This document shows positions 1 through 60,000 of a stretch of 60,000 nucleotides of DNA, in pieces (positions within the stretch are counted from its first letter, which is position 1; each line of letters starts with the position of its first letter). The translations under genes were made by a program, and so were the position numbers. The DNA is from Vicugna vicugna (Eukaryota). The notes under the pieces were generated by a model that saw only the letters and a program-made list of their open reading frames with translations, was not told where the DNA came from and searched no databases. The DNA is taken from positions 1,293,062 to 1,353,061 of the forward strand of contig MU057809.1 of assembly GCA_013265495.1 (NCBI GenBank), given 5' to 3'.

Positions 1-1189
1 CATCCTGGCTGTCCCACCCCCAGGCTGGTCGCTGGTGACTCGACCGTGCCCAGCAAGGCTGGTTTCTCTGCCGGGGTCAGAGGAGGCCGTAAATCCAGCC
101 CCCAGCCTCCGCCCCCCTGGCCCCGGCCCTCTGTCCCTAGCATTGTCCCCAAGCCCCCAGCCTTCCTCTCTGCAAACTCCAGTGGCAGGAAGGGAGCCTT
201 TGCCAAGTGGTCAGTTCCTGTCCTGGGGAGTGGAGGGTCCCCAGGCCCGTTCTTGGCCCTGTCCCCACCCTCACCAACCCTGTCACTCCAAGCCCTCCCA
301 TCTCTGTGCCTTCTGCACTCCCTCACCTTCAGCCTGGCCTCCATGCTGTTCCTGGAATGTGCCAGTTCTGCCCCAGGGCCTTTGCTCCAGCTGTTTATTC
401 TCTTGCCTGGAATGTTCTCCTTGAGGCCACAGGCCCTGCCCCTCCCAGCTCTGGCACTACCTCTGTTTTCCCTGTGGCCTCGCTGCCTCCCCAGCACACC
501 TTGAGGAGCACTGTGCTGTCCTTCCCCCAGAATGCCAGCTCCCTGAGGTCAGGGACACAGCCCCCAGGACAGAGAGTGGACGCTCTGTGTGAAAGATTGG
601 GGAGCTGTCAGCTCAGAGAGGGGGAGTCTGGCCCCAAGGACACACAGCATCGAGCTGTGGTGGGTGAGGTCCCATGTCTGGGCTGAGCTGACTTCACACT
701 GGGGGGTCTTCACTATCCCATCTGCTTCCTGCCCCAGGATCTCTCGACAGAGACCACCTCTTCTCCTTGCAGCAACCTCTGTCCCCAGAAGACAGATTCC
801 TGAAGTCCTGCGTTTCCAGGACTCTGTTAGCCTGGCCTCCAGCCCCATGGTTGTCTCCTCACGGGGCTCCCCTGCCTAGCTTCTGCTTGCATGCCTCCAG
901 CAATGGGGAGCTCACCACCTGGGTGGTGCAGATGGGGAGAAAGAACCTCCTCGCACAAGCGCGCTCCCAGGTCTGGGCTCCGGCTCAGACGTCAGGGGGG
1001 CTCAGGTCGGATGGACCACGTCTGGGGCTCCTGGCCTTGCAGTGTGTGGGTGACTAATCCTTGGCGGGGCTGTGGCGAGTAGCTGTTAGCGTGGATCCAG
1101 ACCTAATATGCCCTGAGTGTCCCCCGAAGCCAGCCTGTCTCCTCACCCTTCCCCCACAGCTGGGCACCTGCAGATGCATGCCCTTGGCC

Positions 1190-1335
1190 GCTGTCACTCC
1201 TTGAATCTCATGACAATCGTGCGAGGCAAGAAGGACAGGAAGTGGCTCTATCTTACAGCTGAGAAAACTGAGTCTTAGGAGGAAAGGGCTGGAACCTCCT
1301 GCGGGGATGCAGAGCCTGACTTCTGACCCTAGGGC
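1190..1335 (-). mobile_element. MIR SINE
   Basis: ttgaatctcatgacaatc...tcttacagctgagaaaactgagtcttag. Confidence 0.55.
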
Positions 1336-2789
1336 CTCTCCCCCAGGTTGTGTGGCAAGGAGGCGACAGCCCAGCCTCACCGCCTCTCACTGAGGGGCCA
1401 CCCACCAGCCTTTCGAGCCTCCGCGCTCTGAGTGTGAGGTGGTGGGCCCCAGGCCCCCTCCCAGCCCCACCCCCGGGCTCTCGGCTCCCAGGGACCGTGG
1501 GGCAGACAGAGGGGCTGGCTACCAGATTCCCGCCATGCACTGGCCTACCCGGGGGTGAGGGGACAGCTGGACGAGGCCCCAGGAAGGGGGGCAACAGCGA
1601 GGGAGGCTGAAGCTCGGGGCGGGGGTTGGTCAGGGGTACATGAGAAAGGCCGGCTGGGGGCGGGCCAGGAGGCCCAAAGAGCCTCCAGCCAGGGTGGGAG
1701 GAGCCCCGCCAGCCTCAGCTTTCTCATGTGTCACAGGGACTGAGGAGAGGAGAACTGTCCCTGTCCCCGCGCCCCCAGATGTGGGGAGGGAGTGCCAGGG
1801 GCCCTGAGACGAGGAAAGGAAGAGGAGGGGAGGACGGGCTGGGGAGCTGCGCTCTGCAGCGTGTGGGCGAGGGTCAGACTCCCCGGGGAGACTTGGGGGC
1901 GCTCCAGCTCCGCAGCTGCCCTTGGCTGTGCTGCTAGGGCCATGGCCGCCCCCACCCTGTGCTGGAGGCCCTTGTTGACAGGTCATGAGGATCCTCCTGC
2001 CATATGGAAGACATCGCCTCCCAGAGAGGGTGAGAAGTGAGCTGCCTGTGCCGTGGGCTGCCCCCTGCTCCGGGCAGGACAGCCCTGGAGGAGGCGCCGG
2101 GCATGGGCTGCACTTGGGGGCCAACACCAGCTTCAGTGGCAAGTCCCCCCAGCAAGTCCTGTGGCAGAGCCAGCAGCCCTCACCCACAGCCATCCCGGAC
2201 GCCGCTGCTCACGGAGGCTGTCACAGGCCCGTGGGGGCGGAGGGCCACAAGGATCTGCCGCTGTGTGGGCACCCACGGCCCGGAGCAGCGCTGGTTAGCG
2301 AGTCGGAGCAGGCCCGGCCACCTGGGAGCCAGTCGAGCTTTCTGCCTGCCGGGGCCCGAGGCCCCACCACCCAGCTCTGCCTTCCTCCATCCCCCTAACC
2401 CCTAGCCTGGCCCCCCAGTCCAGCCCACCCAGCTCCTTGGCACCAACCCAAATGGGTGCCTTGGTTGAGAGGGTCTGCCTTCTCCAACCTCAGTCTCCGG
2501 ACTTGCAGCGCCCAGATAAAGGCACCCGCTGTGTGGGGCCCAGAGGAACCCCACGAGGGGTGCAGGCTTGGGGGAAGGGGTCTCCCTGGAGACCCAGACA
2601 GAGCAGGGGAGGGGAGGCCACGGTCTCTGGAGTGAGGCAAATCTGGGCTCACACTCCTGCTCGCAGTTTAAAACCATTCACTGACAATAAACTCTGGCCT
2701 GGACCCAGCAATTCGGCAGTGACCAAGACAAGATGGGTTCTGAAGTTCACAGTGCGGCAGGGCCAGCCCAACAGTGGCCCAGGTGACAG

Positions 2790-2990
2790 CGTCCGGAGCA
2801 CTCACCGTGTACCGGGCCTGTGTGAGTGGGTTCACATTGCCTTCAAAACATCCTTTGAAACAAGCTTCCTAATTACTCCCATTTTACAGTTGGAGACATT
2901 GAGGCACAGAGAGGTTGTGTGACTCACCTGAGGTCACCCAGCTAATAATTAGCAGAGCCAGGAATTAAATCCCAGCAGTACGGCTCCAAG
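2790..2990 (-). mobile_element. MIR SINE
   Basis: MIR core: attactcccattttacagttggagacattgaggcacagagaggttgtgtgactcacctgaggtcacccagcta. Confidence 0.7.
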
Positions 2991-4587
2991 AGGCAGATAA
3001 GAAAGCTGAGCGATCCGGAGCAAAACAACTAGCGCCCCCAGCCTCGGTTTCCCCAAACCCGCCTGAGGCGAGTCCCCACCGGTCAAAGCCAGGGCAGACC
3101 GGGTACAAGCACAAGTTGGAAGCGGCCGGCAGGGCGTTCTGGGGCCCCCACTGCACTGGGCCTCCCTTTCAGTACCTGTAAAATGGGGTGATGATCCTGC
3201 CCCTCCCCAGAAGGACCAGGGGGCTGCGGAGGGCAGGCCCCTCACTGGGAAGGTTTCCAGCACTCAGTCTGGCCAGCTGCAGCCAGCAGTCCACCCCGCT
3301 CGCCCCCGCCTCCCAGATGGGCCTCCCACCCCCAACCAGAGCAGGCTGGGGCTGCAGTGACGCCCCGGGGGACGGCACAGGGTCGTGGGAAGGGGCGGCG
3401 GGGGAGCTCCCTGTGGACACACCTGAGCGGCCCGGCCTCCGGGGGGCACGGAAGGTGGCATCACAGCTGGCCCGGGCCACCCGAGCCAGACGGCCCCCCG
3501 GCCCGCCCCCGCTGTCCTCGTCGGCGCCCCTGGGGAGTGACCCTCCCTCCGGCTCCACGGAGGCGAGGACGGGAAGAGGCAGAGGAACCGGCTGTGCGGG
3601 ACACCTGAGCCCGCTGACCAGGCCTCCCAGGGGGCGGCTGCCCAGGGGCTGGGAGGCCGAGACGTGGTCCTTTCCCACCGCCTGCCCCCAGAGGGCCCGG
3701 GAGGAAGCAGTTCAGCAGGTGGTGGGCCAGCTGGGGCCTAGGCCTGCCCTGACCCGCTTCTGCTGGGCAGGGGAGACCAGGCCAGGTGCCTCCTGACCTC
3801 AGTTTCTGCCTCTGTGACCAGGGACACTGTTCCTCCGCTCCCAGGCCCCTGCGAGAAACGCAGGTGTGCAGGATCCTTACCCCACAACACACATGGGAGA
3901 CTGAGACTGGAGCAAGGCTCATAGGAGACACCACGGAGCTCCCAGCTCTGCTGCTGCGGGGCCTGTGATCAGGGCCAAGGAAGACACCCTCAGCATGGGG
4001 GTGCGGAGACCCGGCTTCGGTCCAGGCGGGTGAGCCAAGCACCCACTTGTTGTAAAAGGCATATGGTTAAGATCGGCCGAGCCTGCATCCTGGCCCGGTG
4101 CTGACGGGCAGGGGCGCCTTTGCCAGTGGGGAATCACAGGGCAAGCACTCAGGCCTCTCTGGCCTGGGGCCTGGTGGCCACTCGCCCAGCCCTCATGCCC
4201 AGACCTGAGGCTGAGGGAGAAGCGTCCTGCGAGTGGGAGGCCCAGCAGAGCACCAACCGTTCAGGGACTGTCGGCCCATCTGCATGCCCCTCTCCGTCCT
4301 CGCACTGGGCAGGTGCTGGGAGCCCCCAGAACCAGCTGGGGGGCCCAGGGGCCAGGCGCCTGTCTGTCCGCCCATCCTGTGTGGCCACATTCCTGGTGGG
4401 CAGGCCTGGTGCTGCCCGCTCCCCAAGCTGCCACCCCCGCCTTCACCACCGCTGGGCTCTCTGCCCCTCCTGGCTCACACATGTCGGAGGGCGCCTGCCC
4501 CCCACGGCCCTGGGCTGCCGCGAGGCGGTGTGGGAGCACCGCATGCAGTGCAGGGAGACGCAGCCTCCCGGGTCCCTGGCCTGCAGG

Positions 4588-5163
4588 GGTGTACCGGGTT
4601 GAATGGTGGCCCCCCGAAAAGACAGAACCAACTCCGAACCCCCAGGACCTGTGAAGGGGTCCTTATTTGGAGAAAGGGTCTTTGCTCATGTAATTAAGTG
4701 AAAGATTTTGGGATGAGGTCATCCTGGATTTAGTGGGTCGTAAATCCAACGAGCAGTGGAAAGAAGGGGCAGACACAGAAACACAGAGGGAAGGTGGCCG
4801 TGTGACAGCAGAGCCAGAGACTGGACGATGCGGTCACAAGCCCGGAATGCCAAGGACTGTGAGGTCCACCAGAGACGCCTGGGGCAGGCCCCCTCTGAGC
4901 CTCCAGAGGACCTCGATCTCAGACTTTCGGCCTCCAGAACTGGGAGGCAATAAATCCCCGCGGTTTTTTCGTTTTGCTTTTTTTGTGAGGTGGGAGGTAA
5001 TTAGGTTTACTTATTTATTGTTAGAGGAGGTACTGGGAATTGAACCCAGGACCTCGTGCATGCTAAGCACACGCTCTACCACTGAGCTGCGCCCGCCGCC
5101 AACAGTATCTGTTGTTTTAAGCCAAGTTTGTGGTCATTTTTTACAGCAGCCCTAGGACACAAA
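4588..5163 (+). mobile_element. MLT1-type (ERVL-MaLR) solo LTR, interrupted by a SINE
   Basis: Typical MLT1 text: ttgaatggtggcccc...ccttatttgga..agggtcttt...gatgaggtcatcctggattta...cctccagaactg..aataaat...tgttgttttaagcca..tttgtggt..ttt.acagcagccctagga. Confidence 0.8.
4964..5100 (-). mobile_element. tRNA-derived SINE (camelid Vic-1-like)
   Basis: Minus strand has A-box agctcagtggtagagcg and B-box ggttcaattccc, then aataaataagtaaacctaattacctccc and an A-rich tail. Confidence 0.75.
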
Positions 5164-8100
5164 TGTGGGGGCAGGGGGGTCTGAAAAGGCTCATCTCCCA
5201 GAGCCCAGGTGTGAAGGGAAGGGGGCAAGTGCCCGAGAGGGTCCCGGCAGGGTGAGCTTGGAGGAGCCACCCCCCCGGCACCTTCCAGGGACGTGAGGGG
5301 CTGCTCCACAGGCCCCTGGCCCCGACGCGAGCCTTCAGCTTGTGGGCCCAGGTGAGCTGCGGGGCCGCCTGTGGTCGGCCGTCCAGTGCTCTGAGCTGGA
5401 AGGCAGGCTCCCGGGGTCCAGCCGCATCCTCCCGGAGCTGACTGTGAGCCCCTCAGCAAATCCTGCCCGTCTCAGGGTCCCCAACTTCTCAGGGCAATGA
5501 GGACTCGGAGAGTTTGTCCCCTGGGGACCCTGGGCTCTCGAGGAAGCGGCAGTTCAACCCGGGAGGTGCTGAAAGCTGAGAGGACCGAGTCTCAGCCGGG
5601 CCCTGAAGTGCCACACTCAGGCCCTTGGGGCAGATGCAAGAGGCTCCAGGCGCCGCTCACCCGGGGCACAAGGCAGCTGGGGTGACAGCAGGGGTCAGGG
5701 AAGGCTCCTGGAGGAAGAGATGGCAGAGGATTTGGCTGGACTCCGGGGGAAGCTGACTCAGCCTCTAGAAGCCCCACTTCTCCAAGCAGCGCCTTCCTGA
5801 TGGGGCCAACCTTCCGTCCAAAGCTGTTGCCACCAGCAGGACAGGAAGCACGTGGCCTGGGCCACACCCCAGCCCCAGCCCGGCCCCTGCCCAGCACTCT
5901 GGCCTGGCCTCGGCCTCCCACCTTGGCCTGGCCACCTCTCTGGGGAACAAGGCTGAGGCCAGCCCGACCCGCCTTCCCCTTCCCAAGTCCGCAGCGGTGC
6001 CAGAGGAAGGAGCTGGGAAAGGCTGCGGGGGCCATCTCTGGGCGTGTGGACACGTGGACACACGTGTCCTCTGTGCACGGCCACACGCTGGCTGGTGGGC
6101 ACTTCTGTGCCCCCCGCCCCAGCCAGTGCACATACAGGCTCATCTGCACGTGTGAAGACCTGCACACGCAGACGCACGGACACAGGTGTGTCTGGGGCGC
6201 CCAGAGCAGCACAACTGGGCCTCTGTCTGCCAGACTGCACCCGGCCCTGTGACTCAGGCCTTCAGGGCCACTGCTGGGGGTGGGGGGCATGCTGAGGGTG
6301 GGCAACTGGGGCATCTCACTCGCGACAACCCCACTCCTTCCTACCCTTGAGTCTTCAGGGAGGGGACACACGGCCTTGCAGTTAGGGGCCGGCAGTTGTC
6401 GGCCTCTGGCTCCCTGCTTCCTCAACTCCACCAGCAGGACTGACCTGTGACTCTGTCAGCCAAGGAAGAGCCAAGCACTCTGAGCAGGGGGCTGGGGGAG
6501 GACATTACCCAGAGGGTCAGAAGAGGCTGAAGAAAGCCTCCGGAGAGCTAGGGAGGGGCAGTGCACACATGTGTGCAGGTCGTGCACTGACCAAAGATAA
6601 ATGCCTGAAGTCCAGCCCACGCTCTGCTCACCAGGCTGCAGAGGAGGAGAGCCTTTTCCCCAGCAGTAGCCCTGAGTGGCAGGTAGGGTGCCCGGCAGGG
6701 TTCTGAGGGCCCAGTGTGCACAATCTCAGCCTGCATGGCTGGGGCCCGTGTTTGCCCAAGACCCCGTGTTGATGCGGGGCTGTGTGTCTGCGTGTGTGTG
6801 CTCTCCCTGGAGGATGCCCAGTCACCCACAGGCCAGAGTCCTGTGGGCAGGGAGGCGCATCCCTGTCTGTTCCAGGGTGCTGCAGTTCCCACGCTGTCAC
6901 AATGGTCACACAACAGGGGGCCCCCGGGGATGGAACCTAATCATGGGCTATTGAAGACCTGAACGCCATGGCCCTACCCTGAGCCAGCAGACAGCCCCGC
7001 CCGGGACACCTGATCTACCACCGCCCTTGCCTGAAAGGGGGACACTGTCCCCTCAGGGCCCTCATCCCAATGGCATAGACAGGGAGGGAAACTGGGTCGC
7101 TGGGATAGAGTGACAGCAATTGCAGACAGGGACAAGGCAGGAGGGGGCGGCCACCGCCAGGAGCAGCCATCCCTGAGGATGGTCCAGCCTGAAGGACATC
7201 TGCCCGAAGGGGACCCAACCTCGGGTCCCTAAGGAGGGACACATTTGGGGGGTTGCATCTAAGATAAGAAAGAAACCACTTGCCTAAGACCCCACATCAG
7301 GTTGGGGACAGAGCCAAGACTGGGGACCCTCCTTTCCCCCACCTAGAGGGGTGCCCCTAGGCCACGCTGCAGGCTGTGGTGTGGGCACCAGGCCTGGGCG
7401 TCGGCTCAGGGCCCCCAGCGCCCTGCCCTCCTGGAGAAGGCAGCCAGCAGCCCACTTCTCCATCTGGGTATGTCTCACTTCTACTCAGTTTCCTGGCCGG
7501 GACAGAGCTTTCCAGGGGCAGCCAGGGAGAGTCAGGCCTGGCCAGAGCTCCCTCGGGGAACAGTGTCCCAGACCTTCTCTGTCCAAGGCCAGTTCAGCAC
7601 TGCCACCCTGTCTCTGCTCTGAGTCCTGCACCCTCCTGTAGACCCTGCGCAGGGGAGGGGGCCCTCCAGGACTTCCTGGGGTGTGGGAGACACACAGGAG
7701 GTGGGACCCCACAGATGCTCACTCTCAGGGGTGGCTGGAGAGGCCTGCTAACTGCTCGGTGACTCTCAGGGCCTCCATCTTCCACCTGTGAAATGGGACT
7801 TAGCTCTTTCAGGCTCTTTGAGCACTGGTCACATCCAGCGAACTCAGCTCTATTGGGCTGGGTTTCCACCCACCACTGTCAGGTACATTCTGGTGCCAGA
7901 ATCTATGCTGGGGGCAGGAGGGGACCCAGGATTGAGGGGAAGGGAGTGAGTCTGGAAGACGTCCCCAAGGAGGTGGCAGCTGAGCAGAGAGGCTGAGCCA
8001 GATGTAGGGGTGGGGGAACAGAGGCAAAGGCGCTGGCTGGAGAGGCAGGAGGAACAGTGCTTGGCTGAGCCCGGGGTGTGTAGGGAGCAGACAGAAGAGG

Positions 8101-9319
8101 TTGGGAGGCTGGCAGGCAGTGAAGGCCAGGGACCAGCCCTCCCTCCAAAGCAGGTAGTGAATGGGGAGCCGAGGAGGGTGTACGACTGCAATCCCGTTTC
8201 TAGGATCCAGGGGCCAAGCTTCGTATCCCTGCAAGACTGCGCTGTCTGCTCCTCCCTCTTCCAGCTTCAGGCAGGCAATCAAGCACCGGGGCACAGAACC
8301 GGCCGGGAACTACGATCCACCTCCCACCCCAGGCGGCCAGGGATGCTGCCGGCTAGAGGGGGCATGGGCTCCCCAGAGCGGTCCACAGGGTGGGCTGGCT
8401 TCGGCCCCGCTCCCTGAACCTCGGTCCAGCAGGGTCGGCTGGGCCCTTATAGGGTTGACGTCATTGTCAAGCGAAGAGGGGTCCAGAATGACCCCAGAGA
8501 GTGCCTGTGGGTGACCTGTGGGCATGCCCCTTCCTGCAGCTTCCTATGACGGTGAGGCTGATGACGCGGGCCGGCCGTGGTTGCTGGGCAAACAGCCATG
8601 GTCACTGCAGCGGCACTGAGCCCGGAGCCAGATCCGCCCTCCACGGGGCCCCAGGGAGGGCTGCCGGACAGGAGGGCGCTCAGGAGCTGATGGGCCCTGC
8701 CTCTCTGTCTGTCGGACGGTGCTAGTGGTGGGCAGCGCCACGCCCAAGTGGGTTTTAGAACTGGGGAGGGGGCCCGGGCCAAGCACCCCCACCCCACCAC
8801 GGTGCGGCCCGGTGCGGGCCGGCTCCCTTCCCTCTCTGAGCCTCAGCTTCCTCATTTGCAAAATAAGACCGGGAGACACGCCCTCCTAAGCCTGTGACCC
8901 TGCAGCCTCCCCCCCCCCCCATGGTGCCCTCTCTCCAAGGCCTGGTTGGCATCAAGCCGCAACAGCCTAGGGGCTGTGGGAGGGGGTGGGAGCACTCGCA
9001 GTTGGGGACAGGCGCTGTGGGAAGCCCCCAGCATGGGGGCAGGAGTGGGGACCCGGGAGCTTAACCTGGCAGACACATCGGCAGTTCCGTCTGCTGCTTC
9101 TGTCAATACGAGCCTTCCTGTTTTGGAGATTAAACCTCGGCTGAGCAAACAGCTTTCAAGGAGGCCCCTCCCTGCCACCTCCCCTTCCCAGCCTGTCCTG
9201 AAGCTGGAACCACCTGGAGGCTGTTGAGGGGGTGGCAGGGCTAGGTGGGGGCCCAGCTCTCTTCCCCTTCCCCTCGCCAAGCCCTGCCAGCCCCCCACCC
9301 CGGGCAGCCCCCAGCCCCT

Positions 9320-9356
9320 NNNNNNNNNNNNNNNNNNNNNNNNNNNNNNNNNNNNN
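9320..9356. other. Assembly gap (37 N)
   Basis: Run of n flanked by C-rich tracts. Confidence 0.99.
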
Positions 9357-9619
9357 CCTGCCCCCACCCCCACTGACCCCTGCCGAGGCCTCCACCGGAA
9401 GCCTCCTGTGTAATCCTTCCGCCCCAGGCGGGCGCACTGTCCCAGCGGCCCTGTCCTCCGCATCCTCTGACCTCATGTAACCTCCTACAGGAAGGTGAGA
9501 CCAAGCCACTCCTTGGGGCTTCACTGCCAGGCACATGCCCACCTGGCAGGGACGCGGGCATGGCAGGAGAGCCACCCTTGAGCGTCCCACCGGGGCCCAA
9601 GACTGGGGAGACCTGGTGT

Positions 9620-9825
9620 CTCACTTGTGGCGCCCCCCCTTGGCGTCTTGGCTTTGCGGGTTGCAAGACTCCTTGTCTGGGGCCTGTCTTGTTTGCAAAA
9701 GGAGGTTCCACAGCAACCCTGGCTTCTACTCATTTGATCCCCCAAGGATGACAACCAAAAACATCTTCAGGCATTGCCGAGTTCCCCTGGGGGCCAAAGT
9801 CACCCCCAGCTGCGAACCCGTGGGC
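9620..9825 (+). mobile_element. MER20-like hAT DNA transposon
   Basis: gatgacaaccaaaaacatcttcaggcattgccgagttcccctgggggccaaagtcacccccagctgcgaaccc resembles the MER20 3' half. Confidence 0.65.
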
Positions 9826-11751
9826 AAGCCCCTGCAGACGGTGTGCAGACCACAGAGCCAAGGCTGCAGAGAGTGGGCGGAGCCTCAGAGGTCTATCCTG
9901 TCACCCTGGTCCCCCCAACCCTCCCACCAGGGGCCGCCCACCTCCAAGCACCCTGGCCCTGCCCGCTTCCCAGCATCCTCCCCAGACTCAGCTCTCCTCT
10001 TGGCAGAGCCTCCCAAGGAAGGGAGGAGGGAGCACAAAGGCCGAGGCAGCCCCAGCCCCTCCTGGCTTCCTCCGTCTCTGGCCACAGGGATGCAAGGCCA
10101 GGAGGGGCACACAGACAGATGGGGGGCTCGGGGTTGACTCCCGTTGTCCAAGCTGGACCACAGGTGCGTCTCCTCCTTCTGTAAAGCGGCCTGGACCACA
10201 GCCCTCTCGTTCACAGGCGTCTGTGGCTCCTCGTGGCCTCCCCAGCTTGGCCTCCTGAGCCTGGACCCCAGGGCTCCTGCTCGCCTGTCCAGCCTCATCT
10301 CCTCTACCCACACCCCTGCCGAGTCACACAGCCTCTCCAGTCCCCCCCGGGGAGCCTCCCAGCTGCCTTCCCATCTGCCTCTGCCTGCCTGAACCTTCAA
10401 GCCACAGGGTGACAGTCACCATCTTTTCCCGGAAGCCTCTGCTGAAGCCTCAAACCCCTTGGCCTGGCATACGATGGACTCTCCCCTGCCCAGGCCCCCA
10501 GCACACCAGGGCGTGGCCTGTCTTCCAGCCCCTACCACCCTCTGCCTGCTTGAGGAACATCGGGTGCCTGATGAATCCTTCCCAGGAGACCGTGAGCTCT
10601 CTGGGGCTGCGCCTGAGTCAACTCCTCCACTCTCCCGGAGCCAGAGCTGGGACTGGAGAAAGCACCAGGGACACTGTTGGGTGGGTGGGTGAATGGACAG
10701 ACAGGTGGACAGACAGACAGGTGGATGGACGGGTCCCATGACTGTGGCTTACCTTTCGGTGGGTGCGACTGCCATGCCTCCCCCAGGCGGGGCACATGAC
10801 CTCCCCACCTCCCCTTCCAGGGCAGCCTAGAGCATCCTGGGATGCCTTGTCCCTCCCCTTCCCATGAGTGAGAGGAGGACAACACCGTCCCTGTTACAGG
10901 GGAGGGGCCCGAGGTCAGGGAGACAGGGACAAGCCCAGGATCGCATGGGAAGCCCAGCTCCCTTTGAGCTGAGGTTCTGACCCCTGCTACCTCCATCCAG
11001 CCCGGAGCCCCTCCTCGCGCTGCTCCTGGGGCCTGGACCCATCGACATGGGCATGGGGTCACGACAGGGGCAGGGGATCCTGCCCGGAGCCTGGCAGGCA
11101 CCCGCACAGCCACGCCCCACCCCCTGCCCCACACAAGCTAGCCATTCTTGGCAAGACAAAGGCCAGCTGGGGCAGAGTGGCTCTGGTATCTCCCTGGTGG
11201 GTGTCTGGCCTCCGCAGGATGTCAATAATCAGTTCTGGGGGGGCTCTGCCCCTGGGGGCTGCAGATCAGATTAGCTCCATCCAGCTTCACGGCCCAGGCA
11301 GCCCCAGTGCAACCACCAGGAAGAAACGCAGCTGTCAGCTCCAGGCCTGTGGCCTTCCCCGAGTGCACAAGCCCTGGTCCCAAGGCTGAGAGGCCTCCTG
11401 ATCTTCTGTGGGGTCAAAGGCATGTCTCCTCCCCTCCCTGGACCCCCATTACCCATCTGTAAGACCAACAGTTTGAGTGGGAACTTTTGAGAACTTCTTG
11501 AAGTGGTGTACCCAGAAATGTTCCCATTCCCCAGTGCAGGGCAAACACTGAGCAGATGGTCATTTTCATGGGTCTCAGCCCCTGCCACCCACCACAGCCC
11601 TGCCCTCAGGTCCCATCCCCAGCGCCAGCTCAGAGTTCAGTGGGCGGCCCTGCCAGGCCTTCTTACCCAGAGGCCCGTGTTCCCCTGGGTGGGAGTGGGC
11701 CAGGGAGACGGTACGCTCTCTTGAGTCTCTGTATATCTGTATGTCCACATC

Positions 11752-11830
11752 TACCCAACCTTCCATCCATCCATCCACCCAACCTGTCCATCCGTCCACC
11801 TGTCCGTCCATCCATCCATCCATCTGTCCA
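11752..11830. repeat. (CCAT)n-type simple repeat (likely an L2 tail, minus strand)
   Basis: ccatccatccatccacccaacctgtccatccgtcc..., followed by L2-like tttgttgagcgactactttgtgccag. Confidence 0.8.
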
Positions 11831-13589
11831 CTTCCTCATCTGGTCAACCAGGTTTGTTGAGCGACTACTTTGTGCCAGATGTTGAGGGGGAAGAGATGGC
11901 CCCGTGCCTTCCTGGAGCTCCCAAGGTGGCTGGGGAGGGAGGGAGGGCAACAGGCAGCTGCACTCTCATGTGGCCAGTGCCAGGCTGGCGGTACCACAGG
12001 GGCGGGGGGGGGACTTCCAAGGAGAGCTAGCACTTGGCCGGCTTCGAAGGATGCTCCCCGAAGCCTCAATCAGCCACCCAAGCTAAGTCGGCCTAGCTGC
12101 CCTGACCACGCCAGGCTCCAGGTTTCAGGCCAAAAGGCCAGGCCACCGGTGCTCATTGGTGCTTTACTGCCAACTCCTAGGCAGCCCAGGGTGGGCAGGG
12201 CAGGGCAGGGCAGGCAGCAGCGACGTCCCTCATATAGAGTCAAGTAACATCCTAAGACCCACAGAGAGAAGGAAACTGGCCCAAGACCACCCAGAGCGTG
12301 GGCTGAGGTTGCGGGGTCCTGGGCGAAGCAGGCGGGCGGCCGGGCCTGAGCTCGGGGCTCGTCTGCAGCTGTAGGCTGTCTGTTCCTCTCCTGGGGCAGT
12401 AACGGGGATCAGCTGCCGCTGTCTGCCGCCCCATCCCTCCCTGCCATGGAGCTGCCGTGCCGAGCTTCTAAGCCAACCCTTCTCGATTACCTCCCCTCCT
12501 GCCAGCACTGGCTCTTCGTCCAGAAGCTTCTGGGCTGGGGCCCTTACTGGACCACCATGGCCATGCCACTCACTGTCTCTTAGGAAGCCTGCCGGCATCC
12601 TGGTGTCTGAGGCCCCCAAGCTGCCGGACACTGAGGAGTACTGCCTTGGATGACTTCCTGTGAGTTAATGGGTCACCCATTATGTCTCCTGGATCTTCCC
12701 AGGAAACAGACACCCAGCGGAGGCTAGCCCCAAGGCCCCCAGGATGCAGAATGGGCTTCTAGAACCTGCTGGGACTGATCCCATTTGCAGGAGGCCCCAA
12801 GCTGAGCCCCAGCTGAGAAAGGGGTCCTGAGCTCGGCTGAGGACACAAAACCTCCGCGGAACCTGACAGGGAAGGCGGCGTGGAGCCCTTTGGGGCCTCG
12901 CGGGCCATGTGGGCCCCCTGTCTCAGCCAAGTCTCCACCCAACCTCATTAGGTAGGTCTTAAGCCATTCTGCCACCTGGCTGGCCGGGAGCCCCACGTTG
13001 GGGCTGCTGGAGGGGCATGTGGAGCACAGGCCAGCTGCTCAGGAGATGCACAGGCCCAAGTCCCTGGGCGAGAGGACCAGGCTGTCTGCTTGCCTGACTT
13101 GTCAGCACCTGATAAGATGGACAGTAGTGTCATCCTCGTGTAAGGGTGGGAAAACAGGCTCAGAGGAGGAATGTCCCATGTCTAGAGCCTTAACGCTGAG
13201 AAGCAGCCACTCTGGGGTTGGAGGGCAAGCAGTCTGGTTCCAGAAGCCCCCAGCCCCTAAGGCTGCATCTGTTTGTCCCTGCCTGGGGAGGGTCCTGGTA
13301 CAGCCTCTCCCCTCTCCCCCTTCCTGAGGACCCTAAAGCCTCAAGGGGCGTCCTGGCAACCTTGTCAGCTATCTCCATCCCCTCCGGACTCCCCATTTCC
13401 TGTCCTGGGCCCAGCACCTCCTCCTCTCACCCACCCGTCATAGCTGCTTGGCCCAGTGGGTCCCTGGAGGGAGCCTTTGGGTCTAGGGTGAGGGCAGGGG
13501 AGGGGAGCAGCGCCTCAGGCTGGAGCTGAGCCTGGGGAAGGGGGCAGGGGCAGCTAGGCCGGCCACCCCCCTACAGTTTTCAGACCTCA

Positions 13590-13715
13590 AGGAGTCACCA
13601 CAAAATTCCATTCTCCTGACAGCAAAGAAATTGAATCACTCTTGCCAAAGCCCACGGCCCCCACAAGAATGCTGCAAAGCTTTGTCCTGCTGTTCCCAGA
13701 TAGGCAGCTGTGCCC
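13590..13715. promoter_or_regulatory. Candidate LFNG clock enhancer (FCE1 / A-block-like)
   Basis: AT-richer block ~2.7 kb upstream of the ATG with N-box CACAAG (13662-13667), CSL-like TTCCCAGA (13693-13700) and E-box CAGCTG (13705-13710). The position resembles the known mouse element, but identity is not verified by alignment. Confidence 0.5.
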
Positions 13716-14351
13716 AGGTCCCCCCACTTCCAGCAGGTCTGGCTGCAGAGAAATGCAGAAAACCCCTGCTGGACTTGATGCCATGCCCCTGCCAAGCTGA
13801 GCCAATCCCCCTGTACAGTTGCTCCCCCTCCCGGAGTGCAATGCAACAGAGCTTCTCCAGCCTCCACTTGCTTTCTGTACAATGGGCACATCACTTCCGA
13901 TGCCTGGTGTGTCAAAGGCACAGCAGCCAGGGCTGTGTAGAAGGGGCTGGGGAGCATGAGTCAGAGAAAGCAGGGGTGCTGTAGGGTGCAGGGCGGGGAG
14001 TCCCACCCCCTGGGCTAGGGGTCACAGAGAGGTTGGCTCACAGGACCTCATCAGGTAGGCATAGAGGGTGGCATGGCTGTGTACTGCTCCCCCTCCTGCC
14101 TCTGGCAGGCTGCTCAGTGCTTAGTGGGTACCACTAACTATGGGTGCCACTGGCCAGAATCCTAGGTACAGGGCACAGCTCATACAAAGATGTGGGGGCT
14201 TGACGGTGTTTGGGCTGTTGGGCAATGGGGAAGCATTGCTGGGAGCAGCATTTCTGTGGAGCTGGGACCGAGCTGGGACTGAGCTGGGACCAAGCTGGAC
14301 ACCAGACCAGGACTTGAACTCAGAGGCAGTGGGGAACCACCAAAGATTTTG

Positions 14352-14380
14352 GTGTGTGTGTGTGTGTGTGTGTCTGTGTG
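14352..14380. repeat. (GT)n microsatellite
   Basis: gtgtgtgtgtgtgtgtgtgtgtctgtgtg. Confidence 0.9.
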
Positions 14381-15319
14381 TCCGGGGGTAGAGGTGAGGG
14401 TGTGATCAGAGCTGTGTGGTTTCTGAGTGGAGAGTAAGCAGAGCAGGTAGACTGGGGACAGGAGACCAGGGTGGAGGCTGTCCAAGGGGTCCAGGGAAGA
14501 GACGAAGGTCGAGGAGGAGGCTCCCTCTCAGAATAGCCCAGACATGGGGTAGGTAAGAGTTGGTGATGGGGCAAGGGACTTGGGGGCACAGAGACCCTCC
14601 AGATGTGAGGCTGGAGTTGTTCTGGGGCTCAGCTGACTGTGTGGGGATGGCCCCGCAGCCATCGGGTCCTTTCCTGCCCTGCCCACCCCCACCTCTGCAG
14701 GCTGTGCTCTGGCTGATGGGGGTGGTTTATGGCAGGAGGTGACTCCATGGGAGTCTCGTCACTTGGGCACAGCTAGCACCATCTGCTCAGGCATCTGCCT
14801 GCCTGAGGTGGCGCCTGCTAATTACCTTGGGGGTGGGTACAGGAAGAGGCCTGGGAACTCCCATCCCCCCCTCACCCCATCACAGAGGGGCAAGGGGGAA
14901 GGCCCCAGGGCCCTAAGAGCAAATGGGCCAGGCCCCCTGGGCGTGAGTCTGGGACCAGGGCCAGACATGCCCCATAAATCTTTATAGAGCACCTACTATG
15001 TTCTAGGCCCATGGGGGGGTGCCATGAAGCAGAGGGAAGTGCTGTGAAGATAACTGGCCAGTGGGCAGAATGAGCGCCAAAGAGGTACCAGTTTCGCTGT
15101 GGTGGTCGCTGAGGGCGTCCTCAGGAAGGGACGCGGAGGAGCTGGGGAGGGAGGGGAAGGAGGCGCAGCCAAGCAGAGAGCCGCCCCTAGCAGCGCTTCC
15201 GGAAGATGCTGCAGGCAGGGGGCTCAGACCGTGATTTCGCGACGGGGGTCCCTTGGCCACTTCCGCGCCCCTCGCCTCTCACCCTCAACCCCGGCTGCCG
15301 GCGCGCATTCCTGCCGCGC

Positions 15320-15460
15320 CTGCTCGTGCGGTGGGCCGGCCCAGCCCGTGGGAAGGGCAGGGGGTGGAGGCCGCCGTGTGCCGGGGAGGAGGGGTGGGGG
15401 CACAGCTGGGCCACATCTGGCCCGAGCGCAGAGGGAACAAATGGGACAGAAGGCGGCCTT
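15320..15460. promoter_or_regulatory. Candidate Notch/bHLH enhancer upstream of LFNG
   Basis: N-box CTCGTG (15323-15328), perfect RBPJ/CSL site CGTGGGAA (15347-15354), E-boxes CAGCTG (15403-15408) and CATCTG (15414-15419). Confidence 0.55.
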
Positions 15461-16326
15461 TCATCTCGCGCGGGGAGGGGCGGCCTCGATTTCTTCTCGC
15501 CACGGGGCGCCAGAGAATTTCGGGGGAACTACGGCCCGCACCCTCACGACGTTGGGCTTCGACGAGGAAACTGGCGCTGGGGCTGGGGTGAAATTTGGTA
15601 AGGTGCTTTCTCGCTGGAAACTCTTGTCCCTACCTGTGGCTCAGGTGGTTAAACGCCTCCTCGATATTAATACCGGCTGTTCTGGATGGAGTGCTCAGGT
15701 CCACCCAGGCGCCGACCCTGTTACTTGGCCTGCACTGTCCCTAGGGGAGGAAGTGGGGCTCGGGGAGGGGAAGCGCACAGCGAGGAAGTAAGGACGTCCC
15801 GCAACCCACCTCGGGACGATTGAGCCCCAAGTCACTGTCCTAGAATCCCGGTCACAGCACCGAAGGCGCGTCCCTCCATATGCCAGACGCCCTGTACGGC
15901 CCCAGCCGGCGCTGCGCTAGCCTCGGTTTCCCCTTCAGGGCCACCAGGGCGGGGTGGGCCCAAATCCCCACGCCCCGCGGCTGCCCATTAGGGGAGATCC
16001 GGGCGGAGCGGGGCGTGCACGTGCGCACAGGGGGCGGGAGCCCAAGGCAACGGCCCTTCAGTTCCCAGACCCCCGCCGTGGCCCCACGTGGGTGTTGCCG
16101 GGTGTCGCGGGCAACCCGGCGAGGCCCCGCCCCAGGGCCCTGGAGCCAGTGAGCTTGTGTTAGGGGCGGGGCCTCATGGAGCGCTCCGCCCTCAGGGGGG
16201 CGGAGCCACTCTGGGGAGGTTTAAGAGCGCGGGACTCGGGCCTTGCACAGCTGAACTTGCAGAGGGGGCGCGGAGCTTCGGCCGTGGTGTGCCGGGCAGG
16301 GCGCACCGTGCGGCCGCCACCCCACC

Positions 16327-16755
16327 ATGCTCAAGCGCTGCGGCCGACGCCTGCTGCTGGCGCTGGCGGGAGCGCTGCTTGCCTGCCTGCTAGTGCTCAC
16401 GGCCGACCCGCCGCCGCCCCCGGTGCCCGCCGAGCGCGGTCGGCGTGCGCTGCGCAGCCTGGCGGGCCCCTCGGGGGCGGTCCCGGGGCCCGGACTGGAG
16501 GCGGCAGCGGCGCCCCGGGCGCTCGTCCGCGAGGTGCACAGTCTGTCCGAGTACTTCAGCCTGCTGACCCGCGCGCGTAGAGACGCGGGCCCACCGCCCG
16601 GGGGCGCCCCCCGCCCCTCCGACAGCCATCCGCGGCCCCCGGCCGAGTCGCTAGCGCCGCACGACGTCTTCATCGCCGTCAAGACCACCAAAAAGTTTCA
16701 CCGCGCGCGCCTCGACCTGCTGCTGGAGACATGGATCTCACGCCACAAGGAGATG
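16327..16755 (+). CDS. LFNG: LFNG coding exon 1 (signal anchor, stem with RARR convertase site, [12 protein letters not shown])
   Basis: Kozak cccaccATG at 16327; ends KEM|gtgagc. Confidence 0.97.
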
Positions 16756-18214
16756 GTGAGCCCCCCGCAGCCTGGGCAGGCGGGCTGGGGAGAAGGCACT
16801 GTCTTGTCCAGCCGGTGGCAGCATCCGATGGGCGCCAGGCTGTATCTCTCTCCAGCCACTGGGAATATCTAGAGGTGATGATCCCCTTCCAGCCCAGTTT
16901 GCCTGGTGGGGCCACCCTCCCCATCACACTGTTGTGAGAGCCCCAGCTGGGGATGGTCCCCAGCCAACCTCCAGGGCGCTGGGCAGCCCACACTGACCCT
17001 CCACCAGCCACCAGTGCTTAGGGTTGGTGCCCTGCGATGCTTTTGGCCCCTCAAACACTGGAACTAATTAATAGGGAATTCTTGTCCCCAAACCTTCCTA
17101 AGGCAGATTCTGCGTGGGGCATCCACCCTGAGCTCAGATCCTTCCCTGGGAGGAGAACTTTCCTCAAGGTGGAGTGGGGGTTGGACCCCTGGGCACAACC
17201 TTTGCAATGGAGTGGGGGACAGATCAGTGCTGAAGACATTTGGATTTGAGGGAATGAGAGAGCGCTGGGTTTCAAGGTCTGTCTGGGGGCCTTCTCTCCA
17301 CAGTGCAGGAGTCTGGAGCCTGGAACCCTGTGCTTAGTACATCCTGGCTGAGCATCGACTTCCTACACACACACATAATAAAGACACACCTCACTTTGAA
17401 AATCTCCCTCCAGGCTGCAGCAGGACCGTTGGGTTGGGGCAGGACAGGGGCAGAGTGTGAACCCTGCTCAGGCAGCGGTGGTGGGGGAACACCCCCAAGC
17501 TGGGATATTCAAGGGACTAACTAGGCATTTGAGGTGAGGGTGAAGGACCCTTGACCCAGGTGGGGTCTCAGAGAAGACTCCACACCTCTTCCTCCCGATT
17601 TGAACCCTTGAGGTCTGGGGGCCTTCTGGCCTGGCTGAGCCTGCTTTGGGGGCAGGATCCTGGTGAGGTCATGATGGAGGCTAGGAGGGCAGGGTCCTTT
17701 CTAGTCCAAGCATGGGGAGGGGGCCCTGGGAACCCCAAGGCAGCCTCCTGGGAACGCAGCGTCCCTTTCCCAGGGGCTCAGCAGGCTGGCGGGAGGGGGC
17801 GGCGGGGGCCGCGGGTTTTGTTTGGCTGCTGGGCCGTTAGGATTCCCAGCGCCGGGCGGCTCTCACGCCGGCCGCTTGGGCAAGGTAACAAAGCCCCTTT
17901 CTCCAGTGGAGAAAGGCGTCCGGCCTCTTGTGTGCAGCTATGTGCTCCATGGGAACCGCCGCCGGCGTGCTGGCCACTCAGGTTGCCTGGAGATGAGGGC
18001 CTGTGGGGCCCCCCCACATCCCTGAGTGACAGCACTTGCGGGGCACCATCCCTGAGCCAGGCACCACCCTCCGGGACTCTGCCTCCCCGCTGTGTGACCT
18101 TCGGCAGTGTTCAGCCCCCTCTGGGCTGCCACCAGTTCTCACACCTCCCATCTTGGGTTTTGGGGGCTTTCTCCAGCAGAGGGGATGTGGTCGGTCTCAG
18201 GTGCCAGTCCCTGT

Positions 18215-18325
18215 GAGCTAGGTGACCTTGGGCAAGACCTAGGGCTTCTCTGACCCTCAGTCTCCTTATCTCTGAAATAGAGAAAGCATTGCCCTTCCAA
18301 TAAGGTGCTGTAAAAGAGGACTGGC
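18215..18325 (+). mobile_element. MIR SINE
   Basis: ctaggtgaccttgggcaag...cttctctgaccctcagtctccttatctctgaaat. Confidence 0.6.
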
Positions 18326-21141
18326 AAGACCTGGGTGTGGGGAATGAGCACGGTGGGGCACTCAGAACCCAGGTGGGGGCTGTCATTCCCTTGGACCCTT
18401 AGCTTCCTGCTGAAGGGCAATTCAGGTTTCCTTTTTGCCAGCTGACCCCACCCCGGAGAGGCTGAAGCTGCCCCAACAATCAGTTCATGTGTCACAGCAA
18501 GCAAGAGCCCCTCTTACCATGTACTGTGGGGGAGGGGTCCTTGAAACTCTTTCAAAACAGAGGATCCTCCTTTCCCAGCCCTGTGCAGGGTGATTCAGAC
18601 CCTGTCTGACCGGGGAAACTCAAGGAAGTCAGGGCTGCACTAGGGGGAAACCCAGAGAGGCTGTGTGAGCTGGAAGTGGGCATCTGACCCATGCTGGGGA
18701 GGGAGGGGCTTCCTGGAGGAGGTGCCATTTGAGCTAGACTGGGAGTAGAAAATGCCCTGAAAGGGCAGTTGGGCATCATGAGCACGGGCCTGGGGGATGT
18801 GCCAGAAACTTCTAGCTACTGGAGTGACCTGGGCGGGGGTGGTCAGCAGGGGCCACACCACGACAGGCCTTGAAGTCCAGGATGAGCGGCCGGGCCTTTG
18901 GCCGACACGTTCCTCCCCCATCCCTCCCAGGAGTGGGCCAGGCTGCTGTGGCTGCCACCGCAGCAGCCACAATTGTTGGGGGGAGAGCTTGGCATCCTGT
19001 GTTTCTTTGAATCGCGGCTCCAGGAACAATGCTGCTTCCTGTGGGTGCCCCCCACCCGCCCTCCGCCAGCCCTGCTGTTGTCAGGGAAGTGGGGAGGGGT
19101 CTGAGGGGTTCTCGCTCCTAGAAAGGCGCAGCTGGGATGGACTAGCACCACCTCTGTCCTCGGTACAACCGCAGGCTGGGGGCTGCCCCTCTGGGCCTCA
19201 GTTTCCCCATTTGTGTCCACAGTTAGTAACGGTGCCTTCCTCCCAGGGCCGTTAGGGAGAAGCAGGAAGAGAACTGTTCTTGGCATTTTGCTTGGGGCTT
19301 ATGTGAGCTCTGGTTACGCCCATTGCACAGAGGGGGAAACTGAGGCTCTGAGCAGTGGGTGAGGCCTGTGGCCAGGCAGCCCAAACCTTCCCTCCTGGTT
19401 GCTCTGTTGTGGGGAGACAGGAGGCCCAGCACCCTCACAGCCCCACAGCCCCACCCCTCCAAGTACTCCTCACTGAACAAAGGTGACTTTAATCTCCATA
19501 GCCTTGGGCTGGGTTTTTAGGGCACCACCAAAGCGCGGGAGAACAGGCCTTGCTTGATCTCATTAAGAAAGCATTTTCCTTTTAATCCAGTGGCGGCAAC
19601 GGCGCGTCTGCACGGGCCGGCCTCAGCCTCCCACGGCATTCCTGGGCTGAGGTGCTGGGGAGCGGGCGGGGGGCTGGATGCGAGTCTGTGCGTGCGGGCT
19701 GCCCTGGGGTGTCTGCTCTGGAAGGAGAGGGTGCATGTGTGGAGAGGGTGCAGAATGAGCCCGCCACCCCTCTTAGCTCTAGGCCCACCCAGCCGGTGGC
19801 CTTGCCCCAGCGTGGGCCAGCGTCTGGGGTCAGGCTGGGCAAGGAGCCGGGGCTGCTGGTTGGGGTGGGTCCCCCAGGTCCCTGGGGGTGTACTGCTCTC
19901 TACGCATGCTGGCTCCTCCCTTGGACCCATCTGTGCACAGAAGGAAACCGAGGCCTGGCGGGCATGGATGTGGGGGTTTCTCCTGCTGCCTGTGCTCAGA
20001 GGACCCGCCACTGGGCCCCCGGCTTTGCACTCAGCCCCGCCTGGGTGCTCTGGGCGGCACGCGCTGGGCGGGCCAGCCAGAGGAAGGAACATTCCTCCCC
20101 GTGTGCCGACCGGCCCAGGCGGGCGCCGGCAGCTCCTGGTCCCTCCCTGTCGGCCCCCCTCTTCCGCGGAGCAATCCTGGCAGGGATGGCCCTGTGCCGG
20201 CACAGGTGGAGCCTTGCTGTGGCCTTGAGTGAGGCCTGTCTGTGAGCCTGGGTTTCCTTGTCTGAGCAGCCGGCGGGGGTGCCCGGCTGTCCAGGTGCTG
20301 GGGACACTGATCCCTGCGCTGGGGCATGTGCGGTTTCCTGCCTCAAGCTCACTGACGGACGGCACCCCCTTAGAACCCGGAGGCTCCTTTGGCTCAGAGA
20401 AGGTGACCAGCTCAGCTGGCTGGTCACACAGTTAGGGGTGCGAGGGGCCCAGCTTGAGGGCCCAGCCCGGAGGACTGCAGGGCTGTGGCCGCACCCCTGC
20501 CCGCTGGACCTTGCGCCCAGCCCGGCCCAGTTAACCAGGCCAGCTGTATGGTAATGGGCCGCTAGGCCACTCCCGCTTAACGCGGCCGAGTTCCCCTTGC
20601 CGCGCGGCCCAGGACAAAGCTGGCGGACAATGCCTGGTGATTCATCCTCCCTCCGGGCCCTTTGTCCAACAGTGCTTGGCAGACGCCCAGCAGAGGCCTT
20701 TGTCCCTGACTGATTGAGACTTGGCTTCCCAAAGCCGACCTCCTCTGCCTGTCCCCCCACCACCCTCTGCCCCCTCCCACAGGCCGGGCACTGTGTCAAT
20801 AAGGGTGTGTGCCCCACCAGGTGCGCAGGGCGGGCCAGGAGCCTGTTACCTGGCGCGTGGGCGGGGCACCCCACCTGGCTCGTGCCTGCACAGCTGCCGG
20901 GTGACCTTGGGCCCAGCTGTCGAGGTCGGGGGTGGGGTCTGCCTGAGCCCCTGACCCACTTCCACTCAGGCTAAGCATTGAGCCCCACTCTGCACAGGGG
21001 GAAATTGAGGCCCAGAGAAGGGTGGGGCAGTGGCATGACAGAGGGGTCCCGTGAAGCCTTGGGGTGCCCAGCCCTGGACCCTGCAGTGGACAGGGGTGGG
21101 GGCACAGAGCTGCCTGTTCAAGGCCGTATTTCTCCCTGCAG

Positions 21142-21190
21142 ACGTTCATTTTCACGGACGGGGAAGATGAAGCCCTGGCCAGGCGCACGG
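21142..21190 (+). CDS. LFNG: LFNG exon 2 (TFIFTDGEDEALARRT)
   Basis: ccctgcag|ACG...ACGG|gtgagc, 49 nt. Confidence 0.96.
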
Positions 21191-21661
21191 GTGAGCCCTG
21201 GATGTGGGGAGGCAAGGGGGGCTCCACCCCAGAGGAAACCCTCCCCTCGGGAGAGGTCACGGAGTCCACGGGCCTGGGAGGGCAGTTTACTCAGCGGGTT
21301 TGCTCAATGCCCCGCCCCGCCACTTGCCCCCACCCCCAATTCTCATGCAAATGAGGCCCTTTCAGCTCCCGCAGCTCTTTGAGCTGCTCTGGCGGCAACA
21401 GGTGGCTGGTGCTGGGAAAAAGCGGCCTGAATGGACAGGGGCGGGCGGGGCGCGCCGGCGGGGATCACCAGGCCTGGGTCCTCTCCAGTAGGGCAGGGCG
21501 GGGTGCCGCTGCAGGCACAGCGTGGACCCAGGGCGCCCGGGGACAGACTGCCACCCGCCCTGGCCTGCTCTGCTCTCCGCCTGCCTGCCGTGTCACCCCA
21601 GGCTAGGCTGCCCTCTCTGAACTGTCTCGGACCCACTCACAGCCCTTCCCCTTGTCCGCAG

Positions 21662-21761
21662 GCAATGTGGTCAACACCAACTGCTCAGCTGCCCACAGCC
21701 GACAGGCGCTGTCCTGCAAGATGGCCGTGGAGTACGACCGCTTCATCGAGTCGGGGAGGAA
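21662..21761 (+). CDS. LFNG: LFNG exon 3 ([32 protein letters not shown])
   Basis: gtccgcag|GC...AGGAA|gtgagt, 100 nt. Confidence 0.96.
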
Positions 21762-21865
21762 GTGAGTGCTGGCCTTTGGCTGGGGCCCAGGGAGCGTCCC
21801 CTCCTCGGGCTCCTGTCCTGGCAGTTCCCCCCCCATGCCCTCCCTGACGGCCCTGCCTCGCCCAG

Positions 21866-22019
21866 GTGGTTCTGCCACGTGGATGATGATAACTACGTAA
21901 ACGTGAGGGCCTTGCTGAGGCTGCTGGCCAGCTACCCGCACACGCAGGACGTCTACCTCGGCAAGCCCAGCCTGGACAGGCCCATCCAGGCCACGGAGAG
22001 GGTCAGCGAGAACAAGGTG
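21866..22019 (+). CDS. LFNG: LFNG exon 4 (catalytic DDD motif, [12 protein letters not shown])
   Basis: cgcccag|GTGG...AAGGTG|gtgagt, 154 nt. Confidence 0.97.
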
Positions 22020-22133
22020 GTGAGTGTTCCAGCCACATACGCCTGTCCAGGGGAGGAGGCTGGAGGTGTCCCTGCAGTTTACAGGCGCAGGGAGAGAGGG
22101 TCTGGGGGTCTCACCACGTTCTCCCTCCCGCAG

Positions 22134-22219
22134 CGTCCTGTCCACTTCTGGTTTGCCACGGGCGGGGCTGGCTTCTGTATCAGCCGAGGGCTGGCCCTGA
22201 AGATGAGCCCATGGGCCAG
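22134..22219 (+). CDS. LFNG: LFNG exon 5 ([28 protein letters not shown])
   Basis: cccgcag|CGT...GCCAG|gtgagt, 86 nt. Confidence 0.97.
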
Positions 22220-22657
22220 GTGAGTGCCCTGGGGCCCCAGTGAAGCTGCGCCAGGTCCCAGGGTTCCCGTGGCGGGGCCTGGCTTGGTTCGTCCTCCCTG
22301 CAGCAGTGTGCCCAGCTTCACGTGCACTGGCAGGGGGAGTCATCCCTACCACTGCCCACCAGCCTCTGCTCTGGGGGGTCAGCACCCAGGTTGGGCGGGA
22401 CACCTTCCTACACCTGGTAACCCCCGACTCACAGAGAATCATCAGGCTGGTACGGAGGAGGGGACCGTCCTGGGGCTCACGGAGGTGGGGAGCTGCCAGC
22501 GTGAGAGCCCGTTAGGGACACAGACTGGTCTGCAGGCCGCCCCGCCAGGCGCATCCACCTCCTCTCTGAGCCTGGCCAAGCACTCCGTACGACACTCTGC
22601 CCAACGGGGTCCTGCCCAGCTCCTGCCTCTGCTCACTGTGGCACTTCCCTCCCACAG

Positions 22658-22823
22658 TGGAGGCCACTTCATGAGCACGGCCGAGCGGATCCGGCTGCCG
22701 GACGACTGCACCATCGGCTACATCGTGGAGGCCTTGCTGGGCGTGCCTCTCGTCCGCAGCGGGCTCTTCCACTCCCACCTGGAGAACCTGCAGCAGGTGC
22801 CCACCTCCGAGCTCCATGAGCAG
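22658..22823 (+). CDS. LFNG: LFNG exon 6 ([21 protein letters not shown]...FHSHLENL...HEQ)
   Basis: cccacag|TGGA...GAGCAG|gtgtgc, 166 nt. Confidence 0.97.
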
Positions 22824-23320
22824 GTGTGCCTCCCCAGGGGCTCAGGAAGGGACTTGGGACTGAGAAGGGGCTGAGAGAGGAGGGGAGGGGCCGATGGGAG
22901 GGAGGAAGGGAGGAGAAGGGGGAGGTAGGGAGGAGGTGGGGTCACTGTTCTAAATGGGTCAGGAGAGGCCCTGCTGTCGGCTGCCAGCCAGGCACCCACG
23001 TCCTCCACGCAGGTCCTGTAGTGCATCCTTCCCGCCTTCTGTCTCAGTGGGACAGCTGGTCAGTGCCTGTTGGGTCCCCCGGGTCAGTAGCTGCTCTCTG
23101 GCAAGGACTAGCTGAGTCCACCTTGGACATGATCCCTGGAGTGTGCAGAGCAGGGGGGGTGGTGCCGCACGGCTCACAGACCTTCCTTCTTGGTCTGAGG
23201 GTGTGCAGAACGCAAGCCTGTTCCTGTTCCCTCATTCAGAGCCACACGCCAGCCTTGGGCAGAGCTGGGGTGGGGGGCATCGGGACCCCTCCCGGCATCA
23301 CTCTGTCCCTCTCTTCGCAG

Positions 23321-23406
23321 GTGACCTTGAGCTACGGCATGTTTGAAAGCAAGCGGAACGCTGTCCACATTAAGGGGCCCTTCTCTGTGGAGGCTGACCC
23401 ATCCAG
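23321..23406 (+). CDS. LFNG: LFNG exon 7 ([28 protein letters not shown])
   Basis: ttcgcag|GTG...TCCAG|gtgagg, 86 nt. Confidence 0.96.
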
Positions 23407-23530
23407 GTGAGGAAGGGGAGGCCCAGATGGGGGCTGGCTTACATCGGGTCCCCTGGGGTCTCCTGCGGTTAAGCAGCACGGCTAGGAGGGCCTGGTGCTG
23501 TGAGCTCAGCCCCCGACTCTGTCCCCACAG

Positions 23531-23597
23531 GTTCCGCTCCATCCACTGCCACCTGTACCCGGACACACCCTGGTGTCCCCGCACTGCCACCTTCTAG
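23531..23597 (+). CDS. LFNG: LFNG exon 8 coding part ([21 protein letters not shown])
   Basis: ccccacag|GTTC...TTCTAG stop at 23595-23597. Confidence 0.96.
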
Positions 23598-24641
23598 CAG
23601 CTTGTGGCCGAAACCCTGTCCCCGGGCACCCCTGGTATCCAAAGGGCCTGGGGAACCCTGTTGTGCTGCCCTGTCCTCGGCATTTGAGGCTCCCCCAGGG
23701 CCGTGCCTGTGTGTGTACTGTGTGCCCCTCCGTGTAGCAGACTGCTGGGCGGCTCTGCGCCGCCGAGGAGCAGGCAAAGTGCCACCTGTCCGTTTTCCCC
23801 TGCTCTGCCGGGTAGCGGCTCCGGGCCCACGTCCCAGAAGGACTTTTACGTCAGGGGTCACTCTGAGGGTGGTTTTCTTATTACTCTGAGGTCTTTGGGC
23901 AGCGTGGGGCCCGGAGGCCACTCTGCAGCGCTGTGCAGGGCCCTTCCCTCCTAGGCAGGCCCTGAGCGGGGGACACCTGCACCCTGGGATCCCGCTCCTG
24001 CCTCGGAGCCCCCAGGACGGCTCACGCTGGGTCCCCCTGCTGAGCTCTGGCCTGGGCCCTGAGGGTCATCTTCATCATAATGGCAGCCCCAGTGGCCTAG
24101 CGGCGGGGGAGGTGTAGCGCCCCCGGGGAAGGGGACGACCCAGCCCTCTCAGCCGTCTTCCCTTTGTGATGGGGAGCCAGCTGAGCATTTTATCTCCTCT
24201 CTGAAGTAGAGAGAAAGTCGCCCATACTGGGTGTGTCTGTAAATATTGTGACAGTATTTTTCACTGTGCTTGTTTTTCAAAGTGGGGGGTAAAAGGTAGG
24301 GTGTTTTTGACCTTTCTTCTGGGGGGAGGTGGGGAAGGCTGTTATTTTTATCTTTTCTGTGGATCAGAAAAAGCAGAAGCCAAACTTGGGACATCTTTGC
24401 TGTTAAAGCTGATGGAAATGTCTGACACTCTGTGTATTTATATGTCGTGGGATCTGGCCTCTCCCCGCCCACCTCCCGCACAGAACCTGTCTCCCACCAG
24501 CCTAGCTCTGCGCACCTGGCCAGTGGGGCATGTTTTGTCTTCTGTTTTTCTTTCTGCAAAGACATAGCTAGGAAAGTGAATGATAAGGGAAAAGTTCTCA
24601 GGGAATTGAAGTGTGTTGCTATGGTGACGTCCTTTGCTGTG

Positions 24642-24647
24642 AATAAA
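24642..24647 (+). terminator. LFNG: LFNG polyadenylation signal AATAAA (3'UTR ~23598-24665)
   Basis: AATAAA about 1.05 kb after the stop, at the end of a U/GU-rich 3'UTR block. Confidence 0.8.
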
Positions 24648-26081
24648 GATGCTCTTTGGGGCACCCCTTGGCTGGAAGTTGCCCTGAGCTGCAGGTCGGT
24701 GGGAGGTGGACCCAGCTGGGCTGGGGGCTTGCTGGGTGGAGACCCCCAGGCCGGCTATTGCAGGAAGGTCTCTTGTGGCCAGGCCAGGGCTCCTGCCTAG
24801 GAGTGGGAGGCGTTCTGAGCCTGCAGGTCTTAATCAACGGGCAGCCCTGAGGCTCTGCAGCCCTGGCCTGGGCCAGCCTGGCCCTGGACAGCTGCCAGGG
24901 AGTCCAGCTCTCTCTGCGGGAGGACGGGGGCTGGCTGTGGCCTGGCCAGGGACCTCCTTACCCGGCTTCATCCCTGTCACGGGCACGCAGACGGCACATT
25001 GTTGCCCCCTTGTGCAGATGGGGAAACAGGCTCAGAGCAAGTGATGCCCAAGGTCAGGTAGCTGGGCTGGTAAAGAGCTCACACTCTGAGGCCAGCTGTC
25101 CCCCACTGCCCATGCTGCTGGCCCTGGACTGGCCCCAGGATTCTGGGCCAGGACTCGCCCTGCACTGCTTTTCTGCAGAAAGCAGCTCCTCGGCTCTTCC
25201 TCAGATCAAGCCTGTGTGATGGCAGGAGTGGGGAGGGGCTGCTCTGGCCTCAGCTGGGGAGTCCCCCTCTGCACCCCTCCCTGGTCTGGGGCAGCCCTCA
25301 CTTCCTCTTCCTCAGACTGAGCCCAGCTGCCCCTGCGGCTGCACAGTCCCTGTGACCTCACCCCCCACTGCCCCAAGCTTGGCCCTATCAGCACATCAGA
25401 AAGCAGACACAGTGGTTGGAAGGGTGCCTCCCTTCCGGTCCCTGATCTGGAGGCCAAATGCCAGCCCCACCCCCACAGGACCCAGGCTCACACATGCACC
25501 ACCCCCAGGGAGAGCCCCTTCCTCATCCCTGGGGCCTGCCCTGGCCTGGGGGGGGACTGGCTGGGGCCTGACTGAATCAGCAGTGTGGTTTGGACAGTGA
25601 CTGCGCCAGTGGGAGGGAAGGAGGGCCCCTCACCATTACACAGCCTCACCCCTATCTGGGAGACACCCCCAGCCTCACCTCAGCATCCACTGAGTGCCAG
25701 CTGGGTAGGGACACATGGGGGGGTAGGGGGTGTCAGCGGAACTGCTGCCTCCTGCGGGCAGAGGCCCTGGGCCCCCTTCCTGCTGTGTGAGTCAGAGGAG
25801 CCTCTGACCTGGCCGAGTGTAGACCCAGGGCCCCAGCTGCGCTGGCATCACCTCCCCACAGAGCTGGCGGGGCCCGGAGGCCCCTGCCGGGGCGGGGAGA
25901 CTCCACTGGCAGGTCATAGCTGGTCTGAGCTGCCCCATGGGGTGGGGCGCTGAGCAGGGAGGGCAGAGGAGACCAGGTTGGTGGGGGGAGCCTTGACTTC
26001 AGTCCGAGAAAGGGGGACACCCTGGTGCTCTGGGCCTGGGAGGGGTCACAGAGGGGCACAGGCCAGCAGCATCCTGGCCCC

Positions 26082-26171
26082 TTTTTTTTTAAATCAAGGT
26101 GCTGGGGACTGAACCCAGGACCTTGTGCATGCTAAGCACATGCTCTACCACTGAGCTGTACCCGCCTCCCC
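26082..26171 (-). mobile_element. tRNA-derived SINE (short copy of the same family)
   Basis: gctggggactgaacccaggaccttgtgcatgctaagcacatgctctaccactgagct preceded by poly-T. Confidence 0.75.
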
Positions 26172-27315
26172 TTTCCTCTTAAATGAGAAGCTGAGGGAGG
26201 AGGGAAGTTCCCCTTCCTCAGAAGGGGAAGCAGGTCCATGAGGCCTTCCAGGAACCGGGCAGCCTGACTTCTCCCATCTGCTGCCCTCAGGGTGTGAGGC
26301 GGGCTCCCCCTTCTCCCAGGAGACGAGTCACAGATGCCCCCTTCCCCGAGGCACAACTGGGGGCAGCAGTGTCCCACCCCCAGGTGGCATCGTTGCCCCT
26401 CACCCACGCACTCGGCCAGTGGTCAGTTGGAGAGGTCCTGGCTGGCTCAGGCGGCTCCACACCCCGCAGCCCAGCCCAGCCTGGCCCTCCCAAACGGCTG
26501 GTCACTTGCAGGCTTCCAAAAATAAAGAGTAAAACCGCAACCACTGGGGCTGCTGGGTGCTCCCCCAACCCCTGGCTTCCGTGCAGCCAGAGCAGAGGCT
26601 GAGCCAGGTCTTGGAGGGGCTGAGAGGTGCCAGGGTGGGCCCCTTCCTGCTCAGTTTAAACCAGCTTCCCTTTACCTGGGCTGGAGCAGGGACACCCTGC
26701 AGCAGCAGAGTGGGGAGAGGAAGGTGTTCCCAGTCTCACCACAGCCTGGGTGAAGGGCAGACAGGGGACCAGCCAGGATGCCTGGAGGGCTGGGAGGGAG
26801 GGTGGGATGTGGTCGGGTCTCCAGGACCCTCCTCCACCCAGCCCAACCACCAGCAGGCAACCAGGGCTTTTCATAAAGCTCCATCCAAGGTTCGAGGTTT
26901 GAGAGGCCCGACCCTGCTGGTGGCTTCAGCCAGTCCTGCCTTCTCTGGGCCTGGGATCAGAGGGCACGGGAGGTGGGGGACCAGAGCCAGCCCCATCTTT
27001 TTGTCTGTCAGACCAGTTGACCAGTCCTGCTGCCACCCCAGGCCCAGGTGCCCAGGCCCGGCCTCACCACGTGTTCCTGGATGTGACCCCTTCCCCAGGT
27101 CCTTTCTGAGCCCAGGGCTGGACACACAGAAGGCACTTGGCCCATGGCTAGGCGTGGACCCAGGGACGGAGGAGCTCCTCGTCCTGACCCCTGGAGGCTG
27201 CCCACATTATGCAGCCATGCTGAATGCGGGGTCTCGGAGCTGTGGCTGCTTTCCCCCATGCCTGCCCAGGCCTCAGGGACAAACCCCTCACCATGTATAA
27301 CCCACCATAGTCCTT

Positions 27316-27334
27316 GGGCGCCACCTGGTGGCCA
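27316..27334 (-). promoter_or_regulatory. CTCF motif (reverse orientation)
   Basis: Minus strand reads TGGCCACCAGGTGGCGCCC, a near-consensus CTCF core. Confidence 0.7.
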
Positions 27335-27729
27335 GAGCCGGTAGTTTCTCCCACGCCGAATCCACCTTTCCCAGGACCCCACCCTGATCTAGGGTGGAGC
27401 CCCCGAGTGGCAAGCAGGAGACCCCATCTCTGCAGCTCCTTGCTTGCTTTTAAAAGTTCACATCACGAATCTTTTGTTATTACCCATATTTGCTGTATTA
27501 CCAATGTTTGGAATCTACTGGTTATGACCAATACTTGGTTCATGCAGCACATGCGATGTCAAGAGGCAAGCTTGAGCCAGCTGCTGCAGGCCACCCCTGC
27601 CGCCATCCTGCCCCCTCGCTCTGGCGTGGGGCTGGCTGCTGCATCTCCTCGCAGCCCATCCTGGTGGAATCCCCAGATCCTCCACCTCAGCCAAGTGACC
27701 GCTCATTCCTGCTTGATCGCGGTGGTCAC

Positions 27730-27850
27730 AGCTAAGCCCCAGACCAGCAGCCTGCGGTCACTGGGAACTTGCTGGGAATGCAGATTCCCGGGCCTGCCCA
27801 GCCCACTGGGAACTCCAGGTGGCTCCTCCAACAGTGTCCATTTGACCCTG
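27730..27850 (+). mobile_element. MER5-like hAT-Charlie fragment
   Basis: ccagaccagcagc...actgggaacttgctgggaatgcagattcccgggcc. Confidence 0.45.
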
Positions 27851-28659
27851 CCAAGTCTCGGCCTCTGAGGACCCAGCACCCCCTGCCGGGAATCTGCTGT
27901 CCTCACACCTCACTCCTCCTGGAGATTCTCCTGTGACCTGGTGCAGACCCTCCTCCTCTGCCCCCTCCCACCAAGTCAGCCTCTGCTGCCCCCACCCTGT
28001 GGGTGTCCACAGGCCCCCTGGTCCCAGGGAGACTTTGCCTCCTGGCTGACAACCACTCTGTCCCACACTGAGTGTCCTGAGTCTGTTCCTGGTGACTTGG
28101 CCTCTGAGACCCTTCCTACACCATTGGTGGCCCCTCCCCCAATACCCTGCCCCCTCCTTGATCCCCACCCATGGCCATTTCCCAGACCTTGCCCACCCCA
28201 TAGCAGCAGTGTCCCACTCTGCCTCCACCTCCTGTCTGTCCAGCTCACTCCCTCTGGTTTCCGGACTCCACTGGAGTCCGCAGATCCCGCACCCCTCAAG
28301 GACCTGTCCTCCCCTGGCTGAAATCCCAGGGTCTAGTCACAGCCTTGAAGTCACCTTCACCTCCCTTGGCCTCTCTCACTTCCACATCTTCTCTTGGCCA
28401 AGCCTGTAGTCTCTGACCTGCTGCGTCCAGCCCTCCGCCTGCTCACCACCCTCCCATACCTGAGCGGCCAGAGGGGCTGCTTCCCCACCTGGGGAGTCTC
28501 ACCTGAGTTCCAGACCATGCGTGTAAGGGGCCCTTGGGGGTTCCACTGTCCCTGGTCCCCTGGCTCTCCCACAGCCCCCCACCTCCTCTTCAGCCTTCTC
28601 GCGACTCCATGAGACCATCTGGCACCCCAGCCCCAGGCTACCCATGTGCTCTGAGCACT

Positions 28660-28678
28660 GGGCCGGCAGGGGGCGCTG
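28660..28678 (+). promoter_or_regulatory. CTCF motif (forward orientation)
   Basis: GGGCCGGCAGGGGGCGCTG, a near-consensus CTCF core. Confidence 0.65.
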
Positions 28679-28864
28679 AGCTCCTGTCTGTGGCCATCCC
28701 CTGCCCTGTGACCTACGTCTCAGCCCCACTTGGCAACTCAGCAACATCACTCCACCAATGGACTGTCCCCTCTTCCCTGCCGCAGCCACTTCTGTCCCCG
28801 AGACCATTCCTGCCAGCCTTTTCAACACGCTGTTATTTCCCCATGTTAAAACACACGGGCTCGT

Positions 28865-28970
28865 GGGGGAGTCTAGCTTAGCGGTAGACCTGGGTTCAAT
28901 CCCCAGCACCTCCGTTAAATAAATAAATACATAAAAACCTAATTACCTCCCCTCATCCCCAAAAAAGGAA
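28865..28970 (+). mobile_element. tRNA-derived SINE (same family, internal deletion)
   Basis: gcttagcggtaga..cctgggttcaatccccagcacctccgttaaataaataaat...aacctaattacctcccc...aaaaaa; aaacacac on both flanks (partial TSD). Confidence 0.75.
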
Positions 28971-28989
28971 ACACACATAGACTTCTCTG

Positions 28990-30010
28990 GGTCACTCCCA
29001 CCCACCAGCTGCTGCACCATTTTTCTACTTTGCAGCTAAACTCGAAAAAGGAGCTGTCCCCGTGCCAACTGGAGGGCTTCACCGGACCTGCCCCTGTCCA
29101 GTGTCATCCAGGTTCCCAGATCCACTGGTCACTGCCTAGTCCTCGTGGACCTGGCCACCAGCAGCATTTGACATGGTCCCTCACCCCTCCCCGAGACTGT
29201 CTTCATGCATCTCCCAGGATACCCACTGTCTTGGCTTTCTCTTGCCTCACTGGTCCCCCTTGCACCCCTCAGACCCCAGACCGGAAGCCCCCAACCTGAC
29301 CCTTGGCCCTGCTATCTCCTCTTCCGCCCCACTCCCTGGGGGACATCACCCAGGCTCATGGCTTTAAACAGTACAATGCCCAAGACTCCAGCAGACCATC
29401 CCCACCCAGTGCTCTCCCCAGAATCCCGCCATGCTCCAAACCTCCCCTGGGGTATCCAGTGAACACCTGGGGCTCAACATGTCCCAGACTGGACCTCCGA
29501 GCGCCCCTAGATCCCACCTCTATGACAACACAACTAGATCCAGACTGCACACCTCCACACAGTGTTCCAGGAAGTGCTCCTGGCATTACCTTCCAGGGCC
29601 CGATCCCTCTCACCGCTCCACGGCTGGCCACCACCCTGGCCTGCGCCGCCCTTGGCTCTCATCTGCATCACAGAAGTAGCCTCCTAGTAGTCTGCCACTT
29701 CGGACCTCGTCCTCTTCCCAACTCAGCAGCCAGGGCGATCCTTTAAAATGAATGTCAAGTCATGCCAGTCTGCTCAGACCCTCCATGGCTCCCATCTCCC
29801 TCAGAGTCGATGTCAAAGTCCTTACAAGGCCTATGAGCCCTTGGCAATCCCCCCAACCTTTACTTCATCTCCAGCCACTCTCCCCCTCCTCCCTCTACTC
29901 TGGTCACCTGCCCCTCCTAGCTTGACTACAAGAGGCATGTATCTGCCTCAGGGCCTTTGCACTGGCTGCTCTCCTGCCTGGAGCTCTCTTTCCTCAGATA
30001 TCCTCCAGAC
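28990..30010 (+). mobile_element. Decayed L2 LINE 3' region
   Basis: L2-typical cagcagccagggcgatcctttaaaa..gtca..ctgctcagaccctccatggctcccat...cctcagggcctttgcactggctg..cctgg. Confidence 0.7.
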
Positions 30011-30019
30011 TATCTTCCC

Positions 30020-30300
30020 ATGGGTGACAGAAAAATGGCTCCCAAAGATGTCCAAGTCCTACTCCCTGGAACCTGTGAATAGATCACCTTACATGGCAAA
30101 AGGGATTTTGTAGATGTGAGTAAATTAAGGAACTTGAGATCAACCTGGATTACCCAGGAAGGCCTGATGCAATCACAAAGGTCCTCATAGGGAGGAGGCA
30201 GGAGGGGCCAGGGTCCGAACAGAGGTCTGAAGGTGCTGCACTGCTGGCTCTGAAGTCAGAGCAGGGGCTTCGAGCTAAGGAATGTGCAGCCTCCAGACCC
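30020..30300 (+). mobile_element. MLT1-type MaLR LTR fragment
   Basis: aatggctcccaaagatgtcca..cctggaacctgtgaat...accttacatggcaaaaggga.tttg.agatgtga.taa.ttaagga.cttgagat. Confidence 0.75.
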
Positions 30301-30879
30301 AGCATGTCACTGTACCTGCCCTGCTACGCAGACAGGAAACTGAGGTCTGAGAGGGGCAGGGCGTGCCCGGAGCCTTTCCCTCATGGTCCTGGGCACTCAC
30401 TCCAAGCCTGAGGCTCTCTCACCTTTTTGGTGCAAAGGTCCCCAGTTCACTCTCCTCACCACATGGCAACATGCTGGGTGCTCAGCGGTGCCCCCTTCAG
30501 TGCACATGCATCCTGGGCTTCCTTCCCTAGAAGCCAGTCAAATCAACGCCCTGGACCGGGCTTCAGGCGTGTGCAGGAGGCAGCGGCTCCGCCCGGCTCC
30601 CCCGCACCAGCCCAGGTGCCCACCGTGCTGAGAGCAAGGAGCCCAGGTGCTAGCAATGCCACCGCAGCCCCGTGTCTTACAGCTCCCTAGCCCGCCTGTG
30701 CTCAGGGCACCGGCGACAAACGCTCTCAGGGAACGTGTGCCTCCTCCGACCCCACAGGTCCCAAGGGTCTCCCTGTGAGGGGGGTGGTATCCCTCCCGTC
30801 TCCTTAGGGTTATGAGCTGGGCTTTGCGGCCTCGGACAACAGGGCACCTTCCTGGGCCCGCTTCTCAGATGACGAGCGT

Positions 30880-31260
30880 GATCCCGGCCCGTCCCACCTG
30901 GGCGCAGCCCACTAGCGAGGACTCCAGGAAGGCCGGCGCGGGGCGAGGGGCGCCCGTGGACCGCCGGGGAGCCCGCCCGGGCGGGGCGGCCGGAAGGACG
31001 AGGAGTTGCCCCGGGGGCGCTCAGGAGGTGCTCCTTCTGGGGACACACCTCTCCCCCACGGCCTCTCTGCCCTCCACCCCCCGCCCGGGCCGGCGGCCAC
31101 CTCTCCCGGCGGCGGGAGGCGGGGCACGCGGCGCGGCGGCTCCAGCGCAGGCCCAGGCCGCAGGGAGGCGTGCGCGGCGGGGGAGCACCGCCCCCCGCGC
31201 CCGGCGCGTGGCCGCCCGGCCCACAGGGTTGGGCGCGAGCCAAGACAGCGGAGGAAGAGA
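30880..31260. promoter_or_regulatory. Orphan CpG island immediately beyond the TTYH3 3' end
   Basis: Very dense CpG, GC boxes and ETS-like CCGGAAG; no coding exon recognised. Confidence 0.6.
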
Positions 31261-31280
31261 GGCCTGTTTTTTAAAATGTG

Positions 31281-31286
31281 TTTACT
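31281..31286 (-). terminator. TTYH3: Probable TTYH3 distal poly(A) signal AGTAAA (3'UTR ~34355-31260)
   Basis: Minus strand reads ...ttttaaAGTAAAcacattttaaaaaacagg at the end of an AU-rich block about 3.1 kb after the stop. Confidence 0.55.
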
Positions 31287-34200
31287 TTAAAACATGAAAC
31301 CCAAGCTGAATAGAAACCACAGAAATTACATTGGCGAGATTTTTAGTATTTGCCAAGAAAAGTAAAGCCCCCAGAGAAATAAAAATCAAACCCCAAACCC
31401 CGTTAAAAAAAAAAAAAAAGACAGCGACAGCACACACAGCCGTGGCCCCACGGAGGTGGGAGGACGCCGAGCCTCAGGCTCCGCTCCCCGCCCCGGGTGC
31501 CAGCTCACCTTGGGGCGGGGCGGGCGCGAGGGCCGGGAGGGGAGTCTTAACAGAATTACTTCGAGAGAGATACTATACATAACAAATATAAAGTGGAGTG
31601 GCACTCAACCATTATGGTTAAACGAAAATGTCCCACACAAGAGGCCCTGCTTCCCACTCGTCCGGAGCTGAGCCGGGCTGCCGACCACACCCACCTCTCG
31701 GCGGTGCTGGGGCCCTGGGGTGCGGGTGGGGATGGAGCTGGGACTAGAATTGCATAGTGAGATGGGGTGGGTGTGGCTTGCTGGGGGGTAAGGGTCAAGT
31801 CTTCTGACGACCCCGCCGCACCAGGCGAAGGGAGGGTGGGGGCGGGCCCCTGCACAGGGAATCCCATCGCCAGCGGCCAGCTGGAGCCCCTTCGGCCCAT
31901 CTAGCCCAGCAGGGGCCCCGGGCCGCTCCCCCCACCCACGTGGTCAAGGACACCACCCCCCAGATGCTGCGGGCCCCGCGGGGAGCAAGGCGCACAGGTG
32001 AAGGGTGGGAGCTGACGTGGGGAGGTCACCCGAACAGGGCTCGTTAGGAAAGGGGGCCCGAAAACTTAAGAGCCTAAACAAAACCAACGGCGGAAGCAGT
32101 TCCCCTCCGGGGCTGAGGTTGGCCTTGCACCTTTTGATTGCCCCCCTTTTCCTTTATTCAGCCGCGGTGAGAAGGAGGAACCCGGTGGAGTCGCAGGCGG
32201 GCGGGCACACGCGCGGGACGCACGGGGGCCCGAGCGGCTCAGGTCCGCAGCGCCCGGCTCCTGAGCTGCGGGCGTTTCACATTTACGAGGCCTCGCGGGC
32301 CGGGCGGCCGTTTGTGCTTCTGAGCGATGGCAGAGCGCAGGGCGCCCCAACAACCACCGCCGGCAACTCCCACCTCGAGGCCCAGGCAGGAATGCCCCGC
32401 TGGGGTGGAGCCCAGAGGAAAACCGGGCAGGTGGGTTTCCGCCCCACACTGTGGGCGACCCAGAACAGTGAGGGCTTGGAGCCCGTCAATGAGGTTTGGC
32501 CACGTGCAAGGGCTCAGACGGGAGGCTGAGGGCCACAGGCCCACCTGGGACACCCCCATGTTTGCCCACTCACTCCTCTCCCCTCCCAGGGTGGAGGCCC
32601 CAGGATGGGGGTAGATATGGCCGGGCCCAAGCCCGCCCACCCTTTTGGTCCCAGACACCAGCACAAAGAAGGGATGACAGAGGAAAGGACGGTGGCCTCT
32701 CCCAGGCCACCCCAGGAGAGGGGCACGGCCCTGCTGCTCTGGGAGAAAGAGCCCCCGTGTCTGTAAACTGCTGGGCCAGTTCCCACCTGCCCCTGTGCGA
32801 CCCCAGCCTAGGCCCTCGTGTGGCTGCCAAGTGGCCCCCTGCTGCCTCTGGCGTGACAGATGCCAGAACCCACATTTGGCCCCTCCATTTCAGGCTGGCT
32901 GGGCAGGGCTGGGAGTGGCAGGGGACTTCCCGTCTTGATTTGAGGGTGTCCCCACCTTCCCACAGGAAACACAGCAAACATTGTACACTAAGCCAAAAGC
33001 ACCTTGGGGAAGCCTTGTTCCCACTTCACAGGTAGGAAGACCGAGGCCACAGGAACCTCGGTCCTACAGCCCAAGGGACATTCATTCCTGAGGACACGGT
33101 CCCCCTCAGGGCAGTGCCTGCCCAGAGAGTGGTCTCCAGGCCCTCGGGCTGCCTCTCAGTCTATGACACCTCCCAGCAGCACCCCAAGTCTCCAGCCTGA
33201 TTCCCATTGGGCTACCAGGGGCCTCATCTCCAGCCTGGACCTGGAGTCACACTCTCCAATTCTGGGTTGGCTGCGGCCCCAGAGACTGGAGTGAGGTTAG
33301 TGGTTAGTCCCAAGAAGGGTGGCAGGGGCCGAGGGCACATTCACAGCCAGCTTGGGTCCACCCCCAGGCCAGCTCTGGGACACTGTGCCTGTCCTGGAAA
33401 GGGAACAGAGAATGGGGCGCCGCTCGGCCCGCAGCCTCGCCTGCCCTAGAGATGACAAGTGTGGTTAGTGCAAAAAACGAACCAGAAGACGCCGCCAAGT
33501 CTCTGGGGTGGGGGAGGGGTTTTGGCACCAAGAAGGCGGCCAGCACTGGGCGAGCAGCCTGGGCTCAGCACGGCACCTGCTGTCTCCTGCCGCCACGGAG
33601 GGCTGGGTGCCATGGGCAGGGCAGGCGCTGAGGGGGAGAGCAAGGCTGGGAGAGAAGGCAAGAAAGTGGGGCCCTCCCAGGAGGCTTCAGGCAACTGACC
33701 AAAGAGGAGCCTGGGGCAGGGCGGGGTGGGCAAGAGAAGGAAGGGCTACGGATCCGCAGAGAGGCAAGTGGTCCCCACACACGTGGGAGCCAAGCAGGCA
33801 GGCGCCCGTGGCCTCCCTCGACGCCCAGCAGAGACTGACGCTGCGCTGCCTGTGAACCAAGAGGTGAGGTGCAGAGACGTGGTGGGGGCAGGAAAAGCAG
33901 CAGAGCTGTGGGAGGGCAGGGGCAGCCGGGCGCCAGCCCAGGAGACTACAGGGCTCCGTGGGGACGGCGTGCTGCAGACGGAGCGGCAGGGACAGCACCA
34001 GCACCACACACCTGGCCCAGAGCAGAGCTCTGCAAATCCCCAACTCCAGGGGGCTGAGGGGCATGGCGGCAGGGGCTGGAGGGCCCAGGTATTGGAGCAG
34101 CACCCCTCCGTGTCCAGGTGCGTGACCCTGGAGGAGAAGGTTTGGGCCCCTGGCCCCGTCTCCACCGGCAGGACTGAGCCAGGCATCTCCACGGCCCTGC

Positions 34201-34355
34201 AGGAAGGGGAGGAGGGGTCGAGTGGCCACAGAGGTGCCTGCAGCGGGCCTGGCGTACATGCGGAGGGTCCGGCAGGGGACCAGGGAGTAAGCAGCAAGGC
34301 TGGCACAGGGAGGAGCAGGGCGATTGGCACGTGGGGCGGGCGGCGGCCGGGCGGT

Positions 34356-34430
34356 CTAGTGCCCGCTGCTGCTGGGGTCCGGGCGAGGCTGGCTTGTGGC
34401 GAGGTACTTGGCTCTCATGCTGGAGGTGTA
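34356..34430 (-). CDS. TTYH3: TTYH3 exon 14 coding part (YTSSMRAKYLATSQPRPDPSSSGH*)
   Basis: ttccag|TAC...CACTAG stop. Confidence 0.95.
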   Translation of the reverse strand, partial: YTSSMRAKYLATSQPRPDPSSSGH

Positions 34431-36032
34431 CTGGAAGGAGACAGAGGGGCAGGCGGTCAGTGGGGCGCTGGGCATGGCTGGACATGGGCCTCGGGGGGTG
34501 AGCCAGGAGCACCCCTGGGGCGGGATAGGTACAGCTGACAGACCCTGGGAGGAGGGGCTCTGGGAAGCGCTGGCTGGTCCAGGGCCTGGACTCCTGAGCC
34601 CTGCCTCAGTGACAGCCCAAGGGAGCAGAGGTCTGGCCCCTACTTCCGAGGCTCAGGATGGGGACACTGGGGACCAACCTCCTCTCCCAGGAAGATAAAC
34701 ACATCAGCCCCCAATCTCCTGTCTCAGGCCAGGCAGAGCTCTGCTCCCTGCAAGACCTGGGGCCTGGAGGCCCCCCACCTGCACCCCTCACACCCAGGAC
34801 CTGAAAGCCATGCTCAGCCTCTCTCTGTGGGGCCCTGGCTGGGCACCCAGGAGAACAGTGTCAGGCAAAGGTGGGGCCAGGCTGTATCTGAGAAAGGGTC
34901 AGACCAGAGCCGTGGGCCACAGGAGTGAGGAGGCTCCGGGGCCACTCTGCCCCATCACCTCGGGGAAAGGGGGCCCCAAAGCCACCCAGCACCAGGCTGG
35001 GGTGCTGCTGCCACCCACTGGGTGGGAACCACACTGTGGGCTCCTTACGGGTCACAGGTGCAGGAACGGGCAGCTGGGGAGGGCCACGCTCACCCCACCT
35101 GAAGCACAGAGGCCCTGCGGTGTGCCCGTGTGCTCATGTAACACCCGTGGAGACATGTGTTAAGGCCGGGCAGTGTGAAGTGGGCCATACACCCATCTAG
35201 GGGATGAAAGCCAAGGCATGTGCCAAGGGTTGCCAGTGGGAAGGAGCCTGGCAGGCTGACTCCACAGCCACACGCCCCTACCAATCCCTGGGGGCTCCAG
35301 CAACCAAGTCCCCACACCACAGTGCCCAGGCCAGGAGGGGCAATCTCCCAGTCCTTGAGAGCTCTCCCAGAACTCCTGGTGGGGGAGAAGTTTGCAAGCA
35401 CCCATCAGAGGCCACAAAGGCAAGCTGGAGGGGGTAACAGCGGGCACTGGGAGCCGTGTCATTCCAGGGACATGCGGTGGAGGGGGGCGGTGGGCAGCAG
35501 CCCAGACCCCTGAAGGAGCCCAAGCAGGTGCACAGCGCTGTGTGGGGGCAGCTGCAGCAGCTTGCACGTCCATCTGCACACACCTGTGTGCACTTTCAGA
35601 CACACGGGGCGGCACCTCGAGGGCCTGGCCTGCTGGCCGCAGCCCAGCGCCTTCGCTCACCCGCGCTCTGCCTCCCTGAGCTCAGGCGCCGGTGCAGGTG
35701 TGCCAGCGCACAGGGGTCTGGGTGGGCGGTCTCCTTGCTGGGAGGTGACATGAGGGGCAGGGGCCACCTGCAGCTGGCCCTGGGGTGAGGAGGGGGCTCT
35801 GTGGAGGGGCTCGTGGCCTCTGACATGAGGATGATGGGCCCAGGGCCAGGGTCTCCGTGTCTGGGCTGGGGGCCACAAAGTCCCTGCGCCTGCACCGGCT
35901 GCAGGCTGGCCCCACGGGCGCCGAGCTGAGGCAGCCCCAGGACCTGGCAGATGGGCCCAAAGGGGTAGCAGTGAGCGAAGGAGAGGCGGGCGGGCAGGCG
36001 GTGCAGGGCAAGGGACCCAGGCGGGTCAGTAC

Positions 36033-36133
36033 CTGTCACTCTGAGGACACGGCCACCACAACGTTCAGGCACTGTCCATGGGCTTAAACTGCCAGCCCGT
36101 GTGGCTGCCAGAGTCCAGGGCAGCCAGATAGCG
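36033..36133 (-). CDS. TTYH3: Candidate alternative TTYH3 cassette exon 13a (RYLAALDSGSHTGWQFKPMDSA*; stop at 36067-36065)
   Basis: CTGAC branch-like motif, long (CT)n pyrimidine tract, cctcctag| acceptor and GACAG|gtactg donor. It is in frame with phase-0 exon 13. No transcript evidence is available here. Confidence 0.6.
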
Positions 36134-36806
36134 CTAGGAGGGCCCAGGGTGGGAGGAGTGCAGGGAGAGAGAGAGAGAGAGGGCGGCCTCAACGCCAGGG
36201 TCAGACCAAGGCTGACAGGTAGGAGGGCAGCCTGAGGCCTGGGGCCCACATGGCCTGGGGGCACACACCCAGGCCAGCTCTGTGCCACAGGGCACGACGG
36301 GACCACTGCACACGCGGGCCGTTATTTCTGAAGCAAGGTGGCCTTCGGCCTCTCTAGCCGTGCTCTTTGAGGCCCACCGCCTCTAGGAAGCCCGCCAGGG
36401 CCCCTGGCCTCTCTACGAGCTCCTTTATTTGGTACTAAATCACCCTGTCCCCTCTTCCATGTCTCACTCCAAAGACAAGAGGGGACACTAGGTCCTGCCG
36501 GAGGAGCCAGGAGCCAAGACCAGGGCTGAGTTCAGAAAGTGGAGTAGGGAGAAGAGGAAGCAGGGCTAGGGTGGGAAGAGATGCCGGGGCCCTCGAGGAG
36601 CATGAGAGCTCACCCAGCCCAGTCTCAACAGGCCGGATACCTGCCTGGGAGCCCCCCCAGGGAGCCCCAGCTGGCCCTGGCGCTGAAGGCTCAGGGCAGC
36701 CCCCATGGCTGCACTGTCAACGAGGGCCACATCAGACCATGAGGGAACAGGTGCCCCCCCATCCCAGGCCTCGGGTCCCCCACCCACCTCCTGCCCTGAG
36801 ACTTAC

Positions 36807-36882
36807 CGAAGGCGGCGGGGACTCACGCCCGATGAGGGGGGTGTTCTCACAGCGGGGGTTCTGGAAATTGGCATTCTGGCTC
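36807..36882 (-). CDS. TTYH3: TTYH3 exon 13 (SQNANFQNPRCENTPLIGRESPPPS)
   Basis: tctcag|GAGC...TCG|gtaagt, 76 nt. Confidence 0.95.
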
Positions 36883-37281
36883 CTGAGACGTGAGGAGAGA
36901 GGGGCTGTGAGTGACCAGTGGCCACGGCAGTCCCAGCCCTGGGCCAGGGGCCGATCTGGAGCCAGGCAGACCCACGTGTTCTCTCCACCACCCTGCATAC
37001 CGGCCGCTAGCAAGGGCCTGGGGGTCCCAGGAACCTGGCACGGCCATAAAGGGCTCAGAGCTAGCCCACAGCCGCCACCTGCCCGCCTCAGCCCTGCCAG
37101 GGCCTCGGCTCCATGACGTGGTCGGTCCAGCCCTCGGCGACCCCAGACATATACCCTCCGTCTGACGCAGGGGTCTCCTTGGCGTGTAGGGGCAGCAGGC
37201 ATTCAAGGCCAGCCCAGCACCCCCGCAGCTGGGGCAGCCCCCCCCAAGGGAGGCCCGCGCCCCGCCAGGCTCGGGGCTCAC

Positions 37282-37455
37282 ATGTACTCGGTGACCGGTG
37301 CGTTGCTGACAGTGTGCGCGGCAGCCGGGATGCTGGCCTCGCTGCCGTAGCTGCTCCCGCAGCTGTACAGGCTGGGCATGTGCACGCGGTAGAGGCTGTC
37401 GTGCGCCTGCCGTGGCCCTGGGCCGGCCTCCTCCTCCCCATCCTCGTCCGGGCCT
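37282..37455 (-). CDS. TTYH3: TTYH3 exon 12 (GPDEDGEEE...HDSLYRVHMPSLYSCGSSYGSE...PVTEY)
   Basis: ctgcag|AGGC...TACAT|gtgagc, 174 nt. Confidence 0.95.
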
Positions 37456-38029
37456 CTGCAGGGAGGGAACAGCCAGAGGTTCCGGCCCTGACGTGAGGCA
37501 GCCAGCCACAAGGCCTGCAGAGGGTCAGCCCTGGGGCAGACACACCTGGTCCCAAACCTTCTCGCTGTGGGATGGCGGGCGAGTCACCCGGGGAGGGCAA
37601 GAAACATGTACCTCAGTCTACACACAGGCACGCTGCCTGCCTATTAAGAGGAGGGGTCAGGGCCCCTCCTGGGGAAGCCAGGTGCCGGAAGCAGGAGGCC
37701 CTCTTTTGGCTCAGCAGTCTGACCTGCCCCTGAGAGCCTGAGCCCAGCCCTCCCCACTGCTTGCCTCTGGCCCTCTGCCCTCCACTCAGCCCAGGCTGCT
37801 GCAGCACGAGGCCAGGGAGCCAGGGGCCAGGCCTCTGGGGCTCGTCACACTCTGCCTGGGCTGCCTGGTGGTGGGGGCACAGGCCTGGGCTCACATCCCA
37901 CCTCCCCCCACCAGCTGGGTCCCGTAGTGAGAAAAGGGGGGCAGAAGCAGCCAGTACCAGCCACGCCCAGGACTGAGCCGCTGCATGCCGTGGTTACCCT
38001 AGCGTTCACGGGGTCCTAGGAGGACGTGC

Positions 38030-38170
38030 TCTCTCAATCCCCATCCTACAAGCAGGAAAAAACTGAGGCCCAGAGTGGTTAAGTCACTTGCCCAAGGTCA
38101 CCCAATGAGCAAAGGCAGAGGTGGAATCAGAATCCAGGCCACGTGGTTGCAGGGCTTGCTCTTAGCCACT
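38030..38170 (-). mobile_element. MIR SINE
   Basis: gaaaaaactgaggcccagagtggttaagtcacttgcccaaggtcac...ggcagaggtggaatcagaatccagg. Confidence 0.7.
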
Positions 38171-38189
38171 CCCCTTATAGATACCATCT

Positions 38190-38630
38190 TCATTACTACC
38201 ACCACCACCACCATCACCATCGTGACCACCACCACCATCGTGACCACCACCACCACCATGACCACCACCACCACGACCACCACCACCATTGTCACCACCA
38301 TCACCACTGTGACCACCACCATCGTGACCACCACCACCATTGTGACCACCACCGTAATCATCACCACCATCGTGACCACCACCACCACCATCACCATCAT
38401 CATGACCATCCACCATTATGATCACCATCACCACCACCATGACCACCATCACCATCATGACCATCACCATCATGACCACCACCACCATCGTGACCACCAC
38501 CACCACCACCGTGACCACCACCACCATTGTGACCACCACCACCATCATGACTACCACCACCATCATGACCATCATGACCACAATCACCACCATCATCATG
38601 ACCATCCACCATTATCATCACCACCATCAC
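38190..38630. repeat. Degenerate (CAC/CAT/GAC)n trinucleotide-based tandem repeat in TTYH3 intron 11
   Basis: About 440 bp of ACCACCACCATC/GTGACC units; the source of the poly-Thr/His/Val ORFs. Confidence 0.95.
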
Positions 38631-39322
38631 CAGAGAAAATAACAGCAGAAATCCAGACAAAGAGAAGAGATCTGAGCTGGGCTACTTGTCATCCAAGCTG
38701 GGCCACCAAGAAGCAGCCACAGCCCAAATGGGAGGGATGGTGGTGGGTCTGGGGACTGCCCCATGTGGCCCAAGCATGGCGGGCCTGGTATCCCCATACA
38801 TCACTCAATCCAGTACTGACTGCGAGACTGAGGCAGGGCTCACCAGCACCCCTACTTCAAAGATAAAGACACTGTGGCCCGTGGGAGGCAGCTGCCGTCC
38901 CGGTCACCCAGCTGAGTAAACCTTGGAGGCCAGGGCCATGTGGGGCGCTCCTGCCGAAGCTCAGAGCCCCCCGGTCGGCTGGTCTTTCTCCCAGCATCCC
39001 TGCACACTGCACGAGGGGTAGGGGCTCAGAAAAGACACTCTGAGCTCAGCCAGGCAGAAGCGTGGAAGGGTGTGGGGCACAAAGTCAGTACCCAGAGGCA
39101 GTCCGCCTGTGCTGGGAGCTCCTCCTCTAGGCTGCTTTCCCGGGGCATGCCAGGAACGGCTGCTCGTCTGGGGCACACCACCCTCAGAGATGCCGCGGAG
39201 ACTATGGATGTCAGGAGGTGAGGAAGCCTCTGTCCCTGTCCCTGGACTAGGACATGAGGTGTCCAGAAGGCACAGCCCCATGTGACTTGGGGCAGGTCCC
39301 AGGACCTGCCAGAGCCCCTCAC

Positions 39323-39459
39323 CTCTTCTGCTGCCAGGTGTGCGGGACGCTGCAGACGATGGAGCTGAACATGAGGGCTGTGACGAAGGAAAAGAGGGCC
39401 AGGTAGATGAGGCCCTCGACACCGTCATAGCAGAAGCCTGTGAGGGCCTGCACGTAGTC
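39323..39459 (-). CDS. TTYH3: TTYH3 exon 11 (DYVQALTGFCYDGVEGLIYLALFSFVTALMFSSIVCSVPHTWQQK)
   Basis: ctctag|GAC...AAGAG|gtgagg, 137 nt. Confidence 0.96.
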
Positions 39460-39583
39460 CTAGAGCCGGAGAGACGGCAGGAGAGAGGGGAAGCGCAGGG
39501 CAAGATGCAGCAGGTGCCCACGGCAGCCTGGAGCACCCCGCCCCGCCCCTCACTGCACAGCCCGCCCCACGGCCCGGTCTCAC

Positions 39584-39676
39584 CAGGTGCAGGCTCCGGC
39601 AGTCCACCAGGGCAGTGAGGTGCTGCAGGTTCACCTCCGTGCCATTCAGCACCTCCTGGACACGGAGCAGGGGGTC
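39584..39676 (-). CDS. TTYH3: TTYH3 exon 10 (DPLLRVQEVLNGTEVNLQHLTALVDCRSLHL)
   Basis: ccccag|GAC...CTG|gtgaga, 93 nt. Confidence 0.95.
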
Positions 39677-40267
39677 CTGGGGGCATGCACCACACTCGGG
39701 AGGGGGCCCCAGCCAGCCACAGGCCTCCTCTGCCCCACTCCCTGCCATCGAGACCCCTTCGACCCCCAGTGGTCTCGGCACAGAGCCAGAGGACCCTGGG
39801 CTTTGAGGAAGGACGGGCCCTGAGTCTGTGGCCTGGTCTCAGGAGGCTGCCAGGATGTGAGGACAGCAAGGAGGGCGGGCCCATAGCGCCCAAGCGATGC
39901 AGCCAACATAAGGGTCCTTTGTTACGACGGGAAAACCACCAACACCCCTGTCTCCCCCCGACATGGACCTGCTTCTTTTAAATACCACGTTTTAAGGAGC
40001 AATTTAAGACAAAGGAGATTTTCATGCTATTTTAAATGACAAAACATCATGCAAAATACTCTGTGTGGAGTGAACCTGGTCCTGGAATGTGTGTGTGTGT
40101 GTGCATGTGGCGTAAAACCCACCCCAAATCCTTGGGACATGACGGGAAGGAGGGAGGGATGAAAAGGGCCAGACCCCCAGCAGGGCTCCCCAGGAGCAGC
40201 GTCTGCACCACGCCTCCCTTTCACGATGAGCAAAGGGGGCCCCACCGCCGCCCCCTCAGCCCCTCAC

Positions 40268-40360
40268 CTTGGTGGCCGGGAGCTCCCGCGGGATGGTCTT
40301 CAGGAGCTCGGCCACAACGTCCTGCATCTCCACCAGTGCCTTGTGGCTGCCTGACAGCTT
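40268..40360 (-). CDS. TTYH3: TTYH3 exon 9 (KLSGSHKALVEMQDVVAELLKTIPRELPATK)
   Basis: gagcag|AAG...AAG|gtgagg, 93 nt. Confidence 0.94.
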
Positions 40361-40985
40361 CTGCTCCACAGAGAGGCCAGCTGATGCCAGCAGGGGCTGG
40401 GGCAGCCTCTCCCCCGCTCCCTGAGGCCTCCACCCACACACAAGGCAGGCGAGTCCCGGTGCCCCAGGCTCCTGCCAGCCCCAGAGGTGGGGCCTGGCAC
40501 TCTGTTCTGCAGGCCTGTGGGACACCCCTCCCCGGCCCACCGCCCCCGGCTGCCCATGCACCCCAGAGACAACACAGATCACCGGAAGTACAGCATCTCT
40601 AAAGCAGATAAACAGTCCTCAGGACCCCAGAGGGCGACAGTCACGTGGAGTGACAGGTTTCCCTTCAAATTCCACCTGACAACACCCGTCCAATCATTCC
40701 ACACAGCAGGCACAGGACGCCCCCACTGTGGGGCATCCCTGGGCTCCTCCCACGCCCACCAGACAGCTGACTTGGCCCTGCAGGCATGGCCAAGGACAGC
40801 TCAAGAAAGAAGTCCCAGGGACGTGGGGCCATTAAGCATCCACCCAGAACGCTTCTGTTGAGGGTATCAGGACGGGAGCCCCAGGGGTATGACAAGGTGT
40901 GAGGAGGGGCCTGGCAGCCTGCAGGTGTCGGTGGGGGGCAGCCAGGGACCAGAGGCTCTGCAGAGCCAGCAGCAGTCGCGCTCAC

Positions 40986-41041
40986 CTGCTGGAAGGGGTT
41001 GGCGGCACGCGGCGAGCAGGCCAGGTAGTACTGCAGGACTT
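40986..41041 (-). CDS. TTYH3: TTYH3 exon 8 (EVLQYYLACSPRAANPFQQ)
   Basis: ctgcag|AAGTC...CAG|gtgagc, 56 nt. Confidence 0.95.
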
Positions 41042-42479
41042 CTGCAGAGAGAAGGCAGGGCGGCTGAGCAACACATGCTGGTCGTGTGTGCTGTGTGCAC
41101 CCACACGTCTGTGTCCATGTGTCCCCATCACGTATGTCGCATGTACGCCTGCTGGCTTGTATATGCGTTTCACGTGTGCACGTGTGTGTGCGCACATATG
41201 TGTCTGCACACAGTGGCGTGTGCGTGTGCACCTGTGAGGGGGCGTGGCCTCCAGGGAGCCCAGGGCCCAGACCCTTTGCTCTGAGTCTTTTGCTCTGTGC
41301 CTTAAACGGGCACAGCTCTCTCCTGGGGGCAGCCTCCCACCTCCTTCCCCTCTGGAGCAGCAGACAGCACTGAGAGCGGGAAAGGGGTCCGACATCGGCC
41401 GGGCAGGCGTCCCCTCATGGGCCAGCTGGGCAAAAGAGTTCTTTGACCAGAGCGTCACCCCAAAGAGGGGGGTGGGGCTCAGAGGGAGCAGGTGGCCTGC
41501 TCCCCCCTAAAAAGCAGGTGTTGATTCTGTGTCTAATGCTCAAAGGTGGGGGGACTCACACACAATTCTGACTTTGAAAACCCAGGAGACCCAAGCCCAG
41601 CCAGGGTTGAGGAACAAGCCTTGGACCCTGACAACCCCTACCGCCGCCCACCCTGTGCCCTCTGGTCCCTTCGGCACCCAGACTCAGCCCTGAGGCTCAG
41701 CTCCTGAGGCCTGGGCTCCCACCAGGCTTAAGTCGGAAAACGTGAGAAAGCACGGCATTTGACTTCAGCCACCTGTAAGTGGAGCCAGCACGCTGCCTGA
41801 CCCAGATGGCCGTGGCCTACAGGCAGCAGCAAGCACTCTCGTATGGCTGGAACTGCTCATGCTTGCTGAGGCCCCAAGCAATAGGACCTACAGAGGCCCG
41901 GCTGCTGGCACCAGGGCCAAGGACAGTGGTGGGGACAGGTGTCACTAGCCCTGCCAGCCCCAGCCGAATAGGCCCACCGTCCCCCCACAGCAGGCAGACA
42001 GCCCTCCCTCCTGCAGGCTCCTCGGGCTTATGCGCCAATGGTTCCTTCAACAAAATGAACTAAAACCAGCCCACACGCCACTTGTGTGGCTTTCTTGGGC
42101 AAGGAGAGGAGCACAGTCCCATAAGGGCCAGCATTTCAAGGCCACTCCGCACGCCCACCCCTCAGGGAGCGCACCCCTGCTTTCCACCTGGGGAGCACGC
42201 AGCCCGAGCCCCAGAGTCCCCTCCTCGTGTGCCTGCCTCCCGGGTGTCTCACACCTGGTCCCCAGCCCCAGCCCTGCTCGGCCACCAGCTCAGTCCAGGG
42301 CCCCTGTGATGGCAGCTGCTCCGACCCGAGGCCGGAGCCCTCAACTCGTCCCTCCTCCACGGCCACCTTCCTAGGAAGTTCCATCAGCTCTGCCCTCACA
42401 GCACATCCTGGTATCCTCACCCAGCTGTCTCCTGCCTGCAAGAATGCAACAGCCTCCCTGCCTCCCTCCCTCACCCCAC

Positions 42480-42790
42480 TGCTGCTCCAGCGCCCGAGGC
42501 TTTGGAAAGGAAGTTTAACCATGGATCACATCTACCTCCTGTTTTCCACCCTCCAACAGCCCCCCTAGAATAAAGCCCAAATTCTTGACTGCCACCTGGC
42601 CCTGCGGGCCTCCCCACTGTCTCCCCTCCCAACTGGTCTATTTTCTGCCTCACGAGCACATCAAGTTTGTCTCTGTCTCAGGACCTTTGCACAGCCTTCC
42701 CTGGCTCAATTTTCATGCCACTTCTTGGGCAGGCCACCCTGACCACTAGTTCTGAAGCAGCCCTTGTCACCTGCTACCCACCCCCACTGC
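42480..42790 (+). mobile_element. Decayed L2 fragment
   Basis: ctccagcgcccgagg...ggatcacatc..ctcctgttt..accctcc...tctcaggacctttgcacagc. Confidence 0.5.
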
Positions 42791-43000
42791 TGGTCCCTCT
42801 TCCCTGCCCCCACCCTCACCCCCATGAGCCTCACCTCCTGTCCTCCTCCTCCCCAGAGTCTCACAGGTGCTCCTGCCTCCTCACCAGCTTCCTGGTCTGC
42901 TCCTGCCTCCCCCAAGGAGGACTCACGGGGGCAGGCTCGCTCACTGAGGTCTCCCAAGTCCAGCCCCAGGGCACCCACGGGTACCCAACCGCAGACTCAC

Positions 43001-43076
43001 CCCCGCTCAGCACCGAGTGCTCCTCCACCATCCTGGTCACATAGGTGTCGGGGTCCACACAGAAGTCACTGGAGCC
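43001..43076 (-). CDS. TTYH3: TTYH3 exon 7 (GSSDFCVDPDTYVTRMVEEHSVLSG)
   Basis: ccccag|GGC...GGGG|gtgagt, 76 nt. Confidence 0.95.
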
Positions 43077-43355
43077 CTGGGGGGTGTGGGCAAGGCGGAT
43101 GAGATGACCATGCTGGGCCCCCTGCCGACCCCTCAGCTCTCAGGGCTAGAGCCTGGGCCCTCATGGCCTGCTTTTGTCTCAGGAAAATGGAGTGTGAACC
43201 TGTGGGGGCATTATTGCTGTGTCCCCAGAACAGGTCCCCAGCTCTCTCGGTGTCATCATGGGAGTGGAGATGAGTGTGGTGCCTCCTCACCCCCGTTCCC
43301 CATGCCTTGGCCTAGCAGATGGGGACCACTCCCCCCAGTCCTCGCCAGCACTTAC

Positions 43356-43428
43356 CACAGACACAGCCAGCTCCAAGCCCAGTGTGCCCCAGCTGATGAC
43401 CAGGGCCAGGACACCCAGCAGGCAGACC
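43356..43428 (-). CDS. TTYH3: TTYH3 exon 6 (VCLLGVLALVISWGTLGLELAVSV)
   Basis: ctttgccccaag|GGTC...GTG|gtaagt, 73 nt. Confidence 0.94.
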
Positions 43429-44738
43429 CTTGGGGCAAAGAGAGCCAATCAGCACTCTTCTGGTGGGGGTGAGGGCTGTGCCCCCTGCCAGGCTGCACGC
43501 CAGAGGCCCAGGTCCCAGGGCACATCTAGGGGTCCGCCACACAGGGGCTGTGGCTCCCGCCATGGCCCGGCCTTCACTAGAGCTGCCTGAAGGCCGGGCA
43601 CATATGGATTCCCTCTGAACTGGAGCGGCTAGAGTGGGGCTGAGAGAAGTCCGAGTGGGGACAGGAGAGGCAGGGCTTGGCTCGGCTGGAAGGCCAGGGG
43701 ACTTCTGAGCCCCACTCCCGTACCCCCAGGCCGCTCTCCTCAGCAGACTGGGGTCCCAGCTCTCACCCTGGCCCAAGGCCTGCAGCCCACAGCGTGGCCC
43801 GTGGGGCCCGTCAGCCTGGCGCGGACCAAGCCTTCCTGTGCTCACACCCCACCCGGCACCGCCTCAGACCTCCAGGCAGAGTTCTCCCCTGTGGCACTGG
43901 CCCCCTCCTCCCCTGAGGCCTCAGCTTGCCTGTCCCCCACCCACTCCAGCCACTCAGGCCCCTCTGCTGCTCCTTGCACACCCACCACAGGCCCGTGCAC
44001 TGGCGGTCAGCTGCCCTCTCCCAGGTGTTCAGGGGTCCCTGGCTCCCGTGGGTGTCGGCTCCAGCAGCCCCTCCTGGCCAGGTCTCTCCGAGTGTGCGCG
44101 CTGCCAACCCCCTGCCCACCTGTACACCCTGCCCTCCACCTGCTGCACTTTCCTCCCTGGGGCCATCACCTCCAACAGCGGCATGCACACTCTGTGGGAG
44201 CCCTTGAGTGTGGGCCTGGCCCAGGGAGGAGCCAGGACGTGGCTGCTGGCTTGTTCAGCAACGAGTGGTGATGTCCCCTCAGAACTGTCCTACAGATGAG
44301 CTGTCGTTCTCTTTCTCGCAGACAAGAAGTCAGAGACTCAGTGCCAACAACCACCTGTCCACGGCAGGCAGCTCAGGGAGCCACAGAACTGGGGTTCAAG
44401 CTCATACTACCTCTAGCCAAAGAGACGGGGTGGAGAAAGGAGGCCCCCAGCCTGACCTCCCGGAGGCCCCATGCACTCTGGGACCTGGGCAGGTCTTCAG
44501 GAGCCTCTGTGGGGGAGGGGCACGGCAGGAACCAGGAACTGCTGGGGCAGGCGTGCCCAGACGCTGGCCACAGGGCAGGGGAGGAGTGTCGGAGCAGGGC
44601 CGCACCGTGGGGAGCCCCACCGTCAGGCAGACCCTGTGGCTGGCCGTGAGGATGCGGAGGGTGGGACAGGACTGACTCAGGGGACATGTGCTGCAGGTGA
44701 CTCACCCCTCCCACTGCCCCAGGGGCCCACAGACTCAC

Positions 44739-44834
44739 CCCACCAGGATGCCCTTGGAGCTGCGGATGAGGCCAACGAGCACCAGAAGGCAGATGGCAAC
44801 GTCGAGCAGCAGGAAGCCCAGGTAGCCCAGCCAC
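44739..44834 (-). CDS. TTYH3: TTYH3 exon 5 (WLGYLGFLLLDVAICLLVLVGLIRSSKGILV)
   Basis: ctgcag|GTGG...GTGGG|gtgagt, 96 nt. Confidence 0.95.
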
Positions 44835-45162
44835 CTGCAGGCGCACCGCACAGATGGGCCGGGCCCGCGGCCCCGGGGGCCGGCAGCAAGGGCGGGCTGG
44901 GGCAGGGCAGGCACCTGGGCCCAGGGGGGGCAGGGCCAGGCAGACAGCCCAGGACGCAGCGGGCCAAGCACAGGCAGTTCTGGGATGTGGAGACTAGCTT
45001 CAGTTCTTACAAAAGATGTCCCCACGGGAACTCCTTCCACAGTGGCCACCAGTGGCCCCGACCCTTCCCATCCATAAGACCTCAGGCCCGGGGAGCTGGG
45101 AGTCAACCGGCCCACAGACAGCAGTGACCAGGTGGGGAGGGCAGGAGAGGGGTGGGCCGCAC

Positions 45163-45383
45163 CTGTACCAGTCGTAGAGGTCCACCCACTCGGCCAGCGC
45201 CTCCAGCGACACAGCCGGGTTCCTCCAAAACGGGAGGGCAGCTGTGTGGCCGAGCAGTGTCTCCAGCAGGCCCTGCAGCCGCTGGACCGCCCGCAGGGGC
45301 TCTGGCCGGGAGGCCAGCTGCCGCTCCAGGCTCTGCAGGCTGGGCTCCGCCGTGCGGTTCAGGGCGGCTGCAGTGTCCCACAC
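45163..45383 (-). CDS. TTYH3: TTYH3 exon 4 (VWDTAAALNRT...WVDLYDWY)
   Basis: gcacag|GTG...TACAG|gtgcgg, 221 nt. Confidence 0.95.
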
Positions 45384-45515
45384 CTGTGCCAGGTTGGGGG
45401 CAGCGTCACCCGGGAGGGCACGGCGCCGTTCTCGCACGCGCCCGCACGCTGGGGCACACACGCACACACGCGGCTTAGAAGCAGGAAGAGGACCCCCTCC
45501 CATACGGCCACTCAC

Positions 45516-45627
45516 GCGGTCCTGGACCCCTGCCACCGTGCGGTTGGCGTGGCGGAGCGAGTAGGTGGCCCGGTGGATGCCGTCGCTGGTCTCCCCGTTG
45601 CCGTAGAACCCCACGGCGATGCCGGCG
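45516..45627 (-). CDS. TTYH3: TTYH3 exon 3 (AGIAVGFYGNGETSDGIHRATYSLRHANRTVAGVQDR)
   Basis: tcccag|CGCC...CGC|gtgagt, 112 nt. Confidence 0.96.
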
Positions 45628-45767
45628 CTGGGACAGGGCGGGGCCGCGTGAAGGGCGGGCCTCAGGGCGGGCGCGCCCCCGCGGCCACCTGGCCCGCCCC
45701 TTCCCGCCTGGGTCCCCGCCCCCCGCGGGCCACGCCTCCACCCAGCCTGACCCAAACGCGCGCTCAC

Positions 45768-45937
45768 CTGCAGACCAGAGTGGCGATGATGACGCACCAA
45801 GCGGTGCAGCAGCAGTCGGCGTCCAGGTGCTCGTCGCTCTTGCGTCGCCGGCAGCACAGCCAGAAGGAGTAGAAGAGCAGGAAGAGGAGGTCCAGGGCGA
45901 GGCACGCCAGCGCGGCGGCCCCAAGCAGCAGCAGCGC
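45768..45937 (-). CDS. TTYH3: TTYH3 exon 2 (ALLLLGAAALACLALDLLFLLFYSFWLCC...DCCCTAWCVIIATLVC)
   Basis: cctcag|GCG...TGCAG|gtgagc, 170 nt. Confidence 0.96.
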
Positions 45938-48900
45938 CTGAGGGCGGTTGGGAAGTGGTGCTGGAGGTGTGGGCCCCGCTCTGGCTCTGCACCCAACTCC
46001 GGTACCAGCAAAGCCCACCGGCGCCCGCGGTCAAGGGATGGGCACACACTCCCACTGAGCCCTCCCCCAGCACCTGAGTGACATGCCTGTGGTCACCCAG
46101 ACCTGTGACCCCAGGCTCACCGTCTTCAGGCCTAGACTCAGGATTCAACCCAAACGCCACCTAGTGGGCAAGACCATGAGGTGCCCTCTCCTAACCCCTC
46201 CCAAGCCCTGTGTCCTCCCCTTGGGAGCCCACCACCTCCTGGGCCCCAGAGCCCGAGGCAGACAGGGGTCCTGGACCAGGCCCTATGAGGAGGTGTTGGG
46301 TGGGTGGGGGCCCCAAGGCAGGGCCAGCCCAGTTGCTAACCAGTGGCCACTAACTGGCCACATGGCCAAGGAAGGCCCTTACTCTCCCCGAGCCTCAGTT
46401 TCCTTGTCTGTAAAAAGAGGGTGATGCTGCCTCCCCAGAAGAGGCAGGCACAGTCTTACTGAAGGCCACCCACGCCTGCTGTGGGGCTGGGCACACAGCA
46501 GGGCCCCAGGAAGGGGCTGTCAGCACCACGCCCCCACCCTCATCCTCACCCGCAGGGCTGAGACTGCTCTGGATCTGAGCGCCTTCGTGAGCTTCAGCCC
46601 CACGCAGCCTGAAGGGCCCAGAATTCTCCAACCTGGCACCAGGAAGCATCAGGGGAGGAAGGAAAACCCCCCAGCACCCTCCTGTCACTAAGGCCAGCGT
46701 CCCCCATGGGAAGCAACTGACTCGATCCAGCAGCGATGCCCACTGTGGGCTCAGCTGTGGGCTGGGCCTCCTGGGGCAGGGACACAGCCCAGAGCCTTCA
46801 CCTGCTGGGACAGGCACCAGCCCTGCCCCGCCCCCGGGGAACCTCGCCCTTCAGTGTGCCTGGTCCGGTGCTCACCCCCATTCAACTGATAAAGAAACTG
46901 GCTTCAGAGAAAGTATGGAGGAGGGACCCGCGTGTCCACATCACAGCCCTTCGGGGAGTCTCAGTACCCATGCTTTGTCAGGGTGGGAGTGGTGGCTGGC
47001 ACAGGACTGCAGGGCAGCAGGCTGGCCCCGACCCTGTACAGCTCATGAGGGGGAGCCGAGGAAGTACCACAGAGGTGCCCACCCACTGGACACCCCTCAG
47101 CTGCCATGCTGGCACTGCTGCAGAGACAGCCAGACCTCGGGGACCTGGAAACACCCTCACCCCACATCCAAACAGTCAGCAGTGTGGCCGTGAGCCTGGG
47201 GAGTCACTGGGGTGCAGAATGCCCCAGGTCCACCTGCCCACTGCAGGGCCCCCTTGGGACCAGAGGCTCAGCCACAGAGGCACTAGGACCGCTGGATCAT
47301 AGCCCGGGTGCCCAGCAGCTGTCTCCTAGGAGACAGTTGCCAGGCAGCAGACATAGGATGGCACTCCCTGCCTTCCCAGGAGCCAGCTGGCCCCAAAGGC
47401 CTCCTGCCAGGCCCACCATCCCTGGCTGACCCCTGCACCCGAGGCAGGACTCTCTCACCTGACCAGGGTGGTGCTGACCAGGGCATGCACCTACAGCCAT
47501 GGTCCAAGCCAAACTGGGGGCTGACTTGCTGTCTGGAGACTGGGCCTTGCCCCCCTCCAAAGGCACAGGGTGGGGACACCCTCTTGGGGAAGGCCAGGTC
47601 ACCACCACGAGGCTGCAGCACAGGCCAGAGGGCCTGACAGGCCCTGACCACCCCTGCTCACCGACTGGGTAGGGGAGGGAGCAAGCCCAGTGGGGCTGGC
47701 TCCAAAGCCACTTCGTCAGCTCAAGGCTCCCTAAAGGTCCCAGGGTGCTCACATCAAAGGGGACTCTGAGGCGGCGGATGGGGGAGCTTGTCCAAGGTCA
47801 CACAGGGAGGTGGGCCAGGCCACAGCAGAAGGGAATCAAGGGCCTGCCGGAGGGCCAGGCGCCAGTCACAGGGGAGGATGCTCACCTTAAGGAGCCTAGT
47901 ATCAGGCACAACCTCCATCCCACCCAACACAGCCCGGCACGAGGCGTTAACATCCGGGGGCTGGGAATAGCACTGTCTTGTGGGTCGTGCCCTCACACAC
48001 ACACACAAAGCGGGACACCAGGCATAGATGCTGCAGGCCCTGCCGGTCCCTTTCTCACAGGTCAGAGGCAAAGGGCAGAATAAACCGCCGCCTCCCACAA
48101 CCTCAGTCAGACCACAACATGCGCCACGTCTCCACTGGGACTGAGCCCCCTTCGATGCCACAGGCACCCCGGCTCCCAGGGTCCCACAGACCCTGTCCAC
48201 CAGGCCCATCTGGGCCCCAGGCTGGCAGCATCCCCGCCCCACGGCCTCCAGCAGCCCTCAGGCCAGCACTGCCACCCTGCCCCACCTCGTGCCACCCCTT
48301 CTCCCGTCTGGTCCCCCCCATCACTGTGGGCCGGTCTGGGAGAGCAGGCTCTACCCTCAAACCCAGAACACAGCTGGCTCCGAGCTGATCCTTAAATGAG
48401 CACACCTACACACCTCTAGCGAGGAAATAGCCCCTGGGGCGAGGAAGCCAGGGTGGGGGCACAGGGCAGGCGGCACCCAAGCTGGGGCCCTGAGCCGACC
48501 AGCCTGGCAGCGAGGCCAGCGCTCACGCAGTCAGGACTCATCAAAGACCCAGACCACAGCCCAGGTGGCGCCAGGACCACCCACTCCTGTTTCCCAGGTA
48601 AGAAAAGCGAGGTAAGATAAGCATCACTGGCCAAGCAAGACCCCAGCACCTGGGGGGACACGCCAGCGCCTGGCCCGGCAGGCGCCCAGCAGAGGCGGCT
48701 CCCGTCCTTGGGGCTGCTGGGCCGGTGGAGGAAGAGGGGTGAGGCCTTCTAGACGGGAGCCAGGCCATGAAGAACAGAAAAAGCGCAACAGGCAGCGACC
48801 CGAGCAAGTCAGGGAGGGCACGGGCTGGTCCAGGGGTCAGAGTCACCGCGGCCGACGGCACCCGGAAGGCGCCGGGCCTGGGCACCTGCGGGGCGGGCAG

Positions 48901-49419
48901 GCGGGAGGCACGCCTGGGTCTCCTGCAGCTTTGATTTGTTTTTTGTTGTTGGGGTTTTTTTTAAATCTTTTTTTGGTTTTCTTTTTTTTTCAAACCACAA
49001 ACCATACTACCTTTATAATTAAAACAAAACCAGAAACCTGGTAGTAGCTCTTTTCAGTTGTGTGTGGGAGGCCCCTGGCCTGCGCCCAGCTCTGCCACGT
49101 GGGAGCCCGTGCGGCCCGGCAGCCCCAGCAACTCCGCCGTGGGACGTGACATTCCACGGCCCCTCCCGGTGTCACATGGGAGAAGGGCCCTGGCAGCCAC
49201 GAAGGCGAGAAGTTGAGCCCCTCTTGTCTGTGGGGATGCTGTACCGTCCCTGCTGGTGCCAGTCCTCCAGGAGCAGAGACCGAGGGGACGGACACCCCGG
49301 GTCTTGCCGCCGGAGGCTGCTGCGAGCTGCCTGCTGCTGGCCAGCGGTGTGGGGGAGGGCGGCCCGGCTCATGGGGGAACCAAAGTACTGCAGGTCAGTG
49401 CTGCTTGGCCTGGTTTAGA

Positions 49420-49560
49420 ATGTGACCACGAGTCAGTGACTTTAGCCTCTGTGCCTCAGTTTCCCCACATATAAAACAGAGACAGTAATATCACTGTCCT
49501 ACCTAGAAGGGTTACTGTGAGGATGGAACAAGCTAATACCTGTAAAGACTTCAAACAGCG
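49420..49560 (+). mobile_element. MIR SINE
   Basis: gtgactttagcctctgtgcctcagtttccccacatataaaa..gacagtaata...acct..agggttactgtgaggat. Confidence 0.7.
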
Positions 49561-52500
49561 CCTCCGTGGGGAGCGGGGAGGGGGCGCTGCTCCCAGACCA
49601 GCTCTGCCCCGCCGCAGCCTGGTGGGCTGGGGACAGGGAGTCGGTGTCCTGGCTGCTCAAAGACGAGGTGAGAGTGTCCACGCCCACACACGCATCTCTA
49701 CGCCCGTACACTCACACGTGCACCCACACCCGTCCATGTGCACGTGTCACCGCTGAGCTCCCAGCGGTGTGGTAGCAGCAGCCTGTGGCTGGAAGCTCTG
49801 TGGCTGTGGGCGGGCAGGTGGGGAGGGGGTCCCACGCGCCTGGGCACCGGACACCTGCCAGCGACGGGGAGGGGGAAAGGCTTCGGCCAGCCAGGCGCAG
49901 CCTCACTCACAGGCACCTGCCTTGGGGTCCGGAAGTCACAGCCCTGGGGGAGAAGTCTCCCACCCCACCCCGCCCCCCTCCAGCCTCACAGAGCTGAGCC
50001 GAGTAACCGGCGAGCGTGGCCAGGGGCTCAGACAGGCACCGAGGGCAGAGGGGTTGCTCCCAGAGGCTCTCCTGGGGGCAGTGACAGGCACAGGCCTGGG
50101 TGCTGCATGAAAAGCCAGGGATCTGGGCAGCTGCAGTTCTGTCTACACAGCTCCAGAGAGCCCTTCCTGACAGTGAGGACAGGGACCGACGTCCACCGTC
50201 TACGTGCTGGGTCTGTCTGCCCACACCTCCGCCAGTGGGTCCTGGAAAGGCCTCACTAAGCTCATCAACTTACCAAGGGTGGTGGCCCCTGAGGCCTGGC
50301 CCACAGTGGGCGCTCAGAAACACAGGCCCCTGCCACCCACCCCCAGCTGACAGGCCGGGGCAGCTTCCTCTCTGGCAGGATGCTCTCCTCCTGGACAGGC
50401 TTAGCCTTAAACAGTGACCCCAGCGGGTGGCTGCGGGGCCTAAACCAGGACAGCCACACACAGCCCCGACTGAGAGGCGACAGCACCCTCCTAGTTTACA
50501 CAGGGGAGGCTGGCACTGGGAGCACGGGGCCCCGCCCACTGCTGCCGGCGAGCAGAGCCCGTGCCCATGGGGTGCCCGGCACTGGGCAGCTGTATCCTCC
50601 TGCCCAGGGTCCCGGGTGCCTGCCCTGACCTCTGCCCTTGTCCCTGTGGCCAGATTCCCAGAGAGCAGCCTTCTGCTGGCACTCCCGTGGTGGCCCCACC
50701 TCCCCTTTCCACGGCCTGGCTTCCCCTCTGAATGGGAAATGTCTGATCAGCATCGGGGCTCTGACCAAATGGAACTTTCCGTCTGCGATGGAAGTGATGT
50801 CAGCAATCGGTCAGGCGAGGCGAGACACTGGGGCCCACATCCTGACCGCTGGCCACGGCGCTGGCCTCCAGCCACCTAAGGCGCTCCTGTAGCGCCCATG
50901 CTGTGAGGACTCGGCACCGACACACGTGCCCAGGGCGGGGGCTGGGGGCGCTCGGTCCACCCACCCCTCCTGCCGCTTCTCAGCCTGGACCACCCCATCC
51001 TCCCCAAGGCCCTGCAGCCTTTGCCACAGGGTGTATCCACCGAGGAGGCCCCCATCCACCTCTGGGTCCATACACTCCCCCGAAGCCCCCACCTGCTCTG
51101 GAAGCACCCACCGGGCCAGAGCTCAGGGTCTGAAGCCTCACCGCTTCCTAGGTAAGGCCCAGGCCCACATCTGAGGCCCTTCGGGGGGCCTAACAAGCCC
51201 CCGCCCCAAGCAAGTCCTCCAAGCCTGGCAAGGGCACAAGGGGCGCGGGACGCCGGGGCAGCAGTGTCCCCGTGTGAGCCTCGGCTGGGTCCCTGTGCGA
51301 GCAGAGGGAGCCCCAGCGCAGCCTTGGACTTGCTGGCAGTCTGGGTGCAAAGAGAGACCCAGGTCAGACTGGAGAGGGCCACAGCGCGCCATTAAATCTT
51401 ACTAACAAAGCCGTGCGGGGGGGCTTGGCTCCACTGCAGATGGGAGGGCATGGCAAAAGGCGGCGTGGGGCTGCAAGTCTGCCCCTTCTCGGACCCACTC
51501 ACGGCTTGTTCCCGCCAGCTCCCTTCCATGGGACTGCGCACCGCACACAGTGCCAGCTCAGGCTGCCCTGCGATGCTCTAGGCCACCAGGCGGGGAGGGC
51601 CCTGCGTGACCCTGGGCAGCACAGCCGTGTGCCACCTGCACAGGCAGCTCCAGCTAGGTGTCCTGGCAGTACCTGGCATGGAAGCCCGCAGGGGAGTGTG
51701 CCACACATGGTGAGCACACCAGAACCACAGACATGCACCCCACCCCTCACACCCCTCCTGGGAGAGCAACCACCGTGCCAGCAGCAACCGACATGGGGGC
51801 TGGCCTGTCCACTCAGCCCCTCTGCAGGACACCACAGCCCACAGCCAGGCTGGAGAGCCCTTGCCCCTCTGGGAGACCCTCACAGAGCTTCTGATGGGGA
51901 GTGTGGGGCTACGGCTGTCCCCAGCCACAACCCAAGGCCACATCCCAGCCACCCTGCTGCCCCAGCCTCAGTGGCGTGTGTCCCTGGCTAGCCTGCTTGT
52001 GGGAGATCACGTGCACCCGGCACCGGTGCCACAGGCAGGGGAGACCGGGGACTAGCAGCCCAGGGGTGACTCGGGAAGGCTCCAGGGAGTTGGGGACTCC
52101 CTCAAGATCACATGGCTAGCGTGCTGGAGCCAGGATCCAGGGATGTGACCACAGCCTGAGGTCCCACCGCTGCCGTGGCATGAGGAACTAGCGAGGCCTG
52201 CGAGCCTGCCCTGCTACAGAGCGGCCTCTGCCCCGCCCTGTGCCAACCCTCCCTGGGAGGCAGCCTGGCCAAGTGGTAAAGGGCAAGGCTCCAAAGAGGA
52301 GACAAGTCCAAATTCCACCAGGGATCCGGGACCTCACCATCCTGTACTCACATGCCCATGTGTGGGTCGCACCTGCCTCCCTGGAATAGGGGGGCCGGAC
52401 TCACCACACACAGGGCCCTCAGCCCAGAGCTGGCCTCTAGGCTGTGGAACTTCAGCAAGCATGTGCCTGTACTCACACCAGCCCTGGCACTGGGCCCTGG

Positions 52501-55500
52501 GGACATGGGACCCAACCGGCACAGCCCCTGCGGGGCCGGGCTGGCAACTCTCAAGACCCCAGAGTGTGGGCCTGGAAGCTCAGAGGCTGTTGGGGCCAGG
52601 CAGGCTGGGGGAGGGGTGCAGAGACTTCAGAGGTGTCCCCTAACTGCCATCACGGGGTCAGCAGGGCACTGTGAGGCATGGGGGAGCACTCCCAGAGAGG
52701 GACGGTGAGAGCAAGCGCCCGGCACAAGGCGCAGGCTGCAGCCTTCATCCTGAGGGGCCCTGGCAGCTGTGGCCTGGCGAGGGTCAGCCCTGAGCCCACA
52801 GCTCCTGACAGCAGAGCAGGGCCCTGGGGGATAGGGCTGGGGCACGCAGCGAGGTGGGAGAGGGGAACCAGGGGCCCCTCAGTGCCTCCAGGGGACACCC
52901 ACCCCAGCCCTGGGACTGCCACGGGCCCTTCTCCAGAGGAGGAAGCCAGGGAGGGGCGTCCAGGAGGCTGGCGGGGTCCCACATCCTGAGGCACTATCTA
53001 GGAACCCATACATGTCCTGGCTGGAGCCCTGGGCCTGGGAGAGGAAGGGGAGAGGCTGCCGCAGCTCCTGTGTCTGGGGGACACGCACCACAGGCGCTGC
53101 CCACTCCCCTCGGGCTGGCCATCTGCCCCAGCACCCTCTGCGGCCCAGCTCCACACAGCCTTGTTGGTCCCCAGAACTCCTGGGGCAGGGGGGCGTCCAC
53201 CATCCAGAGGAGGAGTCTGGGGCCCCCACATTGAAGCATGGAGGCAGGGTCTGAGCCAGCACGGGCCTTCTAAGGGAAGTTCTGGAGCCCCCACCAGAGC
53301 CCCCACTTCCTGGGCTGGGCTGGGTTGGGCTGGGCGGGTGCAAGGGCTGGGGCCGCGGTGCTGAGCTGGCTGTGCGGCCCGCAGCCGCCCCCACCCCCAC
53401 CCCCAGCGCACTTGGCCGTGGCTCCCAGATGTCGGCCAGAAATTAAAAACAGCTTTTCCACCAAGCTGGGCTTAGGTTTCACAAATTCCATGCTGGTGAG
53501 CTCGTGGCCATGCCTGGAGAAAGCACAGCCAGCAGCCAGCGTGCCGGGGCCCAGGAGGGGCCCAGCCTTTTGTCCAAGCCCCCCACGCTGAGACCTAGTT
53601 CCCGGCACCAGGCTGCACACACATTCACCAGCTGCAGGTCACCTCCTCAGGGGCACATGCCACGCTGCCCCCCAGGAACCAACAGGACAGACGCCCAGTG
53701 AGGCAGGATCGGGCTGAAGCCTCAGAGAGCAGCTCTGGTCGGTCACCCCCCAGGCCCAGCACCCCCTCTGCTGCCCTCCCGGACCATGGGCCAGGTGGAG
53801 GAAGGCTAAGGCCCCACACTGCTGCCCACACCGGCTCACAGAGGGAGCAGACACCAAAGAGCCCAGCACCGGAGCTGCCCTTGAAGCAAAGAGCATGTCT
53901 ATTTTGGTCCCAGTGCCCTAACTCATCTCCCAACACGACACTCAGAAAGCCTGTCTGCAAGAGCTTCTCCACCGGCCACCACTGGGAGCCCAGGTGACAG
54001 GCCTCAGATGCAGGCAGGAGCCACCAGACAGGCCTAGTCACATCATCAGGCTAGACCAGAGTCCAGCACCAGGGCTCGCCTCCACCAGGCAGATGCGCCC
54101 CGGGAACTCAGCCCAACCCCCGACTCCAGACTCAAACTTCTGGAGTGCCCCTCCCAGTGGCCAGGAACCCCGCCCAGAGCGCACGGGGCCAGAGGAGGAG
54201 TGCCAGGTAGGGGGACACTGGGCCTGCCACTCTTCTCAGAGGCAGAAGGAAGTGGTCACTCAGGTTTTGGGCAGGCAGGCCTCACCCTGTGCCCTCGGCC
54301 AACACAGGACAGTCCAGCCATAGAGGGTGCCTGTGGACGAAACCAAGCCTCGCTTTGGCACACCTGTCCCTCAGAGCCCACCTGCCTCCTGTGGGGACCA
54401 GGCCTCAGCCAGTCTCCTGGGGAGGGGGAGGGGGAGGGGCACACCAATGGGGGCTGCGGGTGACACACGCGTGCAGGCCTGTGTGCGTGCATGAGCCCAT
54501 CCGGCACGTAACAAGCCCAGGCCATGGGCAGGGGCAGTGGGGAGGGAGGCTCCCGAGGCCCTTCTCCCACACCCCACCTGGCCCACCTGCCGACCCCAGC
54601 ATGTCTCGGCCCCACAGGGCCTCGTCACGCTGAGCTGCAAAAGCCCGACTGTGGGTCTGAGTCCTCCCCAAGACCACGGGAGGTCCCGGAGAGCCACCTA
54701 GGGGCCAGTGTGTGTCCTGGCCAGCACAGGGCTCAGGCAGGCTCCCTGCAGACCCCAGCAGGCAGCACAGGCACAGCCAAGCACTCCTCGGGCCCTGCTG
54801 CACCCACACCGCCCTGTCTCGTGCCCCAGTCCCTCGGGGGGCCACGTGAGGCCCCTTCCGTATCCGTGATCCCGTCCCTGGGCTGCAGATTTGCTTCCTC
54901 TTCTCCAGCCAAAGACTCAGCAGAGCCGCCTTGGCGGGTAGGGGGTCTGGTCCTGACCCCCGCTGAGGCTTCCTGAACTGCACCTGCTGGCAGGGCTCAG
55001 GGAGCCTCCTGACCAGACCTGGAAACCACAGGGGCTGTGTCCACGGGCTGGGCATGCTGACTGGAGCCGGGCCTCCCGTGTCTCCTGGCCCACCGACGCT
55101 AGCTGGCCAGTGGCCTCCGGTTCACTTCTGTAGAGGCAACAGTGCCCACCTCCCAGGGTCACCGTGTGGCTTCCCAGAGAAATGCTTCTAAAACAAACAG
55201 CACGCGTCTCTTCGGCAGAACAGCTGTAGCTCAGGGACAGGAGCCACAGAGCACCCCGGGCCAGAGCCAAGGCAGGGGCTCCCCCGCCTCCCTCCAGTGC
55301 ATGGGCCCTGCACCCCTGATGCCCAGCTCACAGCTGCTGTCCAAGCAGGGCTGCGCTAGGAGCTGCCACGCTGCCCCTCAAAGCGCTCTGTCCCATTTGG
55401 CACGTCTGTCACTTGCAGCCCCAGAATCCTAACCCTGGTGCCGTGGGATGCTGGGTAAGCATCGAGAGCTAAGGACCAAGGACGTGGTCCAAAGACCTGA

Positions 55501-58500
55501 TGTTTAAAAGCAGGTGACAAGTTCTAGTCTTAGGTGGCAGCCCCCGCCCCCCGCCCTCCAGGTACAAGCACAGAGGCTGACTCCAGCTGAGGGGCTGCTT
55601 TCTTGTCTCCATTTTCCAAATGTTCCATGAATGTGTATCATCTTCGTAACTAGCAGAGAGGCAATAAATGCTGTTTTCACCAGAGCGAATTTCCTTCTGA
55701 TTGTGGGGAAGATGACAACAGGGCCAGCCGCACCCACAGGCACATGCCGACAATGCTTGAGTCACAGCGTCAAACCAACGTGCTGTGGTCCCTGCTGGGA
55801 GACTCCTGGCCCCTGAGGGTCCTGAGACCCAGAGTTCCAATCCCCCGTAAGTGGCCCTCCAGGCTGCACTCACGCACCTCCAGCACAGAGCACACACCAC
55901 CTCCAAGGCAGCACGTTCAGACCAGAGAGACTCCCTTATTGAGGGCTGAGGCCCAGGCTTCTCTCTGCCTCAGGGCCTTTGCATGTGCAGTTGCCACTGC
56001 CTAGAACCCTCTTTCCCAAGGTCTCCACATAGCTACCTCATATCTTTAGAGTCTCAAAGGAAACACCTGAGCATTCAGGGCTCTAACGGGAAATGGGTTC
56101 ACCACCCGCCAAGCTCCAGGTGAGTCCTCACCCTCTGCGTGTTCACAGCCTGGCTCACAGCCTCCACAGCAGCCGAGGTAGCACCTCCTACAAGAAGCCT
56201 TCCTTGACTGACTGTTGGGCTCCTGTAGGCCTTGTCCTGACCTGAGCACAGCACTACCACACCAGGCCACAACCACACCAAGTTCTCCTCTGCCTCTTCC
56301 AGCTTCCCCTGAACTGGCGGAGATAGTGAGCAAGAATGAGAGACTGAGGGCAGAGACAGCGAGTTTGACCTCTGCCTCAGGACACCGGGGCTGTGGGAGG
56401 CTTGGGACAGGGTTATGGGGGGGGAGTCGGGAAGAGTCGTAGGAGTTAAGGGGCAGAACCCCCTAACTAAGTGAAGCCCAAAGAGGTGGATGGACCCACC
56501 CAAGGTCACACAGATGGGAAGCTACACAGCTGGGGCCCAGACCTGGCACCCCGCCAGCCAGGCATCCACACTCCAGCCTGCAGAGAACACTCTGAGACTC
56601 CTGCCTGCAGCCAGGACAGCCTTGACCATCGCCATGGAGCAGAGGTTCATCTCAGGCTGCATCAGGTCACCGGCTATGCCACCACCAGGGAGTCTCCTCC
56701 CTCCTCTGGGCCTGAGCCCCTCCCCTGTAAAAGGAGTGCTCCACCCATCAGCTGCCCAGGTTTGGGGAGCTCCTGGAAATGGCCCAGCCCCAGGGGAGCC
56801 AGGCCAGCAGCCAGGAGGGCAGGTGGGGGATGGAGCGGCACAGAGCAGACCCCAGAAGCCCCTCTGTCTTCCAGCACCTGCCAGCTCACAAATCCCACCA
56901 GCCCCTTGCCCACGGCAGCTCCCCGCTGCAGGCTGTCCTTCCAGCAAACACCATGAGCCCCTGGGAGGCAGCTGTAATGGCCAGGGGCCCCTCCGCTCCA
57001 GAACGGAGGCCATGAGAATGTGGGAGCCTGAGACGCTTGGTCCCACGAGAAACCACCAGCCTCGGGATGCAAAATCCCAGCCTAGCCTTGCGGAGGCCCC
57101 AAGCCCCCCGTGCAGGGCCAGCCAGGCCTCTGAGAGCTCTCAGAACAGCCCCCATTAGCTCCTGATTCCTGCAGTCACATCCCCCACAGGGGGCCAGCCA
57201 CGGGGGACCCAAGAAACCCCTGCCTCCCAAGGCTGATGCTGGCTCCTTGTGTGAGAAAAGGCTACTGACAGCCCCAAACAGTGCCTTCAAACAGGGCCTG
57301 GCCCATGGCGTTTCCAGTGGGTGGTGGGGGCAGTAAACAGCAAAGAAGGACAAACGCTGGACTTCCCAAGCCACACCACCCCCCACTCCTGCACCAGGCC
57401 CCGCCTTTCTCCTGGATGGCCTAGGAAGCAGAAGCCTCCTCCCCAGCTGGGCACAGCCCACGTGGCAGGAGAGGACTGCCAGGCCCCAGCAGCCCAGGTG
57501 GGTGCCGGCCACAGATAGGCCCCCAGGCCAGGAGGATAAGGGGTCTACCATCCACCAGTGGGACGACGGTAGTTGTCCCCCAACAGCTACGAATGCTCCA
57601 CCAGGGGAGGCAGGAAGCGGCCCCAGACGACGGTCAGGCTGACCCACGGCCCACTCACTCAGAAAGGGAGCCCGTGGGCTGCACGCCCAGCACAGAGCAG
57701 GCGCACAGGGCTCCCACTTCCCCACCGACCCTGCAAAGAAGGCGCGCCAGCCTGAACTTCAGGATGAGAGTCATCGAAGGCTCAGAGAGGTCAAGCGCTT
57801 GCCCAAAGCACCAGCACAGGAGGGCAGGGGCAGGACGCACGCCCAGGTCTGGCTCGCTCCACAGCTCTGTGCCAGCAGTGGAGGTGGCGGGGGATGGAGA
57901 CAGGCTGGTTTCCATACCGTGAATTATTCAGTGGCTAATTCTGCTCCTCAGAGAGGAGGCAGGAGAGAGGGTGAGTCAGAGCCCCTCCACAGCGGAGGCG
58001 AACGGTGCTCTCGGAGGAGGCCGGGGGCAGAAGCCAGGGTCCTCTCGGGGGCAAAGGGCCCTGCAGGAGGCCAGGCTGAGCGGCGGTGGGGGGCTTGGCC
58101 ACCATGCTTGATGCCTCCACTAGCCGCAGGCCTAGGCCCCTCACTCACTACCCACCACATGCCAGGGCGCCCAGGAGGTCAGGAGGGATGGCAGCCAGAT
58201 CAGTCATGGTTGGCAGCATGTGCAGGTGGCAGCCCACGGGCCAGCAGGAAAGCTGTGCGGGCACCCCCGGTACCCCTGGAGCTTTAGAACTGGCAAGTAG
58301 CAGAAAACTTCCTTAAGTAAGAGACATTGTCCTGTTCTGTGGAAGCAGAGCCCTGGGGACAGATGTGACAGAGCCATCACAGGTGAAGCTCCTGGGACAA
58401 ACAGGAACAGCGTGGCCTCCAGCCCGGGCTTCCAGAACCTGGGCACATGGCTTTATAAGAACCCTGCTGTCCCCGCGTGTGCTTGGGCCAATCCCTTGCC

Positions 58501-59459
58501 CCCTTTCTAATCTGCTTAGAAACAGATCAGCAGGACTAGGGGACCGGCCGCCAGGTGAGGGCTGGGCGGCGGGCTCCCCTGCAGAGCTGGGGTTCTGGTT
58601 CTCTTCCTCTGGATAAGGGAGGCCACAGCAGAGGACAGAGTTCTGAATTGTCCAGGTGTGACACGGTCCACGCAATACTGGACCTCCAGGCCATCTGGAC
58701 GAGCAAAGCCGTTTCAACCTCACCCTGGGGGCTCTGCATTCATCCCTGAAGAGAAACCTAGACATGTGCCAGGTGACCAGGAGTCCCAGTCATGGGGGTT
58801 CTGGAAGCTGGATCCCCAGACAGGAAGGAAATGCCACAGCCTGGTCTCCTGCCCTGCGCCCAAACGGCAGTGGCTCAGTGATGGGGGTGACACTGGGGCT
58901 TGGCAGGACCCCAGACCTGGGGCTCCAAGGGGAGAGTCTGGTCACATGGGGAGAGGGCTACAAAGGGTCCATGCTGTCCCCGAGCTCTGCCGAGGCTTAG
59001 CTCCTTTCCAGCCTTCCAAACGGAGGCTCATCTGCATCCCTATGGCCAGCCCTCCCTCCCTCCCTCAGGTGCTATAGGCAGCCGGGTCTCTGGGCAGGCA
59101 CTGTGTGTCCATCCCACAACCTGGCTGTCCAGCAGGGGGTCATTACCAGCCAGGGAGGGTTGGCAACTACACAGACCACTCGCCCACCAAGAGTCTGGCA
59201 GGGAGTGGGATTCCCGGGCTGCGGGTGAGGGGACTGCACCCAATGCTCTCAGGCAACAGCTGTGGTCTCAGAGCCCTGGGGTCCTCTGGGTAAGGGGCTC
59301 TGCCTGGCAACACCCCCAGGGTGCCGCTGGTCAGCTGCCCGGGCAGGCACTGACAGCTGGCAAAGAGGGCTCCATGGAAGGGAAGGAGTTGGCTCCATGC
59401 AACCCCAGAAAGGAGGGTCTCAGTGACTCCAGAGGGGAAGGCTAGAATTTACAGAAGCT

Positions 59460-59825
59460 GTGGACCCTCCACGGGGGATGAGGAGCCCTGACTCTCCAGC
59501 AGGGGAGATCCGTGATTGAGGGGGAGACTCTCCGGAATCACAGGGGTTGTGACCCACGAGAAGTGGGCCATAATCCTCGATGGAGGGTGGGGAGTCTTTA
59601 GCCCCTCCAGGAAGAGAGGGCCAGGACCCTCGGGGAGGGGGCTCAGGACCCACGGAGGAGGAGGGGGCCGCGACCCTCGGTGGGGGATGGGGAGTCTTTA
59701 GACCTTCAAGAAAGAGGGGGAAGCACCCTGGGAAGGGGGATCGTGACTCGCAGGAAGGGCGGCCATGACCCTCGGAATGGAGGGGCCGTGACCCGGAATC
59801 TGACCCCCGACCCAGGGGACCCGCG
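59460..59825. repeat. Degenerate G-rich minisatellite with a 100-bp higher-order duplication
   Basis: Repeated GACCC(T/A)CG...GGGG units; cctcg...ggggagtctttag at 59575 and again at 59675. Confidence 0.75.
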
Positions 59826-60000
59826 TCACCTGCTGGTAGTCGGTGTCCTCGGGCCGGAACTGGCTGCTGGTGGTCTCCCAGCGCAGGCTGAAATGGGGCA
59901 GCCGGTGCAGGAGGCTCACCCACCAGGGCGCCGCGTAGCTGACCCCGGCCATGGCGGGCCGGCCGCTGGGGCGCGCGGCCGCCGCGGGGCTCCCTGGCTG
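59750..60000 (-). promoter_or_regulatory. TTYH3: TTYH3 5' CpG island / 5'UTR (continues beyond the window)
   Basis: High CpG density around exon 1 and the start codon. Confidence 0.75.
59830..59952 (-). CDS. TTYH3: TTYH3 exon 1 (MAGVSYAAPWWVSLLHRLPHFSLRWETTSSQFRPEDTDYQQ)
   Basis: Kozak cccgccATGG; CAG|gtgacg donor, 123 nt. Confidence 0.96.

Follow-up and report, generated by a model that had tools for sequence, protein, structure and literature searches.

An alternative penultimate exon of TTYH3 in Vicugna vicugna, probably conserved across vertebrates, which would exchange the PY motif for a second tail

The window analyzed here is a stretch of 60,000 nt from Vicugna vicugna (assembly GCA_013265495.1, contig MU057809.1, positions 1,293,062 to 1,353,061 of the forward strand), and it carries on its minus strand the coding region of TTYH3. 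An exon model of this gene was obtained by tblastn with retrieved TTYH3 proteins, followed by refinement of the junctions. Its product was assigned to the TTYH3 / Tweety family (PF04906) on the grounds of both domain content and orthology. A Pfam scan of the minus strand, covering 150 of the 157 ORFs of at least 50 residues above position 36700, gave a match to the Tweety family in 7 of the 150 ORFs scanned, and the predicted protein was identical to the alpaca TTYH3 model XP_015099985.1 (P0209) at 351/351 aligned residues and approximately 95.5% identical to other mammalian TTYH3. The parts of the gene on which this work centers are as follows:

34356..59952, minus strand: coding region of TTYH3 (14 exons encoding a canonical product of 524 aa; all introns GT-AG)
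36807..36882, minus strand: exon 13 (76 nt; ends ..ESPPPS in phase 0 and bears the PPPS of the PY motif)
34431..36806, minus strand: intron 13, within which the alternative exon lies
34356..34430, minus strand: coding part of exon 14 (opens with the Tyr codon of PPPSY)

The last bases of exon 13, ending at 36807, read GAG TCC CCG CCG CCT TCG and are followed by the donor GTAAGT. Exon 14 opens at base 34430 with the codon TAC (Y), preceded by ..CTCCTTCCAG, and the canonical tail is YTSSMRAKYLATSQPRPDPSSSGH followed by the stop codon. The PPPSY motif is split across this junction on the minus strand (PPPS/Y), as had been pointed out in a first-pass annotation of this DNA, and the numbering of the two exons used there is correct under the 14-exon model. 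The same annotation had placed in intron 13 a cassette exon, termed exon 13a in this article, whose component parts are listed below:

36200..36204, minus strand: CTGAC, branch-point-like motif approximately 68 nt upstream of exon 13a, with putative use as the branch point
36165..36181 (approximate), minus strand: CT-repeat pyrimidine tract upstream of the exon 13a acceptor
36134..36136, minus strand: TAG acceptor of exon 13a (crude score 2.8)
36033..36133, minus strand: alternative exon 13a (101 nt; probable orthologue of the vertebrate TTYH3 alternative-tail exon)
36068..36133, minus strand: coding part of exon 13a (22 codons, RYLAALDSGSHTGWQFKPMDSA)
36065..36067, minus strand: TGA stop of exon 13a, 32 nt 5' of the donor
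36027..36032, minus strand: exon 13a donor GTACTG (weak; context CAG/GTACTG; crude score 4.0)

Each of the elements described in the first pass, namely the CTGAC motif, the pyrimidine tract, an AG-free run of about 50 nt, the TAG acceptor, the exon of 101 nt and the AG/GTACTG donor, was recovered at its reported position. The run without AG directly before the acceptor measures 52 nt and contains the CT tract. Upstream of exon 13a is the exon ending ..SPPPS, and downstream of it the one that begins Y-TSSMRAKYLA. When read in frame from exon 13, SPPPS is followed by RYLAALDSGSHTGWQFKPMDSA and a stop codon, after which 32 nt of exon 13a remain. The length of 101 nt shifts the frame of exon 14, translation stops within exon 13a, and exon 14 becomes 3' UTR when exon 13a is included. 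In the read-through models of bat and cat, translation ends a few codons into exon 14, and in the Desmodus model the alternative tail runs into exon 14 in the shifted frame. A stop codon lying closer than 50-55 nt to the last junction is exempt from nonsense-mediated decay. The distance of 32 nt between the stop and the final junction, as originally proposed, was confirmed in the sequence and falls within this limit, and the mRNA should therefore not be a target of nonsense-mediated decay.

Searches for other known elements at the site gave no Rfam family at gathering score in the interval 33000-38000 and no Pfam family in the eight ORFs over the exon 13a site on both strands. A duplication of the last coding exon was considered as the origin of exon 13a, as [KR]YLA and DS.GS.H are common to both tails. 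This origin was not supported, the score of the exon 13a tail against the last-exon tail being reached in four species pairs by 1,526, 147, 2,989 and 2,958 of 5,000 shuffles.

The splice sites of the gene were scored with crude donor and acceptor position weights based on textbook frequencies. On this scale the donor of exon 13a, at 4.0 bits, is the weakest in the gene, compared with 5.9-11.3 bits for the 13 constitutive donors. The constitutive acceptors score from -2.0 to 10.0, a span that includes the acceptor of exon 13a (2.8). Within intron 13 there are 39 acceptor/donor pairs, spaced 30-300 nt apart, that match or beat exon 13a at both sites, and throughout all 13 introns (24,022 nt) 206 pairs score at least as high as exon 13a at both sites. 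Taken by themselves, the splice signals of exon 13a are not above chance, and a case made from the sequence of this locus only is weak. Decoys in these numbers favor a chance pseudo-exon, the splice-like signals of which are never used. What lifts exon 13a far above chance is that its encoded peptide is conserved in other vertebrates, with 16/22 residues shared by a shark and a homology to lamprey that beats 20,000/20,000 shuffles; in addition, the models of many species splice the exon and an entry for it exists in a mouse catalog. In our view the pseudo-exon is refuted by this conservation, and it is given here as extremely improbable.

Conservation of the peptide across species, which the first-pass annotation had named among its checks, was found both by a search blind to the tail and by searches with the tail itself. 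In the tail-blind protein search, an ORF over exons 3-4 was used as the query, giving 274 proteins at E <= 1e-5, the best 120 of which were examined. Among these 120 TTYH3 proteins, the best of the 274, 23 possess the alternative tail directly after SPPPS and 68 the canonical tail, with 7 having other tails (mostly intron read-through) and 22 being without the SPPPS anchor. The names of the 23 models refer to human (XP_016868144.1), baboon, owl monkey, squirrel, two bats, cattle, goat, dolphin, pig, peccary, puma, armadillo, anteater, tenrec, opossum, Tasmanian devil, platypus, crane and Komodo dragon.

When the C-terminal 40 residues of the platypus isoform served as the query, 39 of 43 candidates were hits, all of them named TTYH3. 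This search brought in 31 newly found proteins, all with the alternative tail (31/31), and extended the range to frogs, lizards, birds, teleosts, bowfin, horn shark and ray. With the C-terminal 40 residues of the Molossus isoform as the query, 43 of 261 candidates were hits; the weakest match, the chimaera model P0378, was rejected, the alternative tail being absent from it. The conserved tail has the form x-YLAA-x-D..SH..WQ-x-KP and is encoded by exon 13a. Identity to the 22 residues of the window was as follows:

Molossus (XP_036097450.1, P0154): 22/22
human (XP_016868144.1, P0045): 21/22
cattle: 19/22
armadillo: 18/22
opossum: 16/22
platypus: 15/22
owl: 15/22
anole: 16/22
Rana: 15/22
bowfin: 13/22
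sea bass: 11/22
loach: 8/22
horn shark (P0136): 16/22
ray: 15/22

An unconstrained intron would not be expected to keep such a peptide over these distances. The proposal that intron 13 holds a genuine alternative exon is borne out by the conserved peptide in other vertebrates, and exon 13a is almost certainly to be regarded as a real, conserved alternative exon. By the same comparisons, positions 36133-36033 of the window (minus strand) are likely to represent the conserved alternative penultimate exon of TTYH3.

The exon had been described as hidden, which it is not. It is present in RefSeq and Ensembl-derived models of many vertebrates, human included, and is already known and annotated, not a discovery. 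The records bearing the alternative tail are RefSeq XP_ entries, Ensembl-derived TrEMBL entries and genome-project predictions, all of which are computed models, and no curated record with this tail was present among the records examined. Similarly, no paper that deals with an alternative-tail isoform of TTYH3 or connects it with the PY motif was found in the literature searched.

Information on the use of the exon was available from mouse. The Ttyh3 rows of Supplementary Dataset 9 of PMC5989265 contain a cassette, CA-78339-25581-26840-26941-28500[INC][1/34][DNT], which by the coordinates of the table is 101 nt in length, is preceded by a 76-nt exon and is followed by the terminal exon, as well as a second Ttyh3 cassette of 76 nt with the entry [29/1]. 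In these rows the 101-nt exon stands outside the developmental modules and has the value 0 as a predicted target of Mbnl, Rbfox, Nova and Ptbp. The lengths (76 and 101 nt) and the order of the exons are alike in mouse and in the window, the comparison being one of table rows (lengths and order) and not of sequence. Bracketed values such as [1/34] were read as inclusion/skipping support, which is our own interpretation of the table format. Because the mouse support is 1/34, with no developmental or regulator flags, the alternative isoform looks like a minor one and not like an obvious on/off switch, if the mouse entry is a guide. PTB binds CU tracts, and repression of exon 13a by PTB via the CT tract was also considered. 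It is not supported by the mouse orthologue, for which the Ptbp value in that table is 0 (PMC5989265, Dataset 9).

Sequencing runs were likewise compared with the exon by means of five sampled words. Among the 24 runs listed, which are of uncertain kind, 21 share some of these words and 20 at least half of them, which is not evidence of expression; the single run on record as RNA among the 24 has 1/5 of the exon words. Gene-prediction pipelines use proteins of other species, and with computed models making up all of the alternative-tail records examined, the isoform could be an artefact of annotation that homology-based gene prediction carried from one genome to another. We consider this very improbable, given that a predictor reports only a peptide that is encoded at the spot in question, so that the conservation is real, that the DNA of the window encodes the tail independently of any annotation, and that the mouse exon identifiers bear inclusion/skipping support counts on our reading of their format.

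The deeper ancestry of a conserved exon 13a was investigated by an exhaustive search with the platypus TTYH3 isoform, which returned 841 proteins at E <= 0.001, the best 150 of which were examined. Among them was a lamprey gene named 'tweety homolog 1-like', which is 37% identical overall to the platypus query. Isoform pairs of this gene from three lamprey species (isoforms X1/X2, models P0219/P0354/P0356 and P0353/P0355/P0357) diverge exactly after SPPPS, the canonical tail being YATAMRHH.. and the alternative tail LFLAASNGANGLLWQPNTRDGASTRRL (pattern LFLAAS..WQP..). The lamprey isoforms are like those of TTYH3 in that they split after SPPPS, have one tail starting with Y and have an alternative tail that is homologous to that of jawed vertebrates. 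The alternative tails of lamprey and horn shark align with a score of 53, compared with 17.8 +/- 4.2 for shuffles, and 0/20,000 shuffles reach 53; for lamprey and platypus, the score is also reached by 0/20,000 shuffles. Two controls gave no signal: the canonical tail of lamprey, aligned with the alternative tail of shark, had a score reached by 10,799/20,000 shuffles, and the alternative tail of lamprey, aligned with a TTYH2 tail of shark, one reached by 5,283/20,000. Unlike the jawed-vertebrate TTYH3 tail, the lamprey alternative tail has F for Y at position 2 and ends ..STRRL. Lampreys and jawed vertebrates separated approximately 500 million years ago, and the PY-removing alternative exon appears to be older than this split.

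The isoform tails of amphioxus were also considered as possible relatives. Both of them begin with Y and neither has similarity to the vertebrate alternative tail, the scores of the amphioxus tail with the alternative tails of platypus and shark being reached by 8,401 and 8,496 of 20,000 shuffles. No alternative tail of the exon 13a type was found among the TTYH1-like and TTYH2-like sequences retrieved.

A phase-0 junction runs through the PY motif, and the choice of the next exon therefore decides whether the Tyr is present. The PPxY motif is present at the canonical junction (PPSY) and gone from the alternative one (PPS-R-Y in the window, PPS-L-Y in non-placentals and, in lamprey, PPS-L-F). 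The alternative tail contains no PPxY or LPxY, and it replaces the 24-residue canonical tail with 22 residues. The residue after PPPS is Arg in the window, Cys in tenrec and, outside placentals, Leu in nearly all cases, with Phe-Gln in goby and Leu-Phe in lamprey, the tyrosine of PPxY being removed in every version of the alternative tail seen. The conversion of PPSY to PPSRY, with loss of PPxY and replacement of the tail, was predicted in the first pass and follows directly from reading exon 13 into exon 13a. It is very likely that exon 13a is translated into a protein that would lack the PY motif.

The consequences of such a loss can be considered in light of what is reported on these proteins. 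WW domains bind L/PPxY, as is noted in PMC2824488. Two papers citing He et al. (2008), PMC8273234 and PMC2824488, give both TTYH2 and TTYH3 as targets of Nedd4-2, so that the action of Nedd4-2 on TTYH2/TTYH3, which had been mentioned in the first pass, is confirmed second-hand. In a passage of PMC6628158, TTYH2 is the only one of the two whose cellular level is said to be set by Nedd4-2. In the mechanism proposed here, PPPS at the end of exon 13 would be completed to PPPSY by the first codon of exon 14. With exon 13a included, Arg would displace this Tyr, the frame of exon 14 would be shifted and translation would end inside exon 13a. The alternative isoform would then be unable to dock WW domains of the Nedd4 family and would escape that route of ubiquitination, and its own conserved tail may bind some other partner. 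As sequence logic the removal of the PY motif is sound, and it is conserved throughout the lineages seen; its meaning for the cell is offered as a hypothesis. We lean slightly toward the view that the alternative tail measurably changes the Nedd4-2-dependent handling of TTYH3.

The replacement tail itself must also be taken into account. Outside placentals the alternative tail takes the form LYL[AT]A.D..S[HG].SWQ[LF]KPS[DE]S[AS]R[ST][YF]W through to the C-terminus, and the residues YL.A.D..SH..WQ..P..S recur in 80% or more of the 18 alternative-tail rows of the alignment. The non-placental tails end R[ST][YF]W in 56 of 58 cases, including two shark/ray forms with NS inserted, and the two that do not are cut-off opossum models. 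With S/T at -2 and an aromatic residue at the very end, such a C-terminus is reminiscent of a class I PDZ ligand. Given that the tail is itself strongly conserved, selection may not have acted solely or mainly on the loss of the PY motif, and a conserved replacement tail points to a partner of its own. Selection might then act on the function of the alternative tail, for example as the ligand of a scaffold protein, with the PY loss being secondary. This account is compatible with the main reading of a conserved PY-removing exon, and the conservation of the tail over its full length, beyond the first residue that displaces Tyr, favors it, as does the likeness of the non-placental C-terminus to a class I PDZ ligand. 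We nevertheless regard it as possible but rather doubtful, for no partner is known for the alternative tail, the lamprey tail ends ..STRRL instead of ..[YF]W, and the last four residues are lost in the window and in eight other placental models and so are dispensable in some lineages. As a candidate for what selection keeps, the replacement tail is equally good when set against the PY loss.

At this end of the tail, human and most vertebrates have Arg at the site of the window's TGA and four residues more (RTLW, RTYW, RSFW). The tail of the window ends ..DSA, likewise those of cattle, pig, dolphin, some bats and armadillo, and we infer that the TGA of the window arose from a CGA-to-TGA change. 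Of 81 alternative tails collected, 9 stop early at ..SA as in the window and 4 read through, one of the latter (cheetah P0162) being a case in which tail and protein were matched by length only. All 13 of these early-stop or read-through tails are placental by name or by lookup, and the alternative tails of placentals look less constrained than the others.

Together with the mouse 1/34 entry, this loosening allows the reading that the exon is losing importance in placentals. In its strongest form, the placental exon 13a, that of the window included, would be a decaying relic, spliced at noise level and without function. The mouse support of 1/34 without regulation flags and the weak donor in the window agree with such a relic, as do the restriction of early stops (9 models) and read-through tails (4 models) to placentals and the placental changes of L to R at the first residue and of SWQ to GWQ. 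It is nonetheless judged to be unlikely, as the window retains the AG acceptor, the GT donor and an open frame of 22 codons, and the tails of bat, human, cattle and armadillo are identical to it at 18-22 of 22 residues, which would be far above the expectation for an unconstrained intron.

An exon that is real and conserved in placentals too, though perhaps loosening there, can be accommodated in a broader model, which we put forward tentatively and hold to be somewhat less than likely. The C-terminus of Tweety proteins may be a two-state module predating the split between lampreys and jawed vertebrates, with a PPxY dock as one state and an R[ST][YF]W-COOH ligand as the other, the second of which placentals may be eroding. 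If this were true, splicing would choose between ubiquitin-driven turnover and another, anchored or trafficked, state, and the erosion in placentals would have proceeded through recurrent Arg-to-stop changes and read-through tails. A tail kept from lamprey to mammals always deletes the one known ligase-docking motif. Both tails are already in databases, and this material would allow them to be compared in their binding to Nedd4-2, their ubiquitination, their residence at the surface and their partners.

The closest known sequences are the TTYH3 isoform X1/X2 models of human and Molossus, which have the same tail after SPPPS at the same exon 13/14 position, with the human model P0045, unlike TTYH3 of the window, being without exon 5. 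TTYH2-like proteins possess SPPP[ST]Y at the same place as the PY motif of TTYH3, and Nedd4-2 is reported to act on TTYH2 as well as on TTYH3 in a passage drawing on He et al., 2008, J Biol Chem 283:24000 (PMC8273234). TTYH2 differs from TTYH3 in having no tail of the exon 13a type among the TTYH2-like sequences retrieved. With regard to mechanism, the closest system is that of the CYT-1 and CYT-2 isoforms of ErbB4, where, as in TTYH3, splicing decides whether a PPxY motif is present in a membrane protein. In ErbB4 a short in-frame cassette bears a PPxY motif that the other isoform lacks. Splicing of ErbB4 sets the presence of PPxY motifs that dock NEDD4 and ITCH, and CYT-1 is ubiquitinated and degraded more efficiently, according to a passage of PMC6116191. 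In TTYH3, unlike ErbB4, it is inclusion of the exon that would destroy the PPxY, by displacing its Tyr, and that would exchange the whole tail, a difference drawn here at the level of sequence.

In the window, the TGA at 36065-36067 (minus strand) stops the alternative tail at a position where an Arg is found in most vertebrates, with T-[LY]-W or S-F-W after it. The models of cattle, goat, dolphin, pig, peccary, two bats and armadillo end the tail equally early, and for this reason loss of the tail end looks either recurrent or shared among placentals. In bat and cat models it is instead the later stop that is lost, and reading continues beyond it.

Two further features of the TTYH3 gene were noted:

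44739-44834, minus strand: exon 5, 96 nt, encoding a hydrophobic stretch (WLGYLGFLLLDVAICLLVLVGLI..)
45516-45163, minus strand, as listed: intron 3, very short, 132 nt

Model residues 210-241 are missing from the database TTYH3 forms of 491-494 residues, among them two from human, 'Isoform 2' (P0043) and model X2 (P0045). This gap corresponds to skipping of the 96-nt exon 5, an in-frame change with which a membrane helix would go. Intron 3 is one of several very short TTYH3 introns in the window, along with introns 2 (140 nt) and 10 (124 nt), and it or other introns are read through in several database models (e.g., P0001, P0003, and P0005-P0008), giving inflated lengths of 541-623 residues.

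The IQCE-labelled bird records P0186, P0189, and P0193, from outside the window, have the TTYH3 ..SPPPS running straight into IQCE-like sequence, suggesting that these gene models are fused or read through. A tblastn search with P0189 did not find any IQCE-like sequence in the window. One further feature lies far from TTYH3 and is presumably an assembly gap:

9320-9356: run of 37 N

Two alternative last-exon tails after SPPPS were also observed outside the window, in amphioxus Tweety models (P0373/P0374 and P0236/P0372/P0375). Both begin with Tyr, so that the PY motif is kept in each, and alternative tails at the SPPPS junction may therefore predate the version that removes it.
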